DNA of 32,802 nt from a virus: the IMG/VR virus record IMGVR_UViG_3300025585_000026. The stretch is one strand, 5' to 3'. The translations under genes and the position numbers were made by a program. The notes below the pieces were generated by a model. It was not told where the DNA came from. It ran no database searches and worked only from the letters and a program-made list of their open reading frames with translations. This document shows, piece after piece, positions 1 to 32,802 of the stretch. Positions within the stretch are counted from its first letter, which is position 1. Every line of letters starts with the position of its first letter.

Positions 1-127
1 GCATTGGCGGTAATACAGCCTCAATCATCCTATCAGCATCGCCAACATCGAAGATTGTCTCTGGATCAAACTGCTCGCAGATAATGGTTCCAAGTTTAGC
101 GATAGCATCAGATATGAACTTGCAGAA
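1..127. repeat. terminal direct repeat copy 1 (contig-closure overlap of a circular assembly)
   Basis: nt 1-127 are base-for-base identical to nt 32676-32802. The repeat sits inside one continuous minus-strand reading frame. Confidence 0.9.
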
Positions 128-1489
128 CATGTTCTGACGCACAACCAGTCCGAGCGATGACCACTGAGACTCTAAGCGATTAGCAGTAGCAGACTTGTAT
201 TGCTCGCTTGTTCCACGAAGCAGGTCAGATACTTTCAGTGTTTCGTAAAGCTGCTGCAATGCTGATTGCCGTGCTGCTTGAAGTTGCTGCAAAGCATTAA
301 CGTATGGCGCAATGTCCATGAACTCAACGCCAGATTGCAAGCCACCACGAGACTTGTAACTGGGCCAATTCATTACAGGAACCATCTTTAAATCGCCAAT
401 CATAAGCTGCTCAACTTGCAATCCAAGTGAAGCATCATAGAGCGCATTAGTGCGAATGGTTTGTGTGACTGCGTGGATACGAGTTGTGAGACGCTCAATC
501 TCTAAGATTTGGTCTTTAACGTGTGCATAGTCTGATACTGGAATAACAGAATCTGGATCGGCACTCTGAGCGATTACAGAGCAAGGATAGAAGCCTTCAA
601 AGTCGATAGGTGGCTCTGACTCGTGGATGATAAACTTCTCAGCAGATTTGTGACCCCAGTAAACCTTTTCAGTCTCCTCGCACCAAATCTCGTATACTTC
701 TGCCTTGCCTTCATACTTATCAGAGTCTTTGTTCCAGTCTTTAGTTGCCTTGTCTGGAAACGAGTCAAAGTGCATCTTGTCGGCAACTTCTACGCCGAAT
801 AGTTCCTCTGCTTGTGGTCGTGTAAGATATGCACGACGAGCACGCCATTCTATTTCAGTTTCGTTTCTAGCATCTGAGCAGAAATAGTCGTTGTATTGAA
901 CAACGTCTAAGCAAGCATCATCGCTTTCTTTCTTCTCAATCTTAACCTTAGCTAAGATTAAGCCTCCTGGACCTTCACGTTGGCTGATAATCTCTTGAGT
1001 AAATGGTTGTCCTTGGTCGTCTACTAGCGTTCCATCAGCAGCAGGGAACAACGCAATCTCCATCTCTTCTTCTTCTATCTCAGCTTCATATCGAGCCCAA
1101 AGAACGGCACGACCAGTAAGAAGGAATTGCAAGGCAGAGTTATACCCTACGTTGTCGAATGGAAACTCGCAGTCCATAAGGTACTGGATATTGCGCTCAA
1201 GGATAACAGCTGATAACTCCTCAAGAGTGCCGCCAGTGCGCTTACGAAGGCTTACTTCTGCTTTTGGCGTGGAAGAATAATAAGCAGGTAGGAGAGTATT
1301 AACACAATACCACCAGACATTAAGTCGTCGCTCAGTATCATTTAGAATCCCCACCTGCTTCTGTGCGTTATAAACACGGATGGATTCTTCAGCCATTTCA
1401 ATGAACTTCTTGGAACGCTCCTCTGCACGAGTAATCTCTGTTTTCCAATAAGTAGAGGAGAACCGTTCAACTAATGGCTTAATCTTCAT
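1..1489 (-). CDS. portal protein, N-terminal part (gene wraps the junction and continues at 32675..31537)
   Basis: ATG at 1489 in an ATGA overlap with the terL stop. The frame is open to the window edge (MKIKPLVERFSSTYWKTEITRAEERSKKFIEMAEES...DADRMIEAVLPPM) and is not in the ORF track only because it lacks a stop inside the window. It stays in frame through the 127-nt repeat into 31537..32703, giving 2628 nt / 875 aa. Position directly after terL and size fit a portal. Confidence 0.75.
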   Translation of the reverse strand, partial: MKIKPLVERFSSTYWKTEITRAEERSKKFIEMAEESIRVYNAQKQVGILNDTERRLNVWWYCVNTLLPAYYSSTPKAEVSLRKRTGGTLEELSAVILERNIQYLMDCEFPFDNVGYNSALQFLLTGRAVLWARYEAEIEEEEMEIALFPAADGTLVDDQGQPFTQEIISQREGPGGLILAKVKIEKKESDDACLDVVQYNDYFCSDARNETEIEWRARRAYLTRPQAEELFGVEVADKMHFDSFPDKATKDWNKDSDKYEGKAEVYEIWCEETEKVYWGHKSAEKFIIHESEPPIDFEGFYPCSVIAQSADPDSVIPVSDYAHVKDQILEIERLTTRIHAVTQTIRTNALYDASLGLQVEQLMIGDLKMVPVMNWPSYKSRGGLQSGVEFMDIAPYVNALQQLQAARQSALQQLYETLKVSDLLRGTSEQYKSATANRLESQWSSLGLVVRQNMFCKFISDAIAKLGTIICEQFDPETIFDVGDADRMIEAVLPPM

Positions 1490-2892
1490 ATTGTAGCTCT
1501 ACCTCTTTGTGACCGCATTTGTGCTATATATGCCTGTAGCTTAATCACACCTTTGTTGAATACTTCCGCTGGCTGTTCCCACTTACTATCAATCAGCCTC
1601 TCTTTGCAAAGATAACGTAGTGCGTCAGGCAGATGGTCGTTTCCTTCTGTGTCAACGTCCTCTGGTCGCCTTTTATCAATCGCTAGACTTGGCAGAGCTT
1701 CTAATAGTCCTGGACAGTTGGTGGTAATATACAACAGAGCTGGCTTTGCAACCAACCGTTGTCTTATCTGCGACCACCCTGATAAACGATCATTGTCGGC
1801 TTGCCTGAAGTTTGGATGCTTGTATTTGGCAAACACTGTATGGAATTGGTCGGCAATACTTGGACCACCTTGGTTATTAAAGATGGATGGATCCGCTGCG
1901 GCATGGACGTTCTCGCCAACGGATGCTGCGGCAATACGCTCCGCTTGCGTAACATTGTCGATGCCTTTGCCGTGCATTTCTCGATAGATGACCATCGCTC
2001 CTTTCGGGTATGGAACCTCATTGCCTCTATCATCCCTTCCAGAACTAACAGCACCCCAGACAGCGGCAAAAGGACTGCGAAAACCCCAATCGTAACCAAG
2101 ATACTTAGCCCAGTGCTTAGGAATGTTAAAAGGCTGGATAATGTGTCGTGAACTAAACTCTGGAAAGTATGAACCCTCATGAATCTCAAAGTCTCCTTCT
2201 AGCCACGCTCGCACCAGCTCAGGACTACCAACCATGTGCAAACGGTTAATATACTCAGGGTCTTGCGCTAATAGTATTTGGTTATCAGCTATACGGCTTG
2301 GAATGTAGATGTAATCAAACGATGAGCCATTAGGTAACTCTTTGGTAAGTATCTTCTTACCGTTCGGTGCTGGCTTGATAAACAGCTCTTTGAGCCAATG
2401 ATGACCAACGCCACCAGGATTAAACGTCAAGATAACCTGCCCACCACCTCTACCTCGCAACGCTCCAAAGAGCTTAAAGATAGGACTAGGATTGGCAAAG
2501 TTACCAGCCTCCTCAATCGCTGCATGGCTAAGATTCTGTCCTTGGTACTTCTCAGCATCAGCATCATCGGCTAATGGTCTAAACCGTAACCGTGCACCAT
2601 TAGGAAACGTAAATTGCTTTTTTTGGTCCTGCCAGTGCGCTCTAAGCGGTAGGTAAATCTGCTTGGCACGTTCTATCAAGTCATCTGCCTGTGGCAGCTC
2701 TTTACGAAAGAATATAGCGTTAAATGACTCACCAAGTTGCTCTTGATTGACAGCAAACTTACCCAAGACACCATCAGTCTTACCACCACCACGAGCGCCA
2801 CCATAGCCTATAAGCGTTATGGGACAAGCAACCAGCATCTCCTGCGGTCCAGGTTGAGGCGACCAAACGATGCGTTCGGTTACTTCATCCAC
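1486..2892 (-). CDS. terL: terminase large subunit
   Basis: 468 aa. N-terminal WSPQPGPQ followed by the P-loop YGGARGGGKTDG, typical of TerL ATPase domains. GTG start abuts the upstream stop, and the stop overlaps the portal ATG. Confidence 0.9.
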   Translation of the reverse strand: MDEVTERIVWSPQPGPQEMLVACPITLIGYGGARGGGKTDGVLGKFAVNQEQLGESFNAIFFRKELPQADDLIERAKQIYLPLRAHWQDQKKQFTFPNGARLRFRPLADDADAEKYQGQNLSHAAIEEAGNFANPSPIFKLFGALRGRGGGQVILTFNPGGVGHHWLKELFIKPAPNGKKILTKELPNGSSFDYIYIPSRIADNQILLAQDPEYINRLHMVGSPELVRAWLEGDFEIHEGSYFPEFSSRHIIQPFNIPKHWAKYLGYDWGFRSPFAAVWGAVSSGRDDRGNEVPYPKGAMVIYREMHGKGIDNVTQAERIAAASVGENVHAAADPSIFNNQGGPSIADQFHTVFAKYKHPNFRQADNDRLSGWSQIRQRLVAKPALLYITTNCPGLLEALPSLAIDKRRPEDVDTEGNDHLPDALRYLCKERLIDSKWEQPAEVFNKGVIKLQAYIAQMRSQRGRATI

Positions 2893-3099
2893 CTAAATAT
2901 CCTTTAAGCTCTGACAATAAACCCAGAAATCTTCCCACGTAGCCATGTTCTGATGTGGCTCTGACTTATCGCCACACTCGCTACACTCAACCCGCTGATG
3001 CTTAGGCATATCCATGTTGAACTCCTCAACAGCACCACAATGAGGGCACTTCCAGAAGTTGTCGTCAGTTTCATCCTTCATGCGGTGCTCAATTCCCAT
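2893..3099 (-). CDS. small zinc-ribbon protein
   Basis: 68 aa with two CxxC pairs (CPHCG ... CSECG). Translationally coupled on both sides. Confidence 0.6.
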   Translation of the reverse strand: MGIEHRMKDETDDNFWKCPHCGAVEEFNMDMPKHQRVECSECGDKSEPHQNMATWEDFWVYCQSLKDI

Positions 3100-3335
3100 T
3101 ACTCACCACACCAAAAACGATCATAGTCATCCTTCGTAATCGTATTGCCAAACCGTATAAACCTCACGCCACAACGCCTATACCCACAACTAAGCCAATC
3201 ATTATAACTCGCATACGCACTTACATGGTCGCACTTAGGACAACGGTAATAGTATAGAATAGCTATTGGCTTCCTACGGAACCCTGCATCTCTAATAGGA
3301 TTGCGTTTCAAGGTCGTCTCACAAAAGGAAGGCAC
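3099..3335 (-). CDS. small Cys-rich (zinc-ribbon-like) protein
   Basis: 78 aa with CPKCDH and SCGYRRCG motifs. GTG start. The stop overlaps the next ATG (TAATG). Confidence 0.5.
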   Translation of the reverse strand: MPSFCETTLKRNPIRDAGFRRKPIAILYYYRCPKCDHVSAYASYNDWLSCGYRRCGVRFIRFGNTITKDDYDRFWCGE

Positions 3336-3494
3336 TCTCTATCGAGAGTTAAAAACTTAACTTGCGCTAAGTTCTTATAGTCAAGCAACGTCTGGAGCTT
3401 GTCACTGTTCGTCTTCAGCTATCCAATAAACACATATCACAACTCGAAACAGTAAAAAGGCTGTCAGTATGTGACCGTTGCACCAAGGACTATA

Positions 3495-4004
3495 CTACTC
3501 CTCCTCAGATTCCGTATCGTTTTTAAGATACCTCTGCTCAAATTCTTCACGACTCAACGGCTTGGCTGACACAACAGCGTTTATAGTCCCAACATGCTCA
3601 ACAGTATTAGCCTCAGTCCAACCTAACTTACTCTTACCCAAATACATCAACACCTGCGGGTTACCTGCCATAGCCTGTTCCATCAACCCTCTAGCAACAA
3701 CCTCCTGCATGCCAGCCTGACCAGCCGCATACTCCTCGCCATACCACTTCGTCAGTTCCTGCGGACTCAACCTACTAGCTATAGCTACAGCACTCTTACT
3801 CAACCCAAGTTTCGCAAGCCTCGTAACCATCGCACTCGTCTCAGCATCCTTCTCATACCGCTGATTGCTGTAGTCCTTCCTACGAGGTGGATTGATAACA
3901 ATCGGCTTAGGCTCAATTACTACTTCGCCAATTTTTATAACTTCAGACTCGCTAGAATCGACGGCTGGTTTTGAATCGAAATCGGAATCAGTTTCGTGGC
4001 TCAT
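3495..4004 (-). CDS. terS: putative terminase small subunit (HTH DNA-binding)
   Basis: 169 aa. Acidic N-terminus, an HTH-like segment (LAKLGLSKSAVAIASRLSPQELTKW) and a GNPQVLMYLGKSKLGWTE motif resembling the conserved ...FxLKNRxGWxD segment of TerS families. First gene of the late strand, upstream of terL. Confidence 0.6.
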   Translation of the reverse strand: MSHETDSDFDSKPAVDSSESEVIKIGEVVIEPKPIVINPPRRKDYSNQRYEKDAETSAMVTRLAKLGLSKSAVAIASRLSPQELTKWYGEEYAAGQAGMQEVVARGLMEQAMAGNPQVLMYLGKSKLGWTEANTVEHVGTINAVVSAKPLSREEFEQRYLKNDTESEEE

Positions 4005-4311
4005 AGGTTAGAACGGTGGTTGGGTTAAAGAAACGGGATTTTTTAGTGGGAGATGGGATGCCGCCACTACTGCTCGCCGCGCCGCTTTCAAATTCGTTTC
4101 CAAAACTGAAATCCTAGTCCATGGCTGGCAAAACCAAGTTAAGCCTCTGAACTGATTTAGGATTTTGGAAAGAGAACTTTTTTCTGGCGCTGCGGTGGAG
4201 GGTAGTCTGCTCATATATATTCTACCGCATGATATACCCCAGTAGTTACGCATAGTTATACTTAACTAGTTTTCTACTTCTCGTAAACTAGAAATAGCGT
4301 AGTGATACCAA

Positions 4312-4340
4312 GTAGTTATATATGGATATGTAATAACTAC
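4312..4340. promoter_or_regulatory. operator-like inverted repeat GTAGTTAT-N13-ATAACTAC overlapping a candidate late promoter
   Basis: Perfect 8-bp arms at 4312-4319 and 4333-4340. On the minus strand TTGTAG (4342-4337) -16 nt- TATAAC (4320-4315) resembles a sigma70 promoter. The AGTAGTTA half-site recurs at 4241-4248 and 6482-6489. Confidence 0.35.
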
Positions 4341-4342
4341 AA

Positions 4343-4630
4343 TCACTTAGCTACTTCCTTGATGAGCTGCCACCAGTCCAAGTCGCTCATACCACTGACA
4401 CGCTGCAACTCTACCAACTCATCCAGCGAGTATATCCGTTTGTTGCGCTCTCTCTGAACTATCGTGTCCTTCGATACGCCTAGCAGAGTGCCCATAACGG
4501 TCTGTGTTACGCCGAGTCTCGACCTTAGTAGTTTGTATAAGACACCAACCGTTCGTCGTTCTCTGCGTATCCTCTGCGCTGTGAGAGGCTTTTTCATCAT
4601 ATCGTATGTTATGATTAGGTTGTTCACCAT
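4343..4630 (-). CDS. XRE/Cro-CI family helix-turn-helix transcriptional regulator
   Basis: 95 aa. LRSRLGVTQTVMGTLLGVSKDTIVQRERNKR is a classic XRE HTH. Divergently oriented from the early operon. Confidence 0.8.
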   Translation of the reverse strand: MVNNLIITYDMMKKPLTAQRIRRERRTVGVLYKLLRSRLGVTQTVMGTLLGVSKDTIVQRERNKRIYSLDELVELQRVSGMSDLDWWQLIKEVAK

Positions 4631-4812
4631 TTAAACGTAAACGATCTGAATCGAACATGGTAGTGGATTATATACATTGATGCTTATCGTAGCCTTGTCT
4701 AAGTGTTCGCTACGCTCACAGTTACTAAGACGAAACGGACCCTCATTTTATTCAAAAGATTCTTCACTTTCTTTCAACTATCTCGTTATGTGTAGCCATA
4801 TTAGCTAGTTGC

Positions 4813-4831
4813 AGGGTTACGCAGTAAGCCA
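4813..4831 (+). promoter_or_regulatory. 19-nt conserved box AGGGTTACGCAGTAAGCCA, copy 1
   Basis: Exact 19-nt match to 6408-6426. It ends 33 nt upstream of the -35 hexamer at 4865. Confidence 0.5.
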
Positions 4832-4864
4832 GTTAGCTACCGCATAAAAAAGTGAATCGTATGA

Positions 4865-4893
4865 TTGCATACTGTAATCATACTATGTATACT
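4865..4893 (+). promoter_or_regulatory. sigma70-like early promoter (TTGCAT-17 nt-TATACT) with flanking operator-like inverted repeat
   Basis: -35 TTGCAT at 4865-4870, a 17-nt spacer, and -10 TATACT at 4888-4893. An 8-bp inverted repeat, GTATGATT (4859-4866) / AATCATAC (4876-4883), brackets the -35. Confidence 0.5.
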
Positions 4894-4927
4894 TGGCTTG
4901 TGGTTAAGAGATTACCTCTCACCAAAT

Positions 4928-4944
4928 GGAGACTACGACTATGA
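4928..4944 (+). promoter_or_regulatory. conserved translation-initiation cassette GGAGACTACGACTATGA, copy 1
   Basis: Identical 17-mer containing the SD, spacer and ATG. Other copies are at 5157, 5470 and 5734. Confidence 0.7.
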
Positions 4945-5156
4945 AACATCGACAATACAGTGACGACTCAGGCGAGCTGGTTTTTCATGAGTATACAATT
5001 TTTACGGGTAGCAAAGAGGCTGCGATTGATGCGGCTACGACAGCACAACCACTGTTCAGCGAAGGACCAGGACATAAATTCTGTAAGGTTGACAATGTTG
5101 CAAAGCTATCGCCGACAGCTTGGTTGGTAACTTTGGTAATTGGTTGGGACGTATAA
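4941..5156 (+). CDS. hypothetical early protein
   Basis: 71 aa starting at the ATG preceded by GGAGA. The track start at 4926 is an in-frame ATG lying inside the SD cassette. Confidence 0.6.
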   Translation: MKHRQYSDDSGELVFHEYTIFTGSKEAAIDAATTAQPLFSEGPGHKFCKVDNVAKLSPTAWLVTLVIGWDV

Positions 5157-5173
5157 GGAGACTACGACTATGA
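5157..5173 (+). promoter_or_regulatory. conserved translation-initiation cassette, copy 2
   Basis: GGAGACTACGACTATGA, exact. Confidence 0.7.
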
Positions 5174-5463
5174 CATACAAAGTAACCATTCTGATGAATG
5201 CAGAGGCTGTGGCTACCTACTCAGCTTCAACACTCGGCTACGCATACAAGACGGCTAAAGAGGCTTTGTTCACTTGGGGCTCTGGCGTAGTTGTTGAAAT
5301 TCACAACGGCAAATACCGTGAAATCTTTGAAGGAACAAACGACAGGCTCAAGTGGTGCGGTAGGGACGTTGGCAACAGTCATTACTATCGCAGCGAGTCT
5401 GGAGAGTTGTGCTGCTTATATATGGGCAGTGGGTCAGACCGTGAGAATTTTGGCTTTAATTAA
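5170..5463 (+). CDS. hypothetical early protein
   Basis: 97 aa (MTYKVTILMNAEAV...). Start chosen at the SD-preceded ATG. Confidence 0.6.
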   Translation: MTYKVTILMNAEAVATYSASTLGYAYKTAKEALFTWGSGVVVEIHNGKYREIFEGTNDRLKWCGRDVGNSHYYRSESGELCCLYMGSGSDRENFGFN

Positions 5464-5469
5464 CATCAA

Positions 5470-5486
5470 GGAGACTACGACTATGA
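5470..5486 (+). promoter_or_regulatory. conserved translation-initiation cassette, copy 3
   Basis: GGAGACTACGACTATGA, exact. It shares 22 nt with copy 4. Confidence 0.7.
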
Positions 5487-5734
5487 CTAATCCAATCACA
5501 GAGCAAGAGCTTGAGCGTTGGCGTAATGAGTACAGCAACCACACCAAGCAGACTGTCAACACTAGGCAGTTGCGGAAGAACATGCGGTTACTGAGTAAAG
5601 ACGAGTTACGGCAACTGTCGCAAGCAAACATTAACCTCATCTCGCAGCTTGCAGAGCAAGTGCTGTCTGAGAAAGAAGTTAAGAAGAACAAGAAGCATTT
5701 AGCAAGTTTACTCAACATTACACTTAATAGTTAG
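5483..5734 (+). CDS. hypothetical early protein (helical, Lys/Gln-rich)
   Basis: 83 aa (MTNPITEQELERWRNEY...). The 147-aa track ORF from 5291 overlaps the previous gene out of frame, so the internal SD-preceded ATG is preferred. Confidence 0.6.
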   Translation: MTNPITEQELERWRNEYSNHTKQTVNTRQLRKNMRLLSKDELRQLSQANINLISQLAEQVLSEKEVKKNKKHLASLLNITLNS

Positions 5735-5750
5735 GAGACTACGACTATGA
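5734..5750 (+). promoter_or_regulatory. conserved translation-initiation cassette, copy 4
   Basis: GGAGACTACGACTATGA, exact. Confidence 0.7.
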
Positions 5751-5926
5751 CTAATTTGATGGATTTACAAAAAGCAATCTATTTGCTGATTGAGCATCGC
5801 AATGGATACGCAAGTTATTCACCTGAGCAAGTTTATGAAGCCAAGCGTTGCTTACTTGAATCAGGTTACTTTGCGCAATGGTATCAAGACGAGACAGGGC
5901 ATTGGAGCCTAGAGGTAAGAAAATAA
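5747..5926 (+). CDS. hypothetical early protein (59 aa, below the ORF-track cutoff)
   Basis: My translation is MTNLMDLQKAIYLLIEHRNGYASYSPEQVYEAKRCLLESGYFAQWYQDETGHWSLEVRK, ending at TAA. It carries the same SD cassette as the three upstream genes. Confidence 0.55.
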   Translation: MTNLMDLQKAIYLLIEHRNGYASYSPEQVYEAKRCLLESGYFAQWYQDETGHWSLEVRK

Positions 5927-5936
5927 GGAGACAAAC

Positions 5937-6029
5937 ATGACAATTATCGAACACCTTGGACAACTGGCAGTATGCCTAGTGCTATTTGGCACTTGGTACC
6001 TCATCCTCGTAGCTTTCTGGAGTTTCTAG
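5937..6029 (+). CDS. putative 30-aa membrane peptide
   Basis: AAGGAGAcaaacATG. The product MTIIEHLGQLAVCLVLFGTWYLILVAFWSF has one hydrophobic helix. The stop lies 2 nt before the next ATG. Confidence 0.4.
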   Translation: MTIIEHLGQLAVCLVLFGTWYLILVAFWSF

Positions 6030-6031
6030 TT

Positions 6032-6403
6032 ATGAAAACAAGTATTCGCCTGATTTTGTATACAATACTTGCAATTAGACCAACTATTGCGAGTGCTCAA
6101 ACTTACAGTGAGTTAATGCAGGAGGTCTTAGCAGAGAAGCAAGGTTACTACGCTGATGTTGTAGCACCGCAGCCAATAGTTCCAGTTGTACCTGTAGTTC
6201 CTGCGTACCCTCGTAACCTGATACCACCAAATCCGTATGGAACGGGTTATAGCATTGTGACAACCCAGACAACTCAGCCTAACTATGTCCAGCAGTACCT
6301 CGGTATTCGTGGAGCTACGAGCAATGTGACAGTGACAAGCGTAGTACCTAACAATGCTTGGGGTGCTCCACTTAGACCACCAATCCTGTTCCCGTATCCC
6401 TAA
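6032..6403 (+). CDS. secreted proline-rich protein (Sec signal peptide)
   Basis: 123 aa from the internal ATG. MKTSIRLILYTILAIRPTIASA|QT has n/h/c regions and an AxA cleavage site. The mature part is Pro/Val-rich (PQPIVPVVPVVPAYP). Confidence 0.6.
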   Translation: MKTSIRLILYTILAIRPTIASAQTYSELMQEVLAEKQGYYADVVAPQPIVPVVPVVPAYPRNLIPPNPYGTGYSIVTTQTTQPNYVQQYLGIRGATSNVTVTSVVPNNAWGAPLRPPILFPYP

Positions 6404-6407
6404 GCCA

Positions 6408-6426
6408 AGGGTTACGCAGTAAGCCA
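6408..6426 (+). promoter_or_regulatory. 19-nt conserved box AGGGTTACGCAGTAAGCCA, copy 2
   Basis: Exact repeat of 4813-4831. It ends 32 nt upstream of TTGACT at 6459 and is followed by ACTTTTT. Confidence 0.5.
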
Positions 6427-6458
6427 ACTTTTTCACAATTCGTGAAACCGTAGGATTG

Positions 6459-6501
6459 TTGACTACATCCTATGTACACATAGTAGTTAATTTGTTAAAT
6501 A
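6459..6501 (+). promoter_or_regulatory. candidate promoter region for the envelope-protein cassette
   Basis: TTGACT at 6459-6464 lies inside the inverted repeat TAGGAT-N10-ATCCTA (6451-6472). The alternative is TGTACA (6473-6478) -17 nt- TTAAAT (6496-6501). The -10 assignment is ambiguous. Confidence 0.3.
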
Positions 6502-6517
6502 GTTAATTGGAGACATT

Positions 6518-6793
6518 ATGAAACGACTAATTCTTGTAGTGACAATAGCAACTTGTAGCGGCTGTGGAGTTATCTTACCTGACGTAATGCTCGTAGGTAC
6601 CGAGCAAGGCATCCGTGCTTATAACGATGGGCAGTCTGCGCTCATCGCTCAAAGTAAGACCCAAAATAAGAACCAAGAGACTCCGTACTGGTCAAATAGA
6701 CGAGTGCAATCTGGTTACAGCTTTTGGGACCGTCTTAGCCATGGCTTTATCGCTACTAGCAAACCACAGGAGGTACCAACCGATGCTCAGTAA
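6518..6793 (+). CDS. putative lipoprotein / secreted protein
   Basis: 91 aa. MKRLILVVTIATCSGCG has a basic n-region, a hydrophobic core and Cys residues in a lipobox-like context. Confidence 0.55.
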   Translation: MKRLILVVTIATCSGCGVILPDVMLVGTEQGIRAYNDGQSALIAQSKTQNKNQETPYWSNRRVQSGYSFWDRLSHGFIATSKPQEVPTDAQ

Positions 6794-7016
6794 ATCACTA
6801 ACATGGTTCCTCACTACGTCTACAATCGTAGGCGTACCCGTGACAATCGCCATACTGCTAATCGGCATCGAGCGTTCAATACATACGCTCACATGCGAGA
6901 CTGCAAGATATGGCTGTAACAGAAGTTTTACCCAGTCAGTAGACTACATTGCCGAACAGGTCGATGAGGATACTGATGTAGTAATAACACCAAAAAAGAG
7001 TAAATTTACGAAGTAA
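6783..7016 (+). CDS. single-pass membrane protein
   Basis: 77 aa from the ATG that overlaps the upstream stop. One TM helix (WFLTTSTIVGVPVTIAILLIGI). The longer track ORF from 6615 overlaps the previous gene out of frame. Confidence 0.5.
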   Translation: MLSKSLTWFLTTSTIVGVPVTIAILLIGIERSIHTLTCETARYGCNRSFTQSVDYIAEQVDEDTDVVITPKKSKFTK

Positions 7017-7032
7017 ATTAAGGAGATAAACC

Positions 7033-7299
7033 ATGACTAAAATAACAGAGAAAGCGATGGAGTTTTTCTATCGTGATGATGAAGCAAGCAAGATGCTAAA
7101 TGCGTTGCTAGAGGACGGCAAACCATGTCGTGTCATTGCTGCGGCTCTTGAGGAGTACATGAACCAACTTAATAGGTTTGAACTAATGGGAATATACCAT
7201 CAGCTTCAAGTTCATGTAGTGGATGCTACGGACTGGGATGAGGTAGCAAACCGAGCACTATGTGATTGGTACGGCGCTCACTCAGACAATAACTGCTAA
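7033..7299 (+). CDS. hypothetical protein
   Basis: 88 aa with a strong SD (AAGGAGAtaaaccATG). Confidence 0.6.
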   Translation: MTKITEKAMEFFYRDDEASKMLNALLEDGKPCRVIAAALEEYMNQLNRFELMGIYHQLQVHVVDATDWDEVANRALCDWYGAHSDNNC

Positions 7300-7320
7300 T
7301 AAAACAAGGAGAATAAGACT

Positions 7321-7980
7321 ATGAATGATGCAATTTTTAAGGCGTTTATCGCCGCACAGAAAGAGTTTGGACCAGCTCTAAAGACCAGCACCAACCCACA
7401 CTTTAGATCACGCTATGCAGACCTTTCAGCGTGTGTTGAAGCTGTAATCGATGCGCTCAATTCTAATGGCTTAGGATTGGTTCAGGTAACTCATCCTTGC
7501 GAGTCAGGAGTAAGCGTTGAGACAGTTTTGGTACATGAGTCTGGACAAACCATGACAAGTGGCGTGTTACATGTACCAGCTTCAAAGCAAGATGCTCAAG
7601 GCTATGGGTCAGCACTGACATACGCTCGCAGATATAGCTTAATGGCAATCTGCGGCATTGCTCCAGAGGATGATGACGGAAACAAGGCGAGCAAACCTAT
7701 TGAGGTTAAAACTAAAGACATAAAAGTTGAGCGTGTCTCAGTAGTTAATAAGGCAACAGGAGAAGTAACTGAGGTACTCAATACCACTAAAAAGTCACGG
7801 ATTGAGAAAACGATCTATGACATCAGGACACTCGCCGAAGAACAGCAACCAGCAGCAGCAGAATATCTGCGGCAACACAGTTGCGAGTATAGCGAAGCAC
7901 TCGGAGTCTGGACCTGCCCAATCAGACTTCAACGGCTTCAAAGTTGCGTAGTTGAGAAGGTGGCTAATGAAAAGGCTTAG
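7321..7980 (+). CDS. erf: ERF-family single-strand annealing recombinase
   Basis: 219 aa. NPHFRSRYADLSACVEAV and GYGSALTYARRYSLMAICGI match the conserved Erf core motifs (compare P22 Erf ...GKYKYRS... and ...TSSYARKYCLNGLFGI). Confidence 0.85.
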   Translation: MNDAIFKAFIAAQKEFGPALKTSTNPHFRSRYADLSACVEAVIDALNSNGLGLVQVTHPCESGVSVETVLVHESGQTMTSGVLHVPASKQDAQGYGSALTYARRYSLMAICGIAPEDDDGNKASKPIEVKTKDIKVERVSVVNKATGEVTEVLNTTKKSRIEKTIYDIRTLAEEQQPAAAEYLRQHSCEYSEALGVWTCPIRLQRLQSCVVEKVANEKA

Positions 7981-8182
7981 AGTAGAAATACCTAAAAAAC
8001 CAAAACAATTACGGCGTTATGATGCACCGCGTCCTGGATATAGGCGTTGGACAACTCAAGTAAAACTAGAATTGTTCAATGATTTCTGCAAAGTAGCAGA
8101 GAATGAGGATAAGGTACTGATTGACGCTGTTGAAGAAGCACTTAGTAACTGGACATACCATGATGGAGACGTACATGAATAA
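7967..8182 (+). CDS. hypothetical protein, possible ribbon-helix-helix fold
   Basis: 71 aa from the ATG overlapping the erf 3' end. RWTTQVKLELFNDFCKVAENEDKVLIDAVEEAL fits a strand-helix-helix pattern. Confidence 0.4.
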   Translation: MKRLRVEIPKKPKQLRRYDAPRPGYRRWTTQVKLELFNDFCKVAENEDKVLIDAVEEALSNWTYHDGDVHE

Positions 8183-8420
8183 GCATATCGCATTAGAAGC
8201 TCTAGGATACGTTTTAAGCAAAGATAGATACCTTGGTGATGGTCGGATAGCCATGAGGGAAAAGAAAGCCTACACGGCTGGCGTAGAGGCTATAAAAGGC
8301 ATATTGGCTAATAGACTGGATAGACTTCTGTGGAAAGCTGAAAAGAGTAACACAGACTACGACCGTGCTAGGCTAGATGGCGCACTGTGGTTGTATGAGG
8401 TTTTAGAGGACGAAGAATAA
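8175..8420 (+). CDS. hypothetical protein
   Basis: 81 aa. GGAGAcgtacATG, with the ATG overlapping the upstream stop (ATGAATAA). Confidence 0.55.
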   Translation: MNKHIALEALGYVLSKDRYLGDGRIAMREKKAYTAGVEAIKGILANRLDRLLWKAEKSNTDYDRARLDGALWLYEVLEDEE

Positions 8421-8425
8421 CAAAC

Positions 8426-8501
8426 TGGCTAGTAGTTCAGTTGGTAGAACAGACGGCTGTTAACCGTCATGTCGTAGGTTCGAGTCCTACCTAGCCAGCC
8501 A
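8426..8501 (+). tRNA. tRNA-Asn: tRNA-Asn (anticodon GTT), CCA encoded
   Basis: Manual cloverleaf. Acceptor TGGCTAG/CTAGCCA, D-stem GTTC/GAAC, anticodon stem GACGG/CCGTC with loop CTGTTAA, 5-nt variable loop, T-arm GTAGG-TTCGAGT-CCTAC, discriminator G, then CCA. Confidence 0.92.
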
Positions 8502-8568
8502 AAAAAATACCCTGCATTAAACTCAGGTCGTATGGCACATCCATGCCATTCCGAATTTAGTGCAGGGT
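8502..8568 (-). terminator. Rho-independent terminator of the minus-strand cassette (compound hairpin + T7 run)
   Basis: On the minus strand, ACCCTGCACTAAA...TTTAATGCAGGGT (13-bp stem including one G-U pair, with inner stem ATGGCA/TGCCAT) is followed by TATTTTTTT. Confidence 0.6.
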
Positions 8569-8636
8569 CAAACCTCGATGACTAGTCGAAGTTTCTTGGA
8601 GACATGGAAAGACCATGACTCAGCTAAGGTACCATC

Positions 8637-9113
8637 TCAAAACCGCTTCTTCAATCCGAACCTCTCAGCAGCTTCATTAACTTTATCTAAGTTTGGTTTT
8701 GGTTGTTCTCTTTGTAATTTATCTTTGTAGTTGGATCTTTGTATATGGATCTTTGTATTGGTTCTTTTTGACCCAGGTTGTTGGTTCAATTTGACCCCCC
8801 CACTGGTCCAATTTGACCCAGGTAGGCGGTCATTTTGACCCAGGTTAGGCACTGTTTTTAGTGTCCGTTTCATGCCTCGATAGCTAATTTCTAGGTATCC
8901 TAAATCAACAAGAGTTTTGATTACTCTCCTAACCGTTGACTCGCTCATCCCAAGTTCTGCAGATATGTGCGCTCGACTCGCAAAGCATGACAATCCTTGC
9001 GCTTCAAATTCAGAAACATAGGCAAGTAGAACAGCCTCATCTCTGCCTACTGTTTTTGATATGCGTTTGTTGACCTTGAAAAAAAGGTCATCGTCTGATA
9101 ATTTATTTTTCAT
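8637..9113 (-). CDS. winged-helix DNA-binding protein, candidate replication initiator (ori lies inside its gene)
   Basis: 158 aa. wHTH segment SRAHISAELGMSESTVRRVIKTLVDLGYLEI, then a low-complexity linker encoded by the iteron array, then a basic C-terminus. Confidence 0.6.
   Translation of the reverse strand: MKNKLSDDDLFFKVNKRISKTVGRDEAVLLAYVSEFEAQGLSCFASRAHISAELGMSESTVRRVIKTLVDLGYLEISYRGMKRTLKTVPNLGQNDRLPGSNWTSGGVKLNQQPGSKRTNTKIHIQRSNYKDKLQREQPKPNLDKVNEAAERFGLKKRF
8708..8758. repeat. AT-rich 13/14-bp direct repeats (DNA-unwinding-element-like), two containing GATC
   Basis: (A/C)TCTTTGTA at 8708, 8721, 8735 and 8749. The exact 12-mer GGATCTTTGTAT occurs at 8733-8744 and 8747-8758. The period is not a multiple of 3. 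Confidence 0.55.
8765..8847. repeat. iteron array: four TTTGACCCAGGT-type repeats at 22-23 bp spacing
   Basis: Cores at 8767, 8790 (degenerate TTTGACCCCCCC), 8812 and 8834. The copies are read in three different frames (NLGQN / PGSN / GGVKL / PGSK). Confidence 0.65.
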
Positions 9114-9145
9114 AGAGGAACAATTCCTTTAGCACCATTCAAAAG

Positions 9146-9180
9146 CCACTCATTCCCGCCAAGGTATCGAGTGGTTTTTT
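9146..9180 (+). terminator. hairpin + T6 run between the two minus-strand genes (plus-strand terminator or attenuator)
   Basis: CCACTC-N17-GAGTGG followed by TTTTTT on the plus strand. The minus-strand reading gives only CTTTTG after the stem. Confidence 0.4.
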
Positions 9181-9374
9181 CATTCCTTGTTTCTATTCTT
9201 CAGCCATTCTTCAACTTCACTTAACTTGAAACGTCTGGACTTTCTAATCCGTAACATCGGCATGCCCTGACGAATCAGTATTTCAATCATTGGTCTTCCT
9301 ACCTTGAAATGTTCGATCACTTTGTGTAAGTCGACATAAGGTTCTAATTGTTTTGTATTGTCTTCCATAGTCAT
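9180..9374 (-). CDS. excisionase/AlpA/MerR-type HTH DNA-binding protein
   Basis: 64 aa. YVDLHKVIEHFKVGRPMIEILIRQGMPMLRIRKSRRFKLSEVEEWL matches the HTH_17-type pattern (short HTH, then a beta wing, then ...W). Confidence 0.6.
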   Translation of the reverse strand: MTMEDNTKQLEPYVDLHKVIEHFKVGRPMIEILIRQGMPMLRIRKSRRFKLSEVEEWLKNRNKE

Positions 9375-9416
9375 GGATGATATGAACTTCCTGTTTAATA
9401 ATCAATGAGGAATTAC

Positions 9417-9719
9417 ATGGCACGACCATTACAAACATGGAAAAACAAGGGTATCGACATAGCCGCATGGAGTACCAAGAACGGCGGTATATCGTTCACC
9501 ATTCGCAAGACGTATAAACCAAAAGATGCAAACGAGTGGCAGGAAACTAAGACGTTCTTCCCAAACGACCTAGCTGTTCTCGCTGATCTCATCAAGCAAG
9601 CTACAACCTGGGCACACGAGGAGTTTGGCGAACCTGTACCACAGATTGATACACGTCCTCCGCATCCCAAGGTCGCCGCTATCGTGAAAGAGATTGTAGA
9701 GGATGACATACCCTTTTAG
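9417..9719 (+). CDS. small protein with SSB-type C-terminal tip (EDDIPF), putative non-canonical ssDNA-binding protein
   Basis: 100 aa from the GAGGAattacATG start. The C-terminus ...KEIVEDDIPF mimics the bacterial SSB tip DDDIPF. The N-terminal ~60 aa lack the canonical SSB OB-fold motifs. Confidence 0.6.
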   Translation: MARPLQTWKNKGIDIAAWSTKNGGISFTIRKTYKPKDANEWQETKTFFPNDLAVLADLIKQATTWAHEEFGEPVPQIDTRPPHPKVAAIVKEIVEDDIPF

Positions 9720-9736
9720 CTTACTTGGAGACGACT

Positions 9737-10213
9737 ATGAGACTAGACCATGGAGAGGCATTTACAGCCGCTATAGCAGGGTTACAGCGGCAATTTAGAG
9801 CCATTCAGCGCAATGCTACCGACAACCAAGGCGATATAACCAGAGACGAATTTGCCACTAATATCCACGGCGCTATAGCAGAAGCGACAGTAGCAAAGGC
9901 ACTAGGCTTGTACTGCAATATGAGCAGTTCAGACCGTGCTGTAGCTGACGTTGGGCACAATATCGAGGTGAGAAGCAGCACCAATCCAAAGGCACTGATG
10001 CCAATACGCCACCGAGATAAGGATGATGCCAAATACTACTTTGTGGTTGGCATATATCCCAATCTTAAAATCATCGGCTGGCGTTGGGGTAGAGACTGCA
10101 AGCAAGATAGGTACTTGGTAGATAGAGACAAGGCAGGTAATAAATTGGAAAGACCATATTGGGCAGTACCGCAATCAGACCTAAACCCTGAGCTTATCGA
10201 GGTGGTACTATGA
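9737..10213 (+). CDS. putative PD-(D/E)XK-type nuclease
   Basis: 158 aa. GAIAEATVAKALG ... ADVGHNIEVRSS gives a D-x(n)-E-x-(K/R) arrangement. SD variant GGAGACGACTATGA. Confidence 0.45.
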   Translation: MRLDHGEAFTAAIAGLQRQFRAIQRNATDNQGDITRDEFATNIHGAIAEATVAKALGLYCNMSSSDRAVADVGHNIEVRSSTNPKALMPIRHRDKDDAKYYFVVGIYPNLKIIGWRWGRDCKQDRYLVDRDKAGNKLERPYWAVPQSDLNPELIEVVL

Positions 10214-10452
10214 AGATTTACAGTCTCCACACTATCACTGACGGCAAGTGGCAAGTTCGTCTAACTATCCGAGAGAACGATGATTTTAAGCACCGTTACG
10301 AGTCTAGACCAGACCTTCGTGCTCTGGTTGATACTTTCTATGACTCGCCTCCAGAGGAACTAGCACGGATTATTTTAGAGAATGTACTGTCATGCGAGTC
10401 AGTCGAGGTATCTCTGATGTGTGGTCCTGGCATTTACATGGAGCGCACATGA
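10210..10452 (+). CDS. hypothetical protein
   Basis: 80 aa with an ATGA overlap to the upstream gene. Confidence 0.55.
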   Translation: MKIYSLHTITDGKWQVRLTIRENDDFKHRYESRPDLRALVDTFYDSPPEELARIILENVLSCESVEVSLMCGPGIYMERT

Positions 10453-10640
10453 GAAAGTCAGCAGAGGAACTAGCTAAAGAGTACGTTGACTCGCTACCAC
10501 TAGGGCAATACGGCAAAGAGTTTGACGCCTTTATCGCTGGCTTTATAGCGTGCTTAGAAAATTGGAAATGGTATGACAAAGGTGAATCTAGACGAGACGA
10601 TACAGAAGCGGTTTCCAGCCTCGATGTTCCCAAGCGTTGA
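10449..10640 (+). CDS. hypothetical protein
   Basis: 63 aa from GGAGcgcacATG, overlapping the upstream stop. The track start at 10392 is out of frame with, and overlaps, the previous gene. Confidence 0.5.
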   Translation: MRKSAEELAKEYVDSLPLGQYGKEFDAFIAGFIACLENWKWYDKGESRRDDTEAVSSLDVPKR

Positions 10641-10797
10641 CGAGCAAACAATGGTTCAGCTTTACCGTGCGTATAGCTGTGGTTTTAAAGAAGGCTACGG
10701 ACTCTCGCATCCTGCTGTTATAATCGACATGGGTAATAAGCCAACCTTAGGAGAACTATTACATGCCGCTGAACAAAAAAGGTCTCAAGATTCGTAG
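10624..10797 (+). CDS. hypothetical protein (start uncertain: 10573, 10624 or 10651)
   Basis: Open frame ending at 10797. None of the candidate starts has a good SD. Confidence 0.4.
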   Translation: MFPSVDEQTMVQLYRAYSCGFKEGYGLSHPAVIIDMGNKPTLGELLHAAEQKRSQDS

Positions 10798-10900
10798 CGC
10801 AATGGAAAAGTTTTACGGCAAGAAGAAAGGTGACGAAATCTTTTACGCTTCCGAAAACAAAGGCACCATCAAAGGCGTAACTAAGAAGAAGAAAAAGTAA
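10763..10900 (+). CDS. 45-aa lysine-rich protein (below the ORF-track cutoff)
   Basis: AGGAGAactattacATG. Product MPLNKKGLKIRSAMEKFYGKKKGDEIFYASENKGTIKGVTKKKKK. The stop overlaps the next ATG (TAATG). Confidence 0.5.
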   Translation: MPLNKKGLKIRSAMEKFYGKKKGDEIFYASENKGTIKGVTKKKKK

Positions 10901-11163
10901 TGCCACAGGAAAGCAACATTCGCAAAAGTCTTGAACGACAAGTAAGCCTGAACAGACCTTTTCGTACTCCTGGCGAACGGAAAAAGTTTGCTGTGTACGT
11001 TAAGAATGAGAAGGGCAACGTAATTAAGGTGCGTTTTGGCGATCCAGAAATGAAGATTCGCAAAAACGAACCAGCTCGCCGCAAAAGTTTTAGAGCACGA
11101 CACAACTGCGACAGTCCTGGACCAAAAACAAAGGCTAGGTATTGGTCGTGCAGAAATTGGTAA
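10900..11163 (+). CDS. small basic conserved-looking protein of unknown function
   Basis: 87 aa. The string RPFRTPGERKKFAVYVKNEKGNVIKVRFGDPEMKIRKNEPARRKSFRARHNCDSPGPKTKARYWSC resembles a recurrent phage/virus family as far as I recall. This is unverified. Confidence 0.6.
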   Translation: MPQESNIRKSLERQVSLNRPFRTPGERKKFAVYVKNEKGNVIKVRFGDPEMKIRKNEPARRKSFRARHNCDSPGPKTKARYWSCRNW

Positions 11164-11543
11164 TGAGACAGAAACGACCGCTGCGGCGACCAGAGGAACA
11201 AGAACAAACGGCGTTTTTCGATTATTGTAGAGCTATGGCGCATGTTCATAGTGGCTATGCTTTGGCGTTTGCCATTCCAAACGAGCGTAAAGCCTCTATA
11301 CAGCGCCGTGTTGCAATGAAACGAGCAGGTCTTACTAAAGGTGTACCTGACATTTGCGTGCCTGTAGGCAATGATAAATTCAATGCCTTGTATATTGAAA
11401 TGAAGGTTAAGCCCAACCGTGCTAGTCCAGAACAGATGGACATACTCCGCAAGTTAAACGCTGTAGGTAACTACGCTGTGATTTGCTGGTCGGCTGATGA
11501 TGCAATCGAAATCATAACTAAGTACATCAATAATCAGTTATGA
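11163..11543 (+). CDS. VRR-NUC domain nuclease
   Basis: 126 aa. EEQEQTAFFDY...AFAIPNE...GLTKGVPDICVP...LYIEMKV...SPEQ...L is the VRR-NUC PD-(D/E)XK signature (E...PN...G.PD...E.K). Confidence 0.8.
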   Translation: MRQKRPLRRPEEQEQTAFFDYCRAMAHVHSGYALAFAIPNERKASIQRRVAMKRAGLTKGVPDICVPVGNDKFNALYIEMKVKPNRASPEQMDILRKLNAVGNYAVICWSADDAIEIITKYINNQL

Positions 11544-12019
11544 AGCACGACATGGGAAACACAGAACAAGAAAAGGAATACCATGAAGTGCCAGAACGCA
11601 ATCTTTGGTTTGCAGTCATTGAGCGAGCGTTAAAAGATTACTGCTACTTCTTTGATAGACTTATCAACCCAGGCTCAACGCATCTCGTATACTCAGACGG
11701 TCTAAATCATAAAGACCAGTTTCAACTCAAAGCTATATACGAGTTTAACCGCCTACGTTGGTTTCTATTTGAGAAAGAGCCAGCAGAGTTCAACCTAGCC
11801 TACCTTGCTGATCAACTATACGAGGATGGAGACGGTGCCGCTGCAAGCATCCGTAAGGAAGCTATTCGGCAATTCAAAACTCACTTTGATGAAGCAGAGC
11901 GTCGTGGGCAATTCATGAAGATAATACACTACATCAAAGAGAATACTGGCGTAGCGTACTCAGAAGCAGCGGATAAGGTAAGCCCGTTACGCACCAAGCG
12001 ATACAGGCTTAGTCGCTAG
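11540..12019 (+). CDS. hypothetical protein (last gene of the plus-strand block)
   Basis: 159 aa with an ATGA overlap to the upstream gene. Confidence 0.6.
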   Translation: MKHDMGNTEQEKEYHEVPERNLWFAVIERALKDYCYFFDRLINPGSTHLVYSDGLNHKDQFQLKAIYEFNRLRWFLFEKEPAEFNLAYLADQLYEDGDGAAASIRKEAIRQFKTHFDEAERRGQFMKIIHYIKENTGVAYSEAADKVSPLRTKRYRLSR

Positions 12020-12201
12020 CGTTTCTTCTTATCCTTGAGTGACCACACTTGTGACACGCCATAAAGCACAGCACCACCTACCACTGGCTCTGCTGCTGCT
12101 GCAAGGTTATGTGCATCAGCCTCAGACACGCCAATGGTAAGCAAGCTACCAGCGGCAAGCGTTAGTAAATGTCTGATTATCGAAAATATAACAAGTTCCA
12201 T
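12016..12201 (-). CDS. putative holin (two TM helices, basic C-terminus)
   Basis: 61 aa. Two hydrophobic segments, IFSIIRHLLTLAAGSLLTIGV and AEPVVGGAVLYGVSQVW, then KDKKKR. SD AGGAAG lies 7 nt upstream. Confidence 0.55.
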   Translation of the reverse strand: MELVIFSIIRHLLTLAAGSLLTIGVSEADAHNLAAAAEPVVGGAVLYGVSQVWSLKDKKKR

Positions 12202-12974
12202 GCGATTCTTCCTGCTTTAGCGTATGTATAAATAGAATGTCTGCAATCACGCTTACTTGGATATTGCCATGGTCCAACATTGCAATTCATCCATGCTGAC
12301 CAATAAAACCTTACATCACATTGCCTAGTCTTTGCGGCAAAGCGTTTTAAGTCAAGGATAGAGTTAGCCTCCGTGCCATCCATATCAGCTATGCACGGTT
12401 TCCTAAGAGTAGGATTAGTTCCATGTCGCTCACAGACGGTACCTCGTAAACAGGACGCTTTGAGAGGATTATCGACAATGACACAGCTAGGCAAAGTAGC
12501 AGATACAGCACTAACGAGAGCTTTTCTAGCATGTCCATTCAAGTCACACTCCAGACAAGGCGAGACGTAACAAGTTAGCGGACCTTTTGACTGCTCAATC
12601 CGCTGCTTTAATCGTAAGGCTAATACGTCTAGCCGCTTTCTTAATCGTGACTCTGGTATCTTTGCTGCTCTATTGGCTGAGACTATCGTGTATCCATAGA
12701 ACACATCATGTCTCTGGCATCGCTTGTTTCTAAGACACGGACCATTGACTAAATGCACTCGTATGGTCTTACGTTTCTTTTGTCTCAAGATTGTATCAAC
12801 ACACTCACAACGCTTGCCAAACGAATCTTCAAGCCAACCAACTGTTATAGGCTTGCCATGCCATGTAGCAAGAGTTTTATCGCAGTTCCAAGTGCTGTTG
12901 CAGAGTCCTATGTAACTCACGCCTTGAGCTTGTGCAGAGGCTATAAATGCCAACAGCACAATGAGCACTCTCAT
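12177..12974 (-). CDS. secreted 16-cysteine basic protein of unknown function (in lysis cassette)
   Basis: 265 aa. Signal peptide MRVLIVLLAFIASAQA|QG and 16 Cys in the mature part. I recognise no family motif. Confidence 0.7.
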   Translation of the reverse strand: MRVLIVLLAFIASAQAQGVSYIGLCNSTWNCDKTLATWHGKPITVGWLEDSFGKRCECVDTILRQKKRKTIRVHLVNGPCLRNKRCQRHDVFYGYTIVSANRAAKIPESRLRKRLDVLALRLKQRIEQSKGPLTCYVSPCLECDLNGHARKALVSAVSATLPSCVIVDNPLKASCLRGTVCERHGTNPTLRKPCIADMDGTEANSILDLKRFAAKTRQCDVRFYWSAWMNCNVGPWQYPSKRDCRHSIYTYAKAGRIAWNLLYFR

Positions 12975-13213
12975 TTTTCTAGTATCCTATCAATCTTCTG
13001 CTCGATACGCTCCAAGCGGTCCTTGATACTACTAACCTCATGCTGCATCACTTCAACGTGCATAGTAAGCTGATATTTGCTTTGCTCTAACTCTTTAAGC
13101 GAGTTCTTTACTTGTCTGTAATCCATGCCAACCAGCGATATAACAACGCCAATCACGCCTTTAATTAGCAGGTCAATCCAATACCTAAGCTGTGTAACAT
13201 CACCTTCCGTCAC
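12971..13213 (-). CDS. N-terminally anchored coiled-coil membrane protein (i-spanin-like or holin/antiholin candidate)
   Basis: 80 aa with a GTG start. TM segment LLIKGVIGVVISLVGM followed by heptad-like LKELEQSKYQL...IKDRLERIEQKIDRILEK. Confidence 0.45.
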   Translation of the reverse strand: MTEGDVTQLRYWIDLLIKGVIGVVISLVGMDYRQVKNSLKELEQSKYQLTMHVEVMQHEVSSIKDRLERIEQKIDRILEK

Positions 13214-13598
13214 AGATTTCTAGCTCCGCTTCACTATACGTATTCATAGCAGTCATGAAATTAGCGAGAGCTGCACGGCTAGAAAGAATCGCCGTTTCTG
13301 TGCCTATCGTTCCGTACATAAGACCAAGCAAAATACATCCGTGCGTATCCTCTTTGGTGTTACCAGCATGAATAAGTATCTGGCTACGTCCTGGGACATC
13401 CATTACTTGGAATACTCGTCCAAACTTAGGCGAGTTATGAATCTTAATCTTGTACTTGCCAGCAGGAATACAACTTTGCTGCGGCTCGTTATCAAACCAA
13501 CGGTCCTCAAGCGTAACAAACATAGGACGAGCATCAAGGCATAACACGCCAAGCATGGCATCTTTATACTCTGATACTCGTACTAATTTGAGCTTCAT
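13200..13598 (-). CDS. DUF5675-like / YkuD-like (His...Gly-Cys motif) protein, candidate cell-wall enzyme
   Basis: 132 aa. TLEDRW..N...SCIPAGKYKI....SPKFGRVFQV.DVPGRSQILIHAGNTKEDTHGCILLG matches the recurrent phage family I recall as DUF5675, with an L,D-transpeptidase-like H-x-G-N...GC motif. Confidence 0.55.
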   Translation of the reverse strand: MKLKLVRVSEYKDAMLGVLCLDARPMFVTLEDRWFDNEPQQSCIPAGKYKIKIHNSPKFGRVFQVMDVPGRSQILIHAGNTKEDTHGCILLGLMYGTIGTETAILSSRAALANFMTAMNTYSEAELEICDGR

Positions 13599-15019
13599 GC
13601 TTCTAGTGCCAAGACACGAGCTTCAAGAGCTTCAACTTTGGCGTTTAGTTCTTTAATTGCAGCGGTCAGAATTGGCGTAATCTTGCCGTAGTCAACTCCT
13701 TGGTATTTAGGTTGTCCGTTTTCGTCAATATCATCTTTTATGCCGGAAACAGCGTGAGGAAAGACTTCTGCGACTTCATGGGCGATAAAGCCTTCGGATG
13801 ATTCAGAGCTGTCAATCCAATCGAATGAAACGGGCTTTAGCTGCAACGTCCTTTGCAATCCGTCGGCTATCGGTGCTACGTTTTCCTTTAATCTATAATC
13901 AGACGAGGTATTATAATTTACAGCGTTCGTGGTCGTAACTCGTGTAACAGATCCGCAAATTCCATTTGTTGAGTTTCTAAAAACTGCGAAGGTAGTACCG
14001 CTGGTGTCGTTGTTGTCTCTGATGCCAAGACCATTTTGAGTCGCATCATACGCAAGGCACATTCTATCTGCGCTAAAATTGGTGGTAGTATTTACGAATA
14101 GAAAACCTCCGGCAGTAATTCGCATCCGTTCGCTAGCGGTGCCTGCGCCATCTGCTGTTGTAGCAAAGGTAATACGTCCAGGCATATCATTTGAAGCGCC
14201 AGGAGTTCCGTCACACCATCCAGCAACGTATGCGGCTTCCGTAAATCCTGTCCCGTTCGCACCGGAAAAACGTAAAACGCCTAAAATATCTCCGCTTTGC
14301 ACAATGGTATTAGTGCCAACAGTAGCACCACGAGATTTTGCAAAATCTATTTGAGTTCCTCCGGTATCAGCACTAAATCTAGTAATTTGACAGCGAGTAG
14401 CTGTACCAGCTACCTCAAAGTCATAAGTCGGCGCAGTAGTCCCAATACCTACACGATTGTTAGTGCGATCTACAAACAATGGAGCTTCTGCAATGTTTGT
14501 AATTTGGAAGTTAGTTCCATCATAAACAACACTAACCATGTCGTTGGCTTTAAACTCATTACCAGCAAGTGCAGTTCCCTGACGCTGCATAGTTGTTGCA
14601 GCAGTTCCATCAATCTTTAATGTAGCTGCGGCACCGTTAGCTGCGTTAGCTTTAAACACATATTGAGCACCAGTTGTAAGAGCTGTAATGGTTGGCGTAG
14701 CTGTTACAGTAAATGCTGTGGATGTTCCACCAGTAGTACCAAGATATGAAGATGTATTGTCTTGTACTTGAGCTACAGTAGCAGCATCATTTCTAGCTGT
14801 TCCAGCACCAACATTAGTTATGCGATTAGCACCAAGATTAAGATTACCAGTAGCAGCGTTAGAACCATCTTTGTTCAAGCATTGGTTAATACCATTTTGG
14901 AAGTCATCGTCCTGCGTGTCGTGGCGTCCTGCTTCAATGCCGATACCTAGCGAAGCATCGCCAGTCCAACCGTTAGTGCCGTAGTTTCCTTTGCGGTATG
15001 TTCCACCTGACCAGCCCAT
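13595..15019 (-). CDS. tail fibre with C-terminal intramolecular chaperone (peptidase S74) domain
   Basis: 474 aa. The C-terminal ~102 aa, SDYRLKENVAPI...LKPVSFDW...GFIAHEVAEVFPHAV...YQGVDYGKITPILTAAIKELNAKVEALEARV, is the autoproteolytic chaperone signature. The N-terminus shows a tail-fibre pattern (GINQCLNKDGSNAATGNLNLGANRITNVGAGTARNDAATVAQVQ). Confidence 0.88.
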   Translation of the reverse strand: MGWSGGTYRKGNYGTNGWTGDASLGIGIEAGRHDTQDDDFQNGINQCLNKDGSNAATGNLNLGANRITNVGAGTARNDAATVAQVQDNTSSYLGTTGGTSTAFTVTATPTITALTTGAQYVFKANAANGAAATLKIDGTAATTMQRQGTALAGNEFKANDMVSVVYDGTNFQITNIAEAPLFVDRTNNRVGIGTTAPTYDFEVAGTATRCQITRFSADTGGTQIDFAKSRGATVGTNTIVQSGDILGVLRFSGANGTGFTEAAYVAGWCDGTPGASNDMPGRITFATTADGAGTASERMRITAGGFLFVNTTTNFSADRMCLAYDATQNGLGIRDNNDTSGTTFAVFRNSTNGICGSVTRVTTTNAVNYNTSSDYRLKENVAPIADGLQRTLQLKPVSFDWIDSSESSEGFIAHEVAEVFPHAVSGIKDDIDENGQPKYQGVDYGKITPILTAAIKELNAKVEALEARVLALEA

Positions 15020-15026
15020 AAATCAC

Positions 15027-17306
15027 CTATGCTTTACCCAATACAGACTTTATATTTACGCCTAACTCTTGAGGATCAAGATTTAAAGCATTTACAATAT
15101 CACCAACCGTAAACTTTTGCTTAGAACCGTACTTTGCTAAAACTTTGTCTAGTTTTGATTGACCAACAGCATCTGCAATTTTAGCTAAATCATAATCATC
15201 ATACTTTGACAGATTCTTATCTGTCGTGGTTCTAACTATATCACTTTCTGCAACCGTATTATTTGAATACTCGTTACGCTTTGTGATTACTTTGCTTACA
15301 TATTTCCTAGTCTCTGCTGGAACGTATGCTACTTCTAAAATGTTTTCCCAAGTTGGTTTCAATCCTTCTTTCTGCGTTCTAGCAATAGCTCGTTGCAGAT
15401 TACCTGGACCCCAATTATATGCTGCCAATGCTAGTTTCTCATCGCCAAACTTATCCATCATTTGATTGATATAGCGTGTGCCACCTTCAATGTTCTGCAC
15501 TGGATCTGTTGGGTCTACGCCAAGTGATTTAGCAGTCGCTGGCATTAACTGCATCAAGCCAGTAGCTCCTTTCTTGCTTTTAGCTTGAGGCTTACCAGCA
15601 GATTCAGTCTGAATAATAGCTTTGATAAGCGGAGGTTGATTGCCGATCAAATCACTGATGTTTTGTTTTTCAGGAACAACAACTTGCCTACCAAGCGTAC
15701 CAAGTAGTTTTTCAACTTCATCAGCAGTAAATGTTGGGGTTGGTTCTTTTGGAACTTCAACTAACTTGCCACTTGTAGTTAGTTCTAACTTTGTTTCAGA
15801 AGGCTTAATGTAAGGCGTAGCAAGTTGAGCAAATGTTCTGCCAGTACCACCTTCAGTAAGAGCATATCCAAGTTTAGATGCTATCTGCTGAACTGCTGGA
15901 TCCTCCATGATTGTAGCAAGATAGTTTTTGCCAGCTTGTGAGCGTCCAGCTTGCATCAATGCGCCAGCAAGCGCAGGAACAACATTACCGCTTTGAGTGC
16001 TCATTTGTGCAAGGGTACCAGCACCACCAGATGTTCTAGCCTGTCCAGCAATATCCTCCATCACATTACCAGACAAAACTTTTCCAGCTTTGCCAAGGAA
16101 CGCAGTTGATAAATCAGCAGCATCGCCAAATTGTTTGTTAAGTGTTTTGACAGTTTGTAGAGCTTCTTCTGGAACTTTGCCAAGTTTAGCCAATATTCCA
16201 AGTCTATTCTCTATCTCCTCTCGCAAATCTTGTCTGATTGCTTTTTGTACTGTTGGAGTGAGAGGACTCTGATCCCAAGCATAGTTAAGACCAGTTTTTG
16301 CTTTTTGCAAATCAAGCAAACTACCACCTTCCTCAAACTGAGAAATGATAGCATCTCGCTCTTTCGTTATTAGCTTTTGCGCTTCTTCCTTCGCAGTACC
16401 ACCAAGATTAGAAAGGTACTTGTTTACATTCTTCATTTGGAAATCTGCAAATGGGTCTGCAAGTTTATTTGCATCCTCAAGTACAGTTCCAAGTTCGGCA
16501 CCAAGTGTACGCTTATAAACCTCGATGTTTGCAGCATTAGTCAAAACATCTGCTTCGGGATTTATAAGACCTTTGCTCTCCAAAGACTTTAATGTTTGAA
16601 CAACTGGAATCTTTTCCGCTGATGGAATACCAGCTTTCTTAGCTACATACTCTTTGATGTTTCTGCTTACATCCGCAGGACTAAGATTATACGCAGATAG
16701 TTTCATTCTATCAGCTTCGGTGCCAAGTCTAGTTAAAAATCTGCCACCTACATTTGAAACAACTGAGCCAGCAGTTCCAAGTGCGCCAGTAAGTAATCCA
16801 GTTGAAATCCGTGAATCTCCTTCGCCAGCTCCATATCCAGCTACAAATGCTTGTGATGGGACACTAGAAACAAGAGCTTGAACTACTTTACCACCAGGGA
16901 CACTAACAGCTTTTTCAACAACAGGCTGAACGAGTTTTCCAACAGTGCTAGTAGCAGTTCCAGTTTTGCCAACTTGTCCGATAGCTCCAAGAGGATTAAG
17001 AACTAATCCACTCGCAATAGGTAATGCAGTTGAAACTACTGGCGATGATGCAGAAAACGCTTTGTTTTGAGCAGCTATATCAGCCAACTCTTGCTCATAA
17101 GAGCGACCAGAAAACAATGAAGCAACTTTAGCCTCTGCCTCATCTGCAAGATTAAATGTTGGTCCTGCTAAATAAGAACGAGCATAGCCAAGCACCTTAT
17201 CAAGCGTTGGTCCATAAGATGTAGGAGCAACTGTAGGAGTAACAGGCTTTCCAAGTGCCGCTAACGATGCTTCAATATCCGCTGCTTGATTATTTGGATC
17301 CGCCAT
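15027..17306 (-). CDS. internal virion protein with lytic transglycosylase (SLT) domain
   Basis: 759 aa. IIQTESAGKPQAKSKKGATGLMQLMPATAKSLGV...GGTRYINQMMDKFGDEKLALAAYNWGPGN is the SLT catalytic E-S ... GLMQ ... AYN signature, at roughly nt 15385-15615. Confidence 0.85.
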   Translation of the reverse strand: MADPNNQAADIEASLAALGKPVTPTVAPTSYGPTLDKVLGYARSYLAGPTFNLADEAEAKVASLFSGRSYEQELADIAAQNKAFSASSPVVSTALPIASGLVLNPLGAIGQVGKTGTATSTVGKLVQPVVEKAVSVPGGKVVQALVSSVPSQAFVAGYGAGEGDSRISTGLLTGALGTAGSVVSNVGGRFLTRLGTEADRMKLSAYNLSPADVSRNIKEYVAKKAGIPSAEKIPVVQTLKSLESKGLINPEADVLTNAANIEVYKRTLGAELGTVLEDANKLADPFADFQMKNVNKYLSNLGGTAKEEAQKLITKERDAIISQFEEGGSLLDLQKAKTGLNYAWDQSPLTPTVQKAIRQDLREEIENRLGILAKLGKVPEEALQTVKTLNKQFGDAADLSTAFLGKAGKVLSGNVMEDIAGQARTSGGAGTLAQMSTQSGNVVPALAGALMQAGRSQAGKNYLATIMEDPAVQQIASKLGYALTEGGTGRTFAQLATPYIKPSETKLELTTSGKLVEVPKEPTPTFTADEVEKLLGTLGRQVVVPEKQNISDLIGNQPPLIKAIIQTESAGKPQAKSKKGATGLMQLMPATAKSLGVDPTDPVQNIEGGTRYINQMMDKFGDEKLALAAYNWGPGNLQRAIARTQKEGLKPTWENILEVAYVPAETRKYVSKVITKRNEYSNNTVAESDIVRTTTDKNLSKYDDYDLAKIADAVGQSKLDKVLAKYGSKQKFTVGDIVNALNLDPQELGVNIKSVLGKA

Positions 17307-18474
17307 ATTTTAAATTCCTGTAATCGTTTGCCAGCTTATCAAGCTCTTGGTTTTCTTGCAGAGTAAGATTGTCTTTGCCTTTTGCGCTTAATTGACTCAG
17401 CCTAGTAGCTATTTCATTTAACTTTGATTGATCCATTCCTGTAGCTTGCGCTGGTGGAGTAGTTGTTCCTGCTGTTGTCTTGCCTGTGCTTGTTTGCTTT
17501 TTAGATAGTGAATTGATTACTTCTTCAAATGTTGGAGCATCACCAAGATATGAAATAGGATGCTTACCTAGTCCACGATCTTTAGCTAAGTTGTCATAGA
17601 AGGCTTTTGTATCATTATATGAATTAGCTTGAGCCTCATACGAGCGTTGAGCTATTCGCAAAATTCCTTCTCTTACCTCAGTTCCTAGTCCACCTTCGCC
17701 ATTAACTGCTTTTTGTAAAGCTCCTTTCCATTGTTCTGGAATACTTTGGCTGCTCATGATTGCAGCTTGTTCACCTTCTCGTACTGCCATTCCTGGTTCA
17801 ATCAACTGAACAGCTCGACGCACAAGTTCTTGAGTAGCAACAGCGGAGGGATCCTTAACAGCTTGTCCAACTACAGCAGCAGCATTTTTAACTAAACTAA
17901 AGTTTTTAACCTCTGGAAGTGCGTTAAACTGGCTGCGAATCTTGTCATATTCTTCAGCTTTCTTTGTTGTTAAAAATCCGTCTCCTGATGTACCCGTACC
18001 ACCAAACAAACTTTCCTTACCAGTTGGAATCAATCCTTGCTCGATGCCTTTAAGCATCAACTGTTGATTAAACTGTTGTTCATTTGCTTTAGCTGCAAGT
18101 TCATTCTGTAAAAGAATAGGATTAATATCAGTCAATCGACTAAGCACATTAGTTGGCGTATCTTGCTGTTCTAATGCTTTTAGGAATGTTGCTCGCTCTG
18201 CTGCTGGCTTTGCAATCAACTGCGTAGCTAAGTCTGATGCCTGAATTGATTCTTCTGTAGCTTGCTTCTTAGCTTGATAGCCAAGCAATCCAGAAAGCAA
18301 CGCTTGACCAAGTGCAATGCCAAAGTTAGCACCAGGCTTACCGTAAGGATTATACAGCGATGGAGCAGCTTGAGTTAGACCAAGTAATGCTATGCCGTAA
18401 GGATTTTCAGCGCCAGTAATACGCAATCCGCTAAGGGCATTTCCAAGAGTAGTAGGTGTTGTTGCATCTGCCAT
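17290..18474 (-). CDS. virion-internal/ejection-type structural protein (hypothetical)
   Basis: 394 aa, Ala/Gln/Leu-rich and helical. Sits between other internal-protein-like genes. Confidence 0.5.
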   Translation of the reverse strand: MADATTPTTLGNALSGLRITGAENPYGIALLGLTQAAPSLYNPYGKPGANFGIALGQALLSGLLGYQAKKQATEESIQASDLATQLIAKPAAERATFLKALEQQDTPTNVLSRLTDINPILLQNELAAKANEQQFNQQLMLKGIEQGLIPTGKESLFGGTGTSGDGFLTTKKAEEYDKIRSQFNALPEVKNFSLVKNAAAVVGQAVKDPSAVATQELVRRAVQLIEPGMAVREGEQAAIMSSQSIPEQWKGALQKAVNGEGGLGTEVREGILRIAQRSYEAQANSYNDTKAFYDNLAKDRGLGKHPISYLGDAPTFEEVINSLSKKQTSTGKTTAGTTTPPAQATGMDQSKLNEIATRLSQLSAKGKDNLTLQENQELDKLANDYRNLKYGGSK

Positions 18475-18482
18475 TGTAAATC

Positions 18483-19448
18483 CTATTTTAACAACTGATT
18501 TGTTACGCCAACACCTATGCCAGTTCCAATACCTTGAGCTGCACTACTCCAAGGATTTGGTCGTGGTTGTTGTCCATATTGTCCCATAGCTTGCGCCGCT
18601 GCTGCATCTCGCATTGCGTCTGCTTGAATTTGTGCTGCTCTTATAGAAGCTCCACCACCAGCTTTAGCCATACGCTCTTGAGCTTGACGATTTAACTCAG
18701 CTTGTTGTGCCTCTGTTCTAGCTGCAAATCCTAACTTCCAAGGCTCAGAACCAAGTTGTCCAATCTGAAATGGCAACATGCGACCAGCTACATTTTGTGT
18801 AAATCCTTGCTGTTGATACTCAGCACCTTGCGTAAATGCTTGGCTCATAGCGTTCTGCCTAGCAGCGTTTTGCGAATCATTAAGCATCTTCATTTGAGCT
18901 TGATACGCACCACTATTAGGATCTATTCCTTGCTCTGCCATGCGCTGACGAAGTTCCATCTGCTGTCGCTGAAACTCTGGACCCATTGTACGTTCAAACT
19001 GACCCATTACGTTCTGACGAGCTGACTCAAGTTGGCTTGAAAAATCTGGCATACCTTGTGCAAGGCGTTGCTGTTCTTGTGCCCAAGCCTCATTCAAATA
19101 AGCACCGTAATCAGTTCCCATTTCTTGAGCTTGCTGTTCTGGTGTAAGACCTCTAAATGCCGCTTCAGGAGTTCCAGGAGTAGCACCAGGCGTTCCACGC
19201 TGCTGATACTTGTTGATAGCGGTATTGATACGGTTAGTATTGTATCCGAGCTGCTTACCAGTTCGATTGATAGTAGCAATCGCCGCAGTATGCTCAGGAG
19301 AACCAACCATTAAGCTACCAAGATTGCGAACTGTAGAAAGATAAGTTTCTCTAGCTTGAGTCTTAGCCGCAGTTGGATCAACCTTTGGCTTGCTAGGAGT
19401 CTTAGTTAATGCGCCACCTGCTGGTTTAGTAGTCTTTTTAGCTGCCAT
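18483..19448 (-). CDS. Gln/Ala-rich internal virion protein (hypothetical)
   Basis: 321 aa from the ATG at 19448 (MAAKKTT...), 1 nt after the upstream stop. The track start at 19463 is a GTG. Confidence 0.5.
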   Translation of the reverse strand: MAAKKTTKPAGGALTKTPSKPKVDPTAAKTQARETYLSTVRNLGSLMVGSPEHTAAIATINRTGKQLGYNTNRINTAINKYQQRGTPGATPGTPEAAFRGLTPEQQAQEMGTDYGAYLNEAWAQEQQRLAQGMPDFSSQLESARQNVMGQFERTMGPEFQRQQMELRQRMAEQGIDPNSGAYQAQMKMLNDSQNAARQNAMSQAFTQGAEYQQQGFTQNVAGRMLPFQIGQLGSEPWKLGFAARTEAQQAELNRQAQERMAKAGGGASIRAAQIQADAMRDAAAAQAMGQYGQQPRPNPWSSAAQGIGTGIGVGVTNQLLK

Positions 19449-19449
19449 A

Positions 19450-21078
19450 TTATACCTGTCCACCTAAATCATAACGTACTTCAAAGCCAATAAATTGGCA
19501 TGGTGAATTTTTAATGCTTCCACCAAATCGAATAGCCGCACAATGTCCCTGCCCTGCTGTTGCAAAACGGTCAAAGATATAATCAATATCTGCTGACCAT
19601 GGTTGATAATATGCTGCAACTGTTATCGGTGGGACTGCTGGATCGCCAGGTACTCTATATGGAGTATATGCAGCTCCATTGCTTCCCCATTGAGAACCCC
19701 AAGCTGTAAATAGACTAATAGGTGTAGTAACTGAAGTAACAACCGCTTGTCGTTTAAAGTCCGTATCCAAGCCAAGGTTAAGCGTTAATCCTCGCTTTGC
19801 CTTCATTAGTGGTCGTATATCTTTGAAGGCTTTATAGTTGCCTCTACTGCCATAAAACGAAAACGCACACCGAGCTTGAAACGCTATAGACTCACCAGTA
19901 CCAGTGCCAACTACAGCATCAGCATAACCAGTCTCACCTTGATAAATCTTGCCAGTATTTGAGCCATAAAAAGGCAAGTTATTGTACTTGCAAGAAGCAA
20001 TACTGTGCTCTGTTGAATACAATGAAAACTGCGTCCATGCTTTGCTATCAATGCTATAAACAAGAAGGGTTGTAGTTGATGTTGAATCTGGCAAGGTAAC
20101 GTACACTCGTCGTCCCGCTGGATAGAAAAACCCATTCCACATCTCACTCAAAGCAACTTGTGTTGCATACTGAGTAATCAATGGATTTATTTTATAGCTA
20201 ACTACATTCAATGCTTGTTCTGGGTCTGTTTGAAACAATGCGGATACAGGGACAATACCTTGTTGAGTAATTATCCAAACATCTTGATTAACACGAATAA
20301 ATGCTTTTGCTCCAAGCGGCTTTCCTATAATGAAATGTGCTACAAGCGACCAGTTTGGATCATCCGGTGAATATCCAGAGTAAAGAACTATTTCTCCTTC
20401 GCTGGATACAGCCATAAACAAATCTTGCGATGTCTGAGCTGTCTGATTTGTATAACTGTTAGTAAAAAGAAGATAACCACCACGACGAAAGATGCCACTA
20501 AAGTCGTATGATTTGAGAGTAGAAGAAGCACCAACAAAAGTTGCGTTTTCTGTGGCGTGATACCACATCAACATTGAATTCTTTTCAACAAAGTATAGCC
20601 GCAAGCGATAAGAAGATACGTTGCAAAGTTTTGCCAAACCACCAGAAGGACCACCACCAGCATTTATATCTGCTGCTACTCCTGTTCCTGTATAAACTTG
20701 TGGAACATCCAATCCGCTGTTGTTAGCAACATAAAAGTTTCCACGGAACATCTCCTTGTTCCATGCACCAGAATTATAACCTCCAACCTTGCTGATATTA
20801 GTTACAGTGCCAGTGCTATTGATTGAATATAGCTTTGTACTTTGTGCTGCGATTAGTTGAGCTGTTCCATCTTGCAATGGATATTCGTGCATGAATTGAA
20901 CAGGTGATGCAGTTCCTAAATCAGCAAATTGTTTATATCCAAGACGTACTGTTGGAGCACCAGCGCCAGGAAAGATATTTACAAGTTCCAATGCACTTGT
21001 TGGCTCCATGTTATCAATAGGAGTCACCAAGTCCAACCCATTGGATGGTGGTGGCATTGTATAACCTTGGAGCGCCAT
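19450..21078 (-). CDS. large virion structural protein, possible tail tubular/nozzle protein
   Basis: 542 aa, beta-rich and aromatic/Gly-rich. Assigned from its position in the tail/internal-protein region and its size only. Confidence 0.35.
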   Translation of the reverse strand: MALQGYTMPPPSNGLDLVTPIDNMEPTSALELVNIFPGAGAPTVRLGYKQFADLGTASPVQFMHEYPLQDGTAQLIAAQSTKLYSINSTGTVTNISKVGGYNSGAWNKEMFRGNFYVANNSGLDVPQVYTGTGVAADINAGGGPSGGLAKLCNVSSYRLRLYFVEKNSMLMWYHATENATFVGASSTLKSYDFSGIFRRGGYLLFTNSYTNQTAQTSQDLFMAVSSEGEIVLYSGYSPDDPNWSLVAHFIIGKPLGAKAFIRVNQDVWIITQQGIVPVSALFQTDPEQALNVVSYKINPLITQYATQVALSEMWNGFFYPAGRRVYVTLPDSTSTTTLLVYSIDSKAWTQFSLYSTEHSIASCKYNNLPFYGSNTGKIYQGETGYADAVVGTGTGESIAFQARCAFSFYGSRGNYKAFKDIRPLMKAKRGLTLNLGLDTDFKRQAVVTSVTTPISLFTAWGSQWGSNGAAYTPYRVPGDPAVPPITVAAYYQPWSADIDYIFDRFATAGQGHCAAIRFGGSIKNSPCQFIGFEVRYDLGGQV

Positions 21079-21080
21079 TA

Positions 21081-21671
21081 TTAAATGTTTCCTCTATAAA
21101 ATGGAGACTGTGGCATCATTGTTTGTTGTTGTAACTGTTGTTGGTTGTCAGAAAACTGTTGGTTTTGCAGCATTGCTGGACCTTTGCCAAGACCAGCTAT
21201 TCCTTGTCCAAATCCATTTTGGAAATAATTGAAATTTTCATTTTGCATTGGGAATTGCATGGACGCTGGTTGATTATACATTCCAGTAAGCTCATTAAAA
21301 TTAGGAGTGCCGCCAGTGTAATACATAGCCTGTTCATCTTGTGGTAACGGTGCTGGTGGTCGGAATGTTGGTTGTTGTGGCTGCTGTCCAGGCATAGCTT
21401 GGAATGGAGGTTGTGGTCGTTGCTGTGGCTGTGGTCGCTGTTGTGGTCGTTGACCAGGCAAAGCACCACCAGATGAATTAACAAGCTGACCTTGTTGATT
21501 GCGATATACGCCAGGAGATAGACGTTGCAATCCTTTATTTTGTCCAATTCCTTGTGCTATTCCAGCCATAATACCACTTGGTGGTGGCTTGCCTACTGGC
21601 AATGATGTTACTCGTCCACCTCGTGGCGCTGCTGCTAATGCTCCTTTCAATGCTGTTCCTTTTGCTGCCAT
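21081..21671 (-). CDS. Gln/Pro-rich low-complexity virion protein
   Basis: 196 aa from the ATG at 21671 (AAGGActatATG). The track start at 21695 is a TTG. Contains QRPQQRPQPQQRPQPP. Confidence 0.5.
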   Translation of the reverse strand: MAAKGTALKGALAAAPRGGRVTSLPVGKPPPSGIMAGIAQGIGQNKGLQRLSPGVYRNQQGQLVNSSGGALPGQRPQQRPQPQQRPQPPFQAMPGQQPQQPTFRPPAPLPQDEQAMYYTGGTPNFNELTGMYNQPASMQFPMQNENFNYFQNGFGQGIAGLGKGPAMLQNQQFSDNQQQLQQQTMMPQSPFYRGNI

Positions 21672-21678
21672 ATAGTCC

Positions 21679-22872
21679 TTATTTTTTCTTTGCAAATTTT
21701 CTTAAAACATCTCCGATTGATTCTTTTCCTGGTTTTGCTTGAGGCGGTATTTGCACTTGTGGTGGGTTTGGTGCTGGAGGTCGCACTTGTGGACCAGGCA
21801 TCCCTGGTGCAGTTTGACCTGCTTGTTGGGCAAAGGTTGATCGACTAAGCATAGCGTTTATGTTAGCAAGAACATCTTTTTCAGACTTTGCGTTTGACGT
21901 CACTGCATTTACAAGCATACCAGTGTACTGCTCTGGTTTTACTTTGCCATCGACATCTTTATAAATGTTGCGAATCATTGGATCGATTTGCCCTACAGCA
22001 AAATTTGCTAAAGGATTTGAAAAGTCTACATCCCAAGCATTTCTGCTAGTTTTGCCATCGATGTTTTTACCTACGTTTTGATATTTAGTTTTGCCATCAA
22101 GCCCTACGTTGAATGTAGATCCATCAGCCAGTGTCACATTGTATTTGTCATCAGCAACTCCGGTCTCTTTTAACAATCCTCGGAAATCATCACGAAGTAG
22201 TTGAGCGTCTGACTTGCCAGTGGTCATCATTTTGCCAATGGAACGTTTGCCCATTAAGTTTAATGCCATATTTGGCAAAAACCCTGTAGTTACATTGACG
22301 CCCTGATTTATCCAGTCGGCTCTATCGCCCCGACCACGGAGGATGTCTTTCATTCCAGATTCCCACATGGTGCTTGCCATTCCAACGGCAAGTGCTACTG
22401 GAAGCGCCGCAGACGCCGCTGTGCTTAATCCTGCTGAACTAGCAGCTCCCGTTCCAGCTCCCGCTGCTCCTGCTGTCCCTGCACCTGCGGCACCAGCCGT
22501 TCCCGCACCTGCACCAGTTGCGCCACCTAGAGCACCTGCACCACCTAGCGCAGTTGGCATGGCTGTTGCTCCTGCTGTTCCTGCCCCGCTACCAAATAAT
22601 CCAGCTACATTTGGAAATCCTGCCATTGCTTCTCTAGCAACTAACAAACCTCCGATAGTTCCACCTGTTTGTGCTAATGCTGCATTTTGCTCTGCTGATG
22701 CTTGTTCTTCAGCTCTTTGTTGTGGAGTCTTTGGAGGTCCAAAACTAGCTTGAACAGCATTATACGCTTCCCAAGGACGAAATCCTTGAGATGTAAGAGT
22801 ATTGTAATAATCTTGCGCGTTCATACCTCTAGCTGGTGGTGGTGGTTTTTGCATTGCCATAATTAAGTCCAT
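21679..22872 (-). CDS. Gly/Ala-rich internal virion protein (hypothetical)
   Basis: 397 aa with a central GAGALGGATGAGAGTAGAAGAGTAGAAGAGTGAAS tract and a Pro-rich C-terminus. Confidence 0.55.
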   Translation of the reverse strand: MDLIMAMQKPPPPARGMNAQDYYNTLTSQGFRPWEAYNAVQASFGPPKTPQQRAEEQASAEQNAALAQTGGTIGGLLVAREAMAGFPNVAGLFGSGAGTAGATAMPTALGGAGALGGATGAGAGTAGAAGAGTAGAAGAGTGAASSAGLSTAASAALPVALAVGMASTMWESGMKDILRGRGDRADWINQGVNVTTGFLPNMALNLMGKRSIGKMMTTGKSDAQLLRDDFRGLLKETGVADDKYNVTLADGSTFNVGLDGKTKYQNVGKNIDGKTSRNAWDVDFSNPLANFAVGQIDPMIRNIYKDVDGKVKPEQYTGMLVNAVTSNAKSEKDVLANINAMLSRSTFAQQAGQTAPGMPGPQVRPPAPNPPQVQIPPQAKPGKESIGDVLRKFAKKK

Positions 22873-23726
22873 GTTCCAAATACTGCGGTGCCAGCACGAG
22901 CAAACAGTTCTGCTCTAGTATGACCACCAGCATAAATAATTTTACTAACTTGTTGCCGTGAGTAATCCTCATTCATCTGAACAAGGTATCGAGGTTGCAC
23001 TGTACTAAGTCCATGAATCTCAGCAAATCGCTCAAGCATACCCTGCTCAAGTGTTTTTTGATTAAATACTGTTTCATCACTATCAGCTAAGAAATCACTG
23101 TATGCGCCATTGTAATACGTCCAAGTAACTCCACCATCAGAAACAGAACCGCTTGTGTGAGTTGGAGGAGTAGCACCAGAAGTACCGCCAGCAGTAGTCT
23201 GGTAGTAGTTGCCATTGTAAAACGTATACGCATTAGAAGCGTATGCAGTTGAAGCTGCCCATATTGCAGGACGTACACAACGATCAGCAATATATTCAAA
23301 GATAATTACATTACCGTTCTGTGATGCTGTAGGAGTTGGAGAAATTAACAGCTCATTATTGGTAAGACCACGAATCTGAAAGCGTTGATATACAGTCGTA
23401 TTAAGACCATATCCACGAATTTCAGCATACTCTTGCGGAGACATTGGACCGAGAATCCTCCAACGTGTTGATGAATTCCAAAACGTCTCATAGTGATACC
23501 AAGAAAACGCTGATGGTAAGGCATACGTTGCTTGCCCTGCCACCAGCGTTATCGATGCAGATGCGTACATCTTAGACCAGGGAAACGCATCAGCAATTTC
23601 CCTGTTTATACGCTGTGCAATGACGCGCAGTTGCTTAGTAGTTGTTTCAGTCGAATTAGTCACACCGCTTTCAACAGTGTATCCTGCTTCGTTTGCTACG
23701 TTTTGAACTGCGGTTGCTAAACTCAT
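22863..23726 (-). CDS. virion structural protein, possible head-tail adaptor, with inserted TSGATPP...DGGVTW motif
   Basis: 287 aa. The N-terminal pattern (...INREIADAFPWSKMY...ATYALPSAF) resembles adaptor/neck proteins, which is a weak match. Confidence 0.35.
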   Translation of the reverse strand: MSLATAVQNVANEAGYTVESGVTNSTETTTKQLRVIAQRINREIADAFPWSKMYASASITLVAGQATYALPSAFSWYHYETFWNSSTRWRILGPMSPQEYAEIRGYGLNTTVYQRFQIRGLTNNELLISPTPTASQNGNVIIFEYIADRCVRPAIWAASTAYASNAYTFYNGNYYQTTAGGTSGATPPTHTSGSVSDGGVTWTYYNGAYSDFLADSDETVFNQKTLEQGMLERFAEIHGLSTVQPRYLVQMNEDYSRQQVSKIIYAGGHTRAELFARAGTAVFGTWT

Positions 23727-24424
23727 ACTTTTCTTGGTCGTCCTCTACGCTTTGGAGCTTCAGGAACTACTTCTTCCTCAAACTCATCTTGGCTACCTTC
23801 TTCAACCGACTCATCAACCTCGATAGAACGGATCACCTCCTTTCGATGTGAACGAAGGTCAGTGCCTTCGTTACCTTCTACTCGTTGCAGTAACAACTCT
23901 ACCTGTTCTTCTAATTTAGCTGTTCTCTTTTGCTCACGCTCAAGCTGCTGTTTAAGAGCAACTACGTTGAATTGAGTCGAATTAGCTGCTTCCAACCAAT
24001 CCTTAGCCATCTTGATAAATCGTCCAGTTGGTCCAAGACGCCGCTTAATCTCATCATGAGCTTCTGCAAGTTGCTCAACAGTCTTGAATCCAAGATGCTG
24101 CAACTCACGAAGCGTAGAACCGTTCATCAATGTCCACTCAGCAAGTGGCGTTCCGCTTACTACAACCTCACTACCAGCCTTAAATGCAGCATATAGCTCT
24201 GGGTAATCAGCTACGTCTTGTGGCTCAATTTTACGAACAGTCTCATCACCACCTGGATATTGAATAGAGATAGAAGGAATCTCATCAAAAATTGCTCGTC
24301 CAGCGACAAGCGATTTCTCCTTATTTTCATTATATGCATTGAAAAAACGAACATTAGCGCCATGAAATCTTTTTTTAGGCTGCATCTGTCCATTCATTAA
24401 AGTGTTCCAGTCAATCTGTGCCAT
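23723..24424 (-). CDS. structural-module protein with C-terminal AT-hook-like KRRGRPRK
   Basis: 233 aa. HhH/SAP-like LRELQHLGFKTVEQLAEAH, then a coiled coil, an acidic tract and RRGRPRKV. Confidence 0.5.
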   Translation of the reverse strand: MAQIDWNTLMNGQMQPKKRFHGANVRFFNAYNENKEKSLVAGRAIFDEIPSISIQYPGGDETVRKIEPQDVADYPELYAAFKAGSEVVVSGTPLAEWTLMNGSTLRELQHLGFKTVEQLAEAHDEIKRRLGPTGRFIKMAKDWLEAANSTQFNVVALKQQLEREQKRTAKLEEQVELLLQRVEGNEGTDLRSHRKEVIRSIEVDESVEEGSQDEFEEEVVPEAPKRRGRPRKV

Positions 24425-24434
24425 GTTTCTTATC

Positions 24435-25190
24435 CTATGTGTTCCATTTGGCAGACAAATAGTTTTCTACCAAACTCACATTATCTGTAGACAAGATTGA
24501 ATTATATATCAGAATTTCGCAAATCATGCCTTGAAAGTAAGTTCCTGGATCTCGACCCACATATTCTGTCGCAGCAGAACCTAAACCAAATCCGGTTGCG
24601 CTAGCATTGCTTGCAACTTGTGTTTTATTGACTCTCAGTTTGCCTCCACCTGTTCCTACAGTGACGGTTACTGTAGATTGATTGGTCATTGTTGCATTGC
24701 CAAAAAAGTCTAAAACGGTCCCTGCTGCATTTCGACAAACTACATACGCATTTGTTGTGACCATTCCGATTGACAATCCTGTACCACCTACGATCAATCC
24801 TTGCGCTCTATTCTCAAAGCCATAGGTGCCCGTCCGAGTCGGCTTTGCCACCATAAAATATGTAAAATTGGCTAATGGTGTTACATTTGTTGCGAAGTTT
24901 AAAAACTCAGTTGTACCGTTGAATTGCAATGCTGGTAGTCCATTAACGCCATTTGCTGCACTTCGCCACTTCGGACCAGTTCCACCGCTGTTAACTAAAT
25001 TCTTATTGTTTGTAGATCGATCAGTAGCGGTATAAACCGTAGTATTATCGGTCGTAATTAAATTACCGCCTGAATCTTTAATGCCGTTATCAGCAGAAAT
25101 CCATGAAAGAAGTCCAGTGATGCTTTTTGGATCAAAGGCTGTTTTGCCTCGTCCTACCGTAATAGCGACACCACCAACGCCTATAAGCAT
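24435..25190 (-). CDS. LamG/concanavalin-A-like lectin domain protein (paralog of 28749..30158)
   Basis: 251 aa from the ATG at 25190 (SD AGGA), which avoids overlap with the upstream gene. C-terminal FQGMICEILIYNSILSTDNVSLVENYLSAKW is the LamG-type end motif. It shares CRNAAGTV with the 469-aa protein. Confidence 0.65.
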   Translation of the reverse strand: MLIGVGGVAITVGRGKTAFDPKSITGLLSWISADNGIKDSGGNLITTDNTTVYTATDRSTNNKNLVNSGGTGPKWRSAANGVNGLPALQFNGTTEFLNFATNVTPLANFTYFMVAKPTRTGTYGFENRAQGLIVGGTGLSIGMVTTNAYVVCRNAAGTVLDFFGNATMTNQSTVTVTVGTGGGKLRVNKTQVASNASATGFGLGSAATEYVGRDPGTYFQGMICEILIYNSILSTDNVSLVENYLSAKWNT

Positions 25191-25203
25191 GGCAAATCCT
25201 AAT

Positions 25204-25458
25204 TTAGTACAGTGCCACAATAAGTGTAGCAGTTGTTGCAGCCATAACATTTTTTGCAAACACTGGTAAAAGTGTTCCTGCTGGTACAGTCAGTGAAACA
25301 GCCGCTGAATCATCGACGCATTTCAGGCTTACAACACCTGCGCCACCAACCCACAAAGCTCTACAGCCAGTAAGGTCAGTGGAGTCAGAAGGCGTGACAG
25401 CAGCAACACGACGAGCTGAAAAAAGAGCAGTTGGGTTTGAAGGTGTAAAATCTGGCAT
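25204..25458 (-). CDS. small conserved-looking virion protein (hypothetical)
   Basis: 84 aa (...VTPSDSTDLTGCRALWVGGAGVVSL...VPAGTLLPVFAKNVMAATTATLIVAL). Confidence 0.5.
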   Translation of the reverse strand: MPDFTPSNPTALFSARRVAAVTPSDSTDLTGCRALWVGGAGVVSLKCVDDSAAVSLTVPAGTLLPVFAKNVMAATTATLIVALY

Positions 25459-25503
25459 AAATCATCAATAAAGTTGGGAAGCTAAACAAGCCTTCCCAAT
25501 AAG

Positions 25504-25809
25504 TTATACAGCTTTTGTAAACTTGAGGTAGTAAAAAGACACACCATTACTAACCACAACAAAGCAGTTAGTGTCTGTGTCAGCATCTTTAACTACGCCT
25601 ACAAATCCAGTACCAACAGCAGCAGGAGTACCAAAAGAGGTAGTCAGCTCTGCGGCTGTAGGAGTTGTATCGTTTACGTTGTTGATTGCTTGCTTGGTAC
25701 GAACACCAGCAGCAGTAGCGTTTACGACAGCAGAATTAACTCCATCGCAAATCTGTACAGCTTGCTCGGGTGGCAAACCAAGTCCAATAAGGTTTGTAAC
25801 TGTTGGCAT
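25504..25809 (-). CDS. hypothetical protein
   Basis: 101 aa, SD GAGGAAtatATG. Confidence 0.5.
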   Translation of the reverse strand: MPTVTNLIGLGLPPEQAVQICDGVNSAVVNATAAGVRTKQAINNVNDTTPTAAELTTSFGTPAAVGTGFVGVVKDADTDTNCFVVVSNGVSFYYLKFTKAV

Positions 25810-25819
25810 ATATTCCTCG

Positions 25820-25847
25820 AAAAAAAGCGGGGTATTTCTACCCCGCT
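25820..25847 (-). terminator. Rho-independent terminator after the capsid/decoration genes
   Basis: On the minus strand, AGCGGGG-TAGAAATA-CCCCGCT is followed by TTTTTT (7-bp GC-rich stem). Confidence 0.75.
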
Positions 25848-25853
25848 TTAACC

Positions 25854-26351
25854 TTAGTCAATCGACAAAGTTTTGACGGATTGAAGTTCAGCAGCAGCAG
25901 CAGTTGCGCCAACTGTAGTAAGCCCAATCACACCAGGAAGCAGTACAAACGATCCACCAGAAGCATCATCACAGACGCCACCAGTTGCAGTCGTGTATAC
26001 TGATGACTTTGCTGTGTAGTTGATAAGACGACCTTTAATGCCCTTACCACTTCCACCACCAGCAACTCCACCAACCCAAACCCAAACATATTCGTTTGTA
26101 TTTGCAGCTACCTGAACTGCTCCAAAGTTACGAACCTTAGTAGCAGCCTCAGTATTGTCCATCTGTACTACTGTGAAGTCATCTTTTACCGATACAAAAT
26201 CGTATTGAGTAAGAGCTTCAGCAGCTTTACAGAAAATAAATAGACCTTCTGGCGAATGTCCTTGATCACCAAGTTTAGCTGGTAATGAAGGTACAGTAGT
26301 CGCATCAAAAGTTCGCTTATAATTCACTCCGAATGATCCTGAACCTGACAT
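25854..26351 (-). CDS. possible capsid decoration/accessory protein
   Basis: 165 aa, beta-rich, immediately downstream of the MCP and upstream of the terminator. Strong SD AGGAGGAAcagaatATG. Confidence 0.35.
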   Translation of the reverse strand: MSGSGSFGVNYKRTFDATTVPSLPAKLGDQGHSPEGLFIFCKAAEALTQYDFVSVKDDFTVVQMDNTEAATKVRNFGAVQVAANTNEYVWVWVGGVAGGGSGKGIKGRLINYTAKSSVYTTATGGVCDDASGGSFVLLPGVIGLTTVGATAAAAELQSVKTLSID

Positions 26352-26370
26352 ATTCTGTTCCTCCTATTCT

Positions 26371-27327
26371 TTAAGCGTAAATAACAGCCTGAAGTGCAGG
26401 AGCTGAACAGCAGAGGTTTCCTTCCACAATGATCACTGTGAAGAAAGCATCCTGATCAACAGGACGATTCATCTCAGGAGCAAGTGGCTTGAAGTCTGCG
26501 CCACGAACCATGTCAAACGACCAATACTTAGTATTGAGAAGTCGTACAGAGTTTGTCTCAAGCACTGACGATCCGTATCCACCATCGAATACGAAATCAC
26601 ATCCGTCATAGCTCAGTGCACGGAATCCAGCCGTAGCTTTCTTTGCAGGAAGCTGAATACGCTGAATAGCTGTGAGAGAGCTGTGTAGGAACTTCCAAGC
26701 AGTACGATCACAAAGTGCAAGGTCAGGAGTCTCATCACCACGAGTGATTTGAGAAATTGCATCCGTTACTTGTTCTTGTATGTTAGAAGCACTGAGGGTT
26801 ACGTTTACCGCAAGGTTACGAGCCCAAGTGTTGCTAGTACGGTCGATCTGACCATAAGTTCCTGACGATGGAGAAGTTGAAACTGCCTTTTTAATACCGT
26901 CAAACTCAAGTCCACCGCTTCCAGTTCCATCGCCACGAAGCGATGTAGATACGGTATTCTTCAGACGGCTGATAGCAGCCTTCATCTTCATCTCAGCGAG
27001 ATCAAGCAACATAGCTTGATCACGGTTAGCACGACGATCACGACCGCTGATAGCTACTGGCTCGTATGCTTGCTTGATAGCGAAGCGAAAAGCAGTTGCA
27101 TCATCGATTGCATCGAGGTTGAAAGAAGAAAATCCAGCGTAGAATCCACCTACAGCCGCATCATTGTACATGATTGGCTTACGGAGTTCATATCCACCAG
27201 AAAATTTACGAATAAGACCTTGATCATCCAGCGACTTTAAAAGCGGATTGTGGTGAAGTACCTCATCAGCGATTGCATCAGACTGGTCAAACAAGGTCGC
27301 TACGATTGCTTCCTCAAGATTTGCCAT
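26371..27327 (-). CDS. major capsid protein
   Basis: 318 aa. Follows the scaffold gene and precedes a strong terminator. The N-terminal pattern (...HHNPLLKSLDDQGLIRKFSGGYELRKPIMYN...) resembles podovirus HK97-fold capsid proteins. Confidence 0.7.
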   Translation of the reverse strand: MANLEEAIVATLFDQSDAIADEVLHHNPLLKSLDDQGLIRKFSGGYELRKPIMYNDAAVGGFYAGFSSFNLDAIDDATAFRFAIKQAYEPVAISGRDRRANRDQAMLLDLAEMKMKAAISRLKNTVSTSLRGDGTGSGGLEFDGIKKAVSTSPSSGTYGQIDRTSNTWARNLAVNVTLSASNIQEQVTDAISQITRGDETPDLALCDRTAWKFLHSSLTAIQRIQLPAKKATAGFRALSYDGCDFVFDGGYGSSVLETNSVRLLNTKYWSFDMVRGADFKPLAPEMNRPVDQDAFFTVIIVEGNLCCSAPALQAVIYA

Positions 27328-27371
27328 TTTGTTGTCCTTAAAGTTTTACTTACAGGACAACTAGGCTTGCG

Positions 27372-28445
27372 CTAATCGCCACCAAATCGGCGACGCAAGT
27401 TATCCCGTAAATCTTTTGATACTACTCTCGGAGTCCCACTACCTGCGGAGCCCGAGATTGAGCGAGAAGCGGATTTAGCCTTTTGGACTACCGCTTGTTT
27501 TTGATCCATCACCACTTTTGCAGTCATAGCTTGATTGAGACTGGAAAAAGTTGGGTTGCCAGCTACTACATAGTTATAGGCAGTTTCTAGTATCTCCTCA
27601 GGAGAGCCATACTTACCTGTACTTGTTAGCGCACTCACGATTGGAGCCATTTCAGCCTCTAACTGCGAAGCTGTTTCTGGATCTCTAAACAGAGGTTTAG
27701 CCGACATGAAGGATTCTACAACCCGTTCATTATAGTAGGCAACGGCAGATTTTTGTTGCTGCTGTTGGTATGCTTGGAACTTCTCATCGGCTATACGTTC
27801 AGCCTCCTCTCTGGTAAGGTAGTTTTGCTGTGGCTGTTGGTATCCCTGCTGCAACGCTTGCTGTTGCTGCTGCGTCAAATCCTCAAGACTAAGACCATAA
27901 GAGTCCAACCATTCTAACGCTGTTTGAACTGGGTCAGCTTTCATAGCTTGGTCCCAGGCAATAGAGCGTTTAGCTATATCACCAAGTGAAATACCCTGCT
28001 TTGCATAATCAGCTTCATACTGTTTGATTGTCTCAAGCACAGGAGACGTTTGTGCCTTCATCTGCTCAATCTCGACCATATGGCGCTGATGGTCGCTTCT
28101 AAGCTCGTATGCTCGACGATTCATATACTGCTGTAGGATATGAGCATTGGCAGGAGTAGGATTGAGAAACGCATCTTTCTCAGCTTTATTCATATCAGCT
28201 GGTGGAACTACTGGGATGCGCTCAACCTGCGGTTGTTCTACCGCCTGAACTTCCTCCTGAACTTCTTCAGTCTCAGGATTATTATGTTCTGGCGCATCGC
28301 TAACAACTGCGTCATCTTCTTTCTTAAATTGCTTAGAAAGAGCTTGTCGAATACTAATCTTTTCTTCTTCATGGTCAGCAACTACCTCAGTATCTTCAGG
28401 CGTTAAATCCTGCACTTCTTCTACATTAGTTTGTACATTATCCAT
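27372..28445 (-). CDS. putative scaffolding protein
   Basis: 357 aa. Acidic N-terminus, Gln-rich helical/coiled-coil body, basic C-terminus. Immediately upstream of the MCP. Confidence 0.6.
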   Translation of the reverse strand: MDNVQTNVEEVQDLTPEDTEVVADHEEEKISIRQALSKQFKKEDDAVVSDAPEHNNPETEEVQEEVQAVEQPQVERIPVVPPADMNKAEKDAFLNPTPANAHILQQYMNRRAYELRSDHQRHMVEIEQMKAQTSPVLETIKQYEADYAKQGISLGDIAKRSIAWDQAMKADPVQTALEWLDSYGLSLEDLTQQQQQALQQGYQQPQQNYLTREEAERIADEKFQAYQQQQQKSAVAYYNERVVESFMSAKPLFRDPETASQLEAEMAPIVSALTSTGKYGSPEEILETAYNYVVAGNPTFSSLNQAMTAKVVMDQKQAVVQKAKSASRSISGSAGSGTPRVVSKDLRDNLRRRFGGD

Positions 28446-28752
28446 TTAGTCTATCCTTCACTTGTCTCATAAAATTGGACACAATCTTGCGTTCTCGTGA
28501 CTCAACATCACGATCAGGATTGTAGCCACGCTCAAATTCAGTCCCAACCTCAACAGCACCAGCCGCTTTATATGCAGCTCTCAGTTTGCTTTTGCTTGTG
28601 TATATCTCTTTAGGATTAAGCGGATTTCTAGTTGGTGGCATTTCATCATGTATAAAGTTATGTGATGCATTTGCATGTACTCGCACCATCACATCCTCTA
28701 CTGGAACAACTTTTTGTTGTATTGGACACCATTGAAATAATTTATATTTCAT
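28438..28752 (-). CDS. hypothetical protein
   Basis: 104 aa, translationally coupled on both sides. Confidence 0.5.
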   Translation of the reverse strand: MKYKLFQWCPIQQKVVPVEDVMVRVHANASHNFIHDEMPPTRNPLNPKEIYTSKSKLRAAYKAAGAVEVGTEFERGYNPDRDVESRERKIVSNFMRQVKDRLNG

Positions 28753-30158
28753 AATTCATCCATTGTTGCCAACATTAGCAAGGCTCTTAGTTGTTTGTTC
28801 CGTTTAATGTTGTTTTGATATGATTCAACAAGACTAGCAACTTTTTGCCTTTCATTTAATGACATTTCTTTTGGAATTTCAATTTCAACTGGAACAATTT
28901 CATTCTGTTCTAAGTTAAGTTTTATATTGAAAGGTTGTTTTGGTTCAGGCTGCTTTACTCCTTTTAGTTGCCGTTCTTGTAAGATTTGTGCAGCTACGTT
29001 TTCTTCTTCTATTTCCTGTTGAGTGCGTTTTCGTTTTTTGCGACTTGGTTTATTAAGAATATCAGATTTGTCTGCTGATTCAGCAATTAGTTCGACAGTC
29101 GGATTGTAAACCGTTGTCGTAGCAGCAAGGAGGTTTAGACTGATGTTGACCGCACCTGCTGTAAGTGTTGGCTGATAAACCTGTGTTGTTGCAGGTATCA
29201 AATTTAAATTGATGAAGTCGCCGGTAACGATGGTCGGTTGATAAACATTGGTCGTTGCCGTAATTCTGTTTAGATTTATGTTCGCTGTGGTTGTAATGGT
29301 TGGATTGCGAACCGTTGTTGTTGCAGCAATGGCATTAAGATTTACGTTAGCTGTAGCAGCTACTGTTGGATTATAAACGGTAGTAGTGGCTGCAATCGTA
29401 TTGAGAGAGATGTCTTGAGTAAGAGCCAGATTGTATTTAGAAACGGTGCTTTCTCGGAAACCAGCACCTCGACCGCAGAGATAAAGAGAGCGTACATCGC
29501 TAGCAGTCAACGCTCGATTATATAAACGCACATCATCTAAGCAGCCATTGAAGAATGTTCCTATGGCTGCACGAAAAGACGCGCCAATTCCGAACCGTTC
29601 CCAGGTTGTGCTTTGATTGCCACCAAGCGTTACCTGGCTTGCTTCTTCTATTCCGTTAATATACAGCCGAGCGCCAACCGATCCGCTTCCACCAACAACT
29701 GCTGCGACGTGAATCCATTTATCCGTGTTTACTGCTGAAGTGCTGGTAATGTCCCAGTTAACAGTTCCAGCAGCGTTTCTGCATAAAAAGTTAAGTAGTG
29801 TGTTGGTTGTGGTACTGGCTCGTATGAATATGGATGGGTCGTTTACACCAACGACGCCTCCACCAAAAACCTGTCCAAATCCTGCTGTTGCGGTTTTCAT
29901 CCAACCGCTGAATGTAAAGCGCCGTCCTCCGAGCGCATCTCTGAACGTACTGTAGTCTTCGCTGACTACATAGTTATTAGTGCCGTCAAAGTTGAGTGCC
30001 CAGCCACCATCAACGACCCAATCCGACGAGCCAGTAAAACCACTCATCGTACCGTGATTAAGGCAATTTGAACGGTCGATTAGTTGGTTAACGCCAGTAG
30101 AGCCAGCCCAAGGCAACCACCAACAAAATAAACCGTTTTGCGGCGGTCGCCGAGACAT
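28749..30158 (-). CDS. LamG-domain protein with five 22-aa tandem repeats and a basic/coiled-coil C-terminus
   Basis: 469 aa. LamG-type end motif FFNGCLDDVRLYNRALTASDVRSLY. Repeats of the form NLNxIAATTTVYNPTVxxxAN, then KKRKR and a helical tail. Confidence 0.7.
   Translation of the reverse strand: MSRRPPQNGLFCWWLPWAGSTGVNQLIDRSNCLNHGTMSGFTGSSDWVVDGGWALNFDGTNNYVVSEDYSTFRDALGGRRFTFSGWMKTATAGFGQVFGGGVVGVNDPSIFIRASTTTNTLLNFLCRNAAGTVNWDITSTSAVNTDKWIHVAAVVGGSGSVGARLYINGIEEASQVTLGGNQSTTWERFGIGASFRAAIGTFFNGCLDDVRLYNRALTASDVRSLYLCGRGAGFRESTVSKYNLALTQDISLNTIAATTTVYNPTVAATANVNLNAIAATTTVRNPTITTTANINLNRITATTNVYQPTIVTGDFINLNLIPATTQVYQPTLTAGAVNISLNLLAATTTVYNPTVELIAESADKSDILNKPSRKKRKRTQQEIEEENVAAQILQERQLKGVKQPEPKQPFNIKLNLEQNEIVPVEIEIPKEMSLNERQKVASLVESYQNNIKRNKQLRALLMLATMDEL
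29101..29414. repeat. ~66-bp tandem repeat, about 4.75 diverged units (coding)
   Basis: Units start GGATTGTAAACC / GGCTGATAAACC / GGTTGATAAACA / GGATTGCGAACC / GGATTATAAACG at 66-bp spacing. Confidence 0.75.
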
Positions 30159-30159
30159 A

Positions 30160-30666
30160 TTATGTCACCGTCTGGAATACAGGTTGTATAGAAATAACAT
30201 GATCTCCTGATGTAGCGGAAAGAGTTTGCCCTGTATTATGAACTACCCAGACAACAAATTTCGTTGGCAAAACACCACCAAAAATCGCTGCAACTGATAC
30301 ACCGGAGAACCAGTATGTAACTCCTGTAGTAGCATCAATAACCATCTCTGCTGCAAACCTACAAATTTGATTTTTTTGATTTGCAGAAGTTACGCTTCTA
30401 TTTGCATCCGAACCAGTGAATTGATCGGGATATGTAGTGCCATCAGTGATTGCAACTACAAACACTTGAATGGCTCTGTTTGTTGTTGGAGCGACAGTGG
30501 TGTTTACCCTTATCTTTCCCGACAACAAATAATCTAGGTATTTGTTAGTAGTGTTATCAATTTCTGTGGATTGACGACCAGCTAGCAGGTTAGTATCAGA
30601 TGCTAAACTAGCAAGTGAGATTGTTGCCGTCGTAGACGATGGGTAACTAAATTTTACGTCAGCCAT
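30160..30666 (-). CDS. hypothetical beta-rich virion-module protein
   Basis: 168 aa. Confidence 0.5.
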   Translation of the reverse strand: MADVKFSYPSSTTATISLASLASDTNLLAGRQSTEIDNTTNKYLDYLLSGKIRVNTTVAPTTNRAIQVFVVAITDGTTYPDQFTGSDANRSVTSANQKNQICRFAAEMVIDATTGVTYWFSGVSVAAIFGGVLPTKFVVWVVHNTGQTLSATSGDHVISIQPVFQTVT

Positions 30667-31105
30667 TGATTCTCCTTGCTGCTTGTACGAGTCCTATACC
30701 TAGTTCTCCATAGCCATACATATCGACCCATTTGATAGTTACGTTTGCCATATCAGACATCGCATCAGCATCTGCTGCGTCTACAATGTTATATCCAACT
30801 AATCCGACCATCATATCCTGAGTGATTGGATCATCCATATCGACTGTTTGCAATCGGTTCCCTACGTCGTCAATCCAGGCTTTGATATTAAGACACAACC
30901 TACGTTCGCCTACGTCTGACGCTGTACATCCTTCTTCGATAGTAGCGTAGAAACCTTGCTTAATTGCATACGCTTTTAGAGCGCCACAATCGACGGGTTG
31001 CCGCACAACTTCAGTTTTGGCATTGATTATATCAGCAGCGTCTTGGTCGCTTTTGTCCTGATATATCGGCTTTTTCAGCTCATCGCAAAGTGCTGTGTAG
31101 TCCAT
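30659..31105 (-). CDS. hypothetical acidic protein
   Basis: 148 aa. Confidence 0.5.
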   Translation of the reverse strand: MDYTALCDELKKPIYQDKSDQDAADIINAKTEVVRQPVDCGALKAYAIKQGFYATIEEGCTASDVGERRLCLNIKAWIDDVGNRLQTVDMDDPITQDMMVGLVGYNIVDAADADAMSDMANVTIKWVDMYGYGELGIGLVQAARRING

Positions 31106-31109
31106 AACA

Positions 31110-31535
31110 CTATATAGAGAAAATGCCTGAAGCGTTGAAGGTTACGGTGATATTACCGCCGTTTGGAGTAACAGGGAGTCCACTTGCGGCAACATCAATG
31201 AAACAGATAAGTGGACTTGTTCCTGCTGTTCCTGTGTCTTTAAAGATGATCAGTGCTTCCACACTGACTCCTGTGACGGAAGTAAAAGTTACATCTGCTG
31301 CATCGAATGTACCGCTTGTAACTGACTTTGAGCCGAGTGTTTGTGCAGTTCCTACCAACGCACTAGAAGCCGAAGTCCAAAACTCATCCGCTGCGTTGTA
31401 GGTGTAGGTGCCGGTATCGATGAGCGCAATTTTGATTGTGTCATCAATGAGGTCAACGGCGGAGCCTGATGTAATGCCGAGTGTGCCTGGGTTAAGAATT
31501 TTCTCTTTGTATTTTGGATAGAGTACGTTTGTCAT
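31110..31535 (-). CDS. hypothetical beta-rich virion-module protein
   Basis: 141 aa. Starts 1 nt after the portal stop. Confidence 0.5.
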   Translation of the reverse strand: MTNVLYPKYKEKILNPGTLGITSGSAVDLIDDTIKIALIDTGTYTYNAADEFWTSASSALVGTAQTLGSKSVTSGTFDAADVTFTSVTGVSVEALIIFKDTGTAGTSPLICFIDVAASGLPVTPNGGNITVTFNASGIFSI

Positions 31536-31536
31536 A

Positions 31537-32802
31537 TTAGTCCATTTCCATACCTAAAACATTGCCTGTATTATCAGTTATAAGTTTCCCTACACGTTTT
31601 TCTGGTTCCTCTGTAATCTCAATACCAACTGGATTACCTAAATCATCGGTAATGATGGTGCCTCGCTTCTTCTTCTTTTGTTGTTGCTGTGGTGCAATTT
31701 GTGTCAATGAAGAATTTTGCGCAACATTCTTTATGTTGTCCATTGTCATACGGATTTGCTCAAGTTGCTGCTCCTGCTGTAGTCGTCGCTCCTCCATGAG
31801 CTTTTCTTGTTGAGCAAGTCGGAATTGTGTCTGTTGTGCTTCCAACTTCTGAACTTCAAGCAATCCTTGCAGCCTATTATTCTCTGCTGTTATTTCATTC
31901 TTTATGCCATCGTTCTGATTCATAGCTTGAACTTTAAGCATATCAACCTGAACCGAATTGGCTTTTATCTGCAACTCTTGTTGCTTCAACGCCAACTCTT
32001 GTTCTGCTACATACTGCTCAAGTTGAGCTTTCTGTAGCTGGATATTGCCAGCAAGTTGCTCACGTTGCATCTTCATCTGCTGCTCTTGTGCCGCAAGTAT
32101 ATTGCGCTCATGACCATCCTGAGCTTGAATCTGAGTTGCTTGGATTCGTGCCTGAGCTTCCATTTGAGCAATCTGCATACGAGCTTGCATTTCCTGCATG
32201 ACAGGGTCTGGAGGAGGTGGTTGTTTAGCTGCCTCCTCTTTAGCCTTAGCAATCTCACCAATCTGGTTAAGTGCTTTGGTGAAGATACCATCAAGTTCTT
32301 TGCCAGACTTGAATCGCTTGATTACGTTCTGGAATAACTCAATGCTGAATCCGAGAAGTGGTGGATACTGCTCAATAAGTGACCGCATTTGGTTGAAGAA
32401 CTCACCAGCGGTAGACATGAGTTGTGCTCCTTCCTGCTGCTCTTGAGCTTGGTCAATCGCAACCATCGAGTCAGAAGCAATCTTGATTCTGTAGTTTATC
32501 TTGTCATCATCTCGTAAGAATCCAAGGATTTGGTCTTTAACCATAGCAATCTGCTGCTCTGGCGTTGGACCCATTGGCATAGGTGGAGGAGGTGGCATCA
32601 TCTCCATGCCTGGCTCACTTGGTGGCATACCCTCTTGCCCCATCTCTGGCATCGGAGGAGGTGGAGGAAGTTCAGGCATTGGCGGTAATACAGCCTCAAT
32701 CATCCTATCAGCATCGCCAACATCGAAGATTGTCTCTGGATCAAACTGCTCGCAGATAATGGTTCCAAGTTTAGCGATAGCATCAGATATGAACTTGCAG
32801 AA
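31537..32802 (-). CDS. portal protein, C-terminal part (32676-32802 duplicates nt 1-127)
   Basis: The frame is open to the window end. The track start M at 32703 is an internal Met of the wrapped gene. Contains a Pro/Met-rich insert, a ~200-aa Gln-rich coiled coil and a duplicated C-terminal motif. Confidence 0.75.
   Translation of the reverse strand, partial: FCKFISDAIAKLGTIICEQFDPETIFDVGDADRMIEAVLPPMPELPPPPPMPEMGQEGMPPSEPGMEMMPPPPPMPMGPTPEQQIAMVKDQILGFLRDDDKINYRIKIASDSMVAIDQAQEQQEGAQLMSTAGEFFNQMRSLIEQYPPLLGFSIELFQNVIKRFKSGKELDGIFTKALNQIGEIAKAKEEAAKQPPPPDPVMQEMQARMQIAQMEAQARIQATQIQAQDGHERNILAAQEQQMKMQREQLAGNIQLQKAQLEQYVAEQELALKQQELQIKANSVQVDMLKVQAMNQNDGIKNEITAENNRLQGLLEVQKLEAQQTQFRLAQQEKLMEERRLQQEQQLEQIRMTMDNIKNVAQNSSLTQIAPQQQQKKKKRGTIITDDLGNPVGIEITEEPEKRVGKLITDNTGNVLGMEMD
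32676..32802. repeat. terminal direct repeat copy 2 (duplicate of nt 1-127)
   Basis: Identical to nt 1-127. True unit length is therefore 32,675 bp. Confidence 0.9.

Follow-up and report, generated by a model that had tools for sequence, protein, structure and literature searches.

The window analysed here, 32,802 nt of viral DNA, is a complete phage genome of ~32.7 kb whose ends overlap by 127 bp. Between two runs of plus-strand genes (at about 4926-8420 and 9405-12019) lies a minus-strand gene for a 158-residue protein; the initial annotation had described it as opposed to the surrounding early operon, and so it is. Within its coding sequence are two adjacent arrays of repeats, and these are the subject of what follows (Table 1). 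The TerL of this phage has at most 41% identity to that of any deposited phage. A near-identity DNA search of positions 7000-11000 against GenBank phages matched the tRNA gene and nothing else, tblastn of the 158-aa protein gave no matches in the GenBank phage and plasmid collections, and a pattern scan of 185,579 bacterial and archaeal GTDB genomes found no relatives and therefore provides no lead to a host or a prophage.

The gene immediately upstream, which encodes a protein of HTH_17 type and occupies the same place in the related loci L002 and L004, is probably co-transcribed with the 158-aa ORF, and its product is a possible regulator. Positions 9405-9377 (minus strand) resemble a promoter. 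The hairpin that separates the two genes could act as a terminator or attenuator; L002 and L003 have the same stem. On the other side, the strongly structured 3' region contains a long hairpin (8509-8568, inverted repeat I1) and extends to the convergent tRNA gene, the sole Rfam match, which is complete and phage-borne and is not an att core. The divergently transcribed 104-aa protein is, judging from its SSB-type tail, the probable single-stranded DNA-binding companion of the candidate origin: ORFs ending in DDIPF or DDLPF are found at 17 related loci, 1-4 kb from the corresponding gene and on the opposite strand. Its single-sequence AF2 model is poor (pLDDT 59) and the Foldseek matches of that model are meaningless; PDB sequence searches with this protein and with a 162-aa neighbour returned no matches. 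The phage also encodes an Erf-type annealing protein (relatives have one of RecT/Bet type in the corresponding neighbourhood) and a VRR-NUC protein. Pfam, PHROG and further scans of the complete genome turned up no helicase, helicase loader, primase or polymerase.

Table 1. Features at and around the candidate origin (positions in the window)
Feature	Coordinates	Strand	Remarks
TerS candidate	3495-4004	minus	upstream of TerL, with two small zinc-ribbon-like ORFs between; syntenic in L001
Erf-type single-strand annealing protein	7321-7980	plus	Pfam ERF 6.5e-21; PHROG Erf-like 2.4e-43; replication/recombination module
Strongly structured 3' region, from the candidate initiator gene to the convergent tRNA-Asn gene	8505-8636	minus	MFE -50.8 kcal/mol, z = -4.66
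Candidate mini-initiator gene	8637-9113	minus	158-aa ORF; winged helix, linker encoded by the candidate ori, C-terminal helix and tail
Coding region of the C-terminal tail	8637-8708	minus	aa ~136-158; ends AAERFGLKKRF
A/T-rich block, proposed DNA-unwinding element	8709-8762	minus	four 13/14-bp ACAAAGA(T) repeats; encode aa ~118-135
Four iterons, proposed initiator-binding sites	8760-8847	minus	core GGGTCAAAWTGRACC; 22/22/23 bp apart; encode aa ~89-117
Hairpin CCACTCG...TGAGTGG between the HTH_17 and candidate initiator genes	9139-9178	minus	flanked by an A-run and a T-run; -13.7 kcal/mol, z = -1.95
HTH_17 (excisionase/MerR-like) gene, 64 aa	9180-9374	minus	upstream of the candidate initiator gene; Pfam HTH_17 8.3e-4; PHROG HTH/excisionase families
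104-aa protein with SSB-type C-terminal tail EDDIPF	9405-9719	plus	divergent from the candidate initiator gene

Two repeat arrays and the protein whose gene contains them

The exact 12-mer TTTGACCCAGGT stands at 8767, 8812 and 8834 and nowhere else in the window, even when two mismatches are allowed; a fourth copy, TTTGACCCCCCC, starts at 8790, and the spacing of 23/22/22 bp that the initial annotation had given was recovered on re-reading the positions. The minus-strand consensus GGGTCAAAWTGRACC has four sites within 8760-8841, with 0-2 mismatches, and only three matches elsewhere in the genome, each with three mismatches, which is the level of chance. The iteron core is partly palindromic around a central A-tract. 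Since two of the four sites match GGGTCAAAWTGRACC on the plus strand as well, the iterons have partial dyad symmetry, unevenly distributed: the GGTCAAAATGACC unit has perfect 5-bp arms, two units match the consensus on both strands and the others are imperfect. Among relatives, the units of L008 are perfect GGTTCAAAATGAACC dyads, and the class with GGGGGCAC... units has no clear dyad.

Directly adjoining is the second array. On the coding strand its 13/14-mers read ACAAAGATCCATAT, ACAAAGATCCAACT, ACAAAGATAAATT and ACAAAGAGAACAA, two of them containing GATC; in the numbering of the window, TCTTTGTA recurs at 8709, 8722, 8736 and 8750 (spacing 13/14/14), with a sole copy outside the array, at 31504, in 32.8 kb. 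TRF finds the same A/T-rich array (period 14, 4.4 copies). The initial annotation had reported just such a block, with two exact GATC-bearing copies, and these are the GGATCTTTGTAT units at 8733 and 8747. The strands are markedly unequal in composition (38 A and 9 T among 67 nt of the coding strand), and among windows of 40-60 nt the block falls within the 0.3% of lowest stability (z about 2.8), in the company of about six other windows of the genome that are as unstable or more so. None of 2000 shuffles of either block generated a four-copy family, and at least four copies of a 10-mer (≤1 mismatch) within 94 nt occur, genome-wide, only at these two arrays. Other signposts of origins are absent: GC skew reflects the orientation of the genes and does not point to an origin, and there are no DnaA boxes near the repeats.

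Neither set of repeats is read in a constant frame, and the peptides that had been listed for them are those encoded, NLGQN, PGSN, GGVKL and PGSK by the iterons and TKI, IQRS, YKD and LQRE by the 14-mers. Together the arrays take up about one-third of the gene. What they encode is a disordered linker (aa ~89-138) that follows an N-terminal winged helix (aa ~21-89) and precedes a short C-terminal helix and the sequence FGLKKRF. An AF2 model shows the same division, with a single winged helix-turn-helix (wHTH) domain at residues 21-89 (pLDDT 81-90), values below 50 at residues 92-121 and a helix at 142-151. Only ~20 residues follow the part encoded by the candidate origin, and a Phg_2220_C domain is absent.

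That the gene specifies a wHTH protein, as the initial annotation had surmised, is borne out by Pfam HTH_36 (PF13730; 29.4 bits, E = 6.9e-7, residues 40-74, gathering score 25), a family to which the relatives' proteins score 24-37 bits. PHROG families named 'replication initiation protein' and 'O-like' match at 1.8e-9 to 1e-6, the alignments covering the N-terminal part of profiles of 300-455 positions; DnaD-like helicase-loader and HTH DNA-binding families match also. Other assignments fall short or are partial: DnaD_N scores 21.2 bits, under its cut-off of 27, and the C-terminal DnaB_2-type domain is absent; the RP-C match (24.5 bits) covers the HTH part only, and the score to NCBIfam RepC, 19 bits, is below the cut-off of 150; Pfam gives no match to Rep_3, and there is none to terminase families. 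Structure comparisons are less discriminating. Among the fold matches in BFVD are 'replication protein O' and phage 'replication initiator' proteins, Foldseek against the PDB yields nothing but wHTH folds of generic MarR/ArsR type, too unspecific to tell an initiator from a repressor, and a PDB sequence search yields one weak wHTH match (1tbx, E = 0.011).

Related loci and constraint on the DNA

About 25 related metagenomic loci have the same layout at the same position in the gene: 4-7 iterons with a 22/23-bp spacing, followed by 3-4 A-rich 13-15-mers. (The scan for related loci used an 8-sequence alignment; an alignment of 32 sequences had no sufficiently conserved stretch.) Full-length relatives, L001-L004 and representative loci, were checked for the layout, and all have the wHTH region, the iterons and the A-rich repeats in that order. 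Matching peptide repeats in shifted frames also appear in the 30 database proteins that were examined. The wHTH part differs among relatives mainly at third-codon positions, which implies that the gene is translated. The repeat region behaves otherwise: third-codon positions vary at 45 of 78 sites in the wHTH part (58%) and at 6 of 57 in the candidate ori (11%; p = 1e-8), and in a second group at 27 of 82 and 2 of 45, respectively (p = 1e-4). Because synonymous sites in the repeat region are almost frozen, selection there acts on the DNA; conservation at the DNA level had been argued in the initial annotation from the reading frames.

The C-terminal tail presents the complementary case. Tails of the AAERFGLKKRF type are kept as a short motif across differing iteron classes, and K/R and F/W substitutions (KFGLRKRWE, RFGLRRRF) indicate that it is conserved as protein.

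There are at least five classes of iteron, GGGTCAAAATGACC, GGTTCAAAATGAACC, GGGATCGGAATCC, GGGGGCACGATTAAACC and GGGGGTACGAAATACTC, which go, in that order, with the helix-3 sequences STVRRVIKTL, STVQRTIKSL, TRVQDVIKRL, SGARYLIKRL and KTIQNLIKKL. Relatives that keep the protein and lose the repeats would, by the initial annotation, have told against the proposal; the outcome was the opposite, since all relatives keep the arrays, and the iterons change with the recognition helix. This co-variation fits specific binding of the predicted sites by the initiator and lends it indirect support. The 13-mers, in contrast to the iterons, remain ACAAAGA-like across classes and are near-identical in relatives of different iteron class. 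In class-A relatives, 6-11 GATC sites are found within 150-230 bp of the candidate ori; the other classes of the family (ACAAAGAAT, ACTAAGA) do not maintain them, and any control by Dam and SeqA would thus be lineage-specific.

Known origins and other readings of the repeats

It is likely that 8709-8847 is the replication origin of this phage, placed inside the gene of its own initiator. The lambda O/ori-like layout that the initial annotation had proposed is supported by the profile matches, the order and polarity of the elements, the relatives and the frozen synonymous sites, and the locus is a well-supported candidate for an intragenic origin of lambda type, in a minimal form. In oriλ, too, four iterons lie ~20-24 bp apart; they have an inverted symmetry, partial in the present units, about a central A-tract (PMC7466680, PMC5043065), and the easily melted A/T-rich tract is strand-asymmetric (PMC5043065). 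The lambda layout, read from NC_001416, runs from the DNA-binding domain to the iterons to that tract with the same polarity, inside the initiator ORF and encoding a linker. The number of iterons varies likewise, four in lambda and six in Stx phages compared with 4-7 in the present family. The differences are also substantial. Lambda O has 299 residues, not 158, and carries a C-terminal domain of Phg_2220_C type (PMC5509034), which is missing here, although present in the distant relative P0051. In lambda, that part of the initiator recruits the phage helicase loader P, which carries host DnaB; no P-like loader gene is found here; the A/T-rich part consists here of four discrete 13/14-mers; and the gene forms a small leftward unit opposing the operons that flank it.

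The initial annotation had seen no obvious similarity to O. For lambda O itself this stands: PF04492 (Phage_rep_O), which scores lambda O at 123.4 bits (5.7e-36), does not match the 158-aa protein at E ≤ 0.01, and the family alignment, compared with lambda O in hhalign, shows no similarity (probability 0.03). For the domain it needs qualifying: this is HTH_36, the family to which HHpred has assigned the N-terminus of lambda O (PMC5509034). The protein is thus not a member of the lambda O (PF04492) family, and yet would, by analogy, work as O does at oriλ.

Three other systems share parts of this design. SPP1 oriL, in gene 38, has direct repeats and an A/T-rich unwinding element within the gene of the origin-binding protein gp38 (PMC6316719). 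SPP1 differs in having its own loader (gp39), a DnaB-type helicase (gp40) and a second origin; neither such genes nor a second repeat array are found here. Plasmid initiators have two winged-helix domains (Rep_3 type), their iterons are found beyond the limits of the rep gene, and DnaA boxes usually occur. Iteron plasmids (RK2 oriV, P1, F, R6K, pSC101) nevertheless resemble the present locus in placing replicon-specific iterons beside an A/T-rich region and in coupling the specificities of iteron and initiator; here there are a single wHTH, partly palindromic iterons, an intragenic site and no DnaA box. The A/T-rich region of RK2 contains 13-mers, and plasmid iterons bind monomeric initiators (PMC5043065). 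The unwinding element of E. coli oriC is likewise made of tandem 13-14-bp A/T-rich repeats that start with GATC on one strand (here GATCTTTGTATAT and GATCTTTGTATTG), and its 13-mers carry adenine-methylation sites (PMC5043065), but the phage locus has neither DnaA boxes nor a DnaA-type initiator. The VBR1 replicon of Vibrionaceae (PMC12753305) was rejected as a counterpart: it consists of a non-coding oriV and two genes.

Repeats that a small wHTH protein recognizes in its own gene could serve other ends. They could be operators, at which a wHTH transcription factor limits expression of its own gene or sets a roadblock to convergent transcription; the closest solved structures are indeed repressors of MarR/ArsR type, the gene lies beside that of the HTH_17 regulator and a divergent promoter region, and co-variation of helix and repeat shows binding, not its purpose. 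What operators would leave unexplained is the second element, the 13/14-mers, which are constant across iteron classes and lie at a minimum of helical stability. The profile matches, moreover, are to replication initiators and not to repressor families, and the genes conserved nearby encode SSB-tail and annealing proteins. We regard operators as an improbable account of the arrays; autoregulation is compatible with initiation in iteron replicons.

The gene content of the phage speaks to two further readings. Small terminases often have a wHTH and recognize repeats in their own genes, the pac sites of P22, SPP1 and P1 lie inside small-terminase genes, and GATC-bearing repeats recall P1 pac; in L001, the candidate initiator gene is even on the same strand as the terminase region and ~1.7 kb upstream of it. 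A pac site in the gene of a DNA-recognition protein is nonetheless highly improbable here: a separate TerS candidate exists, terminase families are absent from the matches of the wHTH protein, those in PHROG being to replication-initiation, DnaD-like helicase-loader and HTH DNA-binding families, and its gene is part of the early Erf/SSB module, 4.6 kb from the TerS candidate. The excisionase-like HTH_17 gene and the adjoining tRNA gene might suggest an attP arm-type site, or a centromere-like partition site, bound by the wHTH and excisionase-like proteins of a temperate or plasmid-like phage, and centromeres, too, consist of direct repeats in arrays to which small DNA-binding proteins bind. 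Nevertheless, the scanned ORFs of the complete genome (nearly all of those ≥60 aa) revealed neither an integrase nor ParA/ParM or another partition NTPase, relatives are missing from the bacterial and archaeal genomes already referred to and from plasmid records, and the tRNA gene is no att core, so that a partition or attP site is scarcely credible. Functions in attachment, partition and packaging were rejected on gene content.

A candidate mechanism and what it would mean

For the preferred reading, an intragenic origin, the events that we infer, from binding and melting to helicase recruitment and origin activity, would be the following. Translation of the 158-aa protein would run through the origin. 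Its N-terminal winged helix would bind the four partly palindromic iterons, probably as dimers, and since the iterons are spaced by about two helical turns the bound proteins would lie on one face of the DNA. The resulting O-some-like complex would bend and stress the DNA so that the adjacent A/T-rich block of four 13/14-mers melts. The phage has no detectable helicase, loader, primase or polymerase, and the host replisome must therefore be recruited; this could be the work of the C-terminal tail (the helix and FGLKKRF), of the SSB-tail protein encoded nearby or of the two together. For the step that leads from melted DNA to helicase loading, no recognizable helicase- or loader-recruiting domain was found in the protein, and the complete genome yielded no gene like those for P, DnaC or DnaB. 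Later rounds would be recombination-dependent, probably using the Erf, SSB-like and VRR-NUC proteins of the phage.

The C-terminal motifs seen in the family are FGLKKRF, SSB-tail-like D-D-[LI]-P-[DE] or DDF/WxPF, and W-D...M-V-R-R-R. We suggest, tentatively, that these proteins, 150-230 aa long, may form a class of minimal initiators not described before, in which a single winged helix is followed by a disordered linker encoded by the origin, and short C-terminal motifs replace the helicase-recruiting domain. Interchangeable tail motifs of that kind could link the origin straight to host machinery, such as the PriA, DnaB or primase partners that read SSB tails. If this is true, short tail motifs would explain how a lambda-like origin fires in a 32.7-kb phage in which no helicase, loader, primase or polymerase is detected.

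An initiator that comprises one DNA-binding domain and a short tail, with no detectable loader, raises the question of how the host helicase reaches the melted DNA. With about one-third of its ORF dictated by cis-acting DNA, the gene is also a clear case of overlapping constraints at the DNA and protein levels. For a group of uncultured aquatic phages that have no cultured relatives, the locus provides a precise and testable candidate origin together with its cognate initiator. The family as a whole offers a natural series of matched initiator/iteron pairs: one scaffold supports at least five classes of specificity, the spacing is identical and the proposed unwinding element is common to all. 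Such a series should be useful for analysing DNA recognition by wHTH proteins and the co-evolution of origin specificity, and possibly as a source of orthogonal replicons.

Two repeat arrays within a 158-codon gene

Two repeat arrays, which together make up the proposed origin, lie within one minus-strand ORF (8637-9113) encoding the 158-aa winged-helix protein referred to here as the initiator. The four iterons (8760-8847) include an exact 12-mer, TTTGACCCAGGT, at 8767, 8812 and 8834, which is absent from the rest of the window even when 2 mismatches are allowed; the fourth unit begins at 8790. On the gene strand, the units read CCTGGGTCAAAATGACCGCCTA, CCTGGGTCAAATTGGACCAGTG, GGGGGGTCAAATTGAACCAACAA and CCTGGGTCAAAAAGAACCAAT, at a spacing of 22/22/23 bp. 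Their consensus, GGGTCAAAWTGRACC, picks out just the four array sites, apart from three chance-level matches elsewhere; the match of two of the four on both strands indicates a probable dyad symmetry. Immediately 3' of the iterons (in the gene direction) are four 13/14-mers (8709-8762): ACAAAGATCCATAT, ACAAAGATCCAACT, ACAAAGATAAATT and ACAAAGAGAACAA, two of them containing GATC. Four-copy repeat families were found in 0 of 2000 shuffles, for the iteron block and the 13/14-mer block alike, and in no other 94-nt stretch of the genome. Since neither repeat period is a multiple of three, the copies are translated in shifted frames, exactly as claimed in the initial annotation, which proposed a lambda O/ori-like origin in this gene. 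In helical stability the 13-mer block ranks within the lowest 0.3% of 40-60-nt windows (z about 2.8), and it is strongly strand-asymmetric: of 67 coding-strand nucleotides, 38 are A and 9 are T.

GATC is under-represented across the whole window (60 matches vs 96 expected). Its density in the origin is 13/kb (2 in 151 nt) vs 1.8/kb elsewhere, rising to ~39/kb (6 in ~151-156 nt) vs 0.9-1.8/kb elsewhere in the related metagenomic loci L002 and L006, and to 48/kb (11 in 231 nt) vs 5.7/kb in locus L028. The proposed origins of these three loci (L002 1640-1790, L006 3890-4045, L028 3170-3400) are of the GGGATCGGAATCC iteron class, with GATC in every iteron and in two 13-mers. The clustering, which is reminiscent of oriC, is not kept in the remaining iteron classes.

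Structural genes also contain tandem repeats (21410-21452 and 22449-22546), whose periods are 9, 18 and 24; these are all multiples of three, and so the repeats look protein-level, unlike those of the origin. The portal region at 32101-32200 shows no more than a 10-mer family of three copies, where a proline-rich run is encoded.

The putative initiator and its family

An AF2 model places a winged helix of topology H-H-H-β-β at residues ~21-89 (pLDDT 81-90), predicted disorder at the iteron-encoded residues 92-121 (pLDDT < 50), and a short helix at 142-151, followed by the C-terminal FGLKKRF. By profile match the protein is assigned to Pfam HTH_36 (29.4 bits vs a gathering score of 25), with weaker matches to RP-C and DnaD_N. 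In the best PHROG families ('replication initiation protein', 'replication initiation O-like' and 'DnaD-like helicase loader'; 1.8e-9 to 1e-6), whose profiles span 300-455 positions, the match always falls in the N-terminal part. Foldseek against viral models returned phage HTH proteins, 'replication initiator' proteins and one 'replication protein O'; against the PDB it returned generic wHTH regulators only. The initiator has no match to PF04492, the family of lambda O (itself at 5.7e-36), and hhalign detected no similarity to lambda O; the initiator belongs neither to PF04492 nor to the two-WH plasmid Rep family nor to the DnaD-type organisers. A published HHpred analysis (PMC5509034) nevertheless places HTH_36 at the N-terminus of lambda O and Phg_2220_C at its C-terminus, and a distant relative, P0051 (398 aa), has exactly this pair of domains. 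For these reasons we read the initiator as the putative DNA-binding half of an O-like architecture, with the second half absent.

The exhaustive profile search that found P0051 yielded 162 representative proteins at E < 1e-3, 36 of them at < 1e-10, almost all of the latter 120-230 aa long. Thirty family proteins that were read share the wHTH (LAYVxEFExxGxxCFASRxxIA...), followed by shifted-frame peptide repeats (GIGIQ/RDRN/GSES, GIQID, GVQNE and RGQND, for example) and often by an NTKI..IQR.NYK-like stretch. DNA was compared in L001-L004 and 24 IMG/VR loci, with some duplicated or truncated entries among them: in each full-length gene examined, the wing is directly followed by 4-7 iterons at 22/23 bp and then by 3-4 A-rich 13-15-mers. 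There are at least five iteron classes, each paired with its own helix-3 sequence: GGGTCAAAATGACC with STVRRVIKTL (window), GGTTCAAAATGAACC with STVQRTIKSL (L008), GGGATCGGAATCC with TRVQDVIKRL (L002, L003, L006, and L028 with seven copies), GGGGGCACGATTAAACC with SGARYLIKRL (L009-L017) and GGGGGTACGAAATACTC with KTIQNLIKKL (L018-L025). Between classes the iterons of one array change as a set; what stays constant is the ACAAAGA-type sequence of the 13-mers, the spacing of both arrays (22/22/23 and 14/14/13) and the reading frame.

Variable third-codon positions were counted within two groups of close relatives. In the first they number 45/78 in the wHTH and 6/57 in the repeat region (p = 1e-8), in the second 27/82 and 2/45 (p = 1e-4); the wHTH thus evolves as protein and the repeat region as a DNA site. 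Selection on DNA and co-variation are matters of observation, as are the repeat anatomy and gene content. The C-terminal motif is kept at the protein level (K/R and F/W exchanges), showing that translation passes through the repeats. The tails (P0004-P0042; L008, L009, L017, L018, L023) can be sorted into a small number of short-motif classes that do not follow iteron class: AAERFGLKKRF; D-D-[LI]-P-[DE]; DDWNPFS / DDFCPFD; and W-D...M-[IV]-R-R-[KR] (seen as W-D...M-V-R-R-R). Two of these resemble SSB tails. Conservation of the protein with loss of the repeats, named at the outset as grounds for abandoning an origin, is the opposite of what is seen. This comparative evidence, drawn from sequence, is the decisive part of the case.

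Genome and neighbouring genes

Bases 1-127 and 32676-32802 are identical, and this exact 127-bp overlap of the two ends marks the window as a complete phage genome, circularly closed or terminally redundant, with 32,675 bp of unique sequence. The portal ORF crosses the end junction, so no ORF is listed in 1-1486. Structural and lysis genes form a minus-strand block. There is no close deposited phage (best TerL match, 41% identical). Scanning the genome's ORFs (Pfam on nearly all of at least 60 aa, PHROGs on many) gave no match to a helicase, loader, primase, polymerase, integrase or partition ATPase.

Features of the window, and one of a related locus
Feature	Position	Strand	Remark
Portal ORF	~1489 down to 1, continuing 32675 down to 31537	-	crosses end junction
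TerL (large terminase)	1486-2892	-	
Two small ORFs	2893-3099 and 3099-3335	-	paired CxxC motifs (zinc-ribbon-like); between TerS candidate (3495-4004) and TerL
Erf	7321-7980	+	early gene
tRNA-Asn (GTT)	8426-8501	+	sole tRNA
Strongly structured region	8505-8640		initiator stop codon to convergent tRNA-Asn; MFE -50.8 kcal/mol, z = -4.7
Hairpin	9139-9178	-	AAAAAACCACTCG-(loop with TTGGCGGG)-TGAGTGGCTTTT; between HTH_17 and initiator genes
104-aa protein ending EDDIPF	9405-9719	+	divergent from initiator unit; no family match
162-aa protein	9725-10213	+	phrog_18407 (function unknown); follows SSB-tail gene
VRR-NUC	11142-11543	+	early gene
Tail fibre	13595-15019	-	
Virion protein bearing transglycosylase	15027-17306	-	
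Major head protein	26371-27327	-	
wHTH-only paralogue, 104 aa (PFFKV...EFE...TVKRHVTALLKKG)	L001 704-1018	+	directly upstream of mini-initiator; contig same as L016

Endings of the EDDIPF type are a hallmark of SSB proteins. In 17 related loci, ORFs ending DDIPF or DDLPF lie within 1-4 kb of the initiator gene on the opposite strand, divergent from it (for example L006 3013-3342 and L017 3082-3465). The window's 104-aa protein has a β-β-β-α pattern in a single-sequence AF2 model (pLDDT 59). A strand-annealing protein is always near the initiator: Erf in the window, RecT/Bet-type in L008, L017 and L022. A D...E-V-R stretch in the 162-aa protein suggests a nuclease of PD-(D/E)xK type, but neither Pfam nor the PDB gave a sequence match. 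L002 has a 158-aa ORF in the matching position, beside an SSB-tail-like ORF.

The hairpin upstream of the initiator gene, conserved in L002 and L003 across the stem and some of the loop, could be a terminator or attenuator of initiator expression. The structured region downstream contains three or four hairpins, including an inverted repeat (8509-8568) with 16-bp arms; L002 and L003 have hairpins at matching places, their sequences partly different. A convergent tRNA-Asn (GTT) gene directly downstream of the initiator gene is shared with the window's closest relatives (L002 1966-2040, L006 4223-4297, L007 2520-2594) and absent from more distant family members. The wHTH-only paralogue, which lacks a repeat region and occupies the position of the window's HTH_17 gene, might regulate the initiator or compete with it. 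Where the window has its CxxC ORFs, L001 carries one small ORF of similar CxxC type and another that looks, by sequence, like an HNH endonuclease.

A proposed origin and its alternatives

We think it quite likely that the arrays and the 158-aa protein are a phage origin and its cognate initiator, acting by dimer loading, DNA stress, melting and the use of host enzymes. Initiator binding, melting and origin firing are the steps that we infer: wHTH dimers would load onto four iterons on the same DNA face, the complex would bend and stress the DNA, the four 13/14-mers would then melt, and host enzymes would carry out the remaining steps. The protein ends about 20 residues past the origin; the resemblance of two tail classes to SSB tails suggests, speculatively, that short C-terminal peptide motifs recruit host factors.

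An autoregulatory operator or roadblock would account for binding but leave the conserved, unstable 13-mer block and the replication context unexplained, and we regard it as improbable. That the repeats are a pac site is more doubtful still: a separate TerS candidate (3495-4004) lies upstream of TerL, syntenic in L001, and the wHTH protein matches no terminase family. Least credible is an attP or partition site, the necessary enzymes not being found among the ORFs scanned in the complete genome, and searches having found no integrated or plasmid copies.

The proposed origin would work like lambda oriλ/O (PMC7466680) and SPP1 oriL/gp38 (PMC6316719). In lambda (NC_001416) the iterons take up codons ~117-144 of O, and transcription meets an A/T-rich tract just after them; the order and polarity of DNA-binding domain, iterons and A/T-rich tract are the same in the window. 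The lambda tract is likewise described as unstable and strand-asymmetric, and the window's 13-mers recall RK2 and oriC (PMC5043065). What is new is an initiator cut down to a single domain, an origin occupying about a third of its gene, a genome with no detected loader gene, modular tails across the family, and a clean series, provided by nature, in which initiator and iteron specificities are paired. The lambda paradigm will be immediately recognisable to the specialist; what makes this family worth testing is how minimal its architecture is and by what means the helicase would be recruited.

Follow-up and report, generated by a model that had tools for sequence, protein, structure and literature searches.

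A predicted exported, disulfide-rich TIM-barrel protein as a candidate accessory enzyme of a phage lysis cassette

Results

Gene organisation of the cassette

The window examined here, by which we mean the whole stretch of 32,802 nucleotides of viral DNA that was analysed (IMG/VR record IMGVR_UViG_3300025585_000026), represents nearly a whole genome as judged by relatives of 33–35 kb. On its minus strand lies a gene for a 265-aa protein, running from an ATG at 12974 to a stop codon at 12177–12179, within an order of genes that comprises a tail fibre, a DUF5675 protein, an 80-aa transmembrane (TM)/coiled-coil protein, the 265-aa protein, a holin and then convergent early genes (Table 1). The genes are tightly packed: the 5' end of the 265-aa gene overlaps the stop of the 80-aa ORF as ATGA (tcat at 12971–12974 of the plus strand), and its 3' end overlaps the start of the 61-aa ORF by 25 nt (12177–12201), so that the ORF coordinates bear out both of the overlaps described in the original prediction.

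Table 1. Positions in the window of the cassette genes and of elements within the 265-aa protein.
Feature	Position	Strand	Evidence
CDS of the 265-aa protein (predicted exported TIM barrel)	12177..12974	-	ORF list and translation, homologues, AlphaFold model
Predicted type I (Sec) signal peptide, codons 1-16, MRVLIVLLAFIASAQA	12927..12974	-	Sequence and alignment of relatives; cleavage inferred
SPCLECD motif with Glu142 (codon 12549-12551) at the end of β4	12543..12563	-	Alignment and model
E182-R-H184 on β6	12423..12431	-	Alignment and strand assignment from the model
Asp199 codon, I-x-D-x-D-G loop after β7	12378..12380	-	Alignments and sequence
61-aa holin gene	12016..12201	-	Pfam PF23987 Phage_holin_10
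80-aa protein, N-terminal TM segment and coiled coil	12971..13213	-	Translation
132-aa DUF5675 protein, YkuD/C82-like fold, without signal peptide	13200..13598	-	Pfam PF18925

The identity of the neighbours is supported to differing degrees. The holin scores 31.7 bits against a Phage_holin_10 cut-off of 27 (E = 1.5e-7, above the Pfam gathering score), and a holin gene follows the 265-aa gene in every relative whose DNA extends that far. The 80-aa protein has only weak coiled-coil and Rz-like matches and is syntenic in about 80 loci. The DUF5675 protein reaches 111 bits against a cut-off of 26.7 for PF18925 (E = 3.5e-32), with additional weak YkuD and Tlde1 matches; DUF5675 has been grouped by structure with the C82 peptidases (2026 preprint), and in cultured Salinibacter and Vibrio phages its gene neighbours those of TM proteins where the late module ends. 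On the grounds of family and structure, this protein is the probable cytoplasmic endolysin of the cassette. The original prediction had regarded the 265-aa product as a possible signal-peptide-exported lysis enzyme; its export, its enzyme-like character and its place in the cassette all stand, but the DUF5675 gene, a better candidate for the endolysin, had been overlooked.

Synteny fixes the membership of the 265-aa gene in the lysis cassette that had been claimed for it. The gene order is kept wherever the DNA of relatives, drawn from a viral contig collection and elsewhere, spans the cassette, with all four genes present at >80% coverage in 72 loci. In 67 of these 72 the 265-aa protein is the least conserved of the four: its median identity is 49%, while DUF5675 reaches 61%, the TM/coiled-coil protein 65% and the holin 73%.

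Export signal, cysteines and charge

The 265-aa protein begins with MRVLIVLLAFIASAQA, followed by QG, in which a basic n-region precedes a hydrophobic core of 10 residues (VLIVLLAFIA) and an A-x-A site (A-Q-A), and this arrangement is kept in an alignment of 54 relatives. From these features, which agree with the original prediction of a Sec signal peptide, we infer a signal of the cleavable type with a predicted cut after A-Q-A. A SAR segment, by comparison, spans some 20 residues at the N-terminus, is weakly hydrophobic and rich in Gly/Ala/Ser, and stays in place as an uncleaved TM segment, whereas the h-region here is short and strongly hydrophobic, precedes A-Q-A and looks cleavable. There is no lipobox in the 265-aa protein, its first cysteine being residue 25, inside strand β1 of the model described below, and the predicted mature product is a globular barrel of 249 aa without a C-terminal TM segment. 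Export-type N-termini are a property of the wider family as well: 124 of 148 family representatives have one (22 with a lipobox and 102 with another hydrophobic start), and the remaining 24 mostly look like truncated gene calls.

The protein contains 16 cysteines, at residues 25, 31, 56, 58, 80, 86, 135, 140, 143, 164, 175, 181, 194, 219, 231 and 244, which amounts to 6.0% of its residues as against 0.65% across the other 30 proteins of the window (binomial P = 4e-11). It had been suggested from the even number that these might form eight disulfides, and independent support comes from 136 diverse relatives, among which the presence and absence of cysteines co-vary in eight clean pairs (r = 0.66–1.0). 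Three of the pairs have r = 1.0 (31-58, 80-86 and 175-181), and the others are 135-164 (r = 0.98), 25-56 (0.94), 140-143 (0.89), 194-219 (0.87) and 231-244 (0.66). This co-variation is good indirect evidence that the 16 cysteines behave as eight disulfide pairs, and as such it points, indirectly, to folding in an oxidising compartment. Unlike the candidate catalytic residues, the cysteines are not invariant across the family; the C140-x-x-C143 pair brackets one of those residues, the invariant Glu142. The product is also as strongly basic as originally described (pI 9.7, with 18 K and 25 R against 12 D and 7 E), a trait that extends to the family, in which the pI exceeds 8 in 82% and the median net charge is +13.

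Fold and conserved residues

An AlphaFold2 model built with the 54-sequence alignment (pLDDT 93, pTM 0.90) has eight β-strands alternating with helices, the helices after β5 and β6 being absent, and describes a minimal (β/α)8 TIM barrel of about 250 aa. Six hydrophobic segments that had been read from the sequence as strand-like (TVGWLED, RVHLVNG, YVSPCLECD, CVIVDNP, CIADMDG and RFYWSAW) correspond to β2, β3, β4, β5, β7 and β8 of the model, in which β4 spans residues 132–140. The model of another family member, a relative of 390 aa (pLDDT 93.8), contains the barrel together with an all-β C-terminal domain, a β-sandwich.

Five residues, Glu142, His184, Asp199, Asn230 and Arg242, are the same in all of 136 relatives, whose identity falls as low as 21%, and a further six (Asn77, Leu141, Glu182, Gly200, Trp225 and Pro239) are conserved in at least 90% of them. 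In the model these conserved residues occupy the C-terminal ends of β3, β4, β6, β7 and β8 or the positions directly following them, with Glu142 after β4, Glu182 and His184 on β6, Asp199 after β7, and Asn230 and Arg242 after β8; the C-terminal ends of the strands are the usual site of the active centre in a TIM barrel. The early guess of an alpha/beta enzyme has thus taken the shape of a predicted TIM barrel, enzyme-like, with invariant acidic and histidine residues.

When the model of the 265-aa protein was compared with the PDB by Foldseek, the matches were weak (E >= 3.7e-4, TM 0.45–0.49) and mostly to glycoside hydrolase barrels, including the GH5 enzyme CtCel5E (4u3a), GH29 fucosidases, GH2, GH26 and GH59, with LeuA, KDO8PS and sugar-epimerase barrels at lower rank. 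The 390-aa relative matched GH29, GH2, GH35 and GH5 enzymes that share its layout of barrel and β-sandwich. Nearly all of the top-ranked PDB matches of both models are TIM-barrel glycoside hydrolases, with a leading probability of 0.97–1.0, and the likeness is weak and generic for TIM barrels (TM 0.33–0.49, identity 8–12%). This comparison, which the original prediction had named as a check, showed no confident match to a known endolysin or spanin family among the matches listed. The closest structures are those of three BFVD proteins assigned to 'uncultured Caudovirales phage' (A0A6J5M538, A0A6J5SYH0 and A0A6J5MYV4), which have the same fold and belong to the same family (TM 0.70–0.83, 22–24% identity, E down to 3e-17); none carries an annotation, and two are longer (375 and 451 aa).

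Several other types of barrel were considered. A GH25 or Rv2525c-like lysozyme barrel, a NodB deacetylase and a GDPD/PLC phosphodiesterase are absent from the Foldseek matches listed. A metal barrel of the xylose-isomerase type is unsupported, sugar epimerases and AP endonucleases appearing at low Foldseek rank and their motif patterns not being recognised.

Extent of the family

A word-indexed search yielded 201 relatives. Those listed, 120 in all, share 42–91% identity with the 265-aa protein; they are all metagenomic and unnamed, and many sit on contigs of 33–35 kb. An exhaustive profile search extended the family to 870 clusters at 50% identity with E <= 1e-3, of which 149 have E <= 1e-30, and many of these members have 380–470 aa with an extra C-terminal domain. 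For the 265-aa protein itself, Pfam, PHROGs and NCBIfam gave nothing relevant, and for the 136 diverse relatives there was no relevant match at E <= 1 in Pfam or at E <= 0.1 in NCBIfam. Sequence profiles of the PDB returned noise (superantigen and cyclodipeptide synthase matches at E >= 0.1). As had been noted at the outset for lysozyme, amidase, transglycosylase and peptidase motifs, no family of these kinds, nor any spanin family, is matched by the protein or its relatives. The C-terminal domain of the long forms likewise matched nothing in Pfam or in a profile search of a set of 5.8 billion proteins, and as such that domain gives no clue to the substrate.

The family was equally elusive among cultured phages and sequenced genomes. 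A tblastn search with four members (the 265-aa protein, P0129, P0215 and P0218) gave no match in 50,697 GenBank phage records, megablast with 22.8 kb of the window found no match among cultured phages, and a scan of 185,579 species genomes matched the family in a single MAG contig. It is a large family of exported, enzyme-like proteins that exists only in metagenomes.

Distant members share the layout of the cassette and differ in its components. In L004 a TM/coiled-coil protein, a 158-aa SLT protein, the family member and a 74-aa holin-like protein follow one another. In L089, L091, L092 and L093 a coiled-coil/TM protein and a Phage_lysozyme (GH24) protein precede the family member, after which a holin-like protein of 72–80 aa is seen in L089, L091 and L093; the sequence of L092 ends before the holin position, as does that of L097, which has the same upstream genes as L089–L093. 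In L100 the order is a coiled-coil/TM protein, a GH24 lysozyme, a family member that is a lipoprotein, and a 71-aa holin-like protein. The endolysin slot is therefore occupied by three unrelated families (DUF5675, SLT and GH24) over four phage lineages, and a signal peptide is absent from all of the adjacent endolysins whose N-termini were inspected. The L004, L089, L091 and L100 cassettes contain genes analogous to that of the 80-aa protein, each coding for a TM segment and a coiled coil. BLASTP between lineages detected no homology among the small partners of the cassette, including the 80-aa protein and its L004 counterpart, and as such the parallel is one of architecture only.

Other members occupy quite different settings. 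One lies between Thy1 and ribonucleotide reductase in a 114-kb phage contig (L087), another lies 1.5–2 kb from Rz-like spanins (phrog_739 and phrog_812; L095), and three are found in bacterial contigs (L086, L101 and L102). Given members outside lysis cassettes and in bacteria, the family is not specific to lysis; it appears to be a general exported enzyme that some phages have recruited.

Discussion

The cassette described here contains, in addition to a holin and a probable cytoplasmic endolysin, a protein with a predicted export signal, a predicted enzyme fold and eight probable disulfides. Because a probable endolysin of the SLT, GH24 or DUF5675 kind adjoins the family member in every cassette examined, the 265-aa protein is better regarded as an additional lysis factor than as the exported endolysin that the original prediction envisaged, and the fact that the TIM-barrel gene stays while the endolysin is swapped argues for a function different from that of the endolysin. 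We consider it about an even chance (probability roughly 0.5) that the protein is an accessory lysis enzyme, a hydrolase prepositioned in the periplasm that acts on an anionic glycan of the envelope, and not the main endolysin. As to the type of hydrolase, the predicted fold suggests that a glycosidase is the most likely.

The sequence of events that we would postulate is as follows. The 265-aa protein would be made late and exported by Sec, whereupon the Dsb system of the host would oxidise it and it would wait in the periplasm. Once the holin had released the cytoplasmic endolysin, here the DUF5675 protein, it would hydrolyse an anionic envelope glycan left uncut by the endolysin, which may be a different bond of the peptidoglycan or a polysaccharide associated with the wall or the outer membrane. 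Glu142 and Asp199 would serve as the putative acid/base and nucleophile pair, and the breakdown of the envelope could thereby be completed in a phage without a recognisable spanin. Against this reading count the weak and generic likeness to glycosidases, the missing GH-A signatures described below and the members outside lysis cassettes; it also requires that a periplasmic hydrolase be harmless before the holin is triggered.

With respect to the chemistry, the likeness to clan GH-A deserves some comment. The best Foldseek matches of the two independent models, GH-A-type and GH29 barrels (CtCel5E, GH26, GH2 and GH35), share the (β/α)8 barrel with the family. Other shared features are a Glu that never varies where β4 ends at its C-terminus, an equally invariant carboxylate directly behind β7, a His conserved on β6 and a Trp after β8, and the long forms of the family, like many of these enzymes, add a C-terminal β-sandwich. 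However, the position before Glu142 is taken by the conserved Leu141 where the clan has Asn, and β7 is followed by Asp199, in a D-x-D-G loop, where the clan has Glu; an Asp nucleophile is possible and is not the signature of the clan. The barrel is, furthermore, much smaller (~250 aa) and stapled by up to eight disulfides. The fold is thus that of the clan, the Asn-Glu (β4) and Glu (β7) signatures are absent and no profile matches, and we do not claim membership.

One alternative is that the protein is the real endolysin after all, a peptidoglycan glycosidase (muramidase or glucosaminidase) exported by Sec and unleashed by the holin, with the DUF5675 protein associated with the tail or virion. 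Some Gram-positive phages have secreted endolysins that are unleashed when the holin collapses the membrane potential. The Oenococcus phage fOg44 enzyme Lys44, P1 Lyz and phage 21 R, as Sec-exported or SAR endolysins, reportedly reach the periplasm or wall by Sec before the holin acts. These share with the 265-aa protein the Sec route of a lysis-cassette enzyme and, for P1 Lyz, also a disulfide chemistry. The overlap with the holin start, the glycosidase-like predicted fold and a basic charge such as many Gram-negative endolysins have would all suit such a role; the lytic activity of DUF5675, moreover, is inferred from structure alone, and a homologue is named tail fiber protein in one GenBank record. 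Lys44, P1 Lyz and phage 21 R nevertheless belong to known lysozyme families and are the sole endolysins of their phages, whereas the family member of each cassette examined lies beside a separate cytoplasmic endolysin candidate and has an unrelated catalytic domain. In other lineages members adjoin an evident Phage_lysozyme or SLT endolysin that lacks a signal peptide, beside which a second wall cutter would be redundant; there is no sequence or profile likeness to any lysozyme, glucosaminidase or GH25 family, and GH25 barrels are absent among the best 50 Foldseek matches listed. Since a freely soluble periplasmic muramidase would also defeat the timing of the holin, we regard this alternative as unlikely.

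The nature of the host raises a second possibility. The capsid protein shares 27–35% identity with its counterparts in Myxococcus Mx8/Mx9, Bradyrhizobium, Stenotrophomonas and Brucella Tb-like phages, a likeness that makes a Gram-negative host probable, and lysis of such a host would normally need an outer-membrane step. Lysis of Gram-negative hosts is understood to proceed through holin, endolysin and then spanin or disruptin. About 15% of the phages concerned lack a known outer-membrane step (bioRxiv 10.1101/515445). In the 32.8-kb window there is neither an o-spanin nor a u-spanin candidate, and no frame contains a credible lipobox or lipoprotein ORF. The 265-aa protein is itself no spanin, having neither a lipobox nor a C-terminal TM segment and possessing a globular enzyme fold.

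It might, however, be an enzymatic substitute for one. Acting from the periplasm once the wall has been degraded, such a hydrolase would destabilise the outer membrane or sever its link to the wall (LPS core, bound polysaccharide or tether), as a Gram-negative counterpart of LysB. The lack of a spanin candidate in a near-complete genome fits this proposal, as do periplasmic prepositioning, which spanins share, the lipoprotein character of about 15% of family representatives (the L100 cassette member among them) and the TM and coiled-coil protein that always accompanies a cassette member; the strongly cationic character recalls the disruptin of phage phiKT, a small cationic peptide (bioRxiv 10.1101/515445). 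Yet L095 has Rz-like spanins in addition to its family member, the protein studied here is no lipoprotein, the coiled-coil partners of different lineages carry their TM segment at opposite ends and have no detectable homology to one another, and the Foldseek matches include no known outer-membrane-acting enzyme with such a fold. On balance we find a spanin substitute improbable.

Two further alternatives would remove the protein from the lytic process itself. The first is a soluble polysaccharide depolymerase directed at capsule, EPS or O-antigen, folded in the periplasm so as to be stable outside the cell and released by lysis to free the progeny or to strip neighbouring cells. The fast divergence of the least conserved gene of the cassette would be expected if the substrate varied, the nearest folds belong to exo- and endo-glycosidases built of a TIM barrel and a β-sandwich, eight disulfides would suit an extracellular life, and some members lie outside lysis cassettes and in bacteria. 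Against this, the catalytic core and the fold are kept throughout, without the domain swapping typical of depolymerases, export would be needless for an enzyme that lysis releases anyway, and four lineages keep the gene between those of their endolysin and holin, which speaks for a part in lysis itself; a depolymerase therefore appears distinctly improbable. The second is a non-lytic periplasmic effector carried along on the late transcript, such as an enzyme that excludes superinfecting phages or modifies the receptor. Export does precede lysis, and related phages have other exported lipoproteins in their early regions, but the gene overlaps both of its lysis neighbours, the same surroundings recur in unrelated cassettes whose endolysins differ, and late expression is poorly suited to exclusion, so that we consider such an effector very unlikely.

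Returning to the accessory hydrolase, the nearest functional parallels may be those lysis factors that deal with layers other than peptidoglycan, such as the LysB esterase of mycobacteriophages (PMC5707550) and the membrane protein LysZ of a corynephage (bioRxiv 10.1101/2025.06.24.661397). Along with the spanins and the disruptin, these are third or fourth genes of a cassette, besides holin and endolysin, whose products act outside the cytoplasmic membrane, as the 265-aa protein is predicted to do. LysB is, however, an α/β-hydrolase esterase, LysZ a membrane protein and the spanins a TM/lipoprotein pair; none of these factors has a TIM-barrel fold or detectable homology to the family. The closest known systems thus work similarly and are not homologous, sharing with the family an export route, an extra-layer role or a fold. 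A bolder proposal, which we regard as doubtful, is that the family represents a class of phage lysis proteins that has so far gone unrecognised: TIM-barrel hydrolases, exported by Sec and oxidised by Dsb, that wait in the periplasm and dismantle a layer of the envelope beyond the bonds cut by the endolysin, as a third step without a spanin. Their targets might be the connection between outer membrane and wall or an envelope glycan, and their activity could be controlled by the TM/coiled-coil protein or by the CxxC cysteines on either side of the putative catalytic Glu.

On a more modest reading the protein would be a second exported wall hydrolase, which would itself be unusual for Gram-negative phages, and a compact, cationic enzyme made hyper-stable by disulfides would be of interest as an antibacterial. 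The constancy of the TIM-barrel gene beside an endolysin that is swapped among three families points to a separate, unstudied lysis function. If this is true, the protein would add a new enzymatic component to the paradigm of Gram-negative lysis, and it would mark an envelope structure of mechanical importance, as LysB and LysZ did for the mycolata.

The lysis cassette and other candidate wall-acting proteins

The cytoplasmic endolysin of this phage is likely to be the 132-aa DUF5675 protein, which lacks a signal peptide and displays weak similarity to both YkuD and Tlde1. By tblastn, homologues were found in Vibrio, Salinibacter, Bacteroides and Ralstonia phages, and also in a 5-kb Microviridae record. 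Two further proteins are candidates for acting upon the wall. Residues 540-715 of the 759-aa protein carry an SLT/transglycosylase match (PHROG, E about 1e-34), and the protein probably serves in cutting the wall at the ejection stage, distinct from the lysis cassette. The 542-aa protein is matched by phrog_5107 (E = 1e-56), which is annotated 'amidase', and is a putative wall hydrolase.

The 80-aa gene overlaps both of its neighbors, and its product returned Rz-like and coiled-coil matches, all of them weak. Its transmembrane segment is N-terminal, whereas that of the analogous proteins in other cassettes is C-terminal; the protein may be i-spanin-like, an antiholin or a regulator. No credible lipoprotein signal was observed among the ORFs of the whole window on either strand, and therefore this near-complete genome offers no o-spanin or u-spanin candidate. 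In contrast, three related phages carry lipoprotein genes in their early region (example product MKRLILVTIVTAC...); these are absent from the window and may be exclusion or moron genes. At its end, the late operon shares bases with a convergent gene, leaving no intergenic room for a terminator between the two.

Table. Features of the cassette, other window genes and related loci
Feature	Position	Strand	Description
C-L-E-C motif	window 12543-12563	-	target's subfamily; SPCLECD segment, whose C-L-E-C encloses invariant Glu142
Overlapping gene ends	window 12016-12019		holin stop codon 12016-12018; convergent 159-aa gene (+) stop codon 12017-12019
80-aa protein	window 12971-13213	-	N-terminal TM segment, ~50-residue coiled coil
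DUF5675 protein, 132 aa	window 13200-13598	-	family match E = 3.5e-32
759-aa protein	window 15027-17306	-	SLT, lytic tail or internal virion transglycosylase families
542-aa protein	window 19450-21078	-	structural module; phrog_5107 match
Lipoprotein genes of relatives	L001 11780-12055; L021 6825-7106; L065 7328-7609 (locus coordinates)	-	91-93 aa
All-β C-terminal domain, ~110 aa	L004 6847-7170		P0129 residues about 283-390

Features of the exported protein family

Many members of the family, including P0129 (from relative L004) and other long forms, bear a conserved all-β C-terminal domain with the pattern GC...DG..GFLWK.SD...R..WR...C....P..RID. No Pfam entry matches this domain, and a profile search turned up nothing related to it beyond the family. 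The two cysteines of the C-L-E-C motif around Glu142 co-vary (r = 0.89), and the pair could be a redox-sensitive disulfide adjoining the predicted active site.
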